DNA from: Candidatus Nitrosotenuis sp.
GTDB lineage: Archaea > Thermoproteota > Nitrososphaeria > Nitrososphaerales > Nitrosopumilaceae
Reading direction: 5' to 3'
NCBI GenBank assembly: GCA_052387615.1
Contig: JBQTIZ010000003.1
Coordinates: 7,817-71,816 of the forward strand
DNA: 64,000 nt
The notes below the pieces were generated by a model, which ran no database searches, was not told the DNA's origin, and saw nothing but the letters and a program-made list of their open reading frames with translations. Position numbers and translations under genes: made by a program. Positions 1 to 64,000 of this stretch are shown in pieces (positions within the stretch are counted from its first letter, which is position 1; the number at the start of each line of letters is the position of its first letter).

Positions 1-995
1 CATTAACTGATCAGATGAATAATGCTGTACAACAAGTTTCAATCACCGTTCAGCAAATTTCAAAGGGTTCTCAAACACAAGCAGTAGGATTAGAAGAAAC
101 AAACAAGGCAATTGAAAAAATTGGCGCAACGATGAAGGATCTTGCCTCAAAAGCAAACTCCACTGCCAATCTCTCAAAATCTGTTGAGAATGTTTCTGTA
201 GTAGGAGGAAAATCCGCTGCAGAAGCTGCCGATAGAATGATGAGAATAATCAAAGTTGCAGACGAATCTGCGGCAAAAATCAAAGGACTATCTGAGCGAA
301 GTAGTCAGATTACATCTGTTTTGGATGTTATTCGTAAAATAGCCGAGCAAACAAATCTTCTTGCGCTGAATGCCGCAATTGAAGCTGCGAGGGCAGGAGA
401 GGCAGGTAGAGGATTTGCAGTAGTGGCTGATGAGGTAAGAAGATTAGCAGAAGGTTCTGCAAAGTCTTCAGAAGAGATTGGCAGTTTAATCAAACAAATT
501 CAAGATGATTCGTATGCCACGGCACAAAGTATTGAACAAGGCTCAAAAGAGATTCTAGAAGGAAAGGATGTTATCGATAGAGCACTTGGATCATTAAAAG
601 AAGTATCAAAGAAGATCCAAGAAGTATCTTCTAATGTAGTTGAAGTTTCTAATTCAACTCACAACCAACTTGCAGAAGTTGAAAAACTCACAAAAGCAGC
701 ATCAGATATTGCAGCAGTGGCAGAAGAAAATGCATCCGCTACAGAAGAAGCATCAGCAGCCATGGAAGAACAATCATCAGGGATGCATGAAATTACAAGT
801 GCAACACAAAGACTAGCTGAAATATCTGAAAAGCTTGAACATGCATCATCAACTTTCAAGTTAGAAAGTACAGAGTATGATGAAATTGTTCAATCAAATG
901 ATCCAATTGCTGATTCACAACTCAAAGAACGTGTAGAAGTTATGGTTAATTCAGGAAATGGTAAGCATAAGACTGTAACACAGTCACATGGCTAA
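1..995 (+). CDS. Methyl-accepting chemotaxis protein, C-terminal signalling domain (5' end lies off-window)
   Basis: The frame is open back to base 3. It contains the conserved MCP hairpin-tip motif '[32 protein letters not shown]' and heads the che operon. Confidence 0.85.
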
Positions 996-1007
996 GTAGG
1001 AGTTAAA

Positions 1008-1478
1008 ATGAGCGCTACAACTCAGATAATTCAAGTTGTTGTCTTTAGTCTAACTGATCCAGCAACAAAAAGAAATGAAGAGTATGGTGTTGGAGTAGAA
1101 CAAGTTCAGGAAATTCGAACACTAGAAAGTATGACCAGATTACCAAATGCTCCGATACATGTACGCGGTGTAACCAACCTAAGAGGAAAAATAATTTCCA
1201 TTATAGATATAAAACAAAAACTAGGTTTTCCTGCAAGCGAAATAGATAACAATTCAAGAGTATTGATTGCCGAGATCAACAGTAAACAAATTGGTTTGTT
1301 AGTAGATCAAGTAGATCAAGTAATGCGAATTTCAACTAATGATATTGATCTGCAATCAGATACCGCGGGATTTACACAGTATATGAAAGGAATTGCAAAG
1401 ATACAAGATAGACTGATCATAATTCTTGATTTACAAAAGTTACTTGAAGATATTAACAATAATCATTTTGGTGAGTAA
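1008..1478 (+). CDS. cheW: Chemotaxis coupling protein CheW
   Basis: 156 aa, single CheW-like domain, starting 12 nt after the MCP stop inside the che operon. Confidence 0.85.
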   Translation: MSATTQIIQVVVFSLTDPATKRNEEYGVGVEQVQEIRTLESMTRLPNAPIHVRGVTNLRGKIISIIDIKQKLGFPASEIDNNSRVLIAEINSKQIGLLVDQVDQVMRISTNDIDLQSDTAGFTQYMKGIAKIQDRLIIILDLQKLLEDINNNHFGE

Positions 1479-1483
1479 ATATT

Positions 1484-1867
1484 ATGTTTCAACGAAATAC
1501 TGCCAAAGCGTTGATTGTTGATGATGCCGCATTTATGCGTGTTGTTCTAAAAGATATTTTTCTACAAAATGGTCTTGCAGCTGAAGTTTATGAGGCAGGT
1601 GATGGCTTAATGGCAGTTGAGGCGTACAAAAAATACAAACCAGATATTGTAACTATGGATGTAAACATGCCAAAGGCAGATGGCGTTGCAGCATTAAAAG
1701 CAATCATGCAATTTGATCCAAAGGCCAAAGTTGTTATGGTTACATCGCTAGAACAAAAACACATAGTCCAAGATGCAATGAAATATGGCGCAAGAGATTA
1801 TGTGGTAAAACCATTTGAGAAAAGCAGAGTAGGAATAGTCATCAATAAAGTGCTTAGGAGCATTTAA
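1484..1867 (+). CDS. cheY: Chemotaxis response regulator CheY
   Basis: 127-aa receiver domain with 'LIVDD', 'DIVTMDVNMPKADG', 'VVMVTS' and 'VVKPF'. Confidence 0.9.
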   Translation: MFQRNTAKALIVDDAAFMRVVLKDIFLQNGLAAEVYEAGDGLMAVEAYKKYKPDIVTMDVNMPKADGVAALKAIMQFDPKAKVVMVTSLEQKHIVQDAMKYGARDYVVKPFEKSRVGIVINKVLRSI

Positions 1868-1868
1868 C

Positions 1869-2915
1869 ATGAATGAGCACGATAAGATCAAGATTCTGAT
1901 TGTGAATGATTCTTTGACTGTGAGAATGATATTAAGTGAAATAGTATTATCAAATAAAAAAATGCAAATATCTGCTGTGGCTCGAGACGGCCTTGAAGGA
2001 CTCACAAAGCTGAGAATTGAGAAGCCGGATGTCATACTTGTCGATCTAGAAATGCCCAACATGGATGGTTTGACATTTATACAAAATGCGGTTAGTCATG
2101 ATAAAACCATACCAATTATTGTGACTAGTTCCTATAGTCAAGAAGGTTCTAGAGTTATATTTGATGCACTTGAAGCAGGTGCACTTGATTTTGTTTCAAT
2201 GTCAGACAACATTGTAAAAAATAAGCAACAATTTCAGGAGGAATTGTTTACAAAAATAGAAATTGCAGCAAAATCAAATCCGGAAGTTTTAATTCCAGAA
2301 AAGATTTTGAGCATAAAACCGATTAAAAAACAAAAAGGAAAAGATGGTACCGCATCAAAGGTGATTGTTATAGGTGCATCAACAGGAGGACCAAAGACAT
2401 TATGCGATATAGTATCAAAGCTCCCAGGGGATCTGCCTGCTGGGCTATTAATTGTGCAACATATGCCAAGTAATTTTACTGCGAAATTTGCTCAGCGTCT
2501 AGATGAAATTTCTGAATTTAGTATAACTGAAGCAAAAGACGGTGATTCAATTCGGATAGGGAGAGGATTAGTTGCTCCTGGAGACTACCATATGGAAATT
2601 AGATCATCACAATGCGTAAGTCTTAGCAAAGATCATAAGAGATTCGGGGTAAGACCTGCAGTTAATGTTTCTATGATCACTGCTTCAGAGATTTATGGAG
2701 AAAACGCAATTGGAGTTTTACTAACAGGGATGGGCCAAGATGGCGCATTTGGTATGAAGATGATAAGGAAAAGAGGAGGTCAGACAATCGCACAAGATGA
2801 ATCCACTTCAATCGTATTCGGCATGCCAAAGGCAGCAAAAGATCTTGATGCTGTAGATAAAATGCTACCACTTGATGAAATACCATCAGAAATAGTACGA
2901 ATGGTGAATGCATGA
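1869..2915 (+). CDS. cheB: Protein-glutamate methylesterase CheB
   Basis: N-terminal receiver ('ILIVNDS', 'ILVDLEMPNMDG') plus methylesterase motifs 'VIGASTGGP', 'VQHMP' and 'TGMGQDG'. Starts 1 nt after cheY. Confidence 0.9.
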   Translation: MNEHDKIKILIVNDSLTVRMILSEIVLSNKKMQISAVARDGLEGLTKLRIEKPDVILVDLEMPNMDGLTFIQNAVSHDKTIPIIVTSSYSQEGSRVIFDALEAGALDFVSMSDNIVKNKQQFQEELFTKIEIAAKSNPEVLIPEKILSIKPIKKQKGKDGTASKVIVIGASTGGPKTLCDIVSKLPGDLPAGLLIVQHMPSNFTAKFAQRLDEISEFSITEAKDGDSIRIGRGLVAPGDYHMEIRSSQCVSLSKDHKRFGVRPAVNVSMITASEIYGENAIGVLLTGMGQDGAFGMKMIRKRGGQTIAQDESTSIVFGMPKAAKDLDAVDKMLPLDEIPSEIVRMVNA

Positions 2916-4456
2916 TGGATACTTCACAATACAGAGACATGTTTGTACAGGAAGCAAGAGAACATGTACAAAATCTTAACGAATTTGTACTCAAATTAGA
3001 AAGAGAGCCAACTGAAAAAGAACATGTAAACACGCTATTTCGATCTGCACATTCTTTGAAGGGAATGGCTGCCACTATGGGCTATGATCAGATCAGGCAG
3101 TTATGCATGGCAATAGAAGAGATTTTTGATAAATTTAGAAAAGAGGAACAAAGTCTTTCATCGAATTTAGCAAGTATACTTTTCAAATGTTTTGATGCAT
3201 TGCAAGAGATGGTTGATGATGAAGAAAGAAAAATAGATCTTGAATCATATTTACAGCTTTTGCAACAGCAGTCAGAGGCCGTTATCACAGAATCATCGGA
3301 TGTGTCTCTGCAACAAAAATCCCAAACAGTACGTGTCAAGATGGAAGATTTGGATGCTCTCGTGAATCTTGTAGGAGAGCTAATGATTGACAAGATGCGT
3401 CTTGAACAATCACTACGTGGTACTTCTGATGAAACTGGACGTGTTTTGACATCGCTTAACAGGCTCATTTCCGATTTGCAATATCAAACCATGAAGATTC
3501 GTTTAGTTCCAATTGAACAGATCTTTAATAGATTTCCAAGAATGATTAGGGATTTATCAACAAGTCTTGGGAAACAAGTAAAGCTTGACATTGAAGGAGC
3601 TGGCATCGAGCTTGACAGAACTGTTCTTGATGTAATTAGTGATCCTCTTTTACACATACTAAGAAATGCAATAGATCATGGAATTGAGACTGTGTCTGAG
3701 AGAGAACAGACAGGAAAACCAGGATTAGCTACGATCAAGATTGCGGCGTCACGAATAGGAGATAGAATTGCTATTGAGATATCGGATGATGGTAAGGGCA
3801 TAGACACAGAGAAAATCAGATCAAAGGCAGTTGAGAAAAAGATCATTTCTGACATAGAAGCAGAACGAATGTCGGAAGACGAAATTATCAATTTACTTGG
3901 AACTCCAGGCCTTTCAAGTGCTACCAAGGTTACAGAGATTTCTGGTAGAGGTGTAGGAATGGATGTGGTATTCAGACAAGTGCAAAGTGTTGGTGGCAAT
4001 GTTCAGATTAGAACCAAAAAAGGGGTTGGTACTACATTCACGCTAGTAATTCCACTCAGTCTTGCAATAATTAGTGGATTAGTAGTAAAAGTTGGCAATG
4101 AGAAATACGTTATTCCAATTTCCAGTATCGTAACAACAATAAACATTGAGAAGAGCGAAATCAAAACAATTCAGGGTAAACAAGTAATTAAGATCAATGA
4201 ACAGGTTATTTCGCTTATTAGAGTTGCAGATGTTCTTGGAATAAAAAATTCCAATACAACTGAAAATGATCTGGTTACCATAATACTAGTAGACAAGGGA
4301 GGAAAATCATATGGATTAATTGTTGATTCGTATGAGAATATGCAAGAAATAGTAACAAAGAGATTACATTCATCGCATAAATCCAATTTTTCAGATGCAT
4401 CGATTCTTTCTGATGGAAAAGTTGTTCTAATTTTGGAGCCAACCGCATTAATTTAG
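2912..4456 (+). CDS. cheA: Chemotaxis histidine kinase CheA (short form, no obvious P2 domain)
   Basis: Hpt H-box 'FRSAHSLKGMAATMG', N-box 'HILRNAIDHGIE', G1 'DDGKGID', G2 'GRGVGMDVV' and a C-terminal CheW-like domain. ATGA overlap with cheB. Only about 30 aa separate P1 from the dimerisation segment. Confidence 0.9.
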   Translation: MMDTSQYRDMFVQEAREHVQNLNEFVLKLEREPTEKEHVNTLFRSAHSLKGMAATMGYDQIRQLCMAIEEIFDKFRKEEQSLSSNLASILFKCFDALQEMVDDEERKIDLESYLQLLQQQSEAVITESSDVSLQQKSQTVRVKMEDLDALVNLVGELMIDKMRLEQSLRGTSDETGRVLTSLNRLISDLQYQTMKIRLVPIEQIFNRFPRMIRDLSTSLGKQVKLDIEGAGIELDRTVLDVISDPLLHILRNAIDHGIETVSEREQTGKPGLATIKIAASRIGDRIAIEISDDGKGIDTEKIRSKAVEKKIISDIEAERMSEDEIINLLGTPGLSSATKVTEISGRGVGMDVVFRQVQSVGGNVQIRTKKGVGTTFTLVIPLSLAIISGLVVKVGNEKYVIPISSIVTTINIEKSEIKTIQGKQVIKINEQVISLIRVADVLGIKNSNTTENDLVTIILVDKGGKSYGLIVDSYENMQEIVTKRLHSSHKSNFSDASILSDGKVVLILEPTALI

Positions 4457-4464
4457 GTGATAAT

Positions 4465-5067
4465 ATGGAAGTATTACAACCACAAAATAATCTAAAAAGA
4501 CTTGGCGATATCATAGGTAACTATATCGGAACAAAAACTGCTTCATCACTGTCCATGATTCTTAATGAGCCAGTTTCTCATCGCATACGTAAAGTAGTCG
4601 AAGTTGCTTCGCTTGATCTCGATTCAGTCATTCCTGTATTTGACATAATTCCTATGTGTTCGGTATATTTGAAAGGAGAGGGAGATGTACATGTAACAAT
4701 TTTATTCTTTTTGCCATCATCTATGGCACGGAAGTTTGCTGCCAAATTATTGGGGGTTGCAAAGATGAACAAGCTATCAAGTTTAGGTAGATCATCAATC
4801 TCTGAAGTAGGAAACATGATGGCAGGATCATTTTTCAACGCATTATCAGATGGAACTGGATTTCGTGTCGAAATGTCGACTCCAGGTTTTGCAGCAGATA
4901 CTTTCAAGGCATTGATTGAATCCCCCACTGCAGAACTTGCTTCAACTACTGAGCGCTTTATAATTACAGAGGCTGAGTTGCACGGATCTGATAGTGACAT
5001 AATAATTGATGCATTGATATTACTATCGCCTACTGAGGCTGCAAAAATCCTAAATGCGCACAAGTGA
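4465..5067 (+). CDS. cheC: CheY-P phosphatase CheC
   Basis: Exact CheC/FliY consensus S-x3-E-x2-N-x22-P in 'SSISEVGNMMAGSFFNALSDGTGFRVEMSTP'. Lies between cheA and cheD. Confidence 0.8.
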   Translation: MEVLQPQNNLKRLGDIIGNYIGTKTASSLSMILNEPVSHRIRKVVEVASLDLDSVIPVFDIIPMCSVYLKGEGDVHVTILFFLPSSMARKFAAKLLGVAKMNKLSSLGRSSISEVGNMMAGSFFNALSDGTGFRVEMSTPGFAADTFKALIESPTAELASTTERFIITEAELHGSDSDIIIDALILLSPTEAAKILNAHK

Positions 5068-5073
5068 TCCTAA

Positions 5074-5559
5074 TTGAGATCACACGAGATTTCTATGGGA
5101 GAAGCAAGAGTTGCTGACAATTCAGACAGCACATTAGTTACATTTGTAGGCTCTTGTGTAGCTCTCTGTCTCTTTGAGCCCAATAAGAAAATTGGAGGGC
5201 TGGCGCACATAATGCTACCAGAGGCAGGACAGAATGTAACCATCAATCAAAATACAAATGGTAAATATGCGGATCATGCAATCAACTACCTTTTGACAAA
5301 GATGCAGGAAAGGGGAGCAAAACTCAGCAAAATCAAAGCAAAGATTGCCGGTGGAGCTCAAATTTTCAAGACTGAGACTGGAAGCGGCCTATTTACGATT
5401 GGTGAAAGAAATATTGATTCAATAAAAAAAATTCTTAAGATTCATGGAGTTCAAGTTTTAGCAGAAGAAACCGGTAAAACATGTGGACGGTGGGTAAGAT
5501 TTGATGTACAAGACGGTTCTGTTAGCATAAAGAGTAAGCGAGGTAATATAACACTATGA
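5074..5559 (+). CDS. cheD: Chemoreceptor glutamine deamidase CheD
   Basis: 'FVGSCVALCLF' (catalytic Cys) and 'GLAHIMLP' (His). TTG start at 5074; alternative ATG at 5095. Confidence 0.8.
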   Translation: MRSHEISMGEARVADNSDSTLVTFVGSCVALCLFEPNKKIGGLAHIMLPEAGQNVTINQNTNGKYADHAINYLLTKMQERGAKLSKIKAKIAGGAQIFKTETGSGLFTIGERNIDSIKKILKIHGVQVLAEETGKTCGRWVRFDVQDGSVSIKSKRGNITL

Positions 5560-6365
5560 GTTTAGAGAAAACAACCGATCCGCATATTGACGAAATAATT
5601 AAAAAAGCATCTCGTTTTGGATTTGATTTTAATCATTACAAGACAACTTTCCTTAAACGAAGAATCGATGTAAGGCTAAAAACTAGAGGGTTGCAAGATT
5701 ATTCAGAATATTCTGAATTGCTAGATATAGATATTACAGAAAGTAATGCTTTGTTCAGATCAATTTCAATAAACGTTACAGAGTTTTTTAGAGATAAGGA
5801 AGTTTTTTCATATTTGACGCAGAATATTTTACCAAAATTATTAGCTGACAAATCTCCTACCATGCGAGTGTGGAGTGCAGGATGTGCCACTGGAGAAGAA
5901 CCATACACCTTAGCAATACTTCTAAACGAAGCTTGCAAGAATCAACCCAAGTCATTCAAAGTTTTTGCTACTGACATTAATACAAACGCAGTTGAGAGTG
6001 CAAAGAAGGGGGTTTATTCATTAGCATCACTAAAGAATTTTCCACTTGAATCATTATCCAAATATTTTACCATCAAAGCTGACGGTAGTCATTATATTTC
6101 TCAAGAAATAAAAAATTATATCACTTTCAATGTAGCAGATTTGACTAGTTTCTCTGTAAGATTCCTAGACATCATTGTTTGCCGTAATGTATTCATTTAC
6201 TATACAAAAGAAACGCAAGATATGATTTTGAAAAAGTTTCATGATTGCTTGAAAGATTCTGGATATCTCGTTTTAGGCATGGATGAGGGAATTAGAGCTG
6301 AACAATCAAAGTTGTTTGAGAGTGTCAATCCTAAGCTTAGGATATACAAAAAAACTGTTCAATAG
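5556..6365 (+). CDS. cheR: Chemotaxis protein methyltransferase CheR
   Basis: SAM-binding motif 'RVWSAGCATGEEPYTLAI' and an N-terminal CheR helical domain. ATGA overlap with cheD. Confidence 0.9.
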   Translation: MSLEKTTDPHIDEIIKKASRFGFDFNHYKTTFLKRRIDVRLKTRGLQDYSEYSELLDIDITESNALFRSISINVTEFFRDKEVFSYLTQNILPKLLADKSPTMRVWSAGCATGEEPYTLAILLNEACKNQPKSFKVFATDINTNAVESAKKGVYSLASLKNFPLESLSKYFTIKADGSHYISQEIKNYITFNVADLTSFSVRFLDIIVCRNVFIYYTKETQDMILKKFHDCLKDSGYLVLGMDEGIRAEQSKLFESVNPKLRIYKKTVQ

Positions 6366-6407
6366 GCACACTCTTCATTCACCCGTTCAGAGTTTTGTTG
6401 TAAAAGG

Positions 6408-6446
6408 CCAAAATGGTAATGGTTTAGGCGTGGTTTACCATTTTGG
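6408..6446 (+). terminator. Perfect 12-bp inverted repeat (CCAAAATGGTAA / TTACCATTTTGG, 15-nt loop) 43 nt downstream of cheR
   Basis: Read directly from the sequence, in the position expected for an operon-end hairpin. Archaeal terminators are usually oligo-T, so the function is uncertain. Confidence 0.3.
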
Positions 6447-6508
6447 TACCAGATATTAGCACAAAATTCCTCATCTGCTATTAATTAATCCCTGTTTGTT
6501 TGCTCCAG

Positions 6509-6817
6509 ATGAACTGGATAACATTAATCGTAGTTGTATCAGTTATAGCAACTACATTTGCAGGCGTTGAATCATCATACGCAATTAAGGATGAGGGCTC
6601 CAAGATTGTTGCAAAACAGCTCACATTGGAAGATGTATTTAGTAAGAATCAGATATCATTTAAAGAAAAAAAGGCATTAGATGAATTAAAAAAACTAGAG
6701 CAAAATGTAGGAATCAAAATAACAGAAGAAGAGATTACCAAAAAATCCGGTATCGTGCAGGAATTACTGGCAACATATGATTATCTTTTAGATCCTAGTG
6801 TGATGTCTGATATATAG
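6509..6817 (+). CDS. Small secreted/membrane-anchored hypothetical protein
   Basis: ATG at 6509 gives a signal-like N-terminus 'MNWITLIVVVSVIATTFAGVESSYA'. It ends at a TAG that is followed by 58 more in-frame sense codons. Confidence 0.45.
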   Translation: MNWITLIVVVSVIATTFAGVESSYAIKDEGSKIVAKQLTLEDVFSKNQISFKEKKALDELKKLEQNVGIKITEEEITKKSGIVQELLATYDYLLDPSVMSDI

Positions 6818-6996
6818 AAGGGCGATGTGGAACGTGCACATAATATTGTCAAATCACATACGGAAAAAGTTAAGGATGTAATCAAGATCACACCACAGGG
6901 TAATTTGCCAAAGGATGGAATTGTTAGCACTACTAACAGCTTAAATCACTTTATTCCAAAACAACTAAGCCTGACAAGCTTATTCAGATAGATTTT

Positions 6997-7926
6997 TTAC
7001 AGAAATTGCTCGTTTAGAATCAGACTCAATAATGCAGCTCTTGTGAATTTGCCAAACTCTGCTTGCTTAAAATATTTTGCTTGTGATGTTAAATCCACAT
7101 CAGTAGAAATTTCATCAACTCGTGGTAGAGGATGAAGAATAATAGAATCTTTTTTCATTCGGTTTACAACATCTAAGCCGATTTTGTAACTTCCACGTAC
7201 TTTTTGGTATTCCTCCTCATCTGGAAATCTCTCTTTTTGAATTCTCGTCACATAGATGACATCAAGTTCATCAATAAACTCTTCAAGTATTGTTGATTCT
7301 TTTAGAGAAATCTTTTTTTTAATTTCATATGTTGATTCGGTTCTGATTCTCAAAGATTCTGGAGATACAAGTCGTATATCTACATCATAATTCGACAAGG
7401 CGTATAAGAGCGAATAAACTGTTCTACCATACTTGAGATCGCCAATTATTCCGATTTTGAGGCCATCAATTCTGTTTTTTTCTTTTTTTATCGTGTAAAG
7501 ATCCTGTATTGCTTGTGTTGGATGTTCTTCTGTACCGCTTCCAGCGTTAAGTACAGGTTTGTCTGATATTTCAGATGCAAATCTACTAGAACCATCAAGC
7601 GGATGTCGTAATGTCAACACATCTGAATAGATTGACATCATTCTAATGGTATCAGCAAGGCTTTCACCTTTTTTTGTAGAAGAAGAGGTTACATCTGATA
7701 TTCCAAGTGATGTACCACCAATGAGTGCCATCGCTGCCTGAAAGCTAAGCCTTGTTCTAGTGCTTGGCTCAAAGAACAGATACCCAAGTGTTTTTCCTCT
7801 CCCAATCTCTCTTCGTTGGTTTGGATCCATTTTGATTATTTTATCGGTCGCAGAAAAGACTGATTCAAATTTTGCCTTATCAAATTCACGCACTGATATG
7901 ATATCTTTTTGGAAAAAATCGTTCAT
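6997..7926 (-). CDS. pyrB: Aspartate carbamoyltransferase catalytic subunit
   Basis: 'FFEPSTRTRLSF' and 'HPLPRVDEI' motifs. ATG at 7926 ('MNDFFQKDIISVREF') is preferred over the upstream TTG at 7959 in the ORF track. Confidence 0.9.
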   Translation of the reverse strand: MNDFFQKDIISVREFDKAKFESVFSATDKIIKMDPNQRREIGRGKTLGYLFFEPSTRTRLSFQAAMALIGGTSLGISDVTSSSTKKGESLADTIRMMSIYSDVLTLRHPLDGSSRFASEISDKPVLNAGSGTEEHPTQAIQDLYTIKKEKNRIDGLKIGIIGDLKYGRTVYSLLYALSNYDVDIRLVSPESLRIRTESTYEIKKKISLKESTILEEFIDELDVIYVTRIQKERFPDEEEYQKVRGSYKIGLDVVNRMKKDSIILHPLPRVDEISTDVDLTSQAKYFKQAEFGKFTRAALLSLILNEQFL

Positions 7927-7968
7927 TTCTTTCAATGATATATACTGGTTACTATACAAAGTATTCTG

Positions 7969-8430
7969 ATGCAGGAATCAAACCTGATTGTACGCAGAAT
8001 AAAGGATGGCACCGTAATTGACCACATTGAGGGAGGGAAAGGCCTTAAAGTTTTGGATGCGCTCGGTATCAATGGAGAAGACGGTGATGTGATAACAGTA
8101 GCACTCAATGTACCAAGCGGAAAATACAATAAAAAAGATATCATCAAAGTAGAGAATAGATACCTTCAAGACTTTGATACAAACAAGCTTGCGGTAATAT
8201 CTCCAAAGGCAACAATTAACATCATCAAGGACTATAAACTAGTAGAAAAACGCCGAGTAGCCTTACCAAACAAAATTGAAAAGATCTTTAGGTGCTCAAA
8301 CCCAGACTGCATCACAAACAGCAAAGAATACATCGAATCAGTCATGGAAGTAATTGACAAAAATGGCCTTGTGCTAAAATGCAAATACTGCACAAGAATC
8401 TTGGACGTTAATCAGCTAAAATATTATTGA
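7969..8430 (+). CDS. pyrI: Aspartate carbamoyltransferase regulatory subunit
   Basis: 153 aa with the C-terminal Zn-domain cysteines 'CSNPDCIT...CKYC'. Divergent from pyrB. Confidence 0.9.
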   Translation: MQESNLIVRRIKDGTVIDHIEGGKGLKVLDALGINGEDGDVITVALNVPSGKYNKKDIIKVENRYLQDFDTNKLAVISPKATINIIKDYKLVEKRRVALPNKIEKIFRCSNPDCITNSKEYIESVMEVIDKNGLVLKCKYCTRILDVNQLKYY

Positions 8431-8454
8431 AAAATTTTTAAAACGAGAGAGAGT

Positions 8455-8763
8455 TTACTGTCCCAAGATAATGAACATCATGACTATGCCATAGATTGCA
8501 ATTGATTCTACCATTCCAATGAAGATGAACACTTTGGATTGCAAAGCTGGGTTTTCACTAATTACCGCGAGACCTGCAGATCCTACATAACCTAATCCTA
8601 TTCCTGCACCACATGCTGCAAGACCAAACGCAAGACCTGCGCCTACTAGTTTGAGTGCACTAGAATCTTTAGCTGCGGCCTCACTTTCTTGTGCAAATGC
8701 AAGACCTGTCAATGCTGAAAGCGATACAACTGTTGCCAAAAGCAATAGTGTGAAAGATTTCAT
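8455..8763 (-). CDS. atpK: A-type ATP synthase proteolipid subunit K (c)
   Basis: 102 aa, a Gly/Ala-rich helical hairpin with the conserved carboxylate in 'GMVESIAIYG'. Last gene of the atp string. Confidence 0.8.
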   Translation of the reverse strand: MKSFTLLLLATVVSLSALTGLAFAQESEAAAKDSSALKLVGAGLAFGLAACGAGIGLGYVGSAGLAVISENPALQSKVFIFIGMVESIAIYGIVMMFIILGQ

Positions 8764-8798
8764 TTTCTATTTGTGCTCCAAAATTTCCATTATTTAAA

Positions 8799-8945
8799 TC
8801 ATGGTATAGTTTTTTGGATTTTATTCAAAGTTTTAGTTTTGTATGATTTCAGTTCTGACTTGATGATATCAACTTGATTTTCACATTCAGACTCTAAGAG
8901 TTTGTTTGCATCATCAAGTAATTTTTTTATGTCTTGTTTTGCCAT
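8799..8945 (-). CDS. 48-aa coiled-coil-like ORF between atpD and atpK (possible small stalk subunit)
   Basis: Hand translation gives 'MAKQDIKKLLDDANKLLESECENQVDIIKSELKSYKTKTLNKIQKTIP'. Its ATG directly abuts the atpD stop. Below the ORF-track size cut-off. Confidence 0.3.
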   Translation of the reverse strand: MAKQDIKKLLDDANKLLESECENQVDIIKSELKSYKTKTLNKIQKTIP

Positions 8946-9578
8946 TTACTTCCTCTTCTCCATTGCTGCCTTGACTTTTTTTAGTCTTGCGAATTCTTCT
9001 CTTTCTCTTTCTTCTAGTGTTGCCAAGATGAACTTGATTCGTAGTCTGTACTGTGGAATGATCACATTTTCAAGCGCATTTAGCAGTTTTTGCGTCTTTT
9101 CTAGAGCCTTTGCGAGTGCAAAAATCGAGTTTTCGTATTCTGCCGCCTTGCAGATTTTTGGCAATAAAACCTTGATTTGTTTTGCTGCTCTATCAATTGA
9201 GGCATTGGTATCTGCAAATCCATAAGGCATTGATTTTGTATCTTTTTCTGTAACGTTTAGGGTTGGTATGGTAACATCTACTACTCGCTTTACTTTTGTG
9301 TCAACTTCCATTACCGCTGGCGTTGATTGTGCAACAGAGTCCACTGTTGTTGTTCCAAGGGAGAGATATGCATCGTTTACTGACTTGTAGACATCTTGTA
9401 ATGGTTCCCAAATGCCACCGCGAGCTTTGTTGGCTTCTGTGATCATTTCTTCAATGTTTTTTAGCAGAACCTTTCTTTTGTCGTCAAGAATTTTTTGGAC
9501 CATTGTTGCAACCTGACTTGAACGCTTGTACTTGAGCAGCTCAATTTTGGTTGCCGCAACATTTTGTCCAAACGACAT
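8946..9578 (-). CDS. atpD: A-type ATP synthase subunit D
   Basis: 210 aa, helical; position after atpB; N-terminus 'ATKIELLKYKR' is typical of V/A-ATPase D subunits. Confidence 0.85.
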   Translation of the reverse strand: MSFGQNVAATKIELLKYKRSSQVATMVQKILDDKRKVLLKNIEEMITEANKARGGIWEPLQDVYKSVNDAYLSLGTTTVDSVAQSTPAVMEVDTKVKRVVDVTIPTLNVTEKDTKSMPYGFADTNASIDRAAKQIKVLLPKICKAAEYENSIFALAKALEKTQKLLNALENVIIPQYRLRIKFILATLEEREREEFARLKKVKAAMEKRK

Positions 9579-9582
9579 TTAG

Positions 9583-10968
9583 CTATCGTTCCTTGTAGTA
9601 TTGATCAATAAACTTGTCTTTGACTTTGGTTAGCTCATTCTTTGGTAATAATGAGACTACCTTCCATTGGAGTCCCAAAGTTTCCTCAATGGTTCTATTT
9701 TCGTCAACGCCTTGGGTCAAAAACTCTTTTTCAAATCCATCTCCTACTTCAAGATATTTCAGATCAACTCCGGTAAGGCCTGCCTTTCCTACAATTCCTG
9801 CAAGTGCTCTTACTTCTTGCGATCTAGAATAAGCATCATAGTTTTGATTAGAAATTTCTTGATGGTCTGCTCTTGTTCTTCCCTCGCCAATTCCGTCCTT
9901 CATGATTCTGGAGAGACTCATCAAAATGTTGACTGGTGGATAGACTCCTTGTCTGAACAAGTCACGCCCAAGTACAATTTGGCCTTCTGTAATGTATCCA
10001 GTAAGATCTGGAATTGGATGAGTGATATCGTCTGATGGCATGGTCAAAATTGGCATCTGAGTTACGCTTCCTTTTTTGTCCCGTAGTCTTCCTGCTCGCT
10101 CATAAATAGTGGAAAGATCAGTGTACAGATATCCTGGATATCCTTTTCTTCCGGGCACTTCTTCTCTTGCTGCACTGATCTCTCTTAGTGCTTCTGCATA
10201 GTTTGTCATATCAGTAAGAATTACCAGTACATGCATGCCAAGATCATATGCCAAGTATTCAGCAGCAGTTAGTGCTACTCGAGGTGTGATGATTCTTTCA
10301 ATTGCAGGATCATCTGCTAGATTCAAAAATAGAACACTTCGCTTTAATGCGCCAGATTCCTCAAGACTTCTTTTGAAATATTCTGCTTCAGAAAATTGCA
10401 CGCCGATTGCTGCAAAAACTACTGCAAACTCATCGGATGTTCCAACCACTGCAGCTTGTCTTGCAATTTGTGCTGCCAAAATGTTGTGCGACATGCCAGA
10501 ACCGGAGAAAATTGGAAGCTTTTGGCCTCTAACTAGGGTTAACATTCCATCAATTACAGAAACACCAGTTTGTATGAAGTCTCTTGGATATTCTCTTTGT
10601 TCTGGATTCATTGGCTCGCCGTTAATATCGATAAATTTTTCAGCGATTGGATCTGGTAATCCATCAATTGGTCTTCCTAGGCCATCAAAGACTCTGCCCA
10701 AGAGTTGTTCTGATACTGGCATTTCCATGACTTTGCCTACAAATTTTGCGCTGGTTCCAGAAATTGAGAGGCCTGTTGTTCCTTCAAAGACTTGAACTAT
10801 TGCTTTTCTGTTTCCTACCTCGAGAACCTTGCCTAGTCTTCTCTGCCCATCAGTCGTCTGAATTTCAACTAGCTCATCAAATGCAACACTTTCTACTCCA
10901 TCAACAATAACAAGTGGTCCTTTGATCTCCGCAATTTTGGAATACTGGACTCCACCTTGTGCACTCAT
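9583..10968 (-). CDS. atpB: A-type ATP synthase subunit B
   Basis: 461-aa non-catalytic alpha/beta-family subunit. 4-nt overlap with atpA. Confidence 0.95.
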
Positions 10969-12737
10969 GCTGTAATCTTGACTCCGGATATCTTTTTGAA
11001 TTCTGAATCAATCGTGCCAGTTAGTGCATCAAGTTTTGCAAGTTCTTCTTCTTTGACTTCCATTCTTGCTTTGAGTAACGTTGCAATTACCGGCATTGCT
11101 CTAATGTCTGCAAGTGATGTACCTTCTCTTAGTGCTGCTTGGCCTTTTCTGTAGAAATCAACTAGTAATGTCAAAAGTTTGAATTGTTTTTGTGGACTGC
11201 AGTAGGTATCAACATCATCAAAAGAATTTTGCTGCAAGATTCCAATTTTGATCATTCTTGCAACTTCCAAGATTAGTTTTTCTTCGTCTGGCAGTGCTTC
11301 AGGTCCCAGCAGTCTGACAATTTCTTTTAGTGTGTCCTCTCTTTGTAAAATTCCATATGCTTCCTGTCTGAGCTCAAACCAGTCCTTTGACACATTGTCT
11401 CCCCACCATTTTCCAATGTCTGCTAGATAGCCAGAATAGCTGTTCATCCAATTAATTGATGGGTAGTGACGAGAGTACGCAAGTTTTGCATCTAGTGCCC
11501 AAAAGGTTTTGATAAATCTCATGGTGTGTGTTGTGACGGGTTCTGTAAAGTCTCCACCTGATGGAGATACTGCACCAATTAGTGTTACAGAGCCATCTCT
11601 GTCTGGTGAGCCTTGTGCTCTAACACGTCCTGCTCTTTCGTAAAATTCTGCCAATCTTGATGCTAGATACGATGGATAGCCTTCTTCTGCTGGCATTTCT
11701 TCTAGTCTTCCGCTCATTTCACGAAGCGCCTCCGCCCATCTTGATGTAGAGTCTGCTACAAGGACTACGTCTTTGCCCATGTCTCGATAATATTCTGCAA
11801 TGGTTACACCGGTGTAGATGCTTGCTTCTCTTGCAGCTACTGGCATGTTACTTGTATTTGCAACAAGAACGGTTCTGTCCATGAGTGGCTTGCCAGTTCT
11901 TGGGTCTTTGAGGTGTGGGAATTCTACTAGTACTTCGGTCATTTCGTTTCCGCGCTCTCCACATCCAATGTATACGACAACCTGAGAGTCTGCCCACTTT
12001 GCGATTTGGTGCAGAGTTACTGTCTTTCCAGTTCCAAATGCTCCAGGGATTGATCCTGTTCCGCCTTTGGCAATTGGGAAAAATGTGTCAATGACTCGTT
12101 GTCCTGTGAGTAATGGAATGGTTGGATCATATCTTGATTTGTATGGTCTTGGCTTTCTTACTGGCCAATAATGATACATCTTGATTGGGATCTTGCTTTC
12201 TGCTGTAGTAGCAAGTTCTGTTTCAAGATCATAAGTGCCTTCACTAACAATTTTTGTAATTTTTCCTCCTGCATGATCTGGTGGAACCATTATACCATGT
12301 TCAATCAAATCGGTTTCCTGGACTGAACCAATAATGCTTCCTGATTGAACTATATCACCAACTTTGACCTTTGGTGTGAATTTGTATTTCTTTGTCATAT
12401 CTACTGGCGTAGTGGTGATTCCTCTGCCAATGAAAGATCCAGATTTTGCTGCTAGGTCTTTTAGCGGTCTTTGAATTCCATCATAAATTTGCCCGATAAT
12501 TCCTGGACCAAGCAAGACACTTAGTGGATTTCCAGTGCCGACCACTGGTTCGCCTGGCTTGAGTCCGCTAGTTGATTCGTAAACTTGGATAAATGCGACA
12601 TCGCCTGTGAGACGAATTACTTCTCCGATGAGTTTTGCATCGCCGACAGCAACCGTTTCGTACATTTTTGCATCAGACATTCCGTCTGCCCTTACTGCCG
12701 GACCGCTAACCCAAACAATTCTACCCTTTGCAACCAT
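10965..12737 (-). CDS. atpA: A-type ATP synthase catalytic subunit A
   Basis: 590 aa with Walker A 'GAFGTGKTV' and the A-subunit-specific non-homologous insert length. Confidence 0.95.
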
Positions 12738-12742
12738 ACCTT

Positions 12743-13336
12743 TTACCTTCCGAATTTTGATGCGATGTCTTTCCTTATTAAAGGCTTCAGGCGTTCAAGT
12801 CTTGCATCAATGGTGTTATCAAATGTCATGGTACCATCCTTTGATTGTACTTTGATTCCCCCAAGACAATCAATCACTTCAGATGAAAGTGTGGCTCCCT
12901 TGAATTTTGAAAGTAATGACTCTACTACTGACTTGTCCTTTGAGTTAGTTTGAATTACAATTTCAGATGTGCCTATAGTGTCAATGGATTCTTGTAGTAA
13001 TGCGGAGATTAATTTTGAATAATCCTTGTTGCGATCAGATTCTTGGATTTTTTTGATCGCTTTTTGGAATACATGCTCTATTGATTCCTCCACAAGCAAA
13101 AGTTGCTTGTTTCTTGATTCCAGATCGGCATTGCCAACGATTTGCTTTTCTAGCTTTTCTGATTCTTTTTTGCCTTCAGCCAATATTTTGTCATATTCTT
13201 GCTCTAAGGCAACTTGTGAGTTTGAAAGTGTGGCTTGTGATGATTTTAGTGCTTCTTTGAGGCTAGATATGGTCTGATCTTGTGTGTTTTGAAGAATTTT
13301 TTCTACAGTTTGCTCTAGTGCAGAATCAATACCCAT
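12743..13336 (-). CDS. atpE: A-type ATP synthase subunit E
   Basis: 197 aa with a long N-terminal coiled coil and a globular C-terminus '[25 protein letters not shown]', typical of subunit E. Confidence 0.75.
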
Positions 13337-13412
13337 TGATCTGGCTCCAATCAGCTAATGAATTTTAATGTTTGGAAAGATTTTAAAATCGTCCCAAAAA
13401 TTGTAAAATGAC

Positions 13413-15506
13413 TTGGTAGTAGCTGAACTAAAACTTGGCAGTATTATCTTACCTAGATCAGAATCGCCGCAAGCGGTTTCTCGTCTTGCGGAATTTGAGT
13501 GGTTTCACAAGATAGAAACAGAAAACGACATAGTTACACCAGAAATAGATGATCTTCTATTGCGTGCACAAAAAACATACCAGTCAGTTGACGATATCAT
13601 AAAGGGCTTGCAGATGCCGCTACAAGTAGGAATCATGGAAATCCTCTTCAAGGGAACCATGATCAAAAAGAAGCAGTACGAGCTTGACGAAATTGAGATA
13701 ATGGTTTCTGACTTGGAAAAAAAAGCGCCTGCCATAATTGACAAGCCAGCAAAACTACTTGAAGAAGAAACGACAACTAAGAGATCTATTGATGAGTATT
13801 CTACACTAAAAGAAACACTAGATGTTGTAAAGAAACTCAATGTGGATCTTAGCGGGTTTGGATTTATGAAATATTTTTACACGAATCTTTTTGTGGTGGA
13901 CTCTAACAAGTTTACAGAGATTACTCGCTCGCTTGAAGGAGTTACAATTTACAAATACGACCTTCAAGCCAAGGACAAAATAGCGTTAATTGTGGTTACG
14001 CTATCTAGTGATTCCGACAAAGTTTTGAAAGTATTTCGCGCATTTGACTCTAATCCATTTGTCATACCACAGGAATTACCTCAGGTGCCAATACAAGCAT
14101 ATTCACTAATAGAATCAAAGCTTTCCGAACTGACAAAAAAACTAGAATTACTTGAAAAAGAAATTGCCAAGACAAAGCAGACACTCCGACGCGATATTTT
14201 GGCATTACATGAAAGTGTATTTGTTGCAAAAGAAGTTCTCGAGATGCTCCGCAAGCCTGGTGGAACAAAATTGTTTGCTGTGATTCAAGGATATATTCCC
14301 AAAAATATGGATTCAAAATTCAAGAGTGTAACAAAACAATGGATGTCTGTTACAGAAGACATTTCGAATCCAAAACTAATCCAAAACAAGCCAACGCTTT
14401 TTGAGAACAAGAGATTTGTGAGAACATTTGAAGTCATTACCCAGAGTCAGGGAATTCCAAAACGTGGTGAAGCAGATCCCACCCCAATGATTGCTCTGAT
14501 GTGGCCAATATTTTATGGATTGATGTTTGCGGATTTAGGTCATGGTCTTTTGCTCATGGGATTTGGATTATTATTCAAGATGAAAGGTCAGGGGAACCTT
14601 TCAAGGTGGGGAATGCTAATTGCAATTTCTGGAGCATCTGCTGCAATAGCAGGAGTTGGAGCAGGTGAAGTATTTGGTTTCCACATAGATCATTTAGCTC
14701 CATTTGAAGAAATACTTGAAGGCCCACTGGCACCAGTATCATGGCTTGTTGGAGTGATTAGTGTAGCAGAACTAACATTTGAGCAAGTAATCACAATACT
14801 CAAGGTTTCACTATTCTTGGGAATCATTCACTTGGTTTGGGCATTTATTCTTCGAATTAAAAAACTCAGAAAGGAAGGCCACTCCCAAATGATAATGACC
14901 GAAGCGATCCCGAACCTTACCCTGTATGGCGGAATTGTTGTAATCATGATGTGCGCAATTGGTTCTAGCTATGATGTGATGAATATGTATTCCAGAGTGC
15001 ACGATGAGGTAGTTCCATGGGTCACAGTATTTTTGGGCGATTGGGCAAGGGTTTGGATAGTTACAAGAATTGCAGGAGTCATTGTCTTGGGCTCAATGGC
15101 AACAATGATGGTAGGAGGAATTTTACACACGAAGCATCACCCAGAAGAAGGAGGTAGTGTTGCAAACATCGTAATGGAAGTTCTCTTGGGAAAATCAGTG
15201 GAATGTCTTGCACATACAATTAGCTATGCACGACTTGGAATCATGCTGCTTGTACATGCTGCACTACTAATGACAGTAAACAATTCGTTTGCATCTATGG
15301 GAGGATGGTCATCACCAGCTGGAATAGCAATGATTGTTGGTGGAAATTTGGGAATCATGATGATTGAAGGATTAATCGTATACATCCAGTCCCTCAGACT
15401 TCACCTGTACGAGTTCTTTACAAAGTGGTATGATGGTGGATCGCAGCCATTCAGGCAAGTTGTACCTGAGTTATTGTACAACCAACTAATCTGGAAGAAA
15501 AAGTAA
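13413..15506 (+). CDS. atpI: A-type ATP synthase subunit I (a)
   Basis: 697 aa with a soluble N-terminal half and a multi-TM C-terminal half carrying the essential Arg in 'ISYARLGIMLL'. Divergent from atpE. Confidence 0.85.
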   Translation: MVVAELKLGSIILPRSESPQAVSRLAEFEWFHKIETENDIVTPEIDDLLLRAQKTYQSVDDIIKGLQMPLQVGIMEILFKGTMIKKKQYELDEIEIMVSDLEKKAPAIIDKPAKLLEEETTTKRSIDEYSTLKETLDVVKKLNVDLSGFGFMKYFYTNLFVVDSNKFTEITRSLEGVTIYKYDLQAKDKIALIVVTLSSDSDKVLKVFRAFDSNPFVIPQELPQVPIQAYSLIESKLSELTKKLELLEKEIAKTKQTLRRDILALHESVFVAKEVLEMLRKPGGTKLFAVIQGYIPKNMDSKFKSVTKQWMSVTEDISNPKLIQNKPTLFENKRFVRTFEVITQSQGIPKRGEADPTPMIALMWPIFYGLMFADLGHGLLLMGFGLLFKMKGQGNLSRWGMLIAISGASAAIAGVGAGEVFGFHIDHLAPFEEILEGPLAPVSWLVGVISVAELTFEQVITILKVSLFLGIIHLVWAFILRIKKLRKEGHSQMIMTEAIPNLTLYGGIVVIMMCAIGSSYDVMNMYSRVHDEVVPWVTVFLGDWARVWIVTRIAGVIVLGSMATMMVGGILHTKHHPEEGGSVANIVMEVLLGKSVECLAHTISYARLGIMLLVHAALLMTVNNSFASMGGWSSPAGIAMIVGGNLGIMMIEGLIVYIQSLRLHLYEFFTKWYDGGSQPFRQVVPELLYNQLIWKKK

Positions 15507-16280
15507 TTACTCTACTGGTAACTCAGTTCTGTTTGACCATTCTCCCCAGGAACCAAGATAGACTCTGATATTCTCAAAGCCAAGTTTTCTTAGGGCTAGA
15601 AATGAGTTTGCTGCTCGGTATGCACCTTGACAATATGTGATGATCTGTGAGTCTTTTGGAATTTTGTATAGCTCTGATAATTGTTCTTTGTCCTTGATTG
15701 TTCCATTCTCCGATATATTGAGTAGATAATCCACGTTGATTGCATTTGGGATGTGGCCACGTCTTGCGCCGCGTATTATATAACCAGAAAATTCTTCTTT
15801 TGATCTTGCATCGATTAGAATTGCTTGGTTTAGATTTTTATTCACAAAATCATAATCTGCTATGATTTGCGGGTTTGGGTTGCCGTCGAAGTTTCTTGGC
15901 GTAAATCCATTTGTTTTTGTTTCGAGTGAGAATCCATCTGACTGCCATTTTTTAATTCCACCATCAAGCATGAAGACGTTTTGGTGTGAGAAGTACATCA
16001 ACATCCAGACTCCACGAGCAGCAAGCATTCCAGAGACATCGTCATAAAATACAACCTTATTTTTCAGAGTAATTCCCACAAAGGAGATAATCTTTTTTGT
16101 TTGTTCATTAAAAACTTCAAGGCCGTGTTTTGAAGTATCAAACCAATGATATGCAAACAAGTCCAAATTTACTGCGCCGGGAATATGCCCCTGTGAATAT
16201 TCCTTGTAAGAACGTGCATCGATTAGAATCAGATTTTGAGTTTGAAGCTCTTTTGCAAGATCTGCAGTCGATATTAGCAT
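15507..16280 (-). CDS. Tandem-rhodanese sulfurtransferase
   Basis: 257 aa with two rhodanese repeats ('LIDARS...GHIPGA' twice) and the active-site loop 'YCQGAYRAA'. Confidence 0.8.
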   Translation of the reverse strand: MLISTADLAKELQTQNLILIDARSYKEYSQGHIPGAVNLDLFAYHWFDTSKHGLEVFNEQTKKIISFVGITLKNKVVFYDDVSGMLAARGVWMLMYFSHQNVFMLDGGIKKWQSDGFSLETKTNGFTPRNFDGNPNPQIIADYDFVNKNLNQAILIDARSKEEFSGYIIRGARRGHIPNAINVDYLLNISENGTIKDKEQLSELYKIPKDSQIITYCQGAYRAANSFLALRKLGFENIRVYLGSWGEWSNRTELPVE

Positions 16281-16350
16281 TGACTCGGATAAATCTAATA
16301 TCCATTAAATCTATTTTGAAACAAAAGGAAAAGAGGGGGTTTTTGAGTTT

Positions 16351-17922
16351 TTACTCGTTTACGTATGCTCTTTCGCCGTGTTGGGCTAAGTCTAATCCGA
16401 TTTCTTCCTCTTTTGGAGTGACTCGGATTCCGCCTGGCCATACTGCATCCATTACTTTGAGGATGACAATAGTTACGCCAAACGCATAGCCTGACGATAT
16501 TAGAGCGCCCATTATGTTGATAGCTTGTTGCTCATAGCCTTCTGGTGTTCCAGTCCATGCGCCAATTCCAAAACCTGTATCCCAAATGTGTGGGCTTGCA
16601 AGTGTACCTGTTAGAACTGCGCCTGTGAAACCGCCCATTCCGTGTACTCCCCAAACGTCGAGTGCGTCGTCCCATTTACGAGAGTTCTTGAATGAAACAG
16701 CTCCATAACAAACTGTTCCTGCTGCAATACCAATGATCAATGCTGCCATTGGTCCAACGAAACCGGATGCTGGAGTGATAGTGACTAATCCTGCAACTGC
16801 ACCTGATGCTGCACCAACAATACTTGGCTTACCCGTATGGGCCCAAGCCATTAACATCCATGTTAGTGCTGCCATAGCTGTTGCGGTGTTTGTTACAACC
16901 CATGCTGATGTTGCAACGCCGTCTGCTGCAAGTTCACTTCCTGCATTGAATCCAAACCAGCCAAACCAGAGCATACTTGTTCCAAGAATAACCATTGGAA
17001 TATTGTGTGGTTCCATTGGAACCTTGCCATATCCAAGTCTTCTTCCTAAAACTAGGGCTCCAGCCAAAGCTGAGAATCCAGAGGTAATGTGAACTACAGT
17101 ACCGCCCGCAAAGTCAAGTGCTGCCGCCGGCGCCAGATCAGGATTGAGGTCTAATTTTCCTGCGAATATGAAACCTCCGCCCCAGACCCAGTGTGCTACT
17201 GGATCATAGACAAAGGTTGCCCACAGTAAGATAAAGACTACAAATGCGCTGAACTTTATTCTGTCAATTATACCGCCTATGATTAGTGCTGGAGTGATGA
17301 TTGCGAAAGTTGCTTGGAACATTGCAAATAGCTGATGTGGAATTGTTCCAGGCCAAATTGCGCTACACTTTACTTCCTCACTTACAACATATGGCGACCT
17401 CAGAGTATAGTAAACTTGATCAGTACACGCTGCTGGTGTACCAAGTGGAGCTACATGAGACACGTGGTTGAATCCAGCATAGTCTAATGAACCCATATAC
17501 AAGTTTGCATCAGAGCTCACTGGGCCAAATGCTAACGAGTATCCCCATAACACCCATTGTACTGAGATTAGACCCATTACAACCAATGTCATGCCAAGTA
17601 CGTTTACCATGTTCTTTGATCTTGCCAAGCCACCGTAGAAAAATGCAACACCTGGTGTCATGAATAGAACCAATGATGTTGCAGTTAGTATCCAAGCGGT
17701 GTCACCGTTGTCGATCATGCATGGCGCATACGAGCCAGAACCGGGTGCTGTTTCATACCAGCATTCTGCTGGATTACCAGTATCAATTCCGGTACCACTT
17801 TGTACGTATCCATTCATGCCGTCGGTTACTTGTTGTGCATAAGCCGTAGACAGAACGCCTGTCGATGTTGCGGCAACTGCTATCACAAGTAATAGAGCAT
17901 ACTTGTGATTCCTGTTCTTCAT
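16351..17922 (-). CDS. amt: Ammonium transporter (Amt family)
   Basis: 523 aa, about 11 TM segments, signature 'DFAGGTVVHITSG', plus an N-terminal signal-like segment. Confidence 0.95.
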   Translation of the reverse strand: MKNRNHKYALLLVIAVAATSTGVLSTAYAQQVTDGMNGYVQSGTGIDTGNPAECWYETAPGSGSYAPCMIDNGDTAWILTATSLVLFMTPGVAFFYGGLARSKNMVNVLGMTLVVMGLISVQWVLWGYSLAFGPVSSDANLYMGSLDYAGFNHVSHVAPLGTPAACTDQVYYTLRSPYVVSEEVKCSAIWPGTIPHQLFAMFQATFAIITPALIIGGIIDRIKFSAFVVFILLWATFVYDPVAHWVWGGGFIFAGKLDLNPDLAPAAALDFAGGTVVHITSGFSALAGALVLGRRLGYGKVPMEPHNIPMVILGTSMLWFGWFGFNAGSELAADGVATSAWVVTNTATAMAALTWMLMAWAHTGKPSIVGAASGAVAGLVTITPASGFVGPMAALIIGIAAGTVCYGAVSFKNSRKWDDALDVWGVHGMGGFTGAVLTGTLASPHIWDTGFGIGAWTGTPEGYEQQAINIMGALISSGYAFGVTIVILKVMDAVWPGGIRVTPKEEEIGLDLAQHGERAYVNE

Positions 17923-17940
17923 TGTAGGTTTGCAACGATG

Positions 17941-18016
17941 AAAATTATTTAAGCATAGAGAAGTTTAAGGCAGAAAAGATGTAAATTGTTAAATAGACTG
18001 ATTTTAAGATAATATC
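17941..18016. promoter_or_regulatory. Divergent promoter region with two TATA-like boxes
   Basis: 'GCTTAAATAATTTT' (minus strand, 17941-17954) is centred about 26 nt from the amt ATG. 'ATTTTAAGATAATATC' (18001-18016) lies about 25 nt from the 18033 ATG. Both fit leaderless archaeal transcripts. Pattern match only. Confidence 0.25.
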
Positions 18017-18032
18017 ATAAAAGTAAGAAACT

Positions 18033-18704
18033 ATGTTATGGAGGATAGGTATGGAACCAAAACTTGCAATATTTGAAACATTCAAGACAAAAAAGGAAGA
18101 ACTTACGGGAGAAGCAACTAGACAGCGTTCAATCATAATAACACTTGCAACCGAGAACAATCCCATACAAATGACGCGAACCGCAATAGCACAAAGGATT
18201 GCACAGGAAAATGGAACCGTTTGGAAGAACATCTATTCTGGCATATTTCGCGATCTTGATGAGATTTTGATCCCACTTGGCATAGTTGAGGAGGCGGGTC
18301 GCTTGCCACTCAGACGTGGTCCAAGGGCACTACAGGAAAAAGGCATTCCATTTTATCAGCTAACGCAGCGAGGATTTTTGGCCTCTATTTCCCTTGATGA
18401 AATAATTGGACGAGAAAAAATTCTCGAAAAGTTTTTTGTTGAATCTAAAATAGATAAAGAATTCAGTGAACAGATCCGCACGCTAACAAAATTTGCACCG
18501 AGATTTGTCTATTCTTTGTTTAAGAGCTATGTCAAGGCATATTGCGATGGCAAGTTTTCTGATCTTTTGCCCTTTGAGAAGACTAGATTCATTGCAGTCT
18601 CCGATGAGGCAATTCTTATTCAGAAGGAATTCTTGGAATCGTTCATCGGCATGCCAAAACAAGAAAAGGAAAAAACGCATACTTTTCTAAAAGAAATAGG
18701 CTAA
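18033..18704 (+). CDS. Hypothetical protein with probable N-terminal winged-helix DNA-binding domain
   Basis: 223 aa. The segment 'MTRTAIAQRIAQENGTVWKNIYSGIFRDLDEILIPLGIVEE' looks wHTH-like. Divergent from amt. Confidence 0.4.
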   Translation: MLWRIGMEPKLAIFETFKTKKEELTGEATRQRSIIITLATENNPIQMTRTAIAQRIAQENGTVWKNIYSGIFRDLDEILIPLGIVEEAGRLPLRRGPRALQEKGIPFYQLTQRGFLASISLDEIIGREKILEKFFVESKIDKEFSEQIRTLTKFAPRFVYSLFKSYVKAYCDGKFSDLLPFEKTRFIAVSDEAILIQKEFLESFIGMPKQEKEKTHTFLKEIG

Positions 18705-18765
18705 TCAATAAATTTTACAAAAACAGTCCCAAACATTAAAATCCATTGTACTGGGGGGCGGAAAT

Positions 18766-19815
18766 ATGGGCTCTGGAGGATCACAAAAGGTCTTTGCATC
18801 AGTAAAATCATATTCACAGAGAGGAAGGCTTCTCACAAAGACCGAACTTCAGACATTGGCAGAATCAAGGGATCTTGATGAACTCATCACAAGAATAAAG
18901 AACACAAAATATGCCGATGCGGTATCCAAAGTCACCAAACCACTTACTGCAGGCAAAATTGAATCGGCTCTACGAAGCAAGCTCGCAGAAATTCACTACT
19001 CCATTGCTAAGACTGCCGGAAACTCTGATATTTTAGATGCGTATTACCTGAAATTTTTGATCTCGAATCTAAAGATCATACTAAAGGGAAAAGCACTTGG
19101 GAAAACCCAGGAGGAAATAGAGCCACACCTGAACTTGCATGCGGAGGAGCTCATCAAACAGCGAGATGTAATAGTTAAAGCACTGACTGCAAAGAACCTC
19201 GAGGAGGCAGTGACAAGCCTAAGCTCAATTGAGTTTGGCGAAGAAATGGCAAAGGCTGTGGCACTATACAATGACAAAAAGAATGTGCAGATTTTCGATG
19301 TGTTTCTTGACAAGATTTTGTATCAACAACTTGGCCGCGCAATGCGAAGCGCGGGAGAAAGAGAGGTAACGAAACTTGTTGGCATGGACATTGACTTTTA
19401 CAACATCATGTCAATTTTGAGGGGAAAGTTTTGGGATCTTGACGAGGATCAGATTCAAAGCCTAATTGTAACTCAAACACCAAGCATTCCAAGGGACCTG
19501 CTTGGAAAAATGATTTCATCAGATTCTGTGCAAAGCGTACTTGACGAGCTTGTATCAACTCGTTACAAGGACTTGATACCGCAAGCAGAAGACAGTCTGG
19601 ATGTAATATCACAGTTTGAGCGCACATTTGAGATGGCAACTTACAAGGCAGTGAATAGATCGTTTACCAAAATGTTCAGCTTTGGTACAGTTGTTGGAAT
19701 TACAAAACTTACTACCTATGAAGTAAGAAACATCGCCGCCATTGCATTTGCAGTAGAGCAGAAGATTTCACCGCAAATAACAATGTCTCGTCTCATAACA
19801 GATCAAGAAGAATAG
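18766..19815 (+). CDS. atpC: A-type ATP synthase subunit C (d)
   Basis: 349 aa, all-helical. The N-terminal region 'RGRLLTKTELQTLAESRDLDELITRIKNTKYAD' is typical of V/A-ATPase subunit C. Unlinked from the main atp string. Confidence 0.8.
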   Translation: MGSGGSQKVFASVKSYSQRGRLLTKTELQTLAESRDLDELITRIKNTKYADAVSKVTKPLTAGKIESALRSKLAEIHYSIAKTAGNSDILDAYYLKFLISNLKIILKGKALGKTQEEIEPHLNLHAEELIKQRDVIVKALTAKNLEEAVTSLSSIEFGEEMAKAVALYNDKKNVQIFDVFLDKILYQQLGRAMRSAGEREVTKLVGMDIDFYNIMSILRGKFWDLDEDQIQSLIVTQTPSIPRDLLGKMISSDSVQSVLDELVSTRYKDLIPQAEDSLDVISQFERTFEMATYKAVNRSFTKMFSFGTVVGITKLTTYEVRNIAAIAFAVEQKISPQITMSRLITDQEE

Positions 19816-19856
19816 CTTTCAATCTATATATGGAATAGGGAGAGTCAAAATCAATA

Positions 19857-20093
19857 ATGATAAGGCTTCACAAAAAAGAATCAAAGATTACAACAGATAT
19901 ACTTGTCAATACAGTTTGGGTTAGCACCTTTTTGGCGTTAATTTTGACAATTCCTGCACTAGGAGTGTTTTTGGGAATTTACTTTACCACTGGGAATTTA
20001 GTAATTGGGGCAGTGATTGGATTTGGGTTGCATTTCGTCACATTAGCGTTTTCTGAAAGAATTTCAAAAACTCTAACGAGGCTTCTTAGCTAA
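19857..20093 (+). CDS. Small membrane protein (2 TM)
   Basis: 78 aa with two hydrophobic helices. Follows atpC. Confidence 0.4.
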   Translation: MIRLHKKESKITTDILVNTVWVSTFLALILTIPALGVFLGIYFTTGNLVIGAVIGFGLHFVTLAFSERISKTLTRLLS

Positions 20094-20107
20094 ATGGTGA
20101 TCATACC

Positions 20108-20755
20108 ATGATGGGCGATAAGGACTATAAGCAAACTATCAATAGCGCAATAGATATCCTAACAAAAGAAACAGTACCCCAGATTTTAAATCCTAATGAC
20201 AGCAAGGTGGTGTTCTTGCACGAAGTAACAAGATGCATGAGAAGGTCATATTTTGATAGATTTGACGCCATGGATCCAGTAGGCAGAGACTTTGCTGGTA
20301 TTTTGGGCGGTCTGATAAGAAAGCTTCCCTATGGCTCAAAACTTGGCGAATTTGCAGTTGAGGAGATAAAGCTGAATGGCCAAGCAGACATGATAGTAGA
20401 CGACATCGTAATTGTTTTCAAGACAGTAAATGACTTACCTGAGAATCCAGCTGCCGCTGATATTTTGTATTTGAATGGTTGTATGTGGATCTTTAATAAA
20501 ACTGAAGGAGTCATTGTATACCTTACAGGGGATGGAGAAGAGACATCATTTGCGCTAACTCGTGAAAAGAAAATGTTTGAAGAAACGATTCGCCGTGTTC
20601 GAGTATTTTCTAATTTGATTTCGGATAAAAAGACTCCAATCCTGGAACCATCATCAGAGTGTGCAAGCTGCCAGTACTATGAGCGATGCTACATCAAAAA
20701 GCATGATGGAAAACAAATAACCATAACAGAACTGTTTGGTGTTAAAAAGAAGTAA
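20108..20755 (+). CDS. Cas4-like / RecB-family PD-(D/E)XK protein with 4-Cys cluster (stand-alone)
   Basis: N-terminal 'CMRRSYFD' plus C-terminal 'CASCQYYERC' (C-x2-C-x5-C) is the Cas4/DUF83 FeS arrangement. 'GQADMIV' fits motif II, but the expected E-x-K reads 'VFK'. Confidence 0.45.
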   Translation: MMGDKDYKQTINSAIDILTKETVPQILNPNDSKVVFLHEVTRCMRRSYFDRFDAMDPVGRDFAGILGGLIRKLPYGSKLGEFAVEEIKLNGQADMIVDDIVIVFKTVNDLPENPAAADILYLNGCMWIFNKTEGVIVYLTGDGEETSFALTREKKMFEETIRRVRVFSNLISDKKTPILEPSSECASCQYYERCYIKKHDGKQITITELFGVKKK

Positions 20756-20770
20756 AAAGATCCCTAGATC

Positions 20771-20881
20771 TTATTCTAGTGATTCTTTGTGTCCTTTGCC
20801 GCGAAGTGCGAATAATACTACTGCGAAGGCAATGAAGACACCTATTGCTGAGCACTATGCTGCTAGACCTGCTTCTGCCAT
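20771..20881 (-). pseudogene. Small TM peptide ORF interrupted by an in-frame TAG
   Basis: Hand translation gives 'MAEAGLAA*CSAIGVFIAFAVVLFALRGKGHKESLE*' (TAG at 20855-20857). One TM helix plus a basic tail. Confidence 0.25.
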
Positions 20882-21273
20882 TTGTTAATATCCTAAGCTC
20901 AAATCTTATATAATTTTTCCAAAATTTTCCTCATATATACAAAATATCATAATTTTATTATTTTATGATACTATTCGCATTTCCTTTAGTATTTTCACTT
21001 CTGGGCATTTCTGCATCCATCTAGCCAATGAATGATTTTTGTAGATTGGGAAATTTTTCATTGATTGACTGTACATGTCTTGCAAAAAGAATTCATATCA
21101 TTAGATCGATGACAAGCAAATAATCTGACTTTTGTAGGTTGTCGGTATCATGTGAATCTGTAAATTGTTGCTCTCGTACACTGACACGTATCAGATTATC
21201 AGATATGATCTTGACATTAGCCGAAAAATTGCCGGAAAACGATGCTAAGAATATTAGTTTGAGTTAAACGATT

Positions 21274-21858
21274 CTATGGAGTAAACTCAAATGGCACAAT
21301 ATTTTCGTGCCCTGCAGTCATGGAACTCAGATTAAAGCTGGCCTCGCCCCTGACTTTCCAGCTTACTGCGCCATTTGATAGTGCTGACCAAAACTCTGGA
21401 TCATTTCCTGTATTTTTTATTGTGACAGTTTCGCCAATGATTTGTGGATTGTTGCTAAGAATTGTGTAATAGTTAGAGCTTTCAATTGCACCTTCTGGGC
21501 GATCGCCAATTTGGGCAATAAGCACTCGACTATCGCCAGAATATAATTCGTATTTAACTAACTGCAGTATTACTGATTTAAAGTTTGGATTTGTTATTTT
21601 AAAATCAACCTTAATTTGTGCTTCTTCATTTGTAACAGAAAGAATCTCAAATCTACCAAGCTCCACTTGGATTGGCAATACTTTGATTGGATCAGGTGAG
21701 ATCTTGCCTAGGCCCCCTTGTGAGACATCATTGAGAATTTGTGAGCCTGACAAGGCAACAACGCCTATTGCACCTCCTAAAATACCAATAATTATTCCAA
21801 GCAAAACTTTGGAGTTCAACAGTAAAATTTCAAAATTCTGTGTCATAAATGTTAGCAA
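21274..21858 (-). CDS. Membrane-anchored hypothetical protein (N-terminal TM, beta-rich ectodomain)
   Basis: 194 aa with the TM segment 'LLGIIIGILGGAIGVVAL'. No motif recognised with confidence. Confidence 0.4.
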   Translation of the reverse strand: MLTFMTQNFEILLLNSKVLLGIIIGILGGAIGVVALSGSQILNDVSQGGLGKISPDPIKVLPIQVELGRFEILSVTNEEAQIKVDFKITNPNFKSVILQLVKYELYSGDSRVLIAQIGDRPEGAIESSNYYTILSNNPQIIGETVTIKNTGNDPEFWSALSNGAVSWKVRGEASFNLSSMTAGHENIVPFEFTP

Positions 21859-21888
21859 TTAAATCTGCATTATTATCACCAGAACATA

Positions 21889-22239
21889 ATGCAGTATTTC
21901 CAAGCAGTAAGAATTGGAAAAGAGCGGGCAAGTAAATCCCAGATGATTCTTTTCAATCTAGGGGGGTTTGCAATGCTTACACTAACTACTAAAAAGAAGG
22001 ACGGGCAGTTTTTTCCAATTGGTGAGGAAGATTTGGTTGCGATAATTCGTACTGCAGATGGCTATGTCACCATACTAGTTGATGCAGAAGGATATACAAA
22101 GGCGCAATCAAAGCCACTTGAAAAAGATTCTGCCTTTGAGATTTTCAAAAAGGCAAAAGATTCTGGGATTGCAGAATATTCAGGAAACAAAGTAGAGATC
22201 TGGACAGAGCAATACCCGACTGTTCAAAAAGAGCTATAG
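21889..22239 (+). CDS. Hypothetical protein
   Basis: 116-aa ORF; the start is uncertain (internal Met at residues 19 and 29). Confidence 0.35.
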
Positions 22240-22911
22240 TATAATCTCTGTTCCAACAGCTTGGCCCTTGATTGCCTTTTCTATGGTTGAGATGTCTGCC
22301 TTGATAATGCGAGTCTTGATTTTAGAGCGCTCTATTACCTTCAGAGCTACAATATCCATCAAGTCGTAGCCTCCGGCAATAGAATCTTCTCTTACTAGGA
22401 GACTGCGGAGATTTTTTAGCTCAATTCGCTTGAATTTTTTTGCCTTTGGGTTTTTGTTTGGATCAGAATCATATATTCCATCAACGTCTGTTGCATTAAG
22501 AAATTCTGATGCCTGAGTTTTTTCTGCAATCAGTGCTGCAGTTCCGTTTGTGCTCTGTCCTGGATGTAGTCCTCCGGCAACCACAATTAGTCCAGAATCT
22601 ACTGCGTGTCTGGTTTCAGTTAGTGTGGTTGGGGGATGTGGGTATGCCTTGTTGCCCAGTGCGTAAATGAGGAGTCTGGCATTTAGCCTCGATACTTCAA
22701 TTCCAAGCTCATCCAGTGTTGATTCGTCTGCGCCGGACGATCTTGCATGAGTAATGTAATGTCGCGCAATTTTTCCGCCGCCTGCAATAACTATTGGTTG
22801 GCAGATCTTGCTTATTTTAACTAGAAATGTGGCATAATCTTTTAAGAGTTTTTCATTGTTGTCCATCCCAAAGATTTTGCCAGACAGTTTTAGGACAATT
22901 CTTTTTTTCAT
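22234..22911 (-). CDS. pyrH: Uridylate (UMP) kinase, archaeal type
   Basis: '[12 protein letters not shown]' amino-acid-kinase N-terminus and 'VIAGGG'. Start taken at 'MKKRIV' (22911); the ORF track extends to 22947. Confidence 0.85.
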
Positions 22912-22915
22912 TGTA

Positions 22916-24127
22916 TCAACCAAGGATCGATTTTGCTGCCATTTCAACTTTTTTTCTGTTGTTTTGTGAAGTATAGACTCTCAAGATATTCATGGATTCT
23001 GCCATGGACGATACTACTGGTATTTTTGAGAATGGGATTTCCGTGGGGGTTTTAGAACCAGTTACTAACGTGATTGATTTTGTTTTTTCCTTGGCAGGAG
23101 TCAGGGGAACTGAAAATGTGCCAGATGTATCTACAAAGATCTCATCTTTGTCTAGCTTTGATTTTTTTGCGAGATTTACTCGTATTTGCTCTGATTTGTC
23201 GGATTTTTGTGTCATAATTTTTTCATAGACGCATTTGAGCAATCTTCGGTTTTGATAGTCAGTCGCAAATTTCTTTGCGCGTTTCTGCTCTTTGGTATGA
23301 TCTGGCAATGCAAGAATTTGTGATACTACGAATTCGTCTGTTAGTTTGGTATAGTTTTCCAAATTCAGCTCGGTAAATCCGCAATCTTCGTCTGCTAGTC
23401 TGATCGATTCTAACATCATAACCTCGGCTGAACGGACTGTTTTGTGGAAATAAACCGCCTTGAACATTTGGTATCTTGATAGGATCATGGACTCGAAGGA
23501 ATACAGTGCCGATTTTTTTAATGCTAGTTTAGTTTTGTATACATCCAAAGATTGAATGATTCTTTTGTGGTCTATTTTTGCGTGCTCTGCGCCTGTGAAA
23601 TATCCGTCTCGCTGCAGATAATCCATCATGTCTGCAGAAAGTGAACCAGAGATGATTTCATTGACAAAACGATATTTTGGGTAGCCGAAGGCAAGCTTTG
23701 TTATGTGTTTTTTGTCAAATCCTGATTTGGATAAAATGTCGCCGATTTCGGATTCAAGGATGATTTTTTTTCCAATTTCTTCGTGCGAGACTTTCTTTTT
23801 TATTTGTAATACTTCCTCAAACAGATGTGAAAGGGGGCCATGGCCTACATCATGAAGTAGTGCGGCAAGTCTGATTTCCTGAATTTGATCTGTTTTTAGA
23901 AATCCTTTTTCTTTTAGTGCTACTGCGGCTTGGCTTGCAATATGCATTACACCCAATGAGTGTTCAAATCTAGAGTGTTGGGCCGATGGATAAGTAAGAT
24001 GTGCGCCAGACAATTGTCGTATTCTGCGCAATCTTTGAAAGATTGGTGAATCGATTATCTTAAGTTCGGTGTCATAGACTCTGATGAAATCATGAATTGG
24101 ATCTACAATGTCTAAGAATTGCTTCAT
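22916..24127 (-). CDS. HD-domain phosphohydrolase (SAMHD1/dGTPase-like, COG1078-type)
   Basis: '[10 protein letters not shown]' plus '[12 protein letters not shown]' H...HD motif; 403 aa. ATGA overlap with tmk. Confidence 0.85.
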
Positions 24128-24708
24128 AGCCTTGCAAGCTTTATTGATAAAATTTTCATAATGTCTTGGTGAACTGCTTCTTTTGATTGCGATGCATTAA
24201 CTAGATGCCAGTGATATTTTTTTGCCAGTTTTCTGTATGTCGTTGTTATAGTTTTGAGAAATTGTGCGTTTTTTTCAAATTTATCACGGTTTGATTTTTT
24301 GCGGGAGAATGATTCTTTTTGCGAGACATCTAGGACTAGTACTAGGTCTGCTTTTGGCAAGCCTGCGTCCAGACCTTCAAGCCAAGACAAGGACATGCCG
24401 TTTGCAACACCATACACTAGATTTGACTGATAGTATCTATTCATTATGAGGACGGAATTTTCTGCTTGTGCTAATTTGATGTCTTGTGCCTTTTCCCACC
24501 TGTTTGCAGCCAATAGACAGTGAATTACCTGTGATGGAAACTTTCTTTTCCCACGTAGAAAACGATTGATTTCTTTGCCAAGTGGCGTGGTGTAATCTGG
24601 AAAGCTAAAGATCTTTGTTTTGATTTTACTTTTTTTAAGGGTTTGAGCCAATAAGGTAGTTTGGGTTTTTTTCCCAGCCTGATCATTTCCCTCAATTACA
24701 ATAATCAT
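24124..24708 (-). CDS. tmk: Thymidylate kinase
   Basis: P-loop 'IEGNDQAGKKTQ'; 194 aa. Confidence 0.85.
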   Translation of the reverse strand: MIIVIEGNDQAGKKTQTTLLAQTLKKSKIKTKIFSFPDYTTPLGKEINRFLRGKRKFPSQVIHCLLAANRWEKAQDIKLAQAENSVLIMNRYYQSNLVYGVANGMSLSWLEGLDAGLPKADLVLVLDVSQKESFSRKKSNRDKFEKNAQFLKTITTTYRKLAKKYHWHLVNASQSKEAVHQDIMKILSIKLARL

Positions 24709-24752
24709 TTGGAATTGATTTGAATTGCAGTGATTAAAAATCTATCATAAAT

Positions 24753-25205
24753 TCAAAAATAAAGAGGAGATGAATTACGAGACTTTACTTTGATTACAAC
24801 GTCTTGGTCTTCGATTTTTGCAAGATACACTTGTCCTAGTGATGCTCCAGAGATTGCTTTGGTGTTGACAGATGTGAATTTTTGATCCAGCGCACCTAGA
24901 TCTTTTTCAATAATTGGTTTGATTTTATCAAACGATTCTGCTGGGACATCGTCCTGAAGTTTTGAAAGCTCTTCCAGATATGGTTGAGGCAGAATATCAG
25001 CCCTCGATGAAAGCCACTGCCCTAGCTTGATGTAGACTGGGCCTAGCGAGACAAATGTGTTTAAAACTTTGTTTGCATTTTTTTGAAAACGTGTAACATC
25101 GAGATTTTTTCCCTCAGATCTCACCCAAGCCTTTCTATCTCTGCGTAATGCAATGATTAGAGGAATCAGCCTTATCAAAACACGGATTGTTCTATATGTG
25201 CTCAT
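24753..25205 (-). pseudogene. N-terminal fragment of an ABC1/UbiB-family atypical kinase
   Basis: 'GPVYIKLGQWLSSRADILPQPYLEELSKLQDDVP' and 'ISGASLGQVYLAKI...VVIKV' are the ABC1 N-terminal motifs. The ORF stops 10 codons after the VxxK lysine at 150 aa. My recollection is that full-length family members are several hundred residues. Confidence 0.6.
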
Positions 25206-25207
25206 GA

Positions 25208-25600
25208 TTATTGTCCTTTGGCCTTTTTTGCTAGCTTGTATCCAACATATCCAATTGCTATAGATGAAACTAGGCCCGCAGCTGCTGCAACTTGCTTGTC
25301 TTTTTTTGTCTTTTTGCTTTTTTTGTAAACATATGATGCAACTTTTGCGCCGCCAATTGCTCCACTTGCTAGGCCAACCAGAACTTCTTGCGCATCATGG
25401 ACTAGGTGTCCTAGCGGATCATCATGGGGATTTACCCTGTCCATATGGACTAGATACTTGTCATCGTATTCTCTAATGTGCAGATTTCCATAGCGGAATT
25501 GTCTTAATGCGCCATTTTTGTGGCCAAGCTTTGTTTCTTGTGCGTTATCCAGCATGAATGGCCGCAATTCTTTGGGAATTTCGATTTCATCCCATGTCAT
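25208..25600 (-). CDS. Hypothetical protein with C-terminal membrane segments
   Basis: 130 aa, with the Gly/Ala-rich hydrophobic stretches 'VLVGLASGAIGGAKVA' and 'AAAAGLVSSIAIGYVGY'. Confidence 0.4.
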   Translation of the reverse strand: MTWDEIEIPKELRPFMLDNAQETKLGHKNGALRQFRYGNLHIREYDDKYLVHMDRVNPHDDPLGHLVHDAQEVLVGLASGAIGGAKVASYVYKKSKKTKKDKQVAAAAGLVSSIAIGYVGYKLAKKAKGQ

Positions 25601-25630
25601 GGACTAAAAATGATGATTTGATTAATAATT

Positions 25631-26938
25631 CTAGTGGGTTTCGCTTTCAGCCCGTTCTGCTTTTTTCTTTTTTATTTTCTTGTAAATAATAAAACCTGTG
25701 ATTGCAGCTATCGCAATGCCAATGATTCCAGGCGCGAGATCAGCTACTGTGGGTTCTGGCTTTTTGGTGGTGTCTTTGAGAGTTACCGTTGCTATCTCTG
25801 AAACTAGGTGTTCCTCTCGCAGATCATCTTTGTATCGTACGGTTACCTTGACTTTGTGATCTCCATATTTTGACTCGCCATCAAACTCTACTGGGATGTT
25901 AAACGGCACTGGTGAGTCTGTTTCCAGCTCATCAATAAACTGGGTTACCTTTTTGATATTAGAGCCTTCAAGTGGCTCTAATGAAACGAATGCAAAAAGT
26001 GCATTTGTGTTTCCTTCGTTGATTATTTCACCAATAATAGTCTGTGTTCCAGATAGTTCTATTACTCTAATGTCATAGATTTTTGCATCAATTAGGCCAT
26101 TAATGTAAAAGTCTACTGTTCTTGTGTCTTCAACTTTATTTCCATGGCCATCGAAATATGAGATTTGTAGAGGAGTGTGAAGCGTTTCACTACGGATATT
26201 TTCTGGAATAAATACATTAAATGTGAATGATTTTGATGACATTGCAGAGATTGTACCAATATTCCATTCACTCTGATCAAATACGACACTTTCTACATTT
26301 GTGATTGGATTTGCTGTCGCACTGACAGAGGTTTGCGTATTTTGTAAGAGTATTTCGACATTTGATAATGGTGCTGTTCCACTGTTTGTTACTTCTATTG
26401 TTACTGGATTATTCTTTAATGAGGTCAGAAACGGTTCGTTTGTGTTAAGATTCAGGACACTTTTACCAGTTACTTTGAATGTAAAATCAAAGAACATTTG
26501 CCTTGTACCAGATTCACGAAATCTAGAATAATCTACTTTCACAGTTCCAGGATATTCTTGTATAGGATTGTCTTTACTAATGTCAACATAGAAAGTAAGT
26601 GAAAAGTACCTACCACCCAAAACTTCTTGCCCACTGTCTGCATAAACGAGTGAGTTTTTTCCATCTGCTGAGTTGAAACCAAGCGGTAATGATAGCTGAC
26701 CTTTCACTCCAGTAATATCTCCCGAACCAACATTTGCAAATACAACTGTAAATGGGACATTTTTGTCGCCAGGCGTTACCTCAATTTTATTTCCTAATGT
26801 TCCAAAATATGAATTGGTGAATTTGATATCATTAAAAGATCGCTCAAATGGAGAATCTCCTTTGCCTAGCTGAGCGTACGCATCAAGAACTGGTGCAAAT
26901 ACGATCAATGCCAATATGACAAACGCTATAGATTTCAT
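25631..26938 (-). CDS. Secreted, C-terminally anchored surface protein (beta-sandwich repeats) of the ABC operon
   Basis: Signal peptide 'MKSIAFVILALIVFAPVLDAYA' and C-terminal TM plus 'KKIKKKK'. 4-nt overlap with the ABC ATPase gene. Confidence 0.5.
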   Translation of the reverse strand: MKSIAFVILALIVFAPVLDAYAQLGKGDSPFERSFNDIKFTNSYFGTLGNKIEVTPGDKNVPFTVVFANVGSGDITGVKGQLSLPLGFNSADGKNSLVYADSGQEVLGGRYFSLTFYVDISKDNPIQEYPGTVKVDYSRFRESGTRQMFFDFTFKVTGKSVLNLNTNEPFLTSLKNNPVTIEVTNSGTAPLSNVEILLQNTQTSVSATANPITNVESVVFDQSEWNIGTISAMSSKSFTFNVFIPENIRSETLHTPLQISYFDGHGNKVEDTRTVDFYINGLIDAKIYDIRVIELSGTQTIIGEIINEGNTNALFAFVSLEPLEGSNIKKVTQFIDELETDSPVPFNIPVEFDGESKYGDHKVKVTVRYKDDLREEHLVSEIATVTLKDTTKKPEPTVADLAPGIIGIAIAAITGFIIYKKIKKKKAERAESETH

Positions 26939-27645
26939 ATTGTGAGCTCCATTTTTGGTGGTACATCATCGCCTTCAAAGGCGCGTCCGTCCTTTATTGT
27001 GATAATGCGATCAACTTCGCCAAACTGATGTTTGTCATGGGTTACTATGACAAATGTTTGGTTTAGCTTTTTTGCCATTGATTTCATTAATTGTACTGTT
27101 GTTTCTGCGGTAACAGAGTCCAAGTTTCCAGTTGGCTCGTCAGCTAAAACTATTGTTGGCTTGTTAATCAAACCGCGTGCAATTGCCGCCCTTTGTGCTT
27201 GACCACCTGAGACCTTGTTTGCCCGCTTGTGCATTTGGCTTTCTAATCCCACTGCTCTTAGCAATTCAATTGCTTGTTTTTGCGCATTTTGATCTGTTCT
27301 CTGGATATTTCTTGGAAGCAAGACATTTTCTAGCACTGTCAGATCTGCCAACAAATTTGAAAATTGGAAAATGAATCCAAGCTTGGAATTTCTGAATGCT
27401 GATATTTTGTTGTCAGAGAGCTTTGTAGTGTTGGTATCGTCAATGAACACTTGGCCGCTAGTTGGCTTGTCAAGCAGGCCGATCATGTTAAGCAATGTGG
27501 ATTTGCCAGAACCCGAGCTTCCAACAATTAGCAGAAACTCTCCGCGTTTTACAGAAAACGATACGTTGTCTAGTGCTTGGACCTTGGTGTCTCCCTGGCC
27601 AAATACCTTGTTGACATTTTTTAATTCTAGTACAAGATCAGACAT
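26935..27645 (-). CDS. ABC transporter ATP-binding protein (MacB/LolD-like)
   Basis: Walker A 'GSSGSGKST', signature 'VSGGQAQR', Walker B 'IVLADEPT'. Start taken at 'MSDLVLELKN' (27645), overlapping the permease stop by 8 nt. Confidence 0.9.
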   Translation of the reverse strand: MSDLVLELKNVNKVFGQGDTKVQALDNVSFSVKRGEFLLIVGSSGSGKSTLLNMIGLLDKPTSGQVFIDDTNTTKLSDNKISAFRNSKLGFIFQFSNLLADLTVLENVLLPRNIQRTDQNAQKQAIELLRAVGLESQMHKRANKVSGGQAQRAAIARGLINKPTIVLADEPTGNLDSVTAETTVQLMKSMAKKLNQTFVIVTHDKHQFGEVDRIITIKDGRAFEGDDVPPKMELTI

Positions 27646-28825
27646 ATCGCATTGCCTCCACTGGTTGCAGCTTGGTTGCCTTGTATGACGGATAAATTGA
27701 CGCAATTACTGCAAGAGCAAACGCCATGATGGCAGTTTGGATTGTTTTTTCCCAATCATAGCTTACCTCAAGCGGAATGCTTCCTGCAAAAGTCATCTTG
27801 GTTTCTTTTGCGTAAAAGGTATAGCCAAGGCCCATTGCCGTGCCTAATCCCGCGCCTAGGGCTCCAATCATCATGCCCTGCACGATGAAAATTATCAAAA
27901 CATCCTTTCTTTTTGCGCCTATTGCACGCATGACGCCAACTTCTCTGGTTTTGCTAGATACCAGCATCATTTGGATGGTAACTACTGCAAACGCAGACGA
28001 CATCATTCCAAAATAGCCAATCATGTTGATCATTGCAATGCCTGATCGAAATCCACTCAATGCTGCCTCTGCCGATTCCTCTATCGTCTCTGCTTTGAAA
28101 TCATCGTTTGGGAATGTTCTCAAGAAAAACTGCTTTACATCATCTGCTTTTTTTGGATCATTTAGCTTTACTAGAATTTCTCCAGTTTCTCCGTCTCTAT
28201 CTAACATGTCGCGCAACGCGTCAATGTGCATTATTACTTCAGAATCTAGGCCTTGGCCTCCAGGCGAAGTTACAATTCCAGCTACAAGAAAACGCCTAAC
28301 TTGATCTTCTCCACGTCTATCGGTAATTTTTAGCTCAAGACTGTCACCTACTCGTATATTGCCAAGATCATTTACAACTCGAGAACCAACAACAACAGAA
28401 TTTCTTGAAAAGACATACTGACCATCGGTTACTGTTTCGTGTGCGGTTGAGACTCGCGGATCGCGGAATGGATCCACGCCGATAACTGGAATCTTAAAGT
28501 CTTCAATCAGCTTGCCGTTTTTGGTGACATTGATTGATGCGGAAGATTGTACCCTCGGTGTTGCGGCCTCCACGTATGGAATTCGCTCAAACCAGTTTAC
28601 CAAAAAAATATCCGATTTTGTGATAAAGCTTTCCTCATCCGTTACCAGGACATCTCCGAATCTGTAGCTTGATAGATCTCTAACTATGGCATCGTATAGC
28701 CCTTGAAATATTACAAAATTTACGTGAATTACCAATATTCCAATTGACACTGCCAAGACTGCGCCAATGAGTGAGCCCTTTTTGTTTGAGAGCATTCTTT
28801 TTGCCAGCTGGACACGATAATCCAT
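27638..28825 (-). CDS. ABC transporter permease, FtsX/MacB-like
   Basis: 395 aa: N-terminal TM, a large extracytoplasmic domain, then three C-terminal TM segments (FtsX-like). Confidence 0.85.
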   Translation of the reverse strand: MDYRVQLAKRMLSNKKGSLIGAVLAVSIGILVIHVNFVIFQGLYDAIVRDLSSYRFGDVLVTDEESFITKSDIFLVNWFERIPYVEAATPRVQSSASINVTKNGKLIEDFKIPVIGVDPFRDPRVSTAHETVTDGQYVFSRNSVVVGSRVVNDLGNIRVGDSLELKITDRRGEDQVRRFLVAGIVTSPGGQGLDSEVIMHIDALRDMLDRDGETGEILVKLNDPKKADDVKQFFLRTFPNDDFKAETIEESAEAALSGFRSGIAMINMIGYFGMMSSAFAVVTIQMMLVSSKTREVGVMRAIGAKRKDVLIIFIVQGMMIGALGAGLGTAMGLGYTFYAKETKMTFAGSIPLEVSYDWEKTIQTAIMAFALAVIASIYPSYKATKLQPVEAMRYV

Positions 28826-28924
28826 GGGATCATAGAATTTAGTCTGATATTTAATGTATTATATGCATAAAACGGTAAAAATAGACATTTTTATCTCAAA
28901 ATAGTATTATTTAATAAGAAACTA

Positions 28925-29845
28925 GTGTCTAACTGTATCAAATTGGACAAATCAGATGTAGAAATTCTGCATGCATTGCTTGATAATTGTAGAGAATCAG
29001 ATAGACAGATAGGCACGAAAATTGGAATTTCTGGCGCCGCAGTAAAAACAAGAATTGAAAAAATGATACAAAATCAGATGATTGAGAGTTTTGCACTCAA
29101 GATAGAGCCGTCTGTTTTGGGCTACAATCTTTTGTATGTTGTAGTGACTGGCCAAAACATTGATGAAATTCTGAAACAAGTCGAATTGGTTGGCGATCCA
29201 TTTCTAGTAGTTCCATGTGTTGGTGGAATCACTGTTTGTGGGATTGTGGTAAAAGAAAATGTTTCACAGAAAATAGAGCTAGCAAAAAACCTGATGAAAA
29301 ACGTTAGACTGTTGTCAATATTTGAGGCAGAAAATCCAGGGATTCGCTCAGATCTTACCAAGACAGACATCGATATAATTGGCCAGCTACTCAGGAATCC
29401 ACGAATAAAAATAGAAGACTTGGCAAAAAAGGCAAGACTGTCTACAAAAACCATTGCCAGATCACTAAAAAAATTACAAAATGATGAGGCAATTCAGTTT
29501 ACGCTAATTTATGATCCAGCAAAATTTGGCCAATACATTCCATTTGCTGTTTTGGTGTGGGTTGATGAAGATCTAAATGAGGCGGTGAAATTGCTCAGAA
29601 AAGAATTTTCAGAGTCATTTTTGCAAAAGCCGTTTTTGGCAAAAAACCAAGTCGTATTGTTTTTGCATAGCAATAATATTTTTGAGCTTGACAATATTAC
29701 GCAGAGAATACGAAATGTTAAAGGCGTTGTATCAGCTGATTTGTTCATTCCAAAAAAGATCAATTTTCCGCAAAAATGGGTCACAAACGCAATCAAGGCA
29801 GCTAAAACTTCGGAAAAGCTGCACCTAGCATACCAGACAAATTAA
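28925..29845 (+). CDS. Tandem (duplicated) Lrp/AsnC-family transcriptional regulator
   Basis: Two consecutive HTH-plus-effector modules, beginning at 'LDKSDVEILHALLDN...' and 'LTKTDIDIIGQLLRN...'; 306 aa. Confidence 0.7.
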   Translation: MSNCIKLDKSDVEILHALLDNCRESDRQIGTKIGISGAAVKTRIEKMIQNQMIESFALKIEPSVLGYNLLYVVVTGQNIDEILKQVELVGDPFLVVPCVGGITVCGIVVKENVSQKIELAKNLMKNVRLLSIFEAENPGIRSDLTKTDIDIIGQLLRNPRIKIEDLAKKARLSTKTIARSLKKLQNDEAIQFTLIYDPAKFGQYIPFAVLVWVDEDLNEAVKLLRKEFSESFLQKPFLAKNQVVLFLHSNNIFELDNITQRIRNVKGVVSADLFIPKKINFPQKWVTNAIKAAKTSEKLHLAYQTN

Positions 29846-29872
29846 AATTCATCTCAATTAGAGAGTCAGAGG

Positions 29873-30388
29873 ATGCGAAAAAAGACCATATACAAAGGCA
29901 GGATTTTGGACCTAAGCATCTATGATCTGACAGTTAAGGGCCGAAAGATAAAGCGCGAAATAATTGAACATCGGGGAGCAGCTGCTATTTTGGCATTTGA
30001 TGAAAAAGGTAAAGTGATTTTGGTAAAGCAACATAGATTTCCGCACGGATACGTTTTGGAGATTCCCGCAGGCACGCTAGAAAAAGGAGAAAGGCCTGTA
30101 AAGTGCGCATTTCGTGAAATTCAGGAAGAAACCGGCTACAAGGCTAGAAAAATGACGCATTTTCTTACGTACTATCCGTCTGTTGGATATAACAAAGAGG
30201 CGATTCACTGTTTTGTTGCAAAAAATCTCAAAAAAGTAAGTGGGCAAGCCTTGGATGAAGACGAGATAATGTCTGTAGTCAAAGTCGATCTGAAGAAACT
30301 CATAGGCATGATAAAGGCAGGCAAAATTATTGATTCCAAGACAATTTGTGCTGTATTGACCTATGCTGTAAAAAACAGGCTCTACTAG
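29873..30388 (+). CDS. NUDIX hydrolase (ADP-ribose pyrophosphatase-like)
   Basis: Nudix box '[23 protein letters not shown]'. Confidence 0.85.
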
Positions 30389-31359
30389 TAGACTGGTTTT
30401 ACTAGATCTGCTACGTCTGCCCAAGACCTAGATACTCGCTCAAACATGTATATCAAATCCAGCAGATCAATTTGGAGCTGGTTTTTTTGTTCAATTGAGG
30501 AGCGAATGTCAGTGATCTTTCTCTGGAATTTTCTATGGCTAGATATTGCGTCTATTGCCAATCTTCTATTTTGGTCAATGAATGCATCAATTGATTTTTG
30601 ATGAATTGACTCGATGTCTTTAGTCAGATCATAGATTTTTTTTAGATCATTTTTTGAGAGCGTTGTATTGGATAGAGAATTGGCGATTTCAACCAAAGTA
30701 TCGCTTGCTGTCTCTAAAATGTTTGCGGCAATTCTGTAATCGAGAACATCAATGTTTTCTAGATGAAATGTACTAGCCAATCTCTTGTCACTAATTGTGC
30801 TTCGAATTAATCTGACAAGAAGAAAATATTGTCTGTCTACCTCATCATCTCTGTTCGATAAGGTTTGAAGATTTGATCTGTCATCCGAAATCAAAGATAG
30901 TGAAATGTCATTAAACATGCCAAGCGCAATAGAGCTGATTCGTTTTAGAATTTTTTGAGGGTTTAGTGTTGCTGTATCCAACAAAAACTGGACATTGACA
31001 TTTGATGAATCTTCTTCAACAATTTCCATCCCCACCAGTCTCCTCATTGAATTTCGGATTTTTTCTCGATCTTCACCTGGAATGATGGTCTTGCCTTTGA
31101 TTCGAATGATGTCATATCCTAGCAGATATGCGCCAGTAATGTTTGCAACAATGTTTTCATCCGGAGGCAATGGATACGATATGACAACTTCTTTTGATGG
31201 GCGTTCTGTTTTGTTTGTAGTAATAGAGACGGTGTTTTCGCTAGTCTCTAGTTCCACCTCATTACTCTTGTCTAGGCGATTTGCCTCAACCCATTCCTTT
31301 GGCAGAGACACTAGAATGCTGCTACCTATCTTTTGCAGGCGTCGAATGAATTTAGGCAA
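30385..31359 (-). CDS. AbrB/SpoVT-PhoU domain regulator
   Basis: N-terminal '[19 protein letters not shown]' (AbrB-like swapped hairpin), followed by two PhoU-like helical repeats. Confidence 0.7.
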
Positions 31360-31425
31360 TTTATACTCATTTAATTAATTTAAGCCATATTCTTATATTT
31401 TTATTGAAATTTAAACTCAGATCAG

Positions 31426-32322
31426 ATGAAGGGAGTCGCATTTAGCCCTGCGCACATTACTGGATTCTTCAAGGCAGAGCTAGACCAAATGGCAAGACCT
31501 GAGGTACAGGGCTCACTTGGCGCTGGATTTTCCATACAAGAAGGTGTTACTACAACAGTTGAGGTTCAGGATTCCGAGTTTTCTGATCATGCCATAAAAG
31601 TTTCTGGGTATCAGCCAGACAACACGCAAGTCTCTGAATTTGTGATTTCTGAATTTTTGAAAAACATTGATGGTGATTATTTTCTCAAAGTACATCATGA
31701 CATCAAGGTTCCAGTTGGATATGGCCTTGGATGCTCCGCGGCAGTTGCACTGTCTTTGGTTTATGCGCTAAATTCTGCATTTAGAACTAGTTACACAAAA
31801 GAGCAGCTTGGCACAATGGCGCACAATGCTGAAGTCATGTGCAGAACTGGTCTTGGCGATGTTTTGGCATCATACTATGGAGGATTTGAGATTAGAGTCA
31901 AGGGCGGGGCACCGGGAATTGGGCAGATCAAAAAGATCCCATCAGAGTCATATTCTGCCATAATGATTTGCTTTTCTCCAATTTCGACAAAGCAATTTCT
32001 CAAAGAGAGACTAGCATCAATTAACGGTCTTGGTGGGAAAATGGTAGACAAGCTGGTTCGGAGCAAAAATGTTGATCAATTCCATGACTATTCAATTGAA
32101 TTTGCAAACTATGTTGATATTATTACGCCAAAAATGAAGTCAGTAATTGATGATCTAAAAAACAATGGAATAAAATGCGGTGTTGCGTTGTTTGGCGAGA
32201 CTATATTCACTTTGATTCCACCACACATTGAAGACAAAGTAATTGCAATACTGGAAAAATATCAAGACGGAATCATCATAAAATCCAAAATTGATCAAGT
32301 CGGTGCAAGACTGCTAAGTTGA
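31426..32322 (+). CDS. Pantoate kinase (archaeal CoA pathway, GHMP family)
   Basis: GHMP motif 'PVGYGLGCSAAVALS'; about 300 aa. Immediately upstream of, and overlapping, the phosphopantothenate synthetase gene. Confidence 0.65.
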   Translation: MKGVAFSPAHITGFFKAELDQMARPEVQGSLGAGFSIQEGVTTTVEVQDSEFSDHAIKVSGYQPDNTQVSEFVISEFLKNIDGDYFLKVHHDIKVPVGYGLGCSAAVALSLVYALNSAFRTSYTKEQLGTMAHNAEVMCRTGLGDVLASYYGGFEIRVKGGAPGIGQIKKIPSESYSAIMICFSPISTKQFLKERLASINGLGGKMVDKLVRSKNVDQFHDYSIEFANYVDIITPKMKSVIDDLKNNGIKCGVALFGETIFTLIPPHIEDKVIAILEKYQDGIIIKSKIDQVGARLLS

Positions 32323-33053
32323 ATCATATTCCAAAAAGCCATCCGCGGGCAAAATCGTTATACATTAGAGAGAGACTTGTTGATGCGTTTGATGCTGGAT
32401 TAGTAGCAAAGGAAGGCCTCATGGCGCATGGACGTGGCGAGGCGTTTGACTATTTGATTGGTGAAAAAACCTCGAAATCCGCCAAAAAGGCAATTTTGGC
32501 TGCTGCATTTATGCTCAAATCAGCCAAAAATCCAGTCATATCAGTAAATGGCAACATTGCGGGACTTTGCCCAAAAGAGATTGTCCAGCTGGCAAAAGCA
32601 ACTGGTGCAAAAATCGAAGTAAACCTGTTTTACGCAACGGAGGCAAGAAAGCAAAACGTTTTCAAGGCCTTGAAGAGAAATGGAGCCGGTAAAATCTATG
32701 GCTTGGATAAGAGAAACTCGACAAAACTCTCAGGCCTCGATAGTGCAAGAAGAATCGTGGACAAAGATGGCATCCATTCTGCAGATGTTGTTGTAGTGCC
32801 GCTAGAGGACGGCGATCGTACGTTGGCGCTAAAAAAGGCAGGAAAAAAAGTAATTACATTTGATCTAAATCCAATGTCCAGAACTGCAGAAACCGCAGAC
32901 ATTACCATAGTGGATAATGTAGTGCGAGCAATTGAGCAGCTGATAAAATCATGTAAGAATCCAAGGCAAAAGAAATTTGATAACAAGAAGAATCTTTCTC
33001 TGGCAATAAATGAAATCAAAAGAAATCTCACAAAGAGGACAACTCATGCATAA
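32319..33053 (+). CDS. 4-phosphopantoate--beta-alanine ligase (phosphopantothenate synthetase, archaeal)
   Basis: 'HPRAKSLYIRERL...GLMAHGRGEAFDYLIGE' matches my recollection of the COG1701 family. TTG start overlaps the pantoate kinase stop. Confidence 0.65.
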   Translation: MNHIPKSHPRAKSLYIRERLVDAFDAGLVAKEGLMAHGRGEAFDYLIGEKTSKSAKKAILAAAFMLKSAKNPVISVNGNIAGLCPKEIVQLAKATGAKIEVNLFYATEARKQNVFKALKRNGAGKIYGLDKRNSTKLSGLDSARRIVDKDGIHSADVVVVPLEDGDRTLALKKAGKKVITFDLNPMSRTAETADITIVDNVVRAIEQLIKSCKNPRQKKFDNKKNLSLAINEIKRNLTKRTTHA

Positions 33054-33882
33054 ATCAGTCAGAGACATTCTTGATAAGAAAAGAAACGGCCAGAAAATTT
33101 CTGTCATAACTGCATATGACTATACTTTGGCATCGTTGTGTGACAAGGCTGGAATTGACATCATGCTTGTTGGGGATAGTGCTGGAATGGTCATGCTAGG
33201 ATATGAGAACACAATACCGGTTACAATGGATCAGATGGTAATGTTTACAGAAGCTGTTTCACGCGCAAGACAGAATTCTTTGCTAGTAGCTGACATGCCG
33301 TTCATGTCGTATCAGGCAAGCACGTCAGATGCCATTGCAAATTCTGGCAGATTAATCAAGGCAGGAGCTGATGCAATAAAGCTAGAAGGTGGCAAAGTTG
33401 TTGCACCAACAATACAAGCAATAGTGGAAACAGGCATTCCTGTGATGGGCCACATTGGATTTCAGCCTCAAACCACTACACTTGCTCAGGGGTATAGAGT
33501 CCAGGCAAAGACAGGGGATGCTGCCATAACACTAATTGAAGATGCTAAAGCGCTGGAAAAGGCTGGCGCTTTTTCAATAGCGCTTGAAATGGTAACAACT
33601 GAAGTATCGAAAATAATTTCTGAATCGATATCGATTCCAACAATAGGGATTGGCTCTGGCAAGTCTTGTGACGGCCAAGTCCTAGTGGTTCATGATGTTT
33701 TGGGAATGTACGACAAACTCAAGCCAAAATTTGTCAAGCAGTATCTGTCATTGTCTGATCAAATAACAAAGGCGATTTCAAATTACAAGTCAGATGTGGA
33801 ATCTGGCAAGTTTCCCGCCAAAGAAAACTGGTTTACCATGGACAAAACAGAGCTGGACAAGCTCATGAGAGAAGTTGGCTAA
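33046..33882 (+). CDS. panB: 3-methyl-2-oxobutanoate (ketopantoate) hydroxymethyltransferase
   Basis: 'KISVITAYDY', 'MLVGDSAGMV' and 'IKLEGG' motifs. Start taken at 'MHKSVRDIL'. Confidence 0.9.
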   Translation: MHKSVRDILDKKRNGQKISVITAYDYTLASLCDKAGIDIMLVGDSAGMVMLGYENTIPVTMDQMVMFTEAVSRARQNSLLVADMPFMSYQASTSDAIANSGRLIKAGADAIKLEGGKVVAPTIQAIVETGIPVMGHIGFQPQTTTLAQGYRVQAKTGDAAITLIEDAKALEKAGAFSIALEMVTTEVSKIISESISIPTIGIGSGKSCDGQVLVVHDVLGMYDKLKPKFVKQYLSLSDQITKAISNYKSDVESGKFPAKENWFTMDKTELDKLMREVG

Positions 33883-35110
33883 ATCAAAACACCCTTCTTT
33901 AGACATTGTAGAGTCGCATGGAGCTGAGCTGTCAGGCAAGAAAATAGTTCTTTGTGTTGCAGGAAGCGTTGCTGCATACAAGGCAATTGAGCTTGCAAGA
34001 TTACTGATGAGGCATGGTGCGGATGTTACTTGTGTCGCAAGCGAATCTGTGACAAAATTAATTCAGCCAGACTATTTCAAGTGGGCAACAGGAAACCAAG
34101 TCATTACAAAACTTACAGGAAAGCTGGAGCACATTTCCTTGGCAGACTACAAGACTTCTGATCTGATAATTGTCTATCCAGGTACGGCAAACACACTAGG
34201 CAAGCTAGCAAATGGAATTGATGACACTCCAATTTCCACTGTGCTAACTGTTGGATTCGGTGCAAAGATCCCCATATTGATGGCACTTGCAATGCATCAG
34301 GCAATGTATGAGAATGCAGCGGTGTTACGAAATATCGAGTTTTTGCAAGGCAAAGTAGAGTTCATTGAGCCCAACATGGTTGAGGGAAAGGCAAAGGCTG
34401 CCGAGCCTGAAGACGTGTTGGATTACGTATTGAAAAAATTTGGTCGTTCTGATGTTTTGTCAGGAAAAAGGATCTTGATTACTGCAGGACCAACTGTGGA
34501 GCCAATAGATGCTGTCAGAGTGATAACAAACCAAAGCTCTGGAAAAACTGGAGTCTTGCTTGCAAAAGAAATGATCTCAGCTGGCGCCAAAGTTACCTTG
34601 GTGTATGGCCCAGGAACAGAAGAACCGCCAAAGGGCGCCAAAATTATTCCAGTCAAAACAGTTCACCAAATGTTTGATGAAGTAAAAAAAGAAATAAAGG
34701 CAAAAAAATTCGATATTGCGATTCTATCTGCAGCACCAGCTGATTACACTACCACACCAAGCAAGACAAAGATAAAAAGCGACAAGCCGAGCTTGACGAT
34801 CAAACTACAAAAGGCTCCGAAAATAATTGATCACATAAAAAAAATCCAAAAAGACATTTTCCTAGTTGGGTTCAAGGCTGAAACCAACGTGTCAAGGCAA
34901 AAACTAGTCGAGTCTGCAAGAAAAAAGATGCAAGAGTCAAGATCGGATATCATAATTGCAAACGACATTGGAGAACAATATCAGAAAAATCGCGAGCTAA
35001 ACCAAGTCTTGATTGTGGATAAATCAGACAGAATTGCAGATTCTGGAAGGAAAAAGAAGGATGAGATCTCAAAATTCATCAGAAAACAGATTGAGAAAAG
35101 ACTTGGCTAG
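33875..35110 (+). CDS. coaBC: Bifunctional phosphopantothenoylcysteine decarboxylase/synthetase
   Basis: N-terminal flavoprotein 'VAGSVAAYK' and CoaB 'ITAGPTVEPIDAVRVITNQSSGKTG'. Confidence 0.9.
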   Translation: MAKSKHPSLDIVESHGAELSGKKIVLCVAGSVAAYKAIELARLLMRHGADVTCVASESVTKLIQPDYFKWATGNQVITKLTGKLEHISLADYKTSDLIIVYPGTANTLGKLANGIDDTPISTVLTVGFGAKIPILMALAMHQAMYENAAVLRNIEFLQGKVEFIEPNMVEGKAKAAEPEDVLDYVLKKFGRSDVLSGKRILITAGPTVEPIDAVRVITNQSSGKTGVLLAKEMISAGAKVTLVYGPGTEEPPKGAKIIPVKTVHQMFDEVKKEIKAKKFDIAILSAAPADYTTTPSKTKIKSDKPSLTIKLQKAPKIIDHIKKIQKDIFLVGFKAETNVSRQKLVESARKKMQESRSDIIIANDIGEQYQKNRELNQVLIVDKSDRIADSGRKKKDEISKFIRKQIEKRLG

Positions 35111-35124
35111 GATTTTTTTCTATT

Positions 35125-36702
35125 TTACTGCTCATTGCAAATTGTCTGGGTTTGCTCTCGTAGGAATTGAGTTAGATAGTATGCGCCACCAGCTCCTTTG
35201 CCTGAAATGCCAGAATTTTTCCATCCAACAAAGGGTTGGGCCTGAACCATTGCACCAGTAGTAGCAGATTGAGCACGATTTGCATATGTTACGCCTGCCT
35301 CTATTTTTGAGAAAAACTCGTCAATTTCGTTTTTGTTCTGGCTGAATATTCCTGCAGTAAGGCCATATTCTGAATCGTTTGCCTGCTTTATTGCGTCATC
35401 AAATTTTTCAAATTCCTGTACGCACAAAAACGGCAAGAACAATTCCTCTTTTACCAATTTATGATTCATTGGCAAATTGCCAACTATTGTGGGCCTGACA
35501 TAGTAACCGTTTTGGTATAATCCATCTTTTAGAATCTCGCCGCCAAAAATTATCTTGCCATCCCTTTTTGCAAGCTCCACTGCTTTTTCGAATTTTTTCT
35601 TGGCGGAATCATTTATGATTGGGCCCAAGTATGTGTCTTTTTCCCAGGGTAAACCAATTTTGAGATTCTGTGTTTTTGAGACTAATTTTTCCATGAATTT
35701 TGACGCAATCTGTTTTTGTACATAAACTCTAGAGCATGCACTGCATTTTTGCCCGCCATATCCGAATGCTGCACGCAAAACACCATCTGTTGCCTTGTCC
35801 AGATCTGCGGATTCTGTTACGACTACGGGATTTTTGCCGCCCATCTCTGAGATGAATGGTTTTGGAGAGTTTTTGGTAAATGTTCTAAATCCTGCTAGCC
35901 CAACTTCTTTGGAACCAGTAAATGCAATTCCCGATACATGCGGGTTTTCAACTATTGCTTGCCCGACAACACTTCCCTGACCGGTTAGAAAATTGATTGC
36001 GCCATCTGGTACCTTTTTGTAAATAGCGTCAATAAATCGAAATGCGGAAAGCGGTGTGTCGCTTGCTGGCTTTAGAACTACAGTGTTTGCAGTGATTAGA
36101 GCACCGCTACTCATTCCAATTGCAATAGCAGAGGGGAAATTGAATGGTGATATTATTCCCCAAACTCCATATGGTTTTAGGACCGACTGGGTTTTTTCGT
36201 TTTGATTTGCATTTTTTGTTGGCCTGACAAATCCTTGGTTTGATTCAAGCTGGTCTGCGTAAAATCGTAGAAAATCAATTGTTTCATCGATTTCGCCCAT
36301 TGCCTCAAGCCTGGTTTTGCCATTTTCTAGACTTAGAGTAGCTGCTAGTGAGAATTTTTCTGCAGAGAATTGGTTTGCTATATCACGAAATATTTTGGCT
36401 CTATTCTGGTATGGACTGGTGCTCCATTCTGAAAATGCATTTTTGGCCGATTCAATTGCTTGATTGGTTTGCTCCTTTGATGCAAATGGGAACTTTGCTA
36501 GTATGATTCTAGTATCTGATGGTGATCTTACTTCAAATAATTTCTCCGAATGAACTTGTTTTCCATCTATGATTAATGGATAAGTTTTGCCAAATTCTGA
36601 TTTTAGCGAGTCTAGGGCAGAGTCAAATTTTTTGTGAAACTCATCAGTTGTGTTGTTTTTCACTGCATTTATCCAAGTGTTCTCGTTTTCAATCAAAGGC
36701 AA
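35125..36702 (-). CDS. Aldehyde dehydrogenase, 1-pyrroline-5-carboxylate dehydrogenase-like
   Basis: 'FTGSKEVG', catalytic Glu 'EMGGKNP' and catalytic Cys 'GQKCSACSR'. The 525-aa RocA-like N-terminal extension is present. Confidence 0.85.
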   Translation of the reverse strand: MPLIENENTWINAVKNNTTDEFHKKFDSALDSLKSEFGKTYPLIIDGKQVHSEKLFEVRSPSDTRIILAKFPFASKEQTNQAIESAKNAFSEWSTSPYQNRAKIFRDIANQFSAEKFSLAATLSLENGKTRLEAMGEIDETIDFLRFYADQLESNQGFVRPTKNANQNEKTQSVLKPYGVWGIISPFNFPSAIAIGMSSGALITANTVVLKPASDTPLSAFRFIDAIYKKVPDGAINFLTGQGSVVGQAIVENPHVSGIAFTGSKEVGLAGFRTFTKNSPKPFISEMGGKNPVVVTESADLDKATDGVLRAAFGYGGQKCSACSRVYVQKQIASKFMEKLVSKTQNLKIGLPWEKDTYLGPIINDSAKKKFEKAVELAKRDGKIIFGGEILKDGLYQNGYYVRPTIVGNLPMNHKLVKEELFLPFLCVQEFEKFDDAIKQANDSEYGLTAGIFSQNKNEIDEFFSKIEAGVTYANRAQSATTGAMVQAQPFVGWKNSGISGKGAGGAYYLTQFLREQTQTICNEQ

Positions 36703-36740
36703 ATGATATACTGGATCAGTGAATAAAATGATTTAGTCGT

Positions 36741-37284
36741 GTTTCAATCCTTGTTATGTTGGATTAGTCTTTCAGTGGGTGTTAATGCCTTCGCTTTTCT
36801 GATTGTGGCTAACATGTTTCAATCCTTGTTATGTTGGATTAGTCTTTCAGTGGTTGCAATGTTGCTCCTCCCGTTTGAGTCACGGTGTTTCAATCCTTGT
36901 TATGTTGGATTAGTCTTTCAGTGAGTAGGAAATTCATGTTTACATTCTGGACATTTAGGTTTCAATCCTTGTTATGTTGGATTAGTCTTTCAGTGCTCTG
37001 CATGTGTGAATTTCATTACTTTGCTGACGTGTTTCAATCCTTGTTATGTTGGATTAGTATTTCAGTGTTATCAGGCATCAACACCATTCCTTAATTCTCT
37101 TGTTTCAATCCTTGTTATGTTGGATTAGTCTTTCAGTGTGAACCAAAAAACACAAACACAAATGGGTGACGGCCTGTTTCAATCCTTGTTATGTTGGATT
37201 AGTCTTTCAGTGCTTGCTCTGTTCTTCGTTGATTCCTTTTTGCAGATGTTTCAATCCTTGTTATGTTGGATTAGTCTTTCAGTG
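36741..37284 (-). CRISPR. CRISPR array, 8 repeats x 37 nt, 7 spacers (38, 34, 35, 35, 34, 37, 35 nt)
   Basis: Plus-strand repeat is GTTTCAATCCTTGTTATGTTGGATTAGTCTTTCAGTG. Copies lie at 36741-36777, 36816-36852, 36887-36923, 36959-36995, 37031-37067 (C>A at 37059), 37102-37138, 37176-37212 and 37248-37284. All spacers are unique. Minus-strand sense is inferred because that strand ends in ...GGATTGAAAC, and because only the 37285 side has room for a leader. Confidence 0.9.
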
Positions 37285-37455
37285 TTTTAATGAGGCGTTG
37301 TCCTGAACATAATTCTAAAGTATTTGGAAAAATCTAACAAGATTCTAGTAGACGACGATGGTTCCATAGTTTGGATTTATGCTAGTCCAAAGGCAAAGAA
37401 GAGTTGGGAAAGAGCAACTAGATTATAGTTTGAGTCTCCAAGATAATTCAGAATC
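37285..37455 (-). promoter_or_regulatory. Putative CRISPR leader (171 bp non-coding)
   Basis: Only 38 bp separate the other end of the array from the ALDH start codon, so this side is the plausible leader. No promoter element was identified with confidence. Confidence 0.3.
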
Positions 37456-38235
37456 ATGATAAAATCTCCTTTGCGTTATCCAGGCGGAAAATCACGCGCA
37501 GTCAAGATCATATCAAAATACATTCCAAAAAATACGACTGAGATCTGCTCGCCATTTTTTGGTGGAGGATCTTTTGAATTAGCTTGTGCGCAGAACGGTA
37601 TTCGGGTGTACGGTTACGACAGTTTTGCCCCACTGGTTGATTTTTGGCAGATTTTACTGTCCAGTCCCAACAAGCTTGCAAACAGTGTGGAAAAATACCA
37701 TCCACTAAAAAAAGAAAAATTCTATAAGTTGCAAAAAATTCAGCTAGAATCAAAAAGTAAGCTAGAACGTGTTACGGTATTTTTTGTTCTGAACAGAACT
37801 TCGTTTTCTGGTTCCACATTATCTGGCGGAATGGCAACAGGCGGACCGCACAACAATCCAAGATTTACAAAATCATCAATTGAGAGACTACGAGAATTCA
37901 AAATCAAAAACTTGTCAGTCAAGCTGGATGATTTCAAAAAATCAATTCCCAGGCACAAAAACACGTTATTGTATTTGGATCCACCATATCTGATTCAAAG
38001 CAAATTGTATGGCAAAAAGGGTGACTTGCACAAAAACTTTGATCATATTGGTTTGGCAAAAATTCTCAAAAAACGCAATTCGTGGATTTTATCATATAAT
38101 AATTCTAAAGAAATTCACGAGTTATACTCGGATTACACAGTTTTGTATCCAAACTGGAAATATGGCATGTCAAATGACAAATCATCAAGAGAAGTCTTGA
38201 TTCTAAGTCATGACATCGCTAAAAAATCAAATTAA
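37456..38235 (+). CDS. dam: DNA adenine methyltransferase, D12 class (Dam family)
   Basis: N-terminal 'LRYPGGKSR', SAM motif 'SPFFGGGSFEL' and catalytic 'YLDPPY'; 259 aa. Confidence 0.9.
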   Translation: MIKSPLRYPGGKSRAVKIISKYIPKNTTEICSPFFGGGSFELACAQNGIRVYGYDSFAPLVDFWQILLSSPNKLANSVEKYHPLKKEKFYKLQKIQLESKSKLERVTVFFVLNRTSFSGSTLSGGMATGGPHNNPRFTKSSIERLREFKIKNLSVKLDDFKKSIPRHKNTLLYLDPPYLIQSKLYGKKGDLHKNFDHIGLAKILKKRNSWILSYNNSKEIHELYSDYTVLYPNWKYGMSNDKSSREVLILSHDIAKKSN

Positions 38236-38360
38236 AGAAGCTCTGCTTCTGGTGCACAGTGTTTGTGAACCCAGCTTCCTGATTCGTTTTTTGCAATTTC
38301 CTTGCCTGGTGCTATTTTATCCCCACATGAAACACATGAGGTAGCAAATTTTGCTTTCAT
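38232..38360 (-). CDS. 42-aa Zn-ribbon-like ORF
   Basis: Hand translation gives 'MKAKFATSCVSCGDKIAPGKEIAKNESGSWVHKHCAPEAELL' (CxxC ... HxHC). Its 3' end overlaps the dam stop by 4 nt. It is in the same frame as the tnpB remnant, 27 codons beyond its TAG. Confidence 0.3.
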   Translation of the reverse strand: MKAKFATSCVSCGDKIAPGKEIAKNESGSWVHKHCAPEAELL

Positions 38361-38438
38361 GATTTTTATATAATGCCAAGTATTATCAACAATTTCATTG
38401 ATGAAACACTGAGCTAAGGTTAGCTGAAAACAACGATC

Positions 38439-38880
38439 CTACAATTGTGAACGTCTATTCAATAAAAGGAGAATAGCATTTTCCTGCTTCAATGACCCAT
38501 GTGCGATCTCTACAGGCGTAACTTTCCGCAATTCCTGCGGTTGATTGTACGTGAAAGATCGATATTGGTCATGGCCTACAAATTGTAGTTGTCCAATTTT
38601 GTGCCCCTTCTTCTTTCTTTCAATTAATGATTTTTGGGCAGATTCTAGCTGTGTTGAGACCATCTGCAACATTTTAGCGTGGTAATTGTAGAGCCATTGC
38701 TCCTGTTGTTTTATCTCAGTTAGAAGATAGTTCATGTCGTTCCTTGAAAAGAATTCATTCTTGGTTTGTTCTACAAATTTGTTGTATATCCATCGGCATG
38801 CATCAAGGGTGTTGTTTAGCGATATCCATTGATTCGTATTAGGATATAATCGAAAATTTGTAAGTGCAAATTTGTTTCAT
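38439..38880 (-). pseudogene. tnpB: IS200/IS605-family TnpB (OrfB) N-terminal remnant, frameshifted and truncated
   Basis: 'FRLYPNTNQWISLNNTLDACRWIYNKFVEQ...YHAKMLQMVSTQLESAQKSL...GQLQFVGHDQYRSFTYNQ' matches the TnpB N-terminal/HTH region. The ATG at 38880 ('MKQICTYKF') is out of frame by one T in the T4 run at 38853-38856. The ORF stops at about 147 codons with no RuvC motifs. Confidence 0.7.
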
Positions 38881-39005
38881 TATTTGGATCTGGAATCATA
38901 GTTTATCATAAAACGTCTATGATCTAATGATCACACACCTAAGAGCTATAACTCATCCATCGAATAACTCATCTAGCTTTCGCTTTGATTTAATATCCAC
39001 CTAAC

Positions 39006-40910
39006 TTGACAACTTTATTGCAATTTGATGCCCTTGGACGCAGAATGCGATCCAGTTATCCAGAAATCGATCTAAAAAGGCCCCGAGAACCAATCTCGCT
39101 AATTGAAGCATTGGAGTTAGTAGGGCAATTTGCAGGAAAAGAACCTACTCCCAAGCAATACGAGGTCATTAAAAAAATCCAGCACGCAATAGAATCAGGA
39201 TACAAAAAAATCCTCTTATCAGCACCTACTGGAACCGGAAAAAGCTGGATTGCAATTGCATTGGCATTATACTTTAGATCAGCTACAATTCTGACATCAA
39301 CTATTTTACTGCAAGACCAGTACAGAAACGAGTTTGGGTTTTTCAACACAGTACGCGGAAAAAAGCGATTCCTATGCGAGCAGACAAACCGGATTTTTGA
39401 TTGTACCAATGGTTATTGCAACGATTGTACATTCAAGCCACAGCCAGAACTGTATAATATTCTAAAGAAGGGAACCATTGCTGAGACCATAACAAGCCAG
39501 GACATGCCTAGAAAGTGTCCATACTATGACCAAATCGAAATTGGCAAAAAGGCAAGCTTTGTTGCATATTCTTACGCCTCATACCTATCGCATCTTTTGT
39601 CTGGCGAGGAAATGCCGCAAAGAAAGCTGCTAGTGTGCGATGAGGCACATGAGCTTGATGAAGAGCTGGCAAACCAGCTTGCAACCAATTTGTCTGGATT
39701 TTATGGGGAGCTTCTTGGAATCGAGATGCCAAAGTTTTCAGTAAACTCTAATCTTGATTCCATAAAACAATATGTCAATGCATTCTCTGAGGCTTTTAGA
39801 AAACGCGAATCTGTAATAAAGCAATGCGCGGAACATACGCTATTCTTGCAATCAGAAGAACACATCAAAAAGCATGTTCATTGCATGAAACATGGAATCA
39901 AACTACAATCAAGCTGCTCTGACTGCAATAAAATCCGAGAATACATCAGAACAAAAGAATTTCTAAAATGCAAGGATCATGTAGATTGCAAGTTTGACCA
40001 CAGATATATCAATCACTTTGTGCTAAATGATCTCAAAAATTATACTACAAAAATGAAGATTCTGCAGAAAGGATTGGAATCAGCTGATCAGAACTACATC
40101 ATTACAGATATTCAATCCAAATCGCAAGATGAAAGAAGAGGCCACAACTTTGATGAGGTTACCATAAAACCATGGCACATTCACTGGTTTATGGAAGAAA
40201 TGAGTACAAGCTTTGATGTATCATTATACATGTCTGCAACCATCAACTTGGAATTATTCTGCAAAGAAACCGGATTCAAAAACGACGAAGTCTATTTCAT
40301 CAATGAGGATTCCAACATTCCGCTGGAAAATCGCAAGGTAATATTTTTGAAAACAGAATATGTCGAGGCAGCCTCAGATGTCGTCCTGCCTGACAAAATC
40401 ATATCACAGATTGAGGCTATTTTGAAAATTAGGGCAAATCAAAGAGGAATCATACTGCTCACTAGTTATTCACAGCTTGACTATGTTTTAGAGAAAATCT
40501 CGCCTGAGCTCAAGCCTAGGCTCTTTCCCTTGGAGCGTGGCCAAGACAAGGGAGAGGCAATAGACATTCACAAAAACACACCAAATTCAGTCTTGATTTC
40601 TCCAGGATTGGAATCCGGAGTCAATCTGCCAGATGATGACAGTAGGTTCCAGATAATTGTCAAGGCTCCCTACTATCCAACAGTTGACGATCTGAGAATG
40701 AAAAAGATCTACGATTCCGAACATGATCACAGAAGATACTATCTAAAATCTGCATTCAGATTATTACAGATGGCCGGTCGAAGCATTCGACATGTAAAAG
40801 ACAGCGCAATGACCTATGTTTTAGATGCAAAGGCAGAGCGCATGATATACCATCAGAGAAATGATCTTCCAAAATGGTTCATGGATGCATGTGAAGGAAT
40901 CGCAAAATAA
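39006..40910 (+). CDS. SF2 DNA helicase of the XPD/Rad3/DinG family with FeS-cluster cysteines and an extra Cys/His-rich insert
   Basis: Walker A 'APTGTGKS' (39222-39245), 'DEAH' (39639-39650), 'SAT', and motif VI 'QMAGRSIRH'. Cys124/133/138/141/171 lie between motifs I and II, as in XPD FeS domains. The Cys/His cluster covers residues 274-332. TTG start; alternative ATG at 39045. Confidence 0.85.
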   Translation: MTTLLQFDALGRRMRSSYPEIDLKRPREPISLIEALELVGQFAGKEPTPKQYEVIKKIQHAIESGYKKILLSAPTGTGKSWIAIALALYFRSATILTSTILLQDQYRNEFGFFNTVRGKKRFLCEQTNRIFDCTNGYCNDCTFKPQPELYNILKKGTIAETITSQDMPRKCPYYDQIEIGKKASFVAYSYASYLSHLLSGEEMPQRKLLVCDEAHELDEELANQLATNLSGFYGELLGIEMPKFSVNSNLDSIKQYVNAFSEAFRKRESVIKQCAEHTLFLQSEEHIKKHVHCMKHGIKLQSSCSDCNKIREYIRTKEFLKCKDHVDCKFDHRYINHFVLNDLKNYTTKMKILQKGLESADQNYIITDIQSKSQDERRGHNFDEVTIKPWHIHWFMEEMSTSFDVSLYMSATINLELFCKETGFKNDEVYFINEDSNIPLENRKVIFLKTEYVEAASDVVLPDKIISQIEAILKIRANQRGIILLTSYSQLDYVLEKISPELKPRLFPLERGQDKGEAIDIHKNTPNSVLISPGLESGVNLPDDDSRFQIIVKAPYYPTVDDLRMKKIYDSEHDHRRYYLKSAFRLLQMAGRSIRHVKDSAMTYVLDAKAERMIYHQRNDLPKWFMDACEGIAK

Positions 40911-40911
40911 G

Positions 40912-41706
40912 CTAGAGTTCTTTTTTTACCAAACAAAACAGCATTCTTCTGTCCAGGTCTTTCATGTTTAGCTTGATTCCATGTTGTACTAGAAGCTGAA
41001 TTCTACTTGGTTTTTCTTCAAATCCCTTGTTTTGCATGAATTTCAAGATATTTTTGATTCCCTCTTTTGTTCCACTAAGATATCCTAGCTGCATCACATC
41101 ATTGTCTAGTCTAGAGCTTTTGTTCCAGATTCCCATTGCCACAGCTTTGTTGTTTTTAGAATATGTGATGACTCGGCCAGCTTTTACCAGTTTTGATAGA
41201 GCTGGTTTTAGTAACAGCCAATTCCATGATTCTGAATATGTATTGGATTGAATCAGCTCATCGAGATTTTTTGAATTTTTAGCTAGTCTAGCAATTGTGT
41301 TTTGTTTTTTTGGTGCTAGGTTGTACAGCCACCACTTGTCCTCCAGAGCATAGCCAAGTGATTTTGCCATTTTTAATGATCTTTTGTTGTTATCAGCTAT
41401 TATCATGCGCGAAAACCTCATCTTCTTTTTTCTGGCTAGCGTTTCTGCTGCAATTACGAGCCTGCTTGCATAGCCTCTTCTTCTAAAATTTGGATTAATT
41501 CTGATTCCCTCAATCCATACCTGATTCTGGGAGATTCCTGCATTGCAAATTCCTATTGCTTTGCCCTTTTCCTCTATGGTTAGCAGGTTTTTTTGCGCAA
41601 GCCACTTGTCCCAGACTCGGTCAATATAGTCACCCCAACGAAACGTATGATGACAAAAGGACAGGATTTGTTCCTTGTCGATTTTTTTGGCTTGCCTGAT
41701 TTTCAA
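40912..41706 (-). CDS. GNAT-family N-acetyltransferase with C-terminal extension
   Basis: Acetyl-CoA motif 'IRINPNFRRRGYASRLV'; 264 aa. Tail-to-tail with the helicase (1-nt gap). Confidence 0.7.
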   Translation of the reverse strand: MKIRQAKKIDKEQILSFCHHTFRWGDYIDRVWDKWLAQKNLLTIEEKGKAIGICNAGISQNQVWIEGIRINPNFRRRGYASRLVIAAETLARKKKMRFSRMIIADNNKRSLKMAKSLGYALEDKWWLYNLAPKKQNTIARLAKNSKNLDELIQSNTYSESWNWLLLKPALSKLVKAGRVITYSKNNKAVAMGIWNKSSRLDNDVMQLGYLSGTKEGIKNILKFMQNKGFEEKPSRIQLLVQHGIKLNMKDLDRRMLFCLVKKEL

Positions 41707-41737
41707 TGTGTTTTGTTAGGAATGACGATTAATTTTC

Positions 41738-42142
41738 TTATCTGACGTTGTTAATTGAGTTTTTTACAGTATCGTGTTTTGTCTTTGATTTGATTGTTGA
41801 TTTTTTGATCTCTTTGTTTTTCTTTTTAACATCCTTCTTTTTTGTCTCTTTTTTCTTTGTGTCCTTCTTTTTGGCGTCTTTCTTTTTGTCATCTGATTTT
41901 TTATCGCCAGAGTCAAGTGTCATTGATTCAAGTAATTTGATGGAAAAGCTTTTGACTTTTTTTATTGTCGCTTGATCATTGTTTATCAGATAGCCCGCAT
42001 TGTCATCTACCAAAGTTACAAGCGGCACAAACGACATGATAGATTCTGCAAATGCTGACTGATTCATCAAAAATACGCATGCAAGCCCAAGAATGCTTGC
42101 AAAAATTATTGCATTCAAGCTGAGATTTGATCCTCCAAGCAA
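41738..42142 (-). CDS. Secreted/anchored protein with extremely Lys-rich C-terminal tail
   Basis: Hydrophobic N-terminus 'AIIFASILGLACVFLM', then 'KKSDDKKKDAKKKDTKKKETKKKDVKKKNKEIKK'. Confidence 0.5.
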   Translation of the reverse strand: MLGGSNLSLNAIIFASILGLACVFLMNQSAFAESIMSFVPLVTLVDDNAGYLINNDQATIKKVKSFSIKLLESMTLDSGDKKSDDKKKDAKKKDTKKKETKKKDVKKKNKEIKKSTIKSKTKHDTVKNSINNVR

Positions 42143-42277
42143 TCACCGAGTTACAGAATTATCTAAAGATATGATCCGCTCACCTGTTTTGATGATGATA
42201 TGGTTTAGTTGCATAAAAGCTACAAGTATGATTTCTACTAATTCGTTAAATACAAAATTAGCACGCGCTGATACGAA

Positions 42278-43789
42278 TTGAGCATCAAAAGGGAGACGTT
42301 GCTCGTTGGAATTCTGTGCCTAGTTGCAACTATTCCCGCGTTTGCAGAATCGGACTGGCTAATAGCTCAGACCGACAAAGCGCAATACCACACGGGTGAA
42401 GATATGGAAATTTCTGGCCTCGTACTAGATGTAATCATGCCGCAGATTGCCATTCAGATCTATGATCCAGACGGTGAAATTTTGGGCGCATATGGTGTAG
42501 AATTAGAATTTGATGATGGATTTTCAAAAACAATATCGCTTGACTCGCCATTTTATGACAAGTCAGGCTTGTATGTGATTGAATTCGAATATGGTCAGGA
42601 ATACGATGAGATTTTTTTTGAGGTAATTGGTACGCCGGAAGAACCAGAACCAACACCACCACCAAGCCTGGCCCCAGAGGTCTTGATGATAACTACTGAC
42701 AAGCCCACATATTCGGATAACGAGTTCATAACAATTTCCGGCCTTGTTTCTGATATTGGCAACCCGACCATACTGATTGGGATTTTTGATCCAAATGATT
42801 TTCCTGCTGGGTTTTACACGCCGCCAGTGAATTCAGATCTAGAGTTTTCAGTTTCATTTTTGGCAAAAAGCGGAATCAACTTCAAAAAGACTGGGACATA
42901 TTACGTTAAGGCCCACTATGGCCAATCAAAGCAGACAACCAGTTTTAGTTTTGTAGATGCACCGAATCAACCATTACCGCCAAATAATGATTCTGGCAAT
43001 AATTCTCTGCCACCATCTCTACCGCCACAAATAGTACTAAACCCAACTCCACCAAAGCAAGAAGAACCAACACAAATTCCAACAGCCAAGATTCCAAAAC
43101 AAGTTGAAATTCCAAACGAATCACCAAAACCTGTTATTCAAAACATTCCTCAAACTCCAAAACCAAGCCAAGAATCAGACGAGTCAACAAACACACTATC
43201 ACCTCAAGACAGGGAAATTGGAGAAATACTAAACGAGATAACACTAGAATGCGACAATAGCCATTATACTGATTCCATTGTGTATGGGGAAGGAATGGGT
43301 CCTGCACTTATGAGATTGTGCAATTACAAGCAAGCAGTAGAATACTTTGATAGATCACTCATCAAGGATCCAAACAATCCAGAAATCCTCACAAACAGGG
43401 GGGCAGCGCTTGGAAAACTAGGCAAGTTCGATGCAGCATTGGAACATTATGATTTGGCATTAAAGATAGACTCTAAATACATTCCAGCACTAAACAACAA
43501 AGCAAACGTACTTGCAGAAACTGGCAAGCCAGAACAAGCGATCACATTATACAACAAGATACTTGATCAGGATCCATCATATGTAACTGCCAAGATTAAC
43601 TCACAAAAGGCGCGGGAAGATCTAGTACAGTATGCAAAAATGCAAAAGACAGACTCGGTTTCTGTTAATTTGGATGATTCAATTCCAAAAATAGAATCTA
43701 CCAAGATCAATCATGAAACGCAAAAACAACAAAACGTAATGGACCATATTGGTAGCTTTTTTGCAGGAATCTTTGGCTTTCTAAAATAA
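42278..43789 (+). CDS. Secreted protein: two tandem beta-sandwich-like domains, Pro/Gln-rich linker, C-terminal TPR repeats
   Basis: Signal-like 'LLVGILCLVATIPAFA'. Repeated modules begin 'DKAQYHTGEDMEISGLV...' and 'DKPTYSDNEFITISGLV...'. TPR-like segment 'AVEYFDRSLIKDPNNPEILTNRGAALGKLGKFDAALEHYDLALKIDSKY'. Confidence 0.6.
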   Translation: MSIKRETLLVGILCLVATIPAFAESDWLIAQTDKAQYHTGEDMEISGLVLDVIMPQIAIQIYDPDGEILGAYGVELEFDDGFSKTISLDSPFYDKSGLYVIEFEYGQEYDEIFFEVIGTPEEPEPTPPPSLAPEVLMITTDKPTYSDNEFITISGLVSDIGNPTILIGIFDPNDFPAGFYTPPVNSDLEFSVSFLAKSGINFKKTGTYYVKAHYGQSKQTTSFSFVDAPNQPLPPNNDSGNNSLPPSLPPQIVLNPTPPKQEEPTQIPTAKIPKQVEIPNESPKPVIQNIPQTPKPSQESDESTNTLSPQDREIGEILNEITLECDNSHYTDSIVYGEGMGPALMRLCNYKQAVEYFDRSLIKDPNNPEILTNRGAALGKLGKFDAALEHYDLALKIDSKYIPALNNKANVLAETGKPEQAITLYNKILDQDPSYVTAKINSQKAREDLVQYAKMQKTDSVSVNLDDSIPKIESTKINHETQKQQNVMDHIGSFFAGIFGFLK

Positions 43790-43859
43790 TATTGTGCTAA
43801 AATTAGCAAGTAAGGCGATCTTGGAAATGTTTTATAGTTATTTGACGTAGTAGTGCGGA

Positions 43860-44069
43860 TTGAAATTTTTTAGTCGAAGCAACAACAACTGTGAGTTTTG
43901 CAAGGTAAAGCTTGAGAGCTATTCTGATCTTATCAGTCATGTAAGACACGAACATCACAAAACAATAGTCAAGTGTTCTGGCTGCGGCAAGGAGTTCATT
44001 CATGAAAAAGACAGGCTATTACATGAAAGGGAAGAACGCGAACGTAAAGTAAAAAATCGTTATCGATAA
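43860..44069 (+). CDS. Small C2H2 zinc-finger protein
   Basis: 'CEFCKVKLESYSDLISHVRHEH' is C-x2-C-x12-H-x3-H. A second, degenerate finger reads 'CSGCGKEFIHEKDRLLH'. TTG start, so the start is uncertain. Confidence 0.5.
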   Translation: MKFFSRSNNNCEFCKVKLESYSDLISHVRHEHHKTIVKCSGCGKEFIHEKDRLLHEREERERKVKNRYR

Positions 44070-44070
44070 T

Positions 44071-45426
44071 TTACCAAACATCGTCCACTTCGTCCAGTTC
44101 CTTGTAATCGATTGGCTGGTCTTTTCTTATTATTTTTAGTCTAGAGATGTCTCTATCAAATAGCAAATCCGCAGTCCAGTCAAGCAAAATTCTTAATCTC
44201 TTGTTTAGCTTGGGAATCTTTCTGAGATATACCGCCCTCCAAATGCACCAAGCCAAAAACCCGTGAATGTTCAGCCCAGAAATGGAAGCAATTGCAGTTC
44301 TTTTTCCGATGATTGCCATCTGTCCCTTTGATACAAAATTAATTTTCTTTTTCTGCCTTCCATACAGTTCTGCAAAAATATTATACGCCGCAGTCTTTGC
44401 CTGGCCTTCTGCGTTTTGTGCAGTTGGCGGATAAGGCTTGCCTGTGCTGGGATCAATTGCAAGGCTACAGTCACCAATCACATAGACACCTGGAAACGCA
44501 GACACTTCCAGATTCTCATTTACAATTATTTTGCCCTTGTCAGTTTTGAACATGGAATTTTTGATGGTATCAACCGGTGTGACGCCTGCAGTCCAGATCA
44601 AAGTCTTGGTTTCGATTGCTTCCATGGTTGGCTCTTTAACCGGGTTTTTTGCAGGATCAACCGAGTCCTTTACTATTACTTCGGAACCATCAAACGTTAC
44701 AACCATCGTGTTGAGCCTGATTTCAATTCCTCGCTGGATCAGCCTGTCTTTTGTAAATGATGCGAGTTTTTCAGAGAATCCAGGCAGAACAATTGGCAAT
44801 GCTTCCAGTACAATTACTCGAATGTCTTTTTCAGAAATGTGCGGATAGTGCTTTTTTGCATCAAACAAAAAGTCGTGGATTTCTCCTGCAGTTTCAATTC
44901 CTGCAAATCCACCGCCAACTACTACAAATGTTAGCAGCGACTGCTTCAAAATTGGATCGGCTTCATTATCTGCCTGCTCTAGCATGTCTATGACGCGGTT
45001 TCGCAGGACAACTGCGTCGTTTAGCGTCTTCATTGTATATGCATGGTTCTCAACAGTTTGGTTGCCAAAGAAATTAGTCTGGCTTCCAAGCGCCACTACC
45101 AGATAATCATAGTCAAGTGAGGTTCCTCTTTTTTCGTTGGTTCCATAAAGCGTTATTCGCTTTCCGTATGGGTCTATGTTTTTGACCTTGCCCTCATGGA
45201 ATGAGGCCTTTTTGATTATAGTTCTAATTGGTATGACGATGTGCCGAGTCTCTATCATAGCAGAGGCAACCTGCGGAAGCATTGGCGTAAACAGCAAGAA
45301 ATTGTCCTCTGATACCAGATCGATTTGCACCTCAGAGTCGCGCTTGAAATATGATTCAAGCTTACTTGCACATTCTATTCCTGCAAATCCCCCACCCAAT
45401 ACCAGAATCCTTTTGCGAGTCACCAA
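44071..45426 (-). CDS. Type II NADH dehydrogenase-like FAD-dependent pyridine nucleotide-disulfide oxidoreductase
   Basis: Two Rossmann motifs, 'ILVLGGGFAGIE' and 'VVVGGGFAGIE', plus 'VYVIGDC'. Confidence 0.8.
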   Translation of the reverse strand: MVTRKRILVLGGGFAGIECASKLESYFKRDSEVQIDLVSEDNFLLFTPMLPQVASAMIETRHIVIPIRTIIKKASFHEGKVKNIDPYGKRITLYGTNEKRGTSLDYDYLVVALGSQTNFFGNQTVENHAYTMKTLNDAVVLRNRVIDMLEQADNEADPILKQSLLTFVVVGGGFAGIETAGEIHDFLFDAKKHYPHISEKDIRVIVLEALPIVLPGFSEKLASFTKDRLIQRGIEIRLNTMVVTFDGSEVIVKDSVDPAKNPVKEPTMEAIETKTLIWTAGVTPVDTIKNSMFKTDKGKIIVNENLEVSAFPGVYVIGDCSLAIDPSTGKPYPPTAQNAEGQAKTAAYNIFAELYGRQKKKINFVSKGQMAIIGKRTAIASISGLNIHGFLAWCIWRAVYLRKIPKLNKRLRILLDWTADLLFDRDISRLKIIRKDQPIDYKELDEVDDVW

Positions 45427-45539
45427 ACTACTCCAAAATTAGCCGATATAACGTTTGATTACCTAAATTCAGGACTATTTTTGTAAATTTTGATACCCGA
45501 GTTAAAGTAAAATATCGCAAAAATACGAACAAAAATCAC

Positions 45540-45866
45540 ATGAAAAAGGAATATGTCGTGGTAAGAATTGATGCCTCACCAGATGGCGCACCATACGTTG
45601 TGGTGTCATTGCAGGCAACAAAGGACTTTAAGGAAACTCAAGGATTTCCTCAGTCTCCATATGGCGGCGGCCCTGGCGTAATGGGCTTTACAAACATGGA
45701 TGACATGATGAAATCACTAAACAAGATGCTTGGCGGTGGAGGAATGGGAATGCCGGGCGGAATGACCAGTATGAAGCTAGACATGAGGGAATACAAAGAA
45801 CTTGCTCTCTCAGTTGGCGATAAGGTCTACTTGGATATTTCCAAGGCCGAAGTTTCGGGAATCTAA
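45540..45866 (+). CDS. Hypothetical protein with Gly/Met-rich central segment
   Basis: 108 aa, with 'GGGPGVMGFTNMDDMMKSLNKMLGGGGMGMPGGMTSM'. Confidence 0.45.
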   Translation: MKKEYVVVRIDASPDGAPYVVVSLQATKDFKETQGFPQSPYGGGPGVMGFTNMDDMMKSLNKMLGGGGMGMPGGMTSMKLDMREYKELALSVGDKVYLDISKAEVSGI

Positions 45867-46532
45867 TTATCTAGCGATTTCTGCACGTAAAACTTCGTAT
45901 GCTTTTGATGCGTCTTCTTCTTGTAATACTAGTATGATGTCATCTTGCGAAAAGAAGGCATTCTGCAATTCTATTCCATTATTATGCAGGATTTCTGCTA
46001 CATATGATACCGAGTCTGATTTGCTTTGTTCCTGCGGAATACGAATCTTGATTTTTGCCAATCCCGTACTAAAAAAGTTCTTGGCAGACGGGAACGACTC
46101 AAATATTTTTCTAATGTCTATTAGGTCCTCAGTCAAAACACGAAAAGAAGAATCAGCCATTCTGAAAAATTCATAATCAGAGTCATATTGCTCAAACTTG
46201 TTAAAAAGAGAGGCAGCATCTTTTTTGTCCATGTCGTTTGTAGAAAATTTGATATCCAAAATTCCATCCGTGAGCGAGAGTCTTGCATTTTTCAGAACAG
46301 ACTCTGATCTGATGTCTTCTTTTTCCGCAAAAGAATCTGCATAGCGCTTTATTGCAACAACTATGGTGTTTAGATTAACTGAATTGTCCAGCTGTCGCTC
46401 AACGTCTGGCTGAATTTTTACGGCCAGCGCAGTATAGTTGATGACATCCATCTTCATGCAATCATAAATTGACCTGTTTTTGGTGATAATTTCACGCACG
46501 ACTTCAGGAACAGACAGGTTTGTTGCCCTCAC
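45867..46532 (-). CDS. Hypothetical protein
   Basis: 221-aa ORF. Preferred over the overlapping antisense ORF 45802-46176, which has a poorer composition. Confidence 0.5.
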   Translation of the reverse strand: MRATNLSVPEVVREIITKNRSIYDCMKMDVINYTALAVKIQPDVERQLDNSVNLNTIVVAIKRYADSFAEKEDIRSESVLKNARLSLTDGILDIKFSTNDMDKKDAASLFNKFEQYDSDYEFFRMADSSFRVLTEDLIDIRKIFESFPSAKNFFSTGLAKIKIRIPQEQSKSDSVSYVAEILHNNGIELQNAFFSQDDIILVLQEEDASKAYEVLRAEIAR

Positions 46533-46642
46533 AAGATTATTATCTCATGTCACATATAAGAGCCTTATGTAATAAGGCATACAAAACATCTAAATATTTA
46601 TATAATGTCATAGCTATTACATTTACATAGGTGTTATGACAA

Positions 46643-47140
46643 ATGTTCTTTGATGAAGAATTTGACCGAATCTTCAAGAGAATGTCAAGATCCTTCATGG
46701 ATTTTGACGATGTCTTCGAAGATGTCAAAAGAGAAGGTGGCAAAACCTATGGACCATTCTATTACGGTTATTCAATGACCGTTGGCCCAGACGGCAAACC
46801 ACAGATACAGGAATACGGAAATGTCAGACCTGGTTTGCTTCCAACTGCAGAAACCAGAGAACCATTAATCGACACAATTGTTGATGAAAAAGAAAACCTG
46901 CTCAAGCTAGTTGCAGAAATGCCAGGAGTTGAGAAAAAGGACATCAAGGTTGTAGTCGAGGGAAATGTTGTAAATGTCGACGCAGAACATGGTGAGAAAA
47001 AATACCATGGTACGGTCCCAATCAAAAGAAAGGTAGACCCAGACTCTGTAAAGGCATCCTACACAAATGGAATTCTGGATGTACAGTTCAAGCTTAAAAG
47101 CGAGGACAAACCAAAAGGCAGGACCGTGGAGGTAAACTAA
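46643..47140 (+). CDS. hsp20: Small heat-shock protein (Hsp20/alpha-crystallin family)
   Basis: Alpha-crystallin core 'LKLVAEMPGVEKKDIKVVVEGNVVNVDAEH...ASYTNGILDVQF'. Confidence 0.85.
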   Translation: MFFDEEFDRIFKRMSRSFMDFDDVFEDVKREGGKTYGPFYYGYSMTVGPDGKPQIQEYGNVRPGLLPTAETREPLIDTIVDEKENLLKLVAEMPGVEKKDIKVVVEGNVVNVDAEHGEKKYHGTVPIKRKVDPDSVKASYTNGILDVQFKLKSEDKPKGRTVEVN

Positions 47141-47164
47141 TCCTCCTTTTTTTATGGTGATAAT

Positions 47165-49291
47165 ATGAGCGAGATTATACTAAAAATCGACGAAACAGCA
47201 CAAAGACATGTTGGCAAAGGATTTGCAGTAATTGATCCTAAAATTGTCAAGGAAAACAAGTGGCAGACAGGACAAATCGTAGAAATTTCTGCAAACAAGA
47301 AATCCCATGTCAAGATTTGGCCAGGCCCATCAGAAGATTATGGTTCTGGCATAGTTCGAATTGACGGATTAACAAGGCATAACATTGGTGCAGGGATCGG
47401 AGAAAAGGCCACATTAAAAATTGTAAATGCCGTAGAGGCAGAACAAATCGTTCTATCCCCAATTGAAAAGATTTCTCTTGAAGGATTGCAAGAATACATG
47501 TCCGCATTGTATGAAGGCCATGTCTTTACAACAGGTGATACCATTATAGTGAACACGTCTTTGGGCGGTAAAACCCAACTTATTGTCACAGCCACAACCC
47601 CAACCAAACCTGTAATTGTGAGCCCAGAGACGGTGTTCAAACTTGGCTCTATGACAAAGGCTGTGGACAATTCCATTCCAAGAATTACCTATAATGATTT
47701 AGGAGGCCTCAAAAAAGAGGTTCAAAAGATCCGCGAGATGGTAGAATTGCCAATGCGCCACCCAGAACTGTTCGAAAAGCTAGGCGTAGAGGCTCCAAAA
47801 GGCGTGCTTTTGTATGGTCCTCCAGGAACTGGAAAGACCTTGCTTGCAAAGGCAGTGGCTGGTGAGACAAATTCTCACTTTACGGCGATTTCCGGTCCTG
47901 AAATCATGGGAAAACACTATGGTGAATCAGAAGAAAGGCTGCGAGAGATATTCAAGCAAGCAGAGGAAAACACACCAAGCATAGTATTCATTGATGAAAT
48001 TGACTCCATTGCTCCAAAACGAGACGAGGTAACAGGTGAGCTCGAAAAAAGAATTGTGTCCCAGCTTCTAACATTAATGGATGGAATGAAGTCAAGGGGC
48101 AAAGTCGTAGTGATTGCTGCAACTAACAGACCAGACTCTATTGATCCAGCACTAAGAAGACCGGGACGATTTGACAGAGAAATCGAAATTGGAATCCCAG
48201 ACCAAGAAGGAAGAATGGAAGTCTTGGAAATTCATACGCGTGGAATGCCAATAGATGAGAAAATAGATCTGAAACAGTTTGCCAGAGTAACTCATGGATT
48301 CGTAGGCGCAGACTTGGAATCGCTAACAAAAGAGGCCGCAATGCGTTCTTTGCGAAGAATTTTGCCAGAGATTGATCTACAACAAGAAAAAATTTCTGCA
48401 GAAATTTTGCAGAAAATCAAAATCAGCGAAGAGGATTTCAAAGAAGCACTAAAGGAAGTGAGGCCATCAGCATTACGCGAAGTCCTAGTGCAGGTGCCAA
48501 ATGTAACCTGGGATGATGTTGGCGGATTAGAGTCATTAAAAGAAGAGCTCAAAGAAGCAATAGAATGGCCATTAAAGCACAAAGAGGCATTCCAGCATGT
48601 CAATGTTGTATCGCCAAAGGGAATCTTGTTGTATGGTCCTCCAGGAACTGGAAAAACCTTGATCGCAAAGGCACTTGCAAAAATGACCGAGTCTAATTTC
48701 ATCTCAATCAAAGGACCCGAACTATTATCAAAGTGGGTAGGAGAATCAGAAAAAGGAGTACGTGAGATATTCCGCAAGGCAAGACAGGCAGCACCATGCA
48801 TAATTTTCTTTGACGAAATTGACGCACTAGTTCCAAGAAGAAGCGGCGGAGACTCGTCACATGTATCAGAAAGTGTAGTCTCACAAATCCTAACTGAGAT
48901 CGACGGACTAGAGGAGCTAAATGACGTTCTAATAATTGGCGCCACAAACAGGCTCGACATTGTTGATGAGGCACTACTCAGGCCGGGAAGATTCGACAGA
49001 ATAATTGAGGTACCAAAACCAGACGCAAAAGGAAGAAGACACATCTTGGAAATTCACAGTAAGAAAAAGCCGCTGGACAAGGACATTGACCTATCAAAAA
49101 TAGTAGAAATTACTGATGGATATAGCGGTGCAGAAATTGCAGCAATATGCAACAGAGCAGCAATCTCAGCTCTTAGGCGACACGTAAAAGGTCAGACAAA
49201 AACAGTCAAGGAGATCAAGATAACTCAGCAGGATCTACTTGATGCAGCAGCCAAGATAAAAACAAAAACATCGCTTCCTGCAATAGCCTAG
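47165..49291 (+). CDS. cdc48: CDC48/VCP-type AAA+ ATPase
   Basis: N-domain plus two AAA modules, each with 'GPPGTGKT' and 'DEID'; 708 aa. Confidence 0.95.
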
Positions 49292-49677
49292 GAAAATAAT
49301 TTTTTTATATTTCCTACTTCAATTTTTATCCATTCACAAAACGTTTCCCACATTTGATCAGTTGTTTCTGGCCATTTGAAAAAAGTAAACATCACACCGC
49401 AAGTATTGTCCGAAAACGAAATTACTCTCATAAATGCCGCATTCATTTGATTCTCAGTCGGTCCTGCATAGATGTCAATTATTCCGGATTTTCTATCAGA
49501 ATCGATTCTGACAAATACCTCGCCAAGTGGAGTAATTGCTTTTTTCTTTCCATCAATTATCAGTGTCTTTTTTACAAACCGAGTGCTCCACTTTGGCATA
49601 TTCTCAAAGTTTGATAGAAAATCAAACACCACATCCTTTGGTTTTGACACAACGCATGATTCTGTAACTGATTTCAA
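49288..49677 (-). CDS. SRPBCC/START-like small protein
   Basis: 129 aa. '[20 protein letters not shown]' is typical of the polyketide-cyclase/SRPBCC fold. Weak call. Confidence 0.45.
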
Positions 49678-49729
49678 GCTCAGTATCCACTAAAACGCGA
49701 CTAGTAAAAAGAAATTATGATGACTGAGC

Positions 49730-50038
49730 TTAATCGATAAGTTCAGTCCAGCCCTTAACGAAGACTGAATTTTTGTATAGAGGAACTGGTTGACCTACTG
49801 TGAAGTCCATTGGTCTCATCCAGAAGATTGCCTTTGTTGGGCAAACGCCAATGCATGCTCCGTCGGAGATGCATCTTTCTGGGTAAAAGACAAATGCCTT
49901 ACCTCTTTTCCAGCCTTCTACTGGTTTTACTCTGAGTACATCTGGTCCCAGTGTTGTGCAAATTTCAACGCATAGTGCGCATCCAATACACATCTGTTCA
50001 CCAATGTCTGGTAAAATTGCTACTGGCATTTTAATCAA
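49730..50038 (-). CDS. 4Fe-4S ferredoxin-domain protein
   Basis: 'CIGCALCVEIC' (CxxCxxCxxxC) and a second cluster 'CISDGACIGVCP'. Confidence 0.75.
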   Translation of the reverse strand: MIKMPVAILPDIGEQMCIGCALCVEICTTLGPDVLRVKPVEGWKRGKAFVFYPERCISDGACIGVCPTKAIFWMRPMDFTVGQPVPLYKNSVFVKGWTELID

Positions 50039-50145
50039 AATTCCTACCTTTTAGATCTTAATATAATTTCCCTAAAAAATTCGAATTATAACGGCGTTAG
50101 ACAATTTTTAACACTGTTATAAAATTCTGATCGCAATTTTTGAAT

Positions 50146-50763
50146 TTACACTAAATCAAGATCATCAAGCGGTATGGTTGATTTTACAGAATTGTCATGA
50201 TCAACTAATACAAGGTGTAACGTGTCGTTTTGTTTTCTTACTGCAAGCAGATTCATTTTTTGAATTTCAACTACATGTCTTCCAATTCCAGGCAAAAACC
50301 ATCCCTCATCTTTTTTGAATTTTGCAGTGCTGCCAATCACAACTGCAGAATCTGCTTTTTGTGCAACGCTAGCTAAAAGTATTATGATGCTGTTGATGAT
50401 TCTTCCAGAATCTTTTTGGTCAATTAGCGTGGTAAAGAATCCATTTAGCGAGTCAATTAGAACAAGGTGCTGATTTTTTGAGATTTTGTCGAGTGTTTGC
50501 ACTATTGTATCCCTCCAGTTCTCCTTTGGAGACAGCAATTCCAGATTTTCATTATATGGCAAAATGTTTGCAGCCAGATATCCACTGTATAGCAAATCAA
50601 AATCAAAGCATATCACTGGAACGTCCGCTAGCAAGGCAAGCTTGTGAAAAAAATAGGTCTTGGTTATTGAGTCGTCAAAAGATATTGAAGTAAGGTTTTG
50701 CTCAAAGATTGTTTTGCGAATTTTTTCCAAGTTAGCAGATCTATGTTGGTTTTTATGCAACAA
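50146..50763 (-). CDS. Hypothetical protein, possibly a degenerate RecA/KaiC-fold protein lacking Walker A
   Basis: 'HLVLIDSLNGFF' resembles a Walker-B strand, but no GxxGxGK(T/S) motif was found. Confidence 0.3.
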   Translation of the reverse strand: MLHKNQHRSANLEKIRKTIFEQNLTSISFDDSITKTYFFHKLALLADVPVICFDFDLLYSGYLAANILPYNENLELLSPKENWRDTIVQTLDKISKNQHLVLIDSLNGFFTTLIDQKDSGRIINSIIILLASVAQKADSAVVIGSTAKFKKDEGWFLPGIGRHVVEIQKMNLLAVRKQNDTLHLVLVDHDNSVKSTIPLDDLDLV

Positions 50764-50765
50764 GT

Positions 50766-51944
50766 ATGCGTTCTTTTTGTGATATAATAATGAATTTAGA
50801 TAAAGATCTTATCTCTAATTCTTTTGCAAAATCTGAGCGAATCTATCTTAATAATGCCTCGTCGTCTTTGATTCCACTCTCCACAATCAAAGTCATGATT
50901 GATTTTACCATGAGGTACAACGACCTTGGTCCTGACTCGCTTGATTTTGCTGCATTATTGTCACAAAAATCAAATGAATTAAGGCAAACCATTTCCAAGC
51001 TAGTAAAGTGCAAGCCAGAAGAAGTCATACTGACATCAAGCACTACCGAGGGAATCAATGCAGTCGCAAATGGAATCACATTCCCAAAAAACTCTAACAT
51101 CATAATTCGCGGAACAACGCACGAACATCATTCCAATTATTACCCATGGTTGAGACTTGGGAAAAGAGTTGAGCTTCGTTCTCTAATCCATAATACCAAT
51201 GGGTTCTTTGAGATTTCCGAGCTTGAAAAAAAGCTGGACCGAAACACAAAGCTTGTGTCGCTAAGCCATGGATTGTACAATACTGGCGCCATATTACCTG
51301 CACCAGAGATAGGCAAGGTCCTCAACGAAAAAGGAGTTCCATTCTTTTTGGATGCTGCACAAACAATAGGATGTGCAGGAGAGTTTGATTTTGAAAAATC
51401 TGGTGCAGACTTTGTGGCATTTAATGGCTACAAATGGCTTTGCGGGCCAATGGGAATTGGAATTTTTATCTGCAAAAAAGATTCTGCGCCAATGCTTGAG
51501 CCAATGCAGCTTGCAGGAGAGTCTGCAATGATTTATGATAATTCCAGTCTAGCATACAAGGATATTCCAGACAAGTTCCAAGGAGGATTTAGAAACTTTG
51601 CAGCAATTGTTGGATTGCAAAACTCGGTTTCATTTTTGATGGGTCTAGGAATCACAAACATCAGAGAGAAAATAATTAGCCTTGCAAATTTGCTAAGAGA
51701 AGAGATGGTAAAGATCCCAGAAATTACCTTGTATGGTCCAGAGGATGACACCAAGAGGACAAGCATCGTTTCATTTTCCCTCAACAACAAATCGCCGCAG
51801 GAAGTTGTGCAAAGATTAGAGCGTCAAAAAATAGTTCTTGCCGTGCGTGAAATCTCTGATCTCAAAATAATACGCGCCTCGCCACATTTGTTCAATTCTG
51901 AGTCAGAGATTCTAAAACTAGTTGATGCTATAAAGAGACTATAG
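50766..51944 (+). CDS. Class V aminotransferase / cysteine desulfurase-like PLP enzyme
   Basis: PLP-lysine context 'FNGYKWLCGPMG' and 'FFLDAAQ'. Alternative start at 50790. Confidence 0.8.
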   Translation: MRSFCDIIMNLDKDLISNSFAKSERIYLNNASSSLIPLSTIKVMIDFTMRYNDLGPDSLDFAALLSQKSNELRQTISKLVKCKPEEVILTSSTTEGINAVANGITFPKNSNIIIRGTTHEHHSNYYPWLRLGKRVELRSLIHNTNGFFEISELEKKLDRNTKLVSLSHGLYNTGAILPAPEIGKVLNEKGVPFFLDAAQTIGCAGEFDFEKSGADFVAFNGYKWLCGPMGIGIFICKKDSAPMLEPMQLAGESAMIYDNSSLAYKDIPDKFQGGFRNFAAIVGLQNSVSFLMGLGITNIREKIISLANLLREEMVKIPEITLYGPEDDTKRTSIVSFSLNNKSPQEVVQRLERQKIVLAVREISDLKIIRASPHLFNSESEILKLVDAIKRL

Positions 51945-52199
51945 CTTTTCTTGCTCTTCTATTACCATCATGGTAAGAGTAGATTGAACCTTGTCTATTT
52001 TGCGAATCTTGCTTGTGATTATGTTGCGCAAGTGGTCTGAATTGTCCGCCTCGATTTTGACTACAATATCATATATGCCGTAGACTCCTTGGACTTCGGA
52101 CTTGATTCCCTTTTCTACCGCTAGCATTTCTTTGATTTTTGTAATGATTTCTTGGTCCGATCCCAGATCCGAGTTCAATAAAATGAATGCAATAGGCAA
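51939..52199 (-). CDS. Stand-alone Lrp/AsnC ligand-binding (RAM) domain protein
   Basis: 86 aa. 'AFILLNSD...VQGVYGIYDIVVKIEADNSDHLRNII' is the typical RAM-domain pattern. Confidence 0.6.
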   Translation of the reverse strand: MPIAFILLNSDLGSDQEIITKIKEMLAVEKGIKSEVQGVYGIYDIVVKIEADNSDHLRNIITSKIRKIDKVQSTLTMMVIEEQEKL

Positions 52200-52275
52200 T
52201 GTAGAATGTAGTTTGGGTGAGATCTATTTAACATCTTTGATCATTTAGAAATAAAAGTATCAACTAGATAATTTT

Positions 52276-52917
52276 GTGAAAGTACACGATCTCACACTAA
52301 CAATATCAGAAAAAATTCCTGCCTTTCCGGGCTCTCCTGTACCTCATTTCATAGAATGGGCCTCACTTGGCAAAGATGATTACAACATAGAGATGATTTT
52401 TTTGAGTTCTCACACAGGAACTCATATCGATGCGCCATACCATTTTGTAAAGGCTGGCAAAAAAATTCACGAGTTAGACCCATCTCGATTTTTGCAAAAC
52501 GCCATACTAATCAAGATAAGATCAAAGCCAAACCACATTATTACAAAATCCGATATTATGTCATTTGAGAAAAAGCATGGGAAAATCCCAGAAGGTGCAA
52601 CGATTGTTTTTACCACGGGATGGAATGATAATCTGGTAAGGAAGAATTTTTTTGATCAAAATCCTGGCTTGTCAGAATCTGCTGCAAAATATCTGGTATC
52701 AAAAAAGGCAAATCTTGTAGGTATTGACTCGCCTAGCATTGATGTAGGAAATAGCACAAAGTTTGCAGCCCACCATGTTTTGCTCAGGGGAAATGTTCTG
52801 ATTTTAGAGAACTTGTGCAATCTATCCAAGATAAAGACCACGCATTTCAATTTGATTGCAATGCCTCTAAAACTACACAATGCAACAGGCTCGCCAGTAA
52901 GGGCAGTTGCCTTTTAG
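52276..52917 (+). CDS. Putative cyclase / kynurenine formamidase family protein
   Basis: Metal-binding motif 'SSHTGTHIDAPYHF'. GTG start. Confidence 0.75.
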   Translation: MKVHDLTLTISEKIPAFPGSPVPHFIEWASLGKDDYNIEMIFLSSHTGTHIDAPYHFVKAGKKIHELDPSRFLQNAILIKIRSKPNHIITKSDIMSFEKKHGKIPEGATIVFTTGWNDNLVRKNFFDQNPGLSESAAKYLVSKKANLVGIDSPSIDVGNSTKFAAHHVLLRGNVLILENLCNLSKIKTTHFNLIAMPLKLHNATGSPVRAVAF

Positions 52918-53972
52918 ACCACAAACTGAAATCTGCTTTTTTTGTAATTTTTATCGAGGTGTCCTATGATCGGGATTTTGTGTCCGCAAGTCTTGCATTT
53001 GTTGGATTCATCAAGATTCCATGATGTAATGTCAAATCCATATCTTCCAATTGCGACACCGTTGCATCCAGGGCAGTACGTATGTTCGTATTTGTGGCCT
53101 GGAACATTTCCCAAATACACATACTGGAGGCCTTCCTTTTTTGCAATCTCATAGTGTTTTTCAAGTGTTGCAACCGGTGTTGGCGGAAATTCCATCATTT
53201 TATAATCCGGATGGAACCGCAGAAAATGAATTGGCATTTCTGGGCCAAATTCATCATAGATAAACTTGGAAAGCTTTCTTGCATGATCTAGATTATCACC
53301 TACTTGGGGAACAATCAGATCAGTTATCTCTACATGAATTTTTGTAGTGTCACGAATTTCCAATAGAGTATCAAAGATTGGCTTTGGGTCAGGTATTCCA
53401 ATTATTTTTCTTGTAAACTCGGGCTCTGCACTTCCCTTGAAATCAACTGTGATACAGTCCAAAAACTCGTTCATCATCTTAACAGACTGTGGTGTGTCAT
53501 ATCCATTTGAGACAAAAATGTTGAACAGTCCTTTTTTGTGAGCTTCGACTCCACAGTCGCGCGCAAATTCCATGAATATCGATGGTTGGTTGTATGTGTA
53601 CGCTATTCCTTGTGAATTGTGATCTAGTGCCATTTGCACAACTTGTTGCGGCGAGAGATCAGTTCCTTCGACTTTGCGCCTTTGTGAAATATCATTATTC
53701 TGGCAAAACCTGCAAAGCCAGTTGCAGCCAGTAGTTGCTATGGAAAAGATTCTGGTTCCAGGCATGTAGTGGATTACCGGTTTTTTTTCTATAGGGTCAA
53801 CGTTACCCGTGATGACCTTGCCATACACGTACAAGTCCAGCTTTCCGCCTTCGTTTCCGCGAATCCCGCAGAGGCCAATTTGCCCGTCCTTGATTTCGCA
53901 ATATCTGGCACATGCAGTACACCGGACCTTGTCGCCTGGCAACTTTTCATATAGAATTGCTTCTTTGTTCAA
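52914..53972 (-). CDS. Radical SAM enzyme of the AmmeMemoRadiSam type
   Basis: 'VRCTACARYCEI', 'DPIEKKPVIHY' and the CX3CX2C motif 'GCNWLCRFCQN'. C-terminal Zn-ribbon 'CPGC...CKTCGH'. Confidence 0.8.
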   Translation of the reverse strand: MNKEAILYEKLPGDKVRCTACARYCEIKDGQIGLCGIRGNEGGKLDLYVYGKVITGNVDPIEKKPVIHYMPGTRIFSIATTGCNWLCRFCQNNDISQRRKVEGTDLSPQQVVQMALDHNSQGIAYTYNQPSIFMEFARDCGVEAHKKGLFNIFVSNGYDTPQSVKMMNEFLDCITVDFKGSAEPEFTRKIIGIPDPKPIFDTLLEIRDTTKIHVEITDLIVPQVGDNLDHARKLSKFIYDEFGPEMPIHFLRFHPDYKMMEFPPTPVATLEKHYEIAKKEGLQYVYLGNVPGHKYEHTYCPGCNGVAIGRYGFDITSWNLDESNKCKTCGHKIPIIGHLDKNYKKSRFQFVV

Positions 53973-54047
53973 AACCGTATAGTTACGCCATTTTGTAATA
54001 TAAACAGATCTTAGTGTCTAAATATCGATAATTCACAAAAACAACAA

Positions 54048-54545
54048 ATGAGCAAACCGGGAAATCTTTGGCGCAAAATTCACGGCAAGATAACAAAGAG
54101 GCCTACAAACTTTTCATGGCTAATCAATTCCAAGCTAGCAGGCTCTGGAATGCCAACCACCCTAGAGGAGATAAACTGGATAAAAAATCAAGGTGTAAAA
54201 TCAATTGTCACCATGACAGAATATGGCCTGCCGGCAACTTGGATTGACGGAATAGAGTATCTCCATGTTCCAACAGAGGATCTTAGCGCACCAGACATTG
54301 ACAAAATAGACTCTACTGTAAATTATATCGCAGAACGAATCAAAAGTGGCGAGCCGGTAATGGTTCACTGTGCTGCAGGAATCGGCAGAACCGGTACAAT
54401 ACTGGCATGTTATTTGATAAAATACCAAAAAATGTCCGCAAAGGAAGCAATCGCAAAAATACGCAAAGAAAGGCCTGGCTCCATCCAGTCAACATCACAA
54501 GAAACCGCAGTGTCTAGCTATGAAAAATTTCTAAAATCAAGGTAA
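54048..54545 (+). CDS. Dual-specificity protein phosphatase
   Basis: CX5R loop 'VHCAAGIGRTG'. Confidence 0.8.
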   Translation: MSKPGNLWRKIHGKITKRPTNFSWLINSKLAGSGMPTTLEEINWIKNQGVKSIVTMTEYGLPATWIDGIEYLHVPTEDLSAPDIDKIDSTVNYIAERIKSGEPVMVHCAAGIGRTGTILACYLIKYQKMSAKEAIAKIRKERPGSIQSTSQETAVSSYEKFLKSR

Positions 54546-54549
54546 GGAA

Positions 54550-54933
54550 ATGCAGGAAAACATAGAGCTAGTAAAGAAATTTTATTTTCTTTTTGGAAAA
54601 CAAGACAAACAATTCCTTGATCTTTGTGATGACGCCATAGAATGGACCGTCATGAAAAACATGCCAGGTGGCGGAACACATGTAGGCAAAAAGGCAGTAT
54701 TTGACGGATACTTTCCAAAGTTATTTTCAAATTTTGGAGAATTTCACGTAGTTACTGATGAGTTTACAGGTATAGATAATAGAGTAATTGTGCTTGGCAC
54801 ATACAAACTAGTATCTAAATCAAAAAAGAAATTTGATGCACCGTTTGTCCACATTTACACAATCAAAAACAACAAGATAGTAAAATTCAGGCAATACACA
54901 GATACAGTAGAAATCAAAAATGCAATGAGTTAG
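54550..54933 (+). CDS. SnoaL/NTF2-like small protein
   Basis: 127 aa; pattern typical of ketosteroid-isomerase-like folds. Weak call. Confidence 0.45.
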   Translation: MQENIELVKKFYFLFGKQDKQFLDLCDDAIEWTVMKNMPGGGTHVGKKAVFDGYFPKLFSNFGEFHVVTDEFTGIDNRVIVLGTYKLVSKSKKKFDAPFVHIYTIKNNKIVKFRQYTDTVEIKNAMS

Positions 54934-54934
54934 T

Positions 54935-55087
54935 TTATTCTGGAATTGAAATTGTGTCTATTTTTCCATCCACTATTTTGACAAAGAGAAATCTGTTGTC
55001 CTTGAAGATCAGAGTGATTCCGCCTTCGGCGTCTGGCTCTTCTACTTCTAGTACTGGCTGACCCAAAAGCCCGTCGTATTTTGCCAT
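54935..55087 (-). CDS. 50-aa hypothetical ORF
   Basis: Hand translation gives 'MAKYDGLLGQPVLEVEEPDAEGGITLIFKDNRFLFVKIVDGKIDTISIPE'. It fills an otherwise empty gap. Below the ORF-track cut-off. Confidence 0.3.
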   Translation of the reverse strand: MAKYDGLLGQPVLEVEEPDAEGGITLIFKDNRFLFVKIVDGKIDTISIPE

Positions 55088-55117
55088 GTTTTTTTCGGTG
55101 TTTCGTTGTTTATATTT

Positions 55118-55654
55118 TTAATTTATTGTTATTTCGATTTCTTTAGCGCTGTTTTTTGCATCGCCAGAATCTGTAAAATGGTGTTTTTGCCACGAAGTCC
55201 AAGCCTCTCCACCGATTTTGTGTTTGCCAGAACCAAGCTCCGATGCCTTGATTGTTATTTTTTCATCAAAGTCTAGAAATTCAGCTTTTACTTCTTCTTC
55301 TGTTAGCTTGATGAATGGCTCAAAGTTTTTTGCAACCTGCACCCAAACTCGTTTCTCCTGATGTGGATTGACAAGCTTTGGATTTCTGGTCCAGAAAAAT
55401 GATGCCTTGCGATAGGTATCAATTTCTTTGAGATCTTTTTTTCTAAATCCCCCTGAGGAAATCTTGATTCCGTATTTTAGCTTAAACAGATTATCATATT
55501 TGTTGTAAGAGTCCGTCCAGTTTTTCTCATTAAATGAATCTCGCAGTCCGCCCAGAATTTTGAACGCTGCCGTAATTACGATGTCGTCGGATCTTGTGTA
55601 TTCTGCCTTGTCTGCAGTCAATACTATTTCGGAGAGTGTGGTTTCGCTTCCCAT
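55118..55654 (-). CDS. Hypothetical protein
   Basis: 178-aa ORF with no recognisable motif. Confidence 0.45.
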   Translation of the reverse strand: MGSETTLSEIVLTADKAEYTRSDDIVITAAFKILGGLRDSFNEKNWTDSYNKYDNLFKLKYGIKISSGGFRKKDLKEIDTYRKASFFWTRNPKLVNPHQEKRVWVQVAKNFEPFIKLTEEEVKAEFLDFDEKITIKASELGSGKHKIGGEAWTSWQKHHFTDSGDAKNSAKEIEITIN

Positions 55655-55698
55655 GCTTGACGATGATTTATATCCACAATAAGTGGTTTTCCGATAGA

Positions 55699-55980
55699 AT
55701 GAACGTTCAAGTAGTCAAGTCCTCCACAAAAGAGACCGAACTTATTATTCGTGATTCCGACATTGGTACTTTGTACATTGTTCAGCACGAATTACTCAAG
55801 GACTCTCAAGTTGATTTTGCAGGAGTCATACTAAGACATCCATTGACTGCTGAATACAGAATGCGCGTAAATTCATCCAAAGGCAGCTCAATCAAAGAAA
55901 TTGAAAAGGCGGCAAAGTCTGCCATCGAGTCTGCCCAAGAACTAAAGCAGCTAGTTCACTCAAAAGTTAAGGGTGTCTAG
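55699..55980 (+). CDS. rpoL: DNA-directed RNA polymerase subunit L (Rpo11)
   Basis: Start taken at 'MNVQVVKSS...'. 'ELIIRDSDIGTLYIVQHELLKD...FAGVILRHPL' is the RpoL/Rpb11 pattern. Directly upstream of tfs. Confidence 0.75.
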   Translation: MNVQVVKSSTKETELIIRDSDIGTLYIVQHELLKDSQVDFAGVILRHPLTAEYRMRVNSSKGSSIKEIEKAAKSAIESAQELKQLVHSKVKGV

Positions 55981-56277
55981 ATGCAATTTTGCCCCAAGTG
56001 CAACCTGCGGCTAAAAAAAGGTACATGTCAAAAGTGCAGCTATTCTGAAGCTGCAAAACAAGAAACAAAAAAATCAACTACAGATCTTGACAAGTCATTT
56101 ACTGTATTTGATGAAAATGAAGGAAAAGAAACCTTACCAACAATTACAATAGAATGTGAAAAGTGTGGACATGATGAAGCTGTATGGTGGATGCTTCAGA
56201 CAAGATCTGCAGATGAGCCAACAACACAATTTTACCGTTGTTCAAAATGCTCTCACACTTGGCGCAACTATGCCTAG
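55981..56277 (+). CDS. tfs: Transcription factor S (TFS / RpoM-like)
   Basis: N-terminal Zn ribbon 'CPKCN...CQKC' and C-terminal 'CEKCGH...QTRSADEPTTQFYRCSKCSHTW'. Confidence 0.85.
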   Translation: MQFCPKCNLRLKKGTCQKCSYSEAAKQETKKSTTDLDKSFTVFDENEGKETLPTITIECEKCGHDEAVWWMLQTRSADEPTTQFYRCSKCSHTWRNYA

Positions 56278-56319
56278 AATAACGTTTAACTGGCAGAGGC
56301 TAGTCATTTGAATTAGCTT

Positions 56320-57063
56320 ATGGTATTTTCAGCTAAAACTGGTGGATCAGATGAATGGAAGGCAATCTTGTCTGCAATATCAACTCTGGTTGAGGAGGCA
56401 ACGTTTGAGGCAACTGCAGAAGGAATCAGCTTTCGTGGAATGGATCCGTCCCATGTTGCACTAATTGACATTTCTTGGCCAAACTCCGCATTTGAAAAAT
56501 ACGAGTGCGATGGCGCAATCAAGTTTGGTGTAAGAATTGACGAATTCTCAAAGCTAATCAAAAGAGCAGAAAAATCAGAATCAATTCAAATTAGTATTGC
56601 AGAAAGCATGTTGCTTATCATAATTGGCAAAAACAAACAATACAAAATGCGACTAATTGAGAGCTCTGCTACTGACACACCATTGCCAAAAATCCCATAT
56701 GATACAAAGATTGGCCTTGCAAACACATTGTTTGATAAAATACTAGGCGATGTCCAAGTAGTGTCAGATTATCTCACCATGAAAACAGACGAGTCCAAAT
56801 CAGAATTTTCAGGCAAAGGCGATTCTGGTGAGGTACTCATATCACTGCAAAAACAGCAAGATGAGCTCACAGAGATATCTGTAAAAGAGCAATCAACAGG
56901 CACATACAGCCTCGAATATCTCAATCCTATAGTCAAGGCAGTAGGTGCGGCAACAGGTACCATAATCTGCGAGTATTCATCTGCCAAGCCACTTCGAATA
57001 GAATTCAAGGTTGCAAACATGGGCAGAATCCACTTTTACTTGGCACCACGCGTAGAAAGTTAA
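56320..57063 (+). CDS. pcn: DNA polymerase sliding clamp PCNA
   Basis: 247 aa. 'EATFEATAEGISFRGMDPSHVALIDI' and the two-domain length are typical of archaeal PCNA. Confidence 0.9.
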   Translation: MVFSAKTGGSDEWKAILSAISTLVEEATFEATAEGISFRGMDPSHVALIDISWPNSAFEKYECDGAIKFGVRIDEFSKLIKRAEKSESIQISIAESMLLIIIGKNKQYKMRLIESSATDTPLPKIPYDTKIGLANTLFDKILGDVQVVSDYLTMKTDESKSEFSGKGDSGEVLISLQKQQDELTEISVKEQSTGTYSLEYLNPIVKAVGAATGTIICEYSSAKPLRIEFKVANMGRIHFYLAPRVES

Positions 57064-57087
57064 AAGCATAAAAAGTCAGAGCGAGAC

Positions 57088-58500
57088 ATGAATCCAATGA
57101 GACTAGTAGTAAAGTTTGGCGGAACTTCGCTTGCTACACCAAAGCACATAAGATCAGTTGCAAAATTTATCCAAACAACTGGAAAAAAGAATCAAGTTGT
57201 AATGGTTTGCTCTGCCATCAATGACACGACAGATGAGCTACTAGAGATTTCAGAGGCCATCAGAAAAGAAAATCGCGTTCTAGCAGATTCTATTTTGGCC
57301 AAATTAACAAGACAACACAAGCAAATTGCAAAAGACACAATATCAAGCGCTGTGATTCGAAAGCATCTTTTTGAAAAGATGGATGCAGATTTAGAAGAAC
57401 TCAAAGGACTCATTCATGGAATGGTCTTGCTTGGTGAGGTAACTCCGCAATCGCTAGATTACCTGATTTCATTTGGAGAAAGACTGTCAGTAGAGATAGT
57501 ATCTCATGCTATTTTGGATCTAAAATCAAAATCAGTTGCGCTTACTGGCAAGGAAGTTGGAATTGTTACAGACTCTAATTTTGGCCAATCAAAGCCACTC
57601 ATGGACACCACTCGGTTACGAGTCTCTACAAACTTGGAACCATTGTTGTCTAAAAAATTCATTCCAGTTATTGGCGGGTTTGCAGGCGCTGATCAGCATG
57701 GCCATGTAACTACATTTGGCAGAGGCGGTTCGGATTACACCGCAACCATAATTGCATCATGCATCAAAGCAGACGAGGTCTGGTTGATGAGTGACGTTGA
57801 TGGACTGATGAGTGCAGACCCAAAAATAGTCAAAAATGCCAAGGTAATCCCAGAAGTATCATACGTAGAGGCAATGGAGATGGCACTTTTTGGTGCAAAA
57901 CAGATACATCCACGCTCATTTGAGCCATTACTCTCAAAGAAAATACCGATGCGGATTAGGAGCACATTCAATGTGAATGGTTCTGGAACTCTGGTTACTG
58001 CAAATCCAGACGAAAAAACAAACAAGACAGTCAAGTGCGTTTCTGTAATTCGTCACAATGGTCTAATTGACATGAGGGGTGGAAGCATGGTTGGAGCTCC
58101 AGGAACTGCGGCTACCATATTTACAACGCTGGCAAAAGTAGGTGTGAATATAATGATGATTTCTCAAAGCCCCTCAGAATCTAGCATTTCTATTGTGGTA
58201 AAGAAAAACGACCTAGACAAAGCAGTAAACACAATGGAGATGGAGCTGCTTGGCAAGATAATAAAGAAAATTGATGTCACAACTGATGTATCCATAATAG
58301 CGCTGATTGGTTCTGGAATGCGAGGAACAGTTGGTGTTGCATCACGAGTGTTTGGTTCGGTTGCAAAAAAGAAAGCAAACGTAATGATGATTGCACAGGG
58401 ATCGTCGGAGCTAAACTTGGCGTTTGTTGTCAAGGATTCAGATTGTGCGGCTGCAGTTCAAGCCCTGCACGATGAGTTCAAGCTAGCAGCTCAAAGCTAA
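57088..58500 (+). CDS. Aspartate kinase
   Basis: 'VVKFGGTSL' and 'TFGRGGSDYTA', plus two C-terminal ACT domains. Confidence 0.9.
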   Translation: MNPMRLVVKFGGTSLATPKHIRSVAKFIQTTGKKNQVVMVCSAINDTTDELLEISEAIRKENRVLADSILAKLTRQHKQIAKDTISSAVIRKHLFEKMDADLEELKGLIHGMVLLGEVTPQSLDYLISFGERLSVEIVSHAILDLKSKSVALTGKEVGIVTDSNFGQSKPLMDTTRLRVSTNLEPLLSKKFIPVIGGFAGADQHGHVTTFGRGGSDYTATIIASCIKADEVWLMSDVDGLMSADPKIVKNAKVIPEVSYVEAMEMALFGAKQIHPRSFEPLLSKKIPMRIRSTFNVNGSGTLVTANPDEKTNKTVKCVSVIRHNGLIDMRGGSMVGAPGTAATIFTTLAKVGVNIMMISQSPSESSISIVVKKNDLDKAVNTMEMELLGKIIKKIDVTTDVSIIALIGSGMRGTVGVASRVFGSVAKKKANVMMIAQGSSELNLAFVVKDSDCAAAVQALHDEFKLAAQS

Positions 58501-58536
58501 AAACGCTTAAACATCTTTGCAGAGTCAAAACTACCA

Positions 58537-59973
58537 ATGAACAAGTTTGTTATTTTTGCAATCATAGCTATTCCAGCACTCGCGGTTTCGTTTTTACTAT
58601 CAGATCCATTTGCTGTGGCAAAGCCACAAAGCAAGGTTCACTTTACCAAGACCTTTACTTCATCCAATGATCCAGGGAGTGGAAAGTCTGGCCAGTTCGC
58701 GTTGGTGTTAGCTCCGAACAAGGACAGCCTCTATACAGGATCGCTTACCTATACTGCAAATCAACCAGTCGAGGTTCTGGTATTGCACAGCATATCAAAA
58801 CAAGATGCCAAGGGCCAACCAACATGGAGTGTTGACGGCAATACCATGTATGGTCTGACCGAAATTGAGGCTAGAAATTCAGGTACATTTGATTTTACAG
58901 GTGCAGCTATCGCATTTAGAAGCAAAAACCCCTTTGTTGTGACTGCAAGCGTTGATGGATGGATACGCGGCCAACCAATCGAGATAATTGCACAGACATA
59001 TGAGATCAGAGAAAAAGAAATCTCCCTGCCAGATCCGCATGTGCCAGTAACTATTCCAATGCATGACGGATTTTTTGGCAAGGGTCAGGTCAATTACATC
59101 ATCACAGATGCAAGCAACAAGACTTTGGCAGATAAAATAACAGAAAAGCAAAATTGGAATGTAAAGTTCGCACCAAAGCTTAGATGGGCACCTGCCTCCT
59201 CACAAGACGTAGCATATGCATTCACAAATGGAATCAAAGGAGACGGCATCTATGGGTTCCAAGGAGAAGTTTTTGGGACTAGTCCCTCACAAAAAGAATA
59301 CACACCTCTAGCAAGTCTTGTGACTGTATCGTGGAAGGCAGGCCAAAAACCACAGGTCTTGCAGTCAGCCGAGGAGATACTAAAGGCGGAAAAAGATTCT
59401 CGATTAAAACTAGTCAAGACAAATGTAACAATCAATACGCCACAAATTGTGTGGCCTGGTGGACAACTCTATTCCGTAAATAGTACCGATGCGGCCTCAT
59501 TTGATAAAACGCAGGTAATTGAGATAAACAAAGACTCCAAAAAGGTCACCTTTGTTGCGCACAGGGCTTGGGGGCCAGACGGTAGAACCACCTACCACAT
59601 CATCCCAGATGCAACACCAAATGGCCCAGCGGATATAATGAAAGTGCCAACATCTGCAAAACTTGCAAAAATTGCATCATCAAGCATCATATCAGAAATG
59701 TACCAATTCAAGAATGGGATAAAAGGCACAGGCCCACTTGGATTCCAGCCAAGCGTGCTCAGCTCCAAACTTGATGAAGGCTATGTTCCAATTTGCCGAG
59801 TCTCCATAATAGAATGGAAAGAAGAAAAAACAGCCGTGGTGCTTGAGACTATATCAGACATCGAATCCAAAAAGTTGGGTGGTTCCATCTTTGTTACTTT
59901 GGCCCGACCACTAAGCGAAGATCATATTGTAAATTGCCCAATTATTGAATCTCCAATAACCAACAAAGGATAA
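58537..59973 (+). CDS. Secreted hypothetical protein with internal duplication
   Basis: Signal-like 'FVIFAIIAIPALAVSFLL'. Repeated block 'F(T/K)NGIKG.G..GFQ' occurs twice. Confidence 0.5.
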   Translation: MNKFVIFAIIAIPALAVSFLLSDPFAVAKPQSKVHFTKTFTSSNDPGSGKSGQFALVLAPNKDSLYTGSLTYTANQPVEVLVLHSISKQDAKGQPTWSVDGNTMYGLTEIEARNSGTFDFTGAAIAFRSKNPFVVTASVDGWIRGQPIEIIAQTYEIREKEISLPDPHVPVTIPMHDGFFGKGQVNYIITDASNKTLADKITEKQNWNVKFAPKLRWAPASSQDVAYAFTNGIKGDGIYGFQGEVFGTSPSQKEYTPLASLVTVSWKAGQKPQVLQSAEEILKAEKDSRLKLVKTNVTINTPQIVWPGGQLYSVNSTDAASFDKTQVIEINKDSKKVTFVAHRAWGPDGRTTYHIIPDATPNGPADIMKVPTSAKLAKIASSSIISEMYQFKNGIKGTGPLGFQPSVLSSKLDEGYVPICRVSIIEWKEEKTAVVLETISDIESKKLGGSIFVTLARPLSEDHIVNCPIIESPITNKG

Positions 59974-60001
59974 ATTATCTTTTAAAAAAAATCAAAATCA
60001 C

Positions 60002-60775
60002 TTGTCAGGAAAACTCTACATTGTGGGTGTCGGGCCAGGATCACACGATCACATGACGTTTCGCGCAAAACAGGTGATACAGGAAAGCGACACCATTGTT
60101 GGATATGATACCTATGTTGGTTTGGTAGAAGATCTAATTCAGGGAAAGGAAATTCACAGATACGCAATGACGCAAGAAGTGGAGCGGGCAAAGCAATGCA
60201 TTGATCTTGCACAATCCGGTAAAATTGTGTCCTTGGTGAGTAGCGGTGATCCTGGAATTTATGGAATGGCAGGCCTAATCTATGAAACACTTGCGGAGGC
60301 GGGCTGGGATCCAAAGACAGGCCTTGAAGTAGAAGTAGTGCCAGGCATTTCTGCACTAAACTCTTGCGCATCACTGATTGGCTCGCCACTAATGACTGAC
60401 TTTGCTGTAGTCTCAATGAGCGATTTATTGGTACCATGGGAGATCATAACAAAACGAGTAGAAGCAGCCGCACAAGGTGATTATGTTATTGTAATTTACA
60501 ATCCATCAAGCAAAAAAAGAATCCATCAGCTACAAGACACTCGCAAGCTTTTGCTAAAGTATCGCAAGCCAAACACCCCAGTTGCAATAATCAAAGGCGC
60601 ATATCGAGAATCTGAAACCATAGTGATAACAGATTTAGAAAATATGGAAAATCATGCAGACAAACTAGGCATGATCAGCACTGTGATAATTGGAAATTCT
60701 TCTACATATAATTTCAAAAATCTGATGATAAACCCGCGTGGATACACATCAAAATATAATCTGCAGACAAACTAG
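60002..60775 (+). CDS. cobJ: Precorrin-3B C17-methyltransferase / cobalt-factor III methyltransferase
   Basis: Tetrapyrrole methylase N-terminus 'LYIVGVGPGSHDHMT' and 'VSSGDPGIYGMA'. TTG start. Confidence 0.8.
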   Translation: MSGKLYIVGVGPGSHDHMTFRAKQVIQESDTIVGYDTYVGLVEDLIQGKEIHRYAMTQEVERAKQCIDLAQSGKIVSLVSSGDPGIYGMAGLIYETLAEAGWDPKTGLEVEVVPGISALNSCASLIGSPLMTDFAVVSMSDLLVPWEIITKRVEAAAQGDYVIVIYNPSSKKRIHQLQDTRKLLLKYRKPNTPVAIIKGAYRESETIVITDLENMENHADKLGMISTVIIGNSSTYNFKNLMINPRGYTSKYNLQTN

Positions 60776-61815
60776 GCAGAACTTTTTATTGCATTTTTGG
60801 TATCGTCATCGAGGCCCAAATTGTCACGAATCGGCGCGATGATTTTTGCCAAATTATTCGCTACGGTATTCTTTAGATCTGATGGATGCAGTTTTCCAGA
60901 ACTGAAATCTGATTCTAACTGTGCATAATTGGAATAAGCTACATTCCCGCCAAATTTCTCTGGTCGCTCTACTGTAATTTCAGAGAGTTCATGGAATATG
61001 ATGTGCTTTGCAATTTGTAAGATAGGGTTGTTTGTCTTACCTACCTCGCACCAGCCCTTGTTGATTTTAGATTTTATTTCATCATCAGTATCATGAATGA
61101 ATACGCCAGACGCTGGTTTGGATTTTGACATTTTAGTTCCAGTACCCTCTTCATCTGTTGCGATTGGCTCTGTGAGGCCTGGCAAAAGACCATGGTGTAT
61201 GGCAACTGGAACCTTCCATTTCATTTTTGGAAAGATTTCTCTAACTAGCATGTGGATTTTTCGCTGATCCATTCCTGCATGGGCAATATCGACATCTATT
61301 GTATGGATGTCAATTGCCTGCATTGGTGGATACAAGAGCTTCGACAGATCTATTTTTTCCTCGCTTTCAGATCTGCCCATAATGGTCAGGGTTCGCATTG
61401 TTCTGGCAAGCGACATGTGTTTTGTGAACATGACAAAATTCTTCCAGTATTCCTTGTGGGAATCATACAGCTCGCTTCCGCGAATGATATTCACGCCAGG
61501 GCACACAAGCTTGAAGGCTTTTTCATAATAATGAGAAACTTTGGAAATTGTTTCCCAGTTCCCGCCTAGCTTATCGTTGATCAGTGTGTGCCAGTCCGCC
61601 AAAAAGACGTTGCATTCAACGCCTGCCTTTATGAAATCATTAATTTTGAAACCAGTACTGATTAAACTGCCAAGGTGCAAAAACCCAGATATTTCCAGAC
61701 CAATGTAGTGTCGAGGCTTGGAATTTGTCTGAAATAGATTTGTGAGCTCTTCTTGTGTCACTATTTCTTCTGTTGGCGGCCGTAAGATCAGCTCAACTTT
61801 GCTTGTTATATCCAA
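60772..61815 (-). CDS. tyrS: Tyrosyl-tRNA synthetase (archaeal type)
   Basis: 'YIGLEISGFLHLGS' (HIGH region) and 'KMSKSK'. The C-terminus 'ERPEKFGGNVAYSNYAQLESDFSSGKLHPSDLKN' closely parallels the M. jannaschii TyrRS sequence as I recall it. Confidence 0.9.
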   Translation of the reverse strand: MDITSKVELILRPPTEEIVTQEELTNLFQTNSKPRHYIGLEISGFLHLGSLISTGFKINDFIKAGVECNVFLADWHTLINDKLGGNWETISKVSHYYEKAFKLVCPGVNIIRGSELYDSHKEYWKNFVMFTKHMSLARTMRTLTIMGRSESEEKIDLSKLLYPPMQAIDIHTIDVDIAHAGMDQRKIHMLVREIFPKMKWKVPVAIHHGLLPGLTEPIATDEEGTGTKMSKSKPASGVFIHDTDDEIKSKINKGWCEVGKTNNPILQIAKHIIFHELSEITVERPEKFGGNVAYSNYAQLESDFSSGKLHPSDLKNTVANNLAKIIAPIRDNLGLDDDTKNAIKSSA

Positions 61816-61847
61816 TGGTTCTGGGTTTTGCTTGTAATCCTATAAAG

Positions 61848-62456
61848 TTACGGGTCTAGATCATCAAGTGATTTTCTTGGCTTGGTGCTAAGATAAAACG
61901 AATGAGCTGAGATCAAAAATCCAACTAGAAAAATTTTTGTTGCAAAGACAAGATTCCAAGGTCTTGATTCATCCGGATATGCAATGGTCAATCTGTCAAT
62001 GTCTGGTACTTTGCCATCTATGATTCCTGCAGTGATCTGTGCATTCAACACCATAAAATTGTACAATGTTTCATAAAGGCAAATTATAGAAAATCCTAAA
62101 AGCATCAGCTGTAATAGCGACATTCGCCAAGAGTACAGGCCAACAGTTTTCTTCCAGCCAATTCTTGACACACAATACCAACCAATTATGCATGCAAAGA
62201 AGAGCCACGTGATCAGCTTTGCAAAGTGTGGAAACGGAAACTCTGTTGTTACTAGAACCTCACCCATGACATATGTGCCGTTTTCACTCCATTCCTTCAA
62301 CATTGCCCAAGTTGAATACACAGTGATTGAGACCATCATGAATGCACAGACGTAGAAAATGTACAAGTATACTTTGTACGCGCGTTCTGTTTCCTGCAAG
62401 TGATGCACTTTCATGTAATGTTCGGCGTTTGTACTGTAGATATAAAAATTATCCAA
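61848..62456 (-). CDS. Integral membrane hypothetical protein
   Basis: 202 aa with about 5 predicted TM helices. Confidence 0.45.
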   Translation of the reverse strand: MDNFYIYSTNAEHYMKVHHLQETERAYKVYLYIFYVCAFMMVSITVYSTWAMLKEWSENGTYVMGEVLVTTEFPFPHFAKLITWLFFACIIGWYCVSRIGWKKTVGLYSWRMSLLQLMLLGFSIICLYETLYNFMVLNAQITAGIIDGKVPDIDRLTIAYPDESRPWNLVFATKIFLVGFLISAHSFYLSTKPRKSLDDLDP

Positions 62457-62497
62457 GATTTGATGAGGTTTATTACTCTAAATCAGAATGACAAATC

Positions 62498-63580
62498 ATG
62501 AAGGTTCCAGTCAACTCACCTTTGGTTGGAAAAGAAGAGATTGCCGAAGTAAATGCTGTTTTACGTGCAGGTGCACTGACCTCAGCTGCAAACCTTGGTG
62601 GAAAAAACGTACAAGAATTTGAAAAGATGGTTTGTGCCTTTGTCAGATCAAAATATTCAGTTGCGGTAAATTCCGGAACTGCGGCGCTACAGGCAGCACT
62701 ATATGCACTTGATATCAAGTCAGGCGATGAGGTGTTATTGCCATCATTTACTTTTGTTGCCACGGCAAACTCCGTTGTGTCCGTTGGCGCAAAGCCAGTC
62801 TTTGTTGATATTAGAAAAGACAATTACACCATGGATCCAGATGATTTAAGGAAAAAAATTACAAAAAAAACTAGAGCAATTATCCCAGTTCATCTGTATG
62901 GCAATGTTGCATATATCGATGAGATCTCAGAGATCGCAAAAAAGCATGGCCTATCCATAATAGAAGACGCGGCACAGTCAATGGGCTCTACCTACAAAGG
63001 AAAGCAGACAGGAAACTTTGCAGAACTTGGATGTTTTAGTTTGTATGCGGCAAAGGTCATGACATCTGGCGAGGGCGGTGTAATTGTTACCTCAAATAAA
63101 AAACTGCATGAAAAATTGCTAATGATTCGAAATCATGGAATGGTTCATGGATATGACACTAGAATCTTGGGCCTAAATCTGAGATTGCCTGAGATTAATG
63201 CAGCAATTGCCAAAGTCCAAATGAAAAAGCTCCCTGGCTTTTTGCAAAAGAGGCAAAGAAATGCAAAAATCCTAACAGAGTTGCTATCAGGTGCAAATGT
63301 CATTTTACCCACAGCAAGAAAGCATGAAAAGGTGAACTGGTATCTTTACACAATAGCAAGCAAAATTCGAGACAAGATATCCAAAGAACTCAACGGCCAG
63401 AACATTGGTGCAACCATATACTATGACACACCGGTGCACAAAACTCCTTACTATAACCAGAAAACCAAGCTCCAGAATACAGAATGGGCTGCAAGGAATG
63501 TTCTATCGCTTCCAGTGCAGCCCCTAGTAACCCAGACCCAGCTAGAAATCACTGCAAAAATAATCAAAAGACTAGCATGA
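62498..63580 (+). CDS. DegT/DnrJ/EryC1/StrS-family sugar aminotransferase
   Basis: 'NSGTAALQAAL', 'IEDAAQS' and the PLP-lysine context 'FSLYAAKVMTSGEGG'. Confidence 0.85.
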   Translation: MKVPVNSPLVGKEEIAEVNAVLRAGALTSAANLGGKNVQEFEKMVCAFVRSKYSVAVNSGTAALQAALYALDIKSGDEVLLPSFTFVATANSVVSVGAKPVFVDIRKDNYTMDPDDLRKKITKKTRAIIPVHLYGNVAYIDEISEIAKKHGLSIIEDAAQSMGSTYKGKQTGNFAELGCFSLYAAKVMTSGEGGVIVTSNKKLHEKLLMIRNHGMVHGYDTRILGLNLRLPEINAAIAKVQMKKLPGFLQKRQRNAKILTELLSGANVILPTARKHEKVNWYLYTIASKIRDKISKELNGQNIGATIYYDTPVHKTPYYNQKTKLQNTEWAARNVLSLPVQPLVTQTQLEITAKIIKRLA

Positions 63581-64000
63581 ATTTTGGAGAGATTGCAGGG
63601 GAAATCTGCAAAAAAATTCTTCCAATTACTGAAGAGACATTCACAGGCAATGAATCGTCTAGTATTGCAATTTGTACTCTGTCCAGCATTGATCTGCTAA
63701 AAGAGATCTCTGGTTCTGATGTAATGAAAAAAATTGTAATTGTTGGAAGGTTACTATCAGAGAACAAGGGAATTGATACTCTGATAAGATATGTGAATCA
63801 GAATCCAGATCTGAGTACAATCATAGTATGTGGGAAAGAAGTTTCTGGTCACAGAACTGGCCATGCTTTGCTTTGTTTGCACAGGTTTGGCACAGACAAA
63901 GATAATCGAATCATAAACTCAATCAGCCCCGATCCAGTTTTGTCCGTATCAAAAAAAGAAATAGAGCAATTCCAAAACCAGATAAAGCTAATCGATAAGA
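63577..64000 (+). CDS. MtrA-like protein (tetrahydromethanopterin S-methyltransferase subunit A homologue), 3' end off-window
   Basis: Hand translation from the ATG at 63577 (ATGA overlap with the DegT stop) gives 'MNFGEIAGEICKKILP...IVIVGRLLSENKGIDTLIRYV...IIVCGKEVSGHRTGHALLCLHRFG'. The frame is open to the window end. Confidence 0.55.
   Translation, partial: MNFGEIAGEICKKILPITEETFTGNESSSIAICTLSSIDLLKEISGSDVMKKIVIVGRLLSENKGIDTLIRYVNQNPDLSTIIVCGKEVSGHRTGHALLCLHRFGTDKDNRIINSISPDPVLSVSKKEIEQFQNQIKLIDK

What the first reader, a model, noticed from the sequence alone, without database searches (positions are those of the whole stretch)
36741..37284. Eight-repeat CRISPR array with no cas gene anywhere in the 64-kb window
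Seen directly: a 37-nt repeat (GTTTCAATCCTTGTTATGTTGGATTAGTCTTTCAGTG) occurs 8 times, separated by 7 unique spacers of 34-38 nt. Seven copies are identical and one carries a single C>A change at 37059.

Orientation: the reverse strand ends in GGATTGAAAC, the classic 3' handle-generating end of many archaeal type I/III repeats, and has a 5-bp AATCC/GGATT stem. That argues for minus-strand transcription. If so, the array would be read from the 37285 side straight toward the ALDH gene, whose start codon is only 38 bp from the last repeat.

No Cas1, Cas2, Cas6 or effector genes lie within 36 kb upstream or 26 kb downstream. To my knowledge CRISPR loci are uncommon in Nitrosopumilaceae-type genomes. 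The reverse complement of spacer 3 reads ...KCPECKHEFPT (a CPxC zinc ribbon), so at least that spacer looks derived from a coding protospacer.
Basis: partly seen in the sequence, partly recalled or inferred. Interest (0 to 1): 0.75.

Follow-up and report, generated by a model that had tools for sequence, protein, structure and literature searches.

The report
Isolated type I-B CRISPR array in Nitrosotenuis
This is a genuine but ordinary CRISPR array: a short piece of a type I-B immune memory (leader plus eight repeats) inserted between two housekeeping genes of an ammonia-oxidising archaeon, far from any cas gene.

Summary
Eight 37-nt repeats (seven identical, one C>A at 37059) and seven unique 34-38-nt spacers lie at 36741-37284. 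No cas gene is present in the 64 kb.

The repeat belongs to the Cas6b/type I-B family. It differs by 3 of 37 nt from the repeat next to complete I-B operons in Ca. Nitrosotenuis uzonensis and another Nitrosotenuis lineage. It differs by 2-4 nt from thaumarchaeal and Bathyarchaeia arrays.

Eight relatives have ALDH next to the MTase (or, in N. uzonensis, the helicase) with no array. The window therefore carries a derived 718-bp insertion: 3 nt, the array, and a 171-bp AT-rich leader-like block on the 37285 side. This supports minus-strand transcription.

The nearby DinG-like helicase is a conserved core gene, not a cas gene. No protospacers or self-targets were found.

Whether the same genome encodes I-B Cas proteins elsewhere could not be determined. 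No Cas6b from this MAG appears in the protein collection, but MAGs are incomplete. A trans-served satellite array and a true orphan are about equally likely.

Arrays without neighbouring cas genes make up about a third of all arrays. This is a new member of a known kind and of modest interest.

The parts
36741..37284 (-). CRISPR array: 8 repeats of 37 nt and 7 spacers. In the transcribed sense the repeat is CACTGAAAGACTAATCCAACATAACAAGGATTGAAAC.
   Evidence: exact copies, 0 expected by chance. (Rfam CRISPR-DR7, minus strand). (homologous repeats beside type I-B operons, co-oriented with the ...GGATTGAAAC strand).
37285..37455 (-). 171-bp leader-like block that was inserted together with the array. 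GC is 35% overall and 28% in the 60 nt next to the first repeat. TATA-like TTTAGA lies 35 nt and ATAAAT 96 nt upstream of repeat 1 (promoter role is inferred). The block must also now carry the MTase promoter on the + strand.
   Evidence: Absent from all 8 relatives, which have ALDH next to the MTase or helicase. No homologue in any fetched locus. Composition and motifs.
36738..36740 (-). 3 nt (ACG in the transcribed sense) between the last repeat and the conserved flank. Probably the stump of a further spacer, marking where a longer array was cut (inference).
   Evidence: Junction alignment with L001, L076, L079, L083 and L084.
37031..37067 (-). Variant repeat, fourth from the leader. C>A at 37059 corresponds to position 9 of the transcribed repeat. 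It lies outside the stem-loop and the 8-nt handle.
   Evidence: It falls below the Rfam gathering score.
37213..37247 (-). Spacer 7, leader-proximal and so presumably the newest: ATCTGCAAAAAGGAATCAACGAAGAACAGAGCAAG.
   Evidence: No match in IMG/VR, phages, plasmids, the window or the loci.
37139..37175 (-). Spacer 6: AGGCCGTCACCCATTTGTGTTTGTGTTTTTTGGTTCA.
37068..37101 (-). Spacer 5: AAGAGAATTAAGGAATGGTGTTGATGCCTGATAA.
36996..37030 (-). Spacer 4: ACGTCAGCAAAGTAATGAAATTCACACATGCAGAG.
36924..36958 (-). Spacer 3: CTAAATGTCCAGAATGTAAACATGAATTTCCTACT. Frame 3 reads KCPECKHEFPT.
36853..36886 (-). Spacer 2: ACCGTGACTCAAACGGGAGGAGCAACATTGCAAC.
36778..36815 (-). Spacer 1, trailer-proximal and so presumably the oldest: ATGTTAGCCACAATCAGAAAAGCGAAGGCATTAACACC.
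35125..36702 (-). Context only: aldehyde dehydrogenase, downstream of the array on the same strand. Its conserved upstream AATAAAA / TTTTATT motif (36703-36737) was kept intact by the insertion.
   Evidence: Pfam Aldedh 1.9e-135. Junction alignment. Trailer sequence.
37456..38235 (+). Context only: D12-class N6-adenine DNA methyltransferase. In relatives its start codon lies 40-52 bp from ALDH.
   Evidence: Pfam MethyltransfD12 4.3e-32..
39006..40910 (+). Context only, NOT part of the system: a DinG/XPD-like SF2 helicase that hits PADLOC typeIV_DinG. It is a conserved syntenic core gene in array-less relatives.
57064..57087 (.). Context only: the 24-bp gap between PCNA and aspartokinase. It is the empty counterpart of the site where a type I-B operon plus array is inserted in L088-L091.

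Best explanation
The feature is a genuine CRISPR array of the Cas6b/type I-B repeat family with its own leader, physically separated from any cas gene.

Shown: the repeat is a 3-nt variant of the repeat that sits beside complete cas8b-cas7-cas5-cas3-cas6b-cas1-cas2-cas4 operons in other Nitrosotenuis genomes. In those loci, the leader lies between cas4 and the array, and the array is read in the ...GGATTGAAAC sense. In the window, the array plus a 171-bp AT-rich block forms a 718-bp insertion, absent from eight relatives, placed exactly between the conserved ALDH upstream motif and the MTase start codon.

Inferred origin: a leader-plus-array fragment cut out of a longer array (3-nt spacer stump at the trailer end) was captured by illegitimate recombination.

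Inferred mechanism: a promoter in the leader drives a minus-strand pre-crRNA. A type I-B Cas6b encoded elsewhere in the genome binds the AAUCC/GGAUU hairpin and cuts 8 nt before the repeat's 3' end, giving crRNAs with an AUUGAAAC 5' handle. These load into I-B Cascade, which recruits Cas3 against matching DNA. On this reading it is a 'distant' satellite array served in trans.
For: Array statistics and the Rfam DR7 hit.

Hairpin and handle.

Homologous repeats next to full I-B operons: L016, N. uzonensis L074 and Nitrosotenuis L086/87 at 3/37 mismatches, and Nitrosopumilus L070 at 6/37. The cas operon and the ...GAAAC strand are co-oriented in all of them.

Empty-site alleles in L001, L076-79, L083, L084 and L003.

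Repeat integrity is 7/8. Spacer lengths of 34-38 nt are typical of type I-B arrays (my own knowledge), and spacer GC is close to the host's.

The genus carries mobile I-B cassettes at several chromosomal sites.

[quoted passage not shown] An isolated I-F array has been shown to be active and horizontally acquired (PMC13142298).
Against: No Cas6b attributable to this MAG (protein accessions MGQ06...) is among the best 120 hits of two Cas6b searches, nor in the 20 NCBI-containing clusters that were opened.

One known I-B insertion site, PCNA|aspartokinase, is empty in the window.

The exact 37-mer, with its CAC 5' end, was not found next to cas genes anywhere. It is absent from GTDB representative genomes, and no locus sharing the 25-nt core in GTDB genomes, JGI metagenomes or IMG/VR has the same tail.

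The CAC variant breaks a GUC...GAC mini-hairpin kept in all relatives.

The leader is not alignable with the cas-adjacent Nitrosotenuis leaders, and the leader-repeat junction motif (GAAAAA-N5-6) is not kept.

No protospacer was found.

Eight repeats is the average size of orphan arrays.
Confidence: 0.5

Rival explanations
1. True orphan array. It is the same object, a type I-B leader plus array fragment, but the genome has no compatible cas genes. The array is a recently acquired or left-over piece of immune memory. It is transcribed at most as an unprocessed RNA and currently gives no immunity. It could be re-activated if one of the mobile I-B cassettes of the genus enters the genome.
For: No Cas6b from this MAG in the protein collection. 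No cas gene in 64 kb. The PCNA|aspartokinase I-B site is empty. The repeat variant and leader are unlike any cas-adjacent array sampled. Array size equals the orphan average, and 12% of arrays are orphans. Some Nitrosotenuis genomes have no CRISPR at all (SAT1, PMC4814877). A solitary repeat of the same family on a thaumarchaeal contig shows that such remnants exist.
Against: Only one SNP in 296 nt of repeat sequence, so there has been no visible decay, although a very recent insertion would look the same. MAGs often miss cas contigs; L069 and L075 show that these contigs are short and break at arrays. Most typed isolated arrays have a matching cas locus in trans.
Confidence: 0.4
2. Non-immune, regulatory role. 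The inserted block acts mainly as a promoter or read-through element that changes expression of ALDH (same strand, 38 bp downstream) or of the MTase (divergent), and the CRISPR nature is incidental.
For: The array is co-directional with ALDH. Only a TTTT run, inside the ALDH TATA-like motif, separates them. The insertion displaced the MTase from its former 40-52-bp shared promoter region.
Against: The conserved ALDH upstream motif is retained intact, so ALDH probably keeps its own promoter. Nothing suggests selection for such an effect, since it is a single occurrence among nine genomes. No spacer matches the window.
Confidence: 0.05
3. A minimal helicase-linked system. The array works with the neighbouring DinG-like helicase (39006-40910), as in type IV-A CRISPR-Cas.
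For: PADLOC typeIV_DinG model PDLC01439 hits the helicase at 7.6e-52 over nearly its full length, 1.7 kb from the array. A fragment hitting the same model lies upstream of cas8b in L016.
Against: The helicase is syntenic and 72-94% identical in relatives that have no array. The Csf4-specific models hit only weakly (4e-15 on the C-terminal domain, and 5e-5). No Csf1, Csf2, Csf3 or Csf5 is present in the window. The repeat is a Cas6b/I-B repeat. The L016 fragment shows no tblastn similarity to the helicase region of the window; its only match at E<=1 (E = 0.45) lies inside the MTase gene. Homologues are annotated with generic names such as 'Rad3-related helicase / DinG'.
Confidence: 0.02
4. Assembly or binning artefact: the array was mis-joined into a Nitrosotenuis contig.
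For: Repeats are a common cause of metagenome mis-assembly. The exact repeat was seen nowhere else.
Against: Both flanks continue the same conserved synteny at the same nucleotide positions as in eight relatives. A chimera would have to leave and re-enter the chromosome at one point. The repeat family is native to the genus.
Confidence: 0.03

Closest known systems
Type I-B CRISPR arrays of Ca. Nitrosotenuis uzonensis and other Nitrosotenuis-clade genomes (L074, L086/L087)
   Same: A 37-nt repeat identical at 34/37 positions, including the AAUCC/GGAUU stem and the AUUGAAAC handle. Spacing is similar (71-75 nt, start to start). The orientation logic is the same, and the genus is the same.
   Different: Those arrays are 22-51 repeats long and directly follow cas4 of a full I-B operon, with a 79-nt leader. 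The window's array has 8 repeats, no cas neighbour, an unrelated 171-bp leader, and a CAC rather than GTC 5' end in every repeat.
'Distant' and 'orphan' CRISPR arrays as defined by Bernheim et al. 2020 (PMC7145637) and Zhang & Ye 2017 (PMC5294841)
   Same: An array more than 20 kb from any cas gene. Its repeat can be assigned to a subtype. It is short; orphan arrays average 8 repeats.
   Different: Those surveys cover bacterial complete genomes in the main. Here the genome is an incomplete archaeal MAG, so the distant-versus-orphan call cannot be made.
Horizontally acquired isolated type I-F array CRISPR3 of Pseudomonas aeruginosa ATCC 10145 (PMC13142298, preprint)
   Same: A leader-plus-array module located far from cas. 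It is present in only some strains and is interpreted as acquired by recombination.
   Different: There the leader is nearly identical to that of a cas-adjacent array, MGEs flank the array, and activity was shown experimentally. Here the leader has no known relative, the flanks are housekeeping genes, and activity is untested.
Stand-alone CRISPR arrays on thaumarchaeal integrative-conjugative elements (NCAV2-E1, NitIsl-E1; Krupovic et al. 2019, PMC6563490)
   Same: Thaumarchaeal arrays without adjacent cas genes. In the paper's account, their repeats match a host I-B array, so they can be served in trans.
   Different: Those arrays have 69-96 spacers and sit inside ICEs. The window's array is small and lies in a conserved chromosomal intergenic spacer, with no integrase, att site or MGE genes nearby.

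Membership tests
CRISPR array (generic) | Three or more near-identical direct repeats of about 23-50 nt at regular spacing | tested here: met
   8 copies of 37 nt, 7 identical, spacing 71-75 nt, 0 expected by chance.
CRISPR array (generic) | Unique, similar-length spacers (not a tandem or protein-coding repeat) | tested here: met
   7 different spacers of 34-38 nt. ORFs across the array are only repeat-encoded artefacts.
CRISPR array (generic) | Repeat belongs to a repeat family that is demonstrably cas-associated | tested here: met
   Rfam CRISPR-DR7 at gathering score. Repeats 2-7 nt different lie next to complete cas operons.
CRISPR array (generic) | AT-rich leader with promoter on one side | tested here: inconclusive
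   A 171-bp block with 35% GC (28% in the proximal 60 nt) and TATA-like motifs. It was co-inserted with the array. It has no homology to known leaders, and no transcript data are available.
CRISPR array (generic) | Transcription and processing into crRNAs | not testable with these tools
   Needs small-RNA-seq or Northern blots.
Type I-B CRISPR-Cas locus (complete system) | cas8b, cas7, cas5, cas3 and cas6b effector genes in the locus | tested here: not met
   None in the 64 kb by PADLOC on 71 ORFs or by tblastn with N. uzonensis and L016 Cas proteins (best E = 0.047).
Type I-B CRISPR-Cas locus (complete system) | cas1-cas2-cas4 adaptation module in the locus | tested here: not met
   No Cas1 or Cas2. 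The only Cas4-family hit is a sub-threshold solo protein 16 kb away, among ATP-synthase genes (Pfam 21.9 bits against a cutoff of 22.7).
Type I-B CRISPR-Cas locus (complete system) | Repeat with a Cas6b-type hairpin and an 8-nt AUUGAAAC/G handle | tested here: met
   The 3' 25 nt are identical to those of arrays beside Cas6b genes.
Distant (trans-served) array | A compatible cas cluster elsewhere in the same genome | tested here: inconclusive
   The rest of the MAG is not retrievable. No MGQ06... Cas6b appears among the top hits or in the opened clusters. MAG completeness is unknown.
Type IV-A CRISPR-Cas | csf1, csf2, csf3 and csf5 genes plus a Csf4 (CasDinG) helicase | tested here: not met
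   No Csf1, 2, 3 or 5. The helicase matches the Csf4-specific models only weakly and is a syntenic core gene in array-less genomes.
MGE-borne stand-alone array (ICE, provirus or plasmid) | Array lies inside an integrated element (integrase, att sites, MGE genes, atypical composition) | tested here: not met
   The flanks are CoA-biosynthesis genes, ALDH, MTase, helicase and GNAT, in conserved synteny. There is no tRNA in the window and no composition shift.

The most novel reading that the evidence does not exclude
The genome truly lacks cas genes, and the 718-bp leader-plus-array fragment was acquired on its own by horizontal transfer. That would be a transfer of immune memory without the machinery. 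The memory would be kept intact in a housekeeping intergenic spacer and would become usable whenever one of the type I-B cassettes enters the genome; these cassettes demonstrably occupy different chromosomal sites in Nitrosotenuis-clade genomes. This would be an archaeal example of arrays and cas modules circulating independently as a form of pan-immunity.
Probability: 0.15. Interest if true: 0.5.

Novelty: new member of a known kind. Interest (0 to 1): 0.27.

Why it matters
It adds a clean, nucleotide-resolved example of a CRISPR leader-plus-array module moving on its own into a non-mobile chromosomal site. Empty-site alleles in eight relatives support this. The host belongs to the ammonia-oxidising archaea, an environmentally important group whose virus defence is poorly known. 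It also shows that type I-B cassettes with one shared repeat family are mobile within Nitrosotenuis and its relatives. For the general biology of CRISPR it adds nothing new in kind, because isolated arrays are frequent and well described.

Tried and rejected
1. Type IV-A / DinG idea. The helicase at 39006-40910 hit PADLOC typeIV_DinG at 7.6e-52. I rejected the link. The gene is syntenic in eight array-less relatives. The Csf4-specific models are weak. No csf genes are present. There is no PDB sequence match at all. The model is probably a generic Rad3/DinG profile; this is an inference from the generic names given to homologues.

2. Retrieving the source contig or MAG. Exact look-ups of the helicase (634-aa and 621-aa forms) found no record. 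The exact 37-mer is absent from GTDB representative genomes.

3. Tracing a Cas6b of the same MAG through NCBI accession ranges. None was found.

4. Protospacer hunts. The seed-proximal 24-mers of all seven spacers gave 0 hits against IMG/VR. Concatenated spacers against GenBank phages and PLSDB plasmids, in sensitive blastn mode, gave no match. Against the window and the 91 fetched loci, only chance-level 12-14-nt matches appeared. This included all the AOA arrays, so no spacers are shared. Spacers of the other arrays matched the window only over 14-15 nt, also at chance level.

5. Leader homology. The 171-bp block has no significant match to any fetched locus and is not alignable with the N. 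uzonensis or Nitrosopumilus leaders. There is no cas4 remnant in any frame.

6. Weak PADLOC hits to Cas4, Csa3, CARF and CasR. They resolve to a sub-threshold solo Cas4-like protein (20108-20755), a generic winged-helix stretch (28925-29845) and an ABC-permease domain (27638-28825).

7. Target-site duplication at the insertion. None is visible.

Full report
**Observation.** The sequence at 36741-37284 holds eight copies of the 37-mer GTTTCAATCCTTGTTATGTTGGATTAGTCTTTCAGTG. Seven are exact, and the copy at 37031-37067 has C>A at 37059. None is expected by chance in shuffled sequence. Start-to-start spacing is 71-75 nt. The seven intervening spacers (38, 34, 35, 35, 34, 37 and 35 nt) are all different. 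Rfam's CRISPR-DR7 model reaches its gathering score on the seven exact copies, on the minus strand. That includes the 38-bp gap to the ALDH ORF and the KCPECKHEFPT reading of spacer 3.

**Organism and surroundings.** The helicase encoded at 39006-40910 is 100% identical to an NCBI protein from a Candidatus Nitrosotenuis sp. MAG (MGQ0605413.1, on a 78-kb contig). The window is ordinary chromosome. It carries chemotaxis genes, A-type ATP synthase, an ammonium transporter, CoA biosynthesis genes, ALDH, HSP20 (by synteny with L003), CDC48 (by synteny with L003 and its AAA-ATPase PADLOC hits) and PCNA (by synteny with L088). It has no tRNA and no compositional island.

**No cas genes in the window.** All PADLOC models were run against 71 ORFs. 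At E<=1e-4 the complete list contains no Cas1, 2, 3, 5, 6, 7, 8 or 10. The weak hits resolve as follows:
- A sub-threshold solo Cas4-like nuclease lies among ATP-synthase genes, 16 kb from the array.
- A generic winged-helix stretch accounts for the Csa3, CARF and CasR hits.
- An ABC-permease domain accounts for the CARF_LolE hit.

tblastn with 16 type I-B Cas proteins from N. uzonensis and contig L016 finds nothing better than E = 0.047. So there are no pseudogene remnants either.

**What kind of repeat it is.** The 25-nt core of the repeat (handle plus stem-loop) occurs in arrays of 7 genome loci, 56 metagenome loci and 2 IMG/VR loci. The genome loci are from Bathyarchaeia, Methanocella and a Melioribacteraceae bacterium. 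The closest variants differ by 2-4 nt.
- In L016, such an array directly follows a full cas8b1-cas7-cas5-cas3-cas6-cas1-cas4 operon.
- The Cas6b of that operon has homologues in ammonia-oxidising archaea.
- In Ca. N. uzonensis (L074) and another Nitrosotenuis lineage (L086/L087), a complete I-B operon is followed by arrays of 38 and 22-51 repeats. Their repeat, GTCTGAAAGACTAATCCAACAAAACAAGGATTGAAAC, is 34/37 identical to the window's CACTGAAAGACTAATCCAACATAACAAGGATTGAAAC.
- A Nitrosopumilus locus (L070) is 31/37 identical.

The array is therefore a type I-B-family array of the kind native to this genus. Its RNA folds into the UAAUCC/GGAUUG hairpin followed by UGAAAC. This fits Cas6b cleavage that leaves an 8-nt AUUGAAAC handle (mechanism from established knowledge of type I-B; not tested here).

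**Orientation.** Four lines agree on minus-strand transcription:
- The Rfam match is on the minus strand.
- The ...GGATTGAAAC end is on the minus strand.
- In every cas-linked relative, the operon, the leader (between cas4 and the array) and the ...GAAAC sense are co-directional.
- The window has only 3 nt between the conserved flank and the repeat at 36741. On the other side it has a 171-bp novel AT-rich block (35% GC, 28% next to the repeat, with TATA-like motifs 35 and 96 nt upstream).

**The array is a derived insertion.** Seven relatives have ALDH and the D12 methyltransferase 40-52 bp apart with no array (L001, L076-L079, L083, L084). Their helicases are 85-94% identical to the window's. 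N. uzonensis (L003) lacks both the array and the methyltransferase. Junction alignment shows that the window equals these loci plus 718 bp: CGT, the 544-bp array and the 171-bp block. The insertion lies exactly between the conserved ...AATAAAAYGATTTAG(T) motif and the MTase ATG, with no target-site duplication. The 3-nt stump at the trailer end suggests a fragment cut from a longer array (inference). The block has no homologue in any fetched locus and no cas4 remnant. Because both flanks resume the same synteny at one point, an assembly chimera is unlikely.

**The DinG lead.** The helicase 1.7 kb away hits PADLOC typeIV_DinG at 7.6e-52. However:
- It is a syntenic core gene in all array-less relatives.
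- The Csf4-specific models are weak, and no csf genes exist.
- Homologues carry generic Rad3/DinG names.

I reject any functional link. The protein is nevertheless unusual in having no sequence match to any solved structure.

The MAG could not be retrieved, and the exact 37-mer is absent from GTDB representatives. Two Cas6b searches listed Nitrosotenuis proteins from other assemblies (MEM..., MFM..., MFY..., and N. uzonensis) but none with an MGQ06... accession. Opening 20 NCBI-containing clusters did not change that. In L088-L091, a I-B operon is inserted between PCNA and aspartokinase. The same site in the window (57064-57087) is empty. On the other hand, cas contigs in Nitrosotenuis MAGs are short and break at arrays (L069 is 8.4 kb, L075 is 5.4 kb), so they are easily lost. 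Combining the published base rates (distant 23% versus orphan 12% of arrays; 75% of distant arrays match the cas subtype in trans) with this negative evidence, I rate the trans-served satellite and the true orphan as about equally likely (0.5 versus 0.4).

**Targets.** No protospacer was found in IMG/VR (24-nt seed-proximal exact scans), in GenBank phages or in PLSDB plasmids. There is no self-target in the window and no spacer shared with any fetched array. Spacer GC is 31-53%, close to the host's 39.5%. The lack of hits is uninformative given how poorly thaumarchaeal viruses are sampled, a point also made in PMC6563490.

**Peculiarities that remain.**
- Every repeat starts with CAC instead of the GTC found in all relatives. 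This breaks a small GUC...GAC hairpin. Because all eight copies share it, the donor array already had it. No such donor was found among the GTDB, JGI or IMG/VR arrays that share the 25-nt core.
- The leader-repeat junction motif seen in relatives (GAAAAA plus 5-6 nt) is not kept.

Both points could mean reduced competence for new spacer integration (inference).

**Comparison and verdict.** The object works like, and is best filed as, an isolated type I-B CRISPR array. It is not a complete CRISPR-Cas locus, not a type IV system, and not an MGE-borne array of the kind described on thaumarchaeal ICEs (PMC6563490). Isolated arrays are common (PMC7145637, PMC5294841), and horizontal acquisition of isolated arrays has been reported (PMC13142298). 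Novelty: a new member of a known kind. Interest is modest, at 0.27. Its value lies in the clean empty-site evidence for movement of a leader-plus-array module, and in documenting a shared, mobile I-B repeat family in Nitrosotenuis.

Noticed in passing
window 39006-40910 (+): A 634-aa DinG/XPD-like SF2 helicase with Cys/His-rich inserts, conserved and syntenic across Nitrosotenuis. It has no sequence match to any PDB chain at E<=0.01, yet hits PADLOC 'typeIV_DinG' at 7.6e-52. It is a divergent, uncharacterised helicase family.
   Followed up: partly
window 20108-20755 (+): A solo Cas4-like nuclease (N-terminal Cys plus C-terminal CxxCx5C). It is sub-threshold in Pfam (21.9 bits against a cutoff of 22.7) and scores 6e-9 in PADLOC. 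It sits next to A-type ATP-synthase genes, 16 kb from the array.
   Followed up: partly
window 37456-38235 (+) and 38232-38360 (-): The D12 N6-adenine methyltransferase has no obvious restriction partner. It is present in most relatives but absent in N. uzonensis, so the ALDH-helicase spacer is a recurrent insertion spot. The 42-aa zinc-ribbon ORF next to it is conserved.
   Followed up: partly
window 57064-57087; L088-L091 about 4400-13300; L074; L086: Type I-B cassettes of ammonia-oxidising archaea sit at three or more different chromosomal sites: beside Hjc/RFC/MCM in L074, beside HerA-Mre11-Rad50 in L086, and between PCNA and aspartokinase in L088-L091. The PCNA|aspartokinase site is empty in the window. 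This implies the cassette is mobile.
   Followed up: partly
L063 9750-9786: A thaumarchaeal contig (it encodes a eukaryote-type topoisomerase IB) carries one solitary repeat only 2 nt different from the window's. It lies downstream of a segment containing an integrase and an HNH-HIT gene, and no second repeat follows within 290 nt.
   Followed up: partly
L016 69-416: A contig-edge fragment directly upstream of cas8b hits the same PADLOC DinG model (6e-20) as the window's helicase. It shows no tblastn similarity to the helicase region of the window.
   Followed up: partly
L005/L009, L007, L004/L006, L067/L068: The identical 25-nt repeat core (AATCCAACATAACAAGGATTGAAAC) occurs in arrays of a Melioribacteraceae bacterium, Methanocella, Bathyarchaeia and two IMG/VR 'viral' contigs. 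The 5' thirds of the repeats differ. This points to cross-domain spread of one Cas6b/repeat lineage.
   Followed up: no
L085 versus L086, about 12487-16290: This is the same Nitrosotenuis I-B locus from different assemblies. L086 has a 51-repeat array after cas4, whereas in L085 the next gene follows cas4 after about 170 bp. Either the array collapsed in assembly or there is real array loss.
   Followed up: no
window 28925-29845 (+): A 306-aa protein whose residues about 105-191 match the C-terminal winged-helix part of the Csa3, CasR and CARF3 models (3.8e-9). No CARF domain is evident. It is probably an unrelated transcription regulator.
   Followed up: partly
window, ORFs not located: PADLOC hits to mad3 (1.9e-28), PDC-M51B (4.8e-11), mad2 (3.5e-9), dGTPase (9.5e-9), PDC-S07 (1.3e-8), SduA, AriA and ATPase-Toprim come from window proteins that I did not identify. 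They are probably generic domain hits.
   Followed up: no
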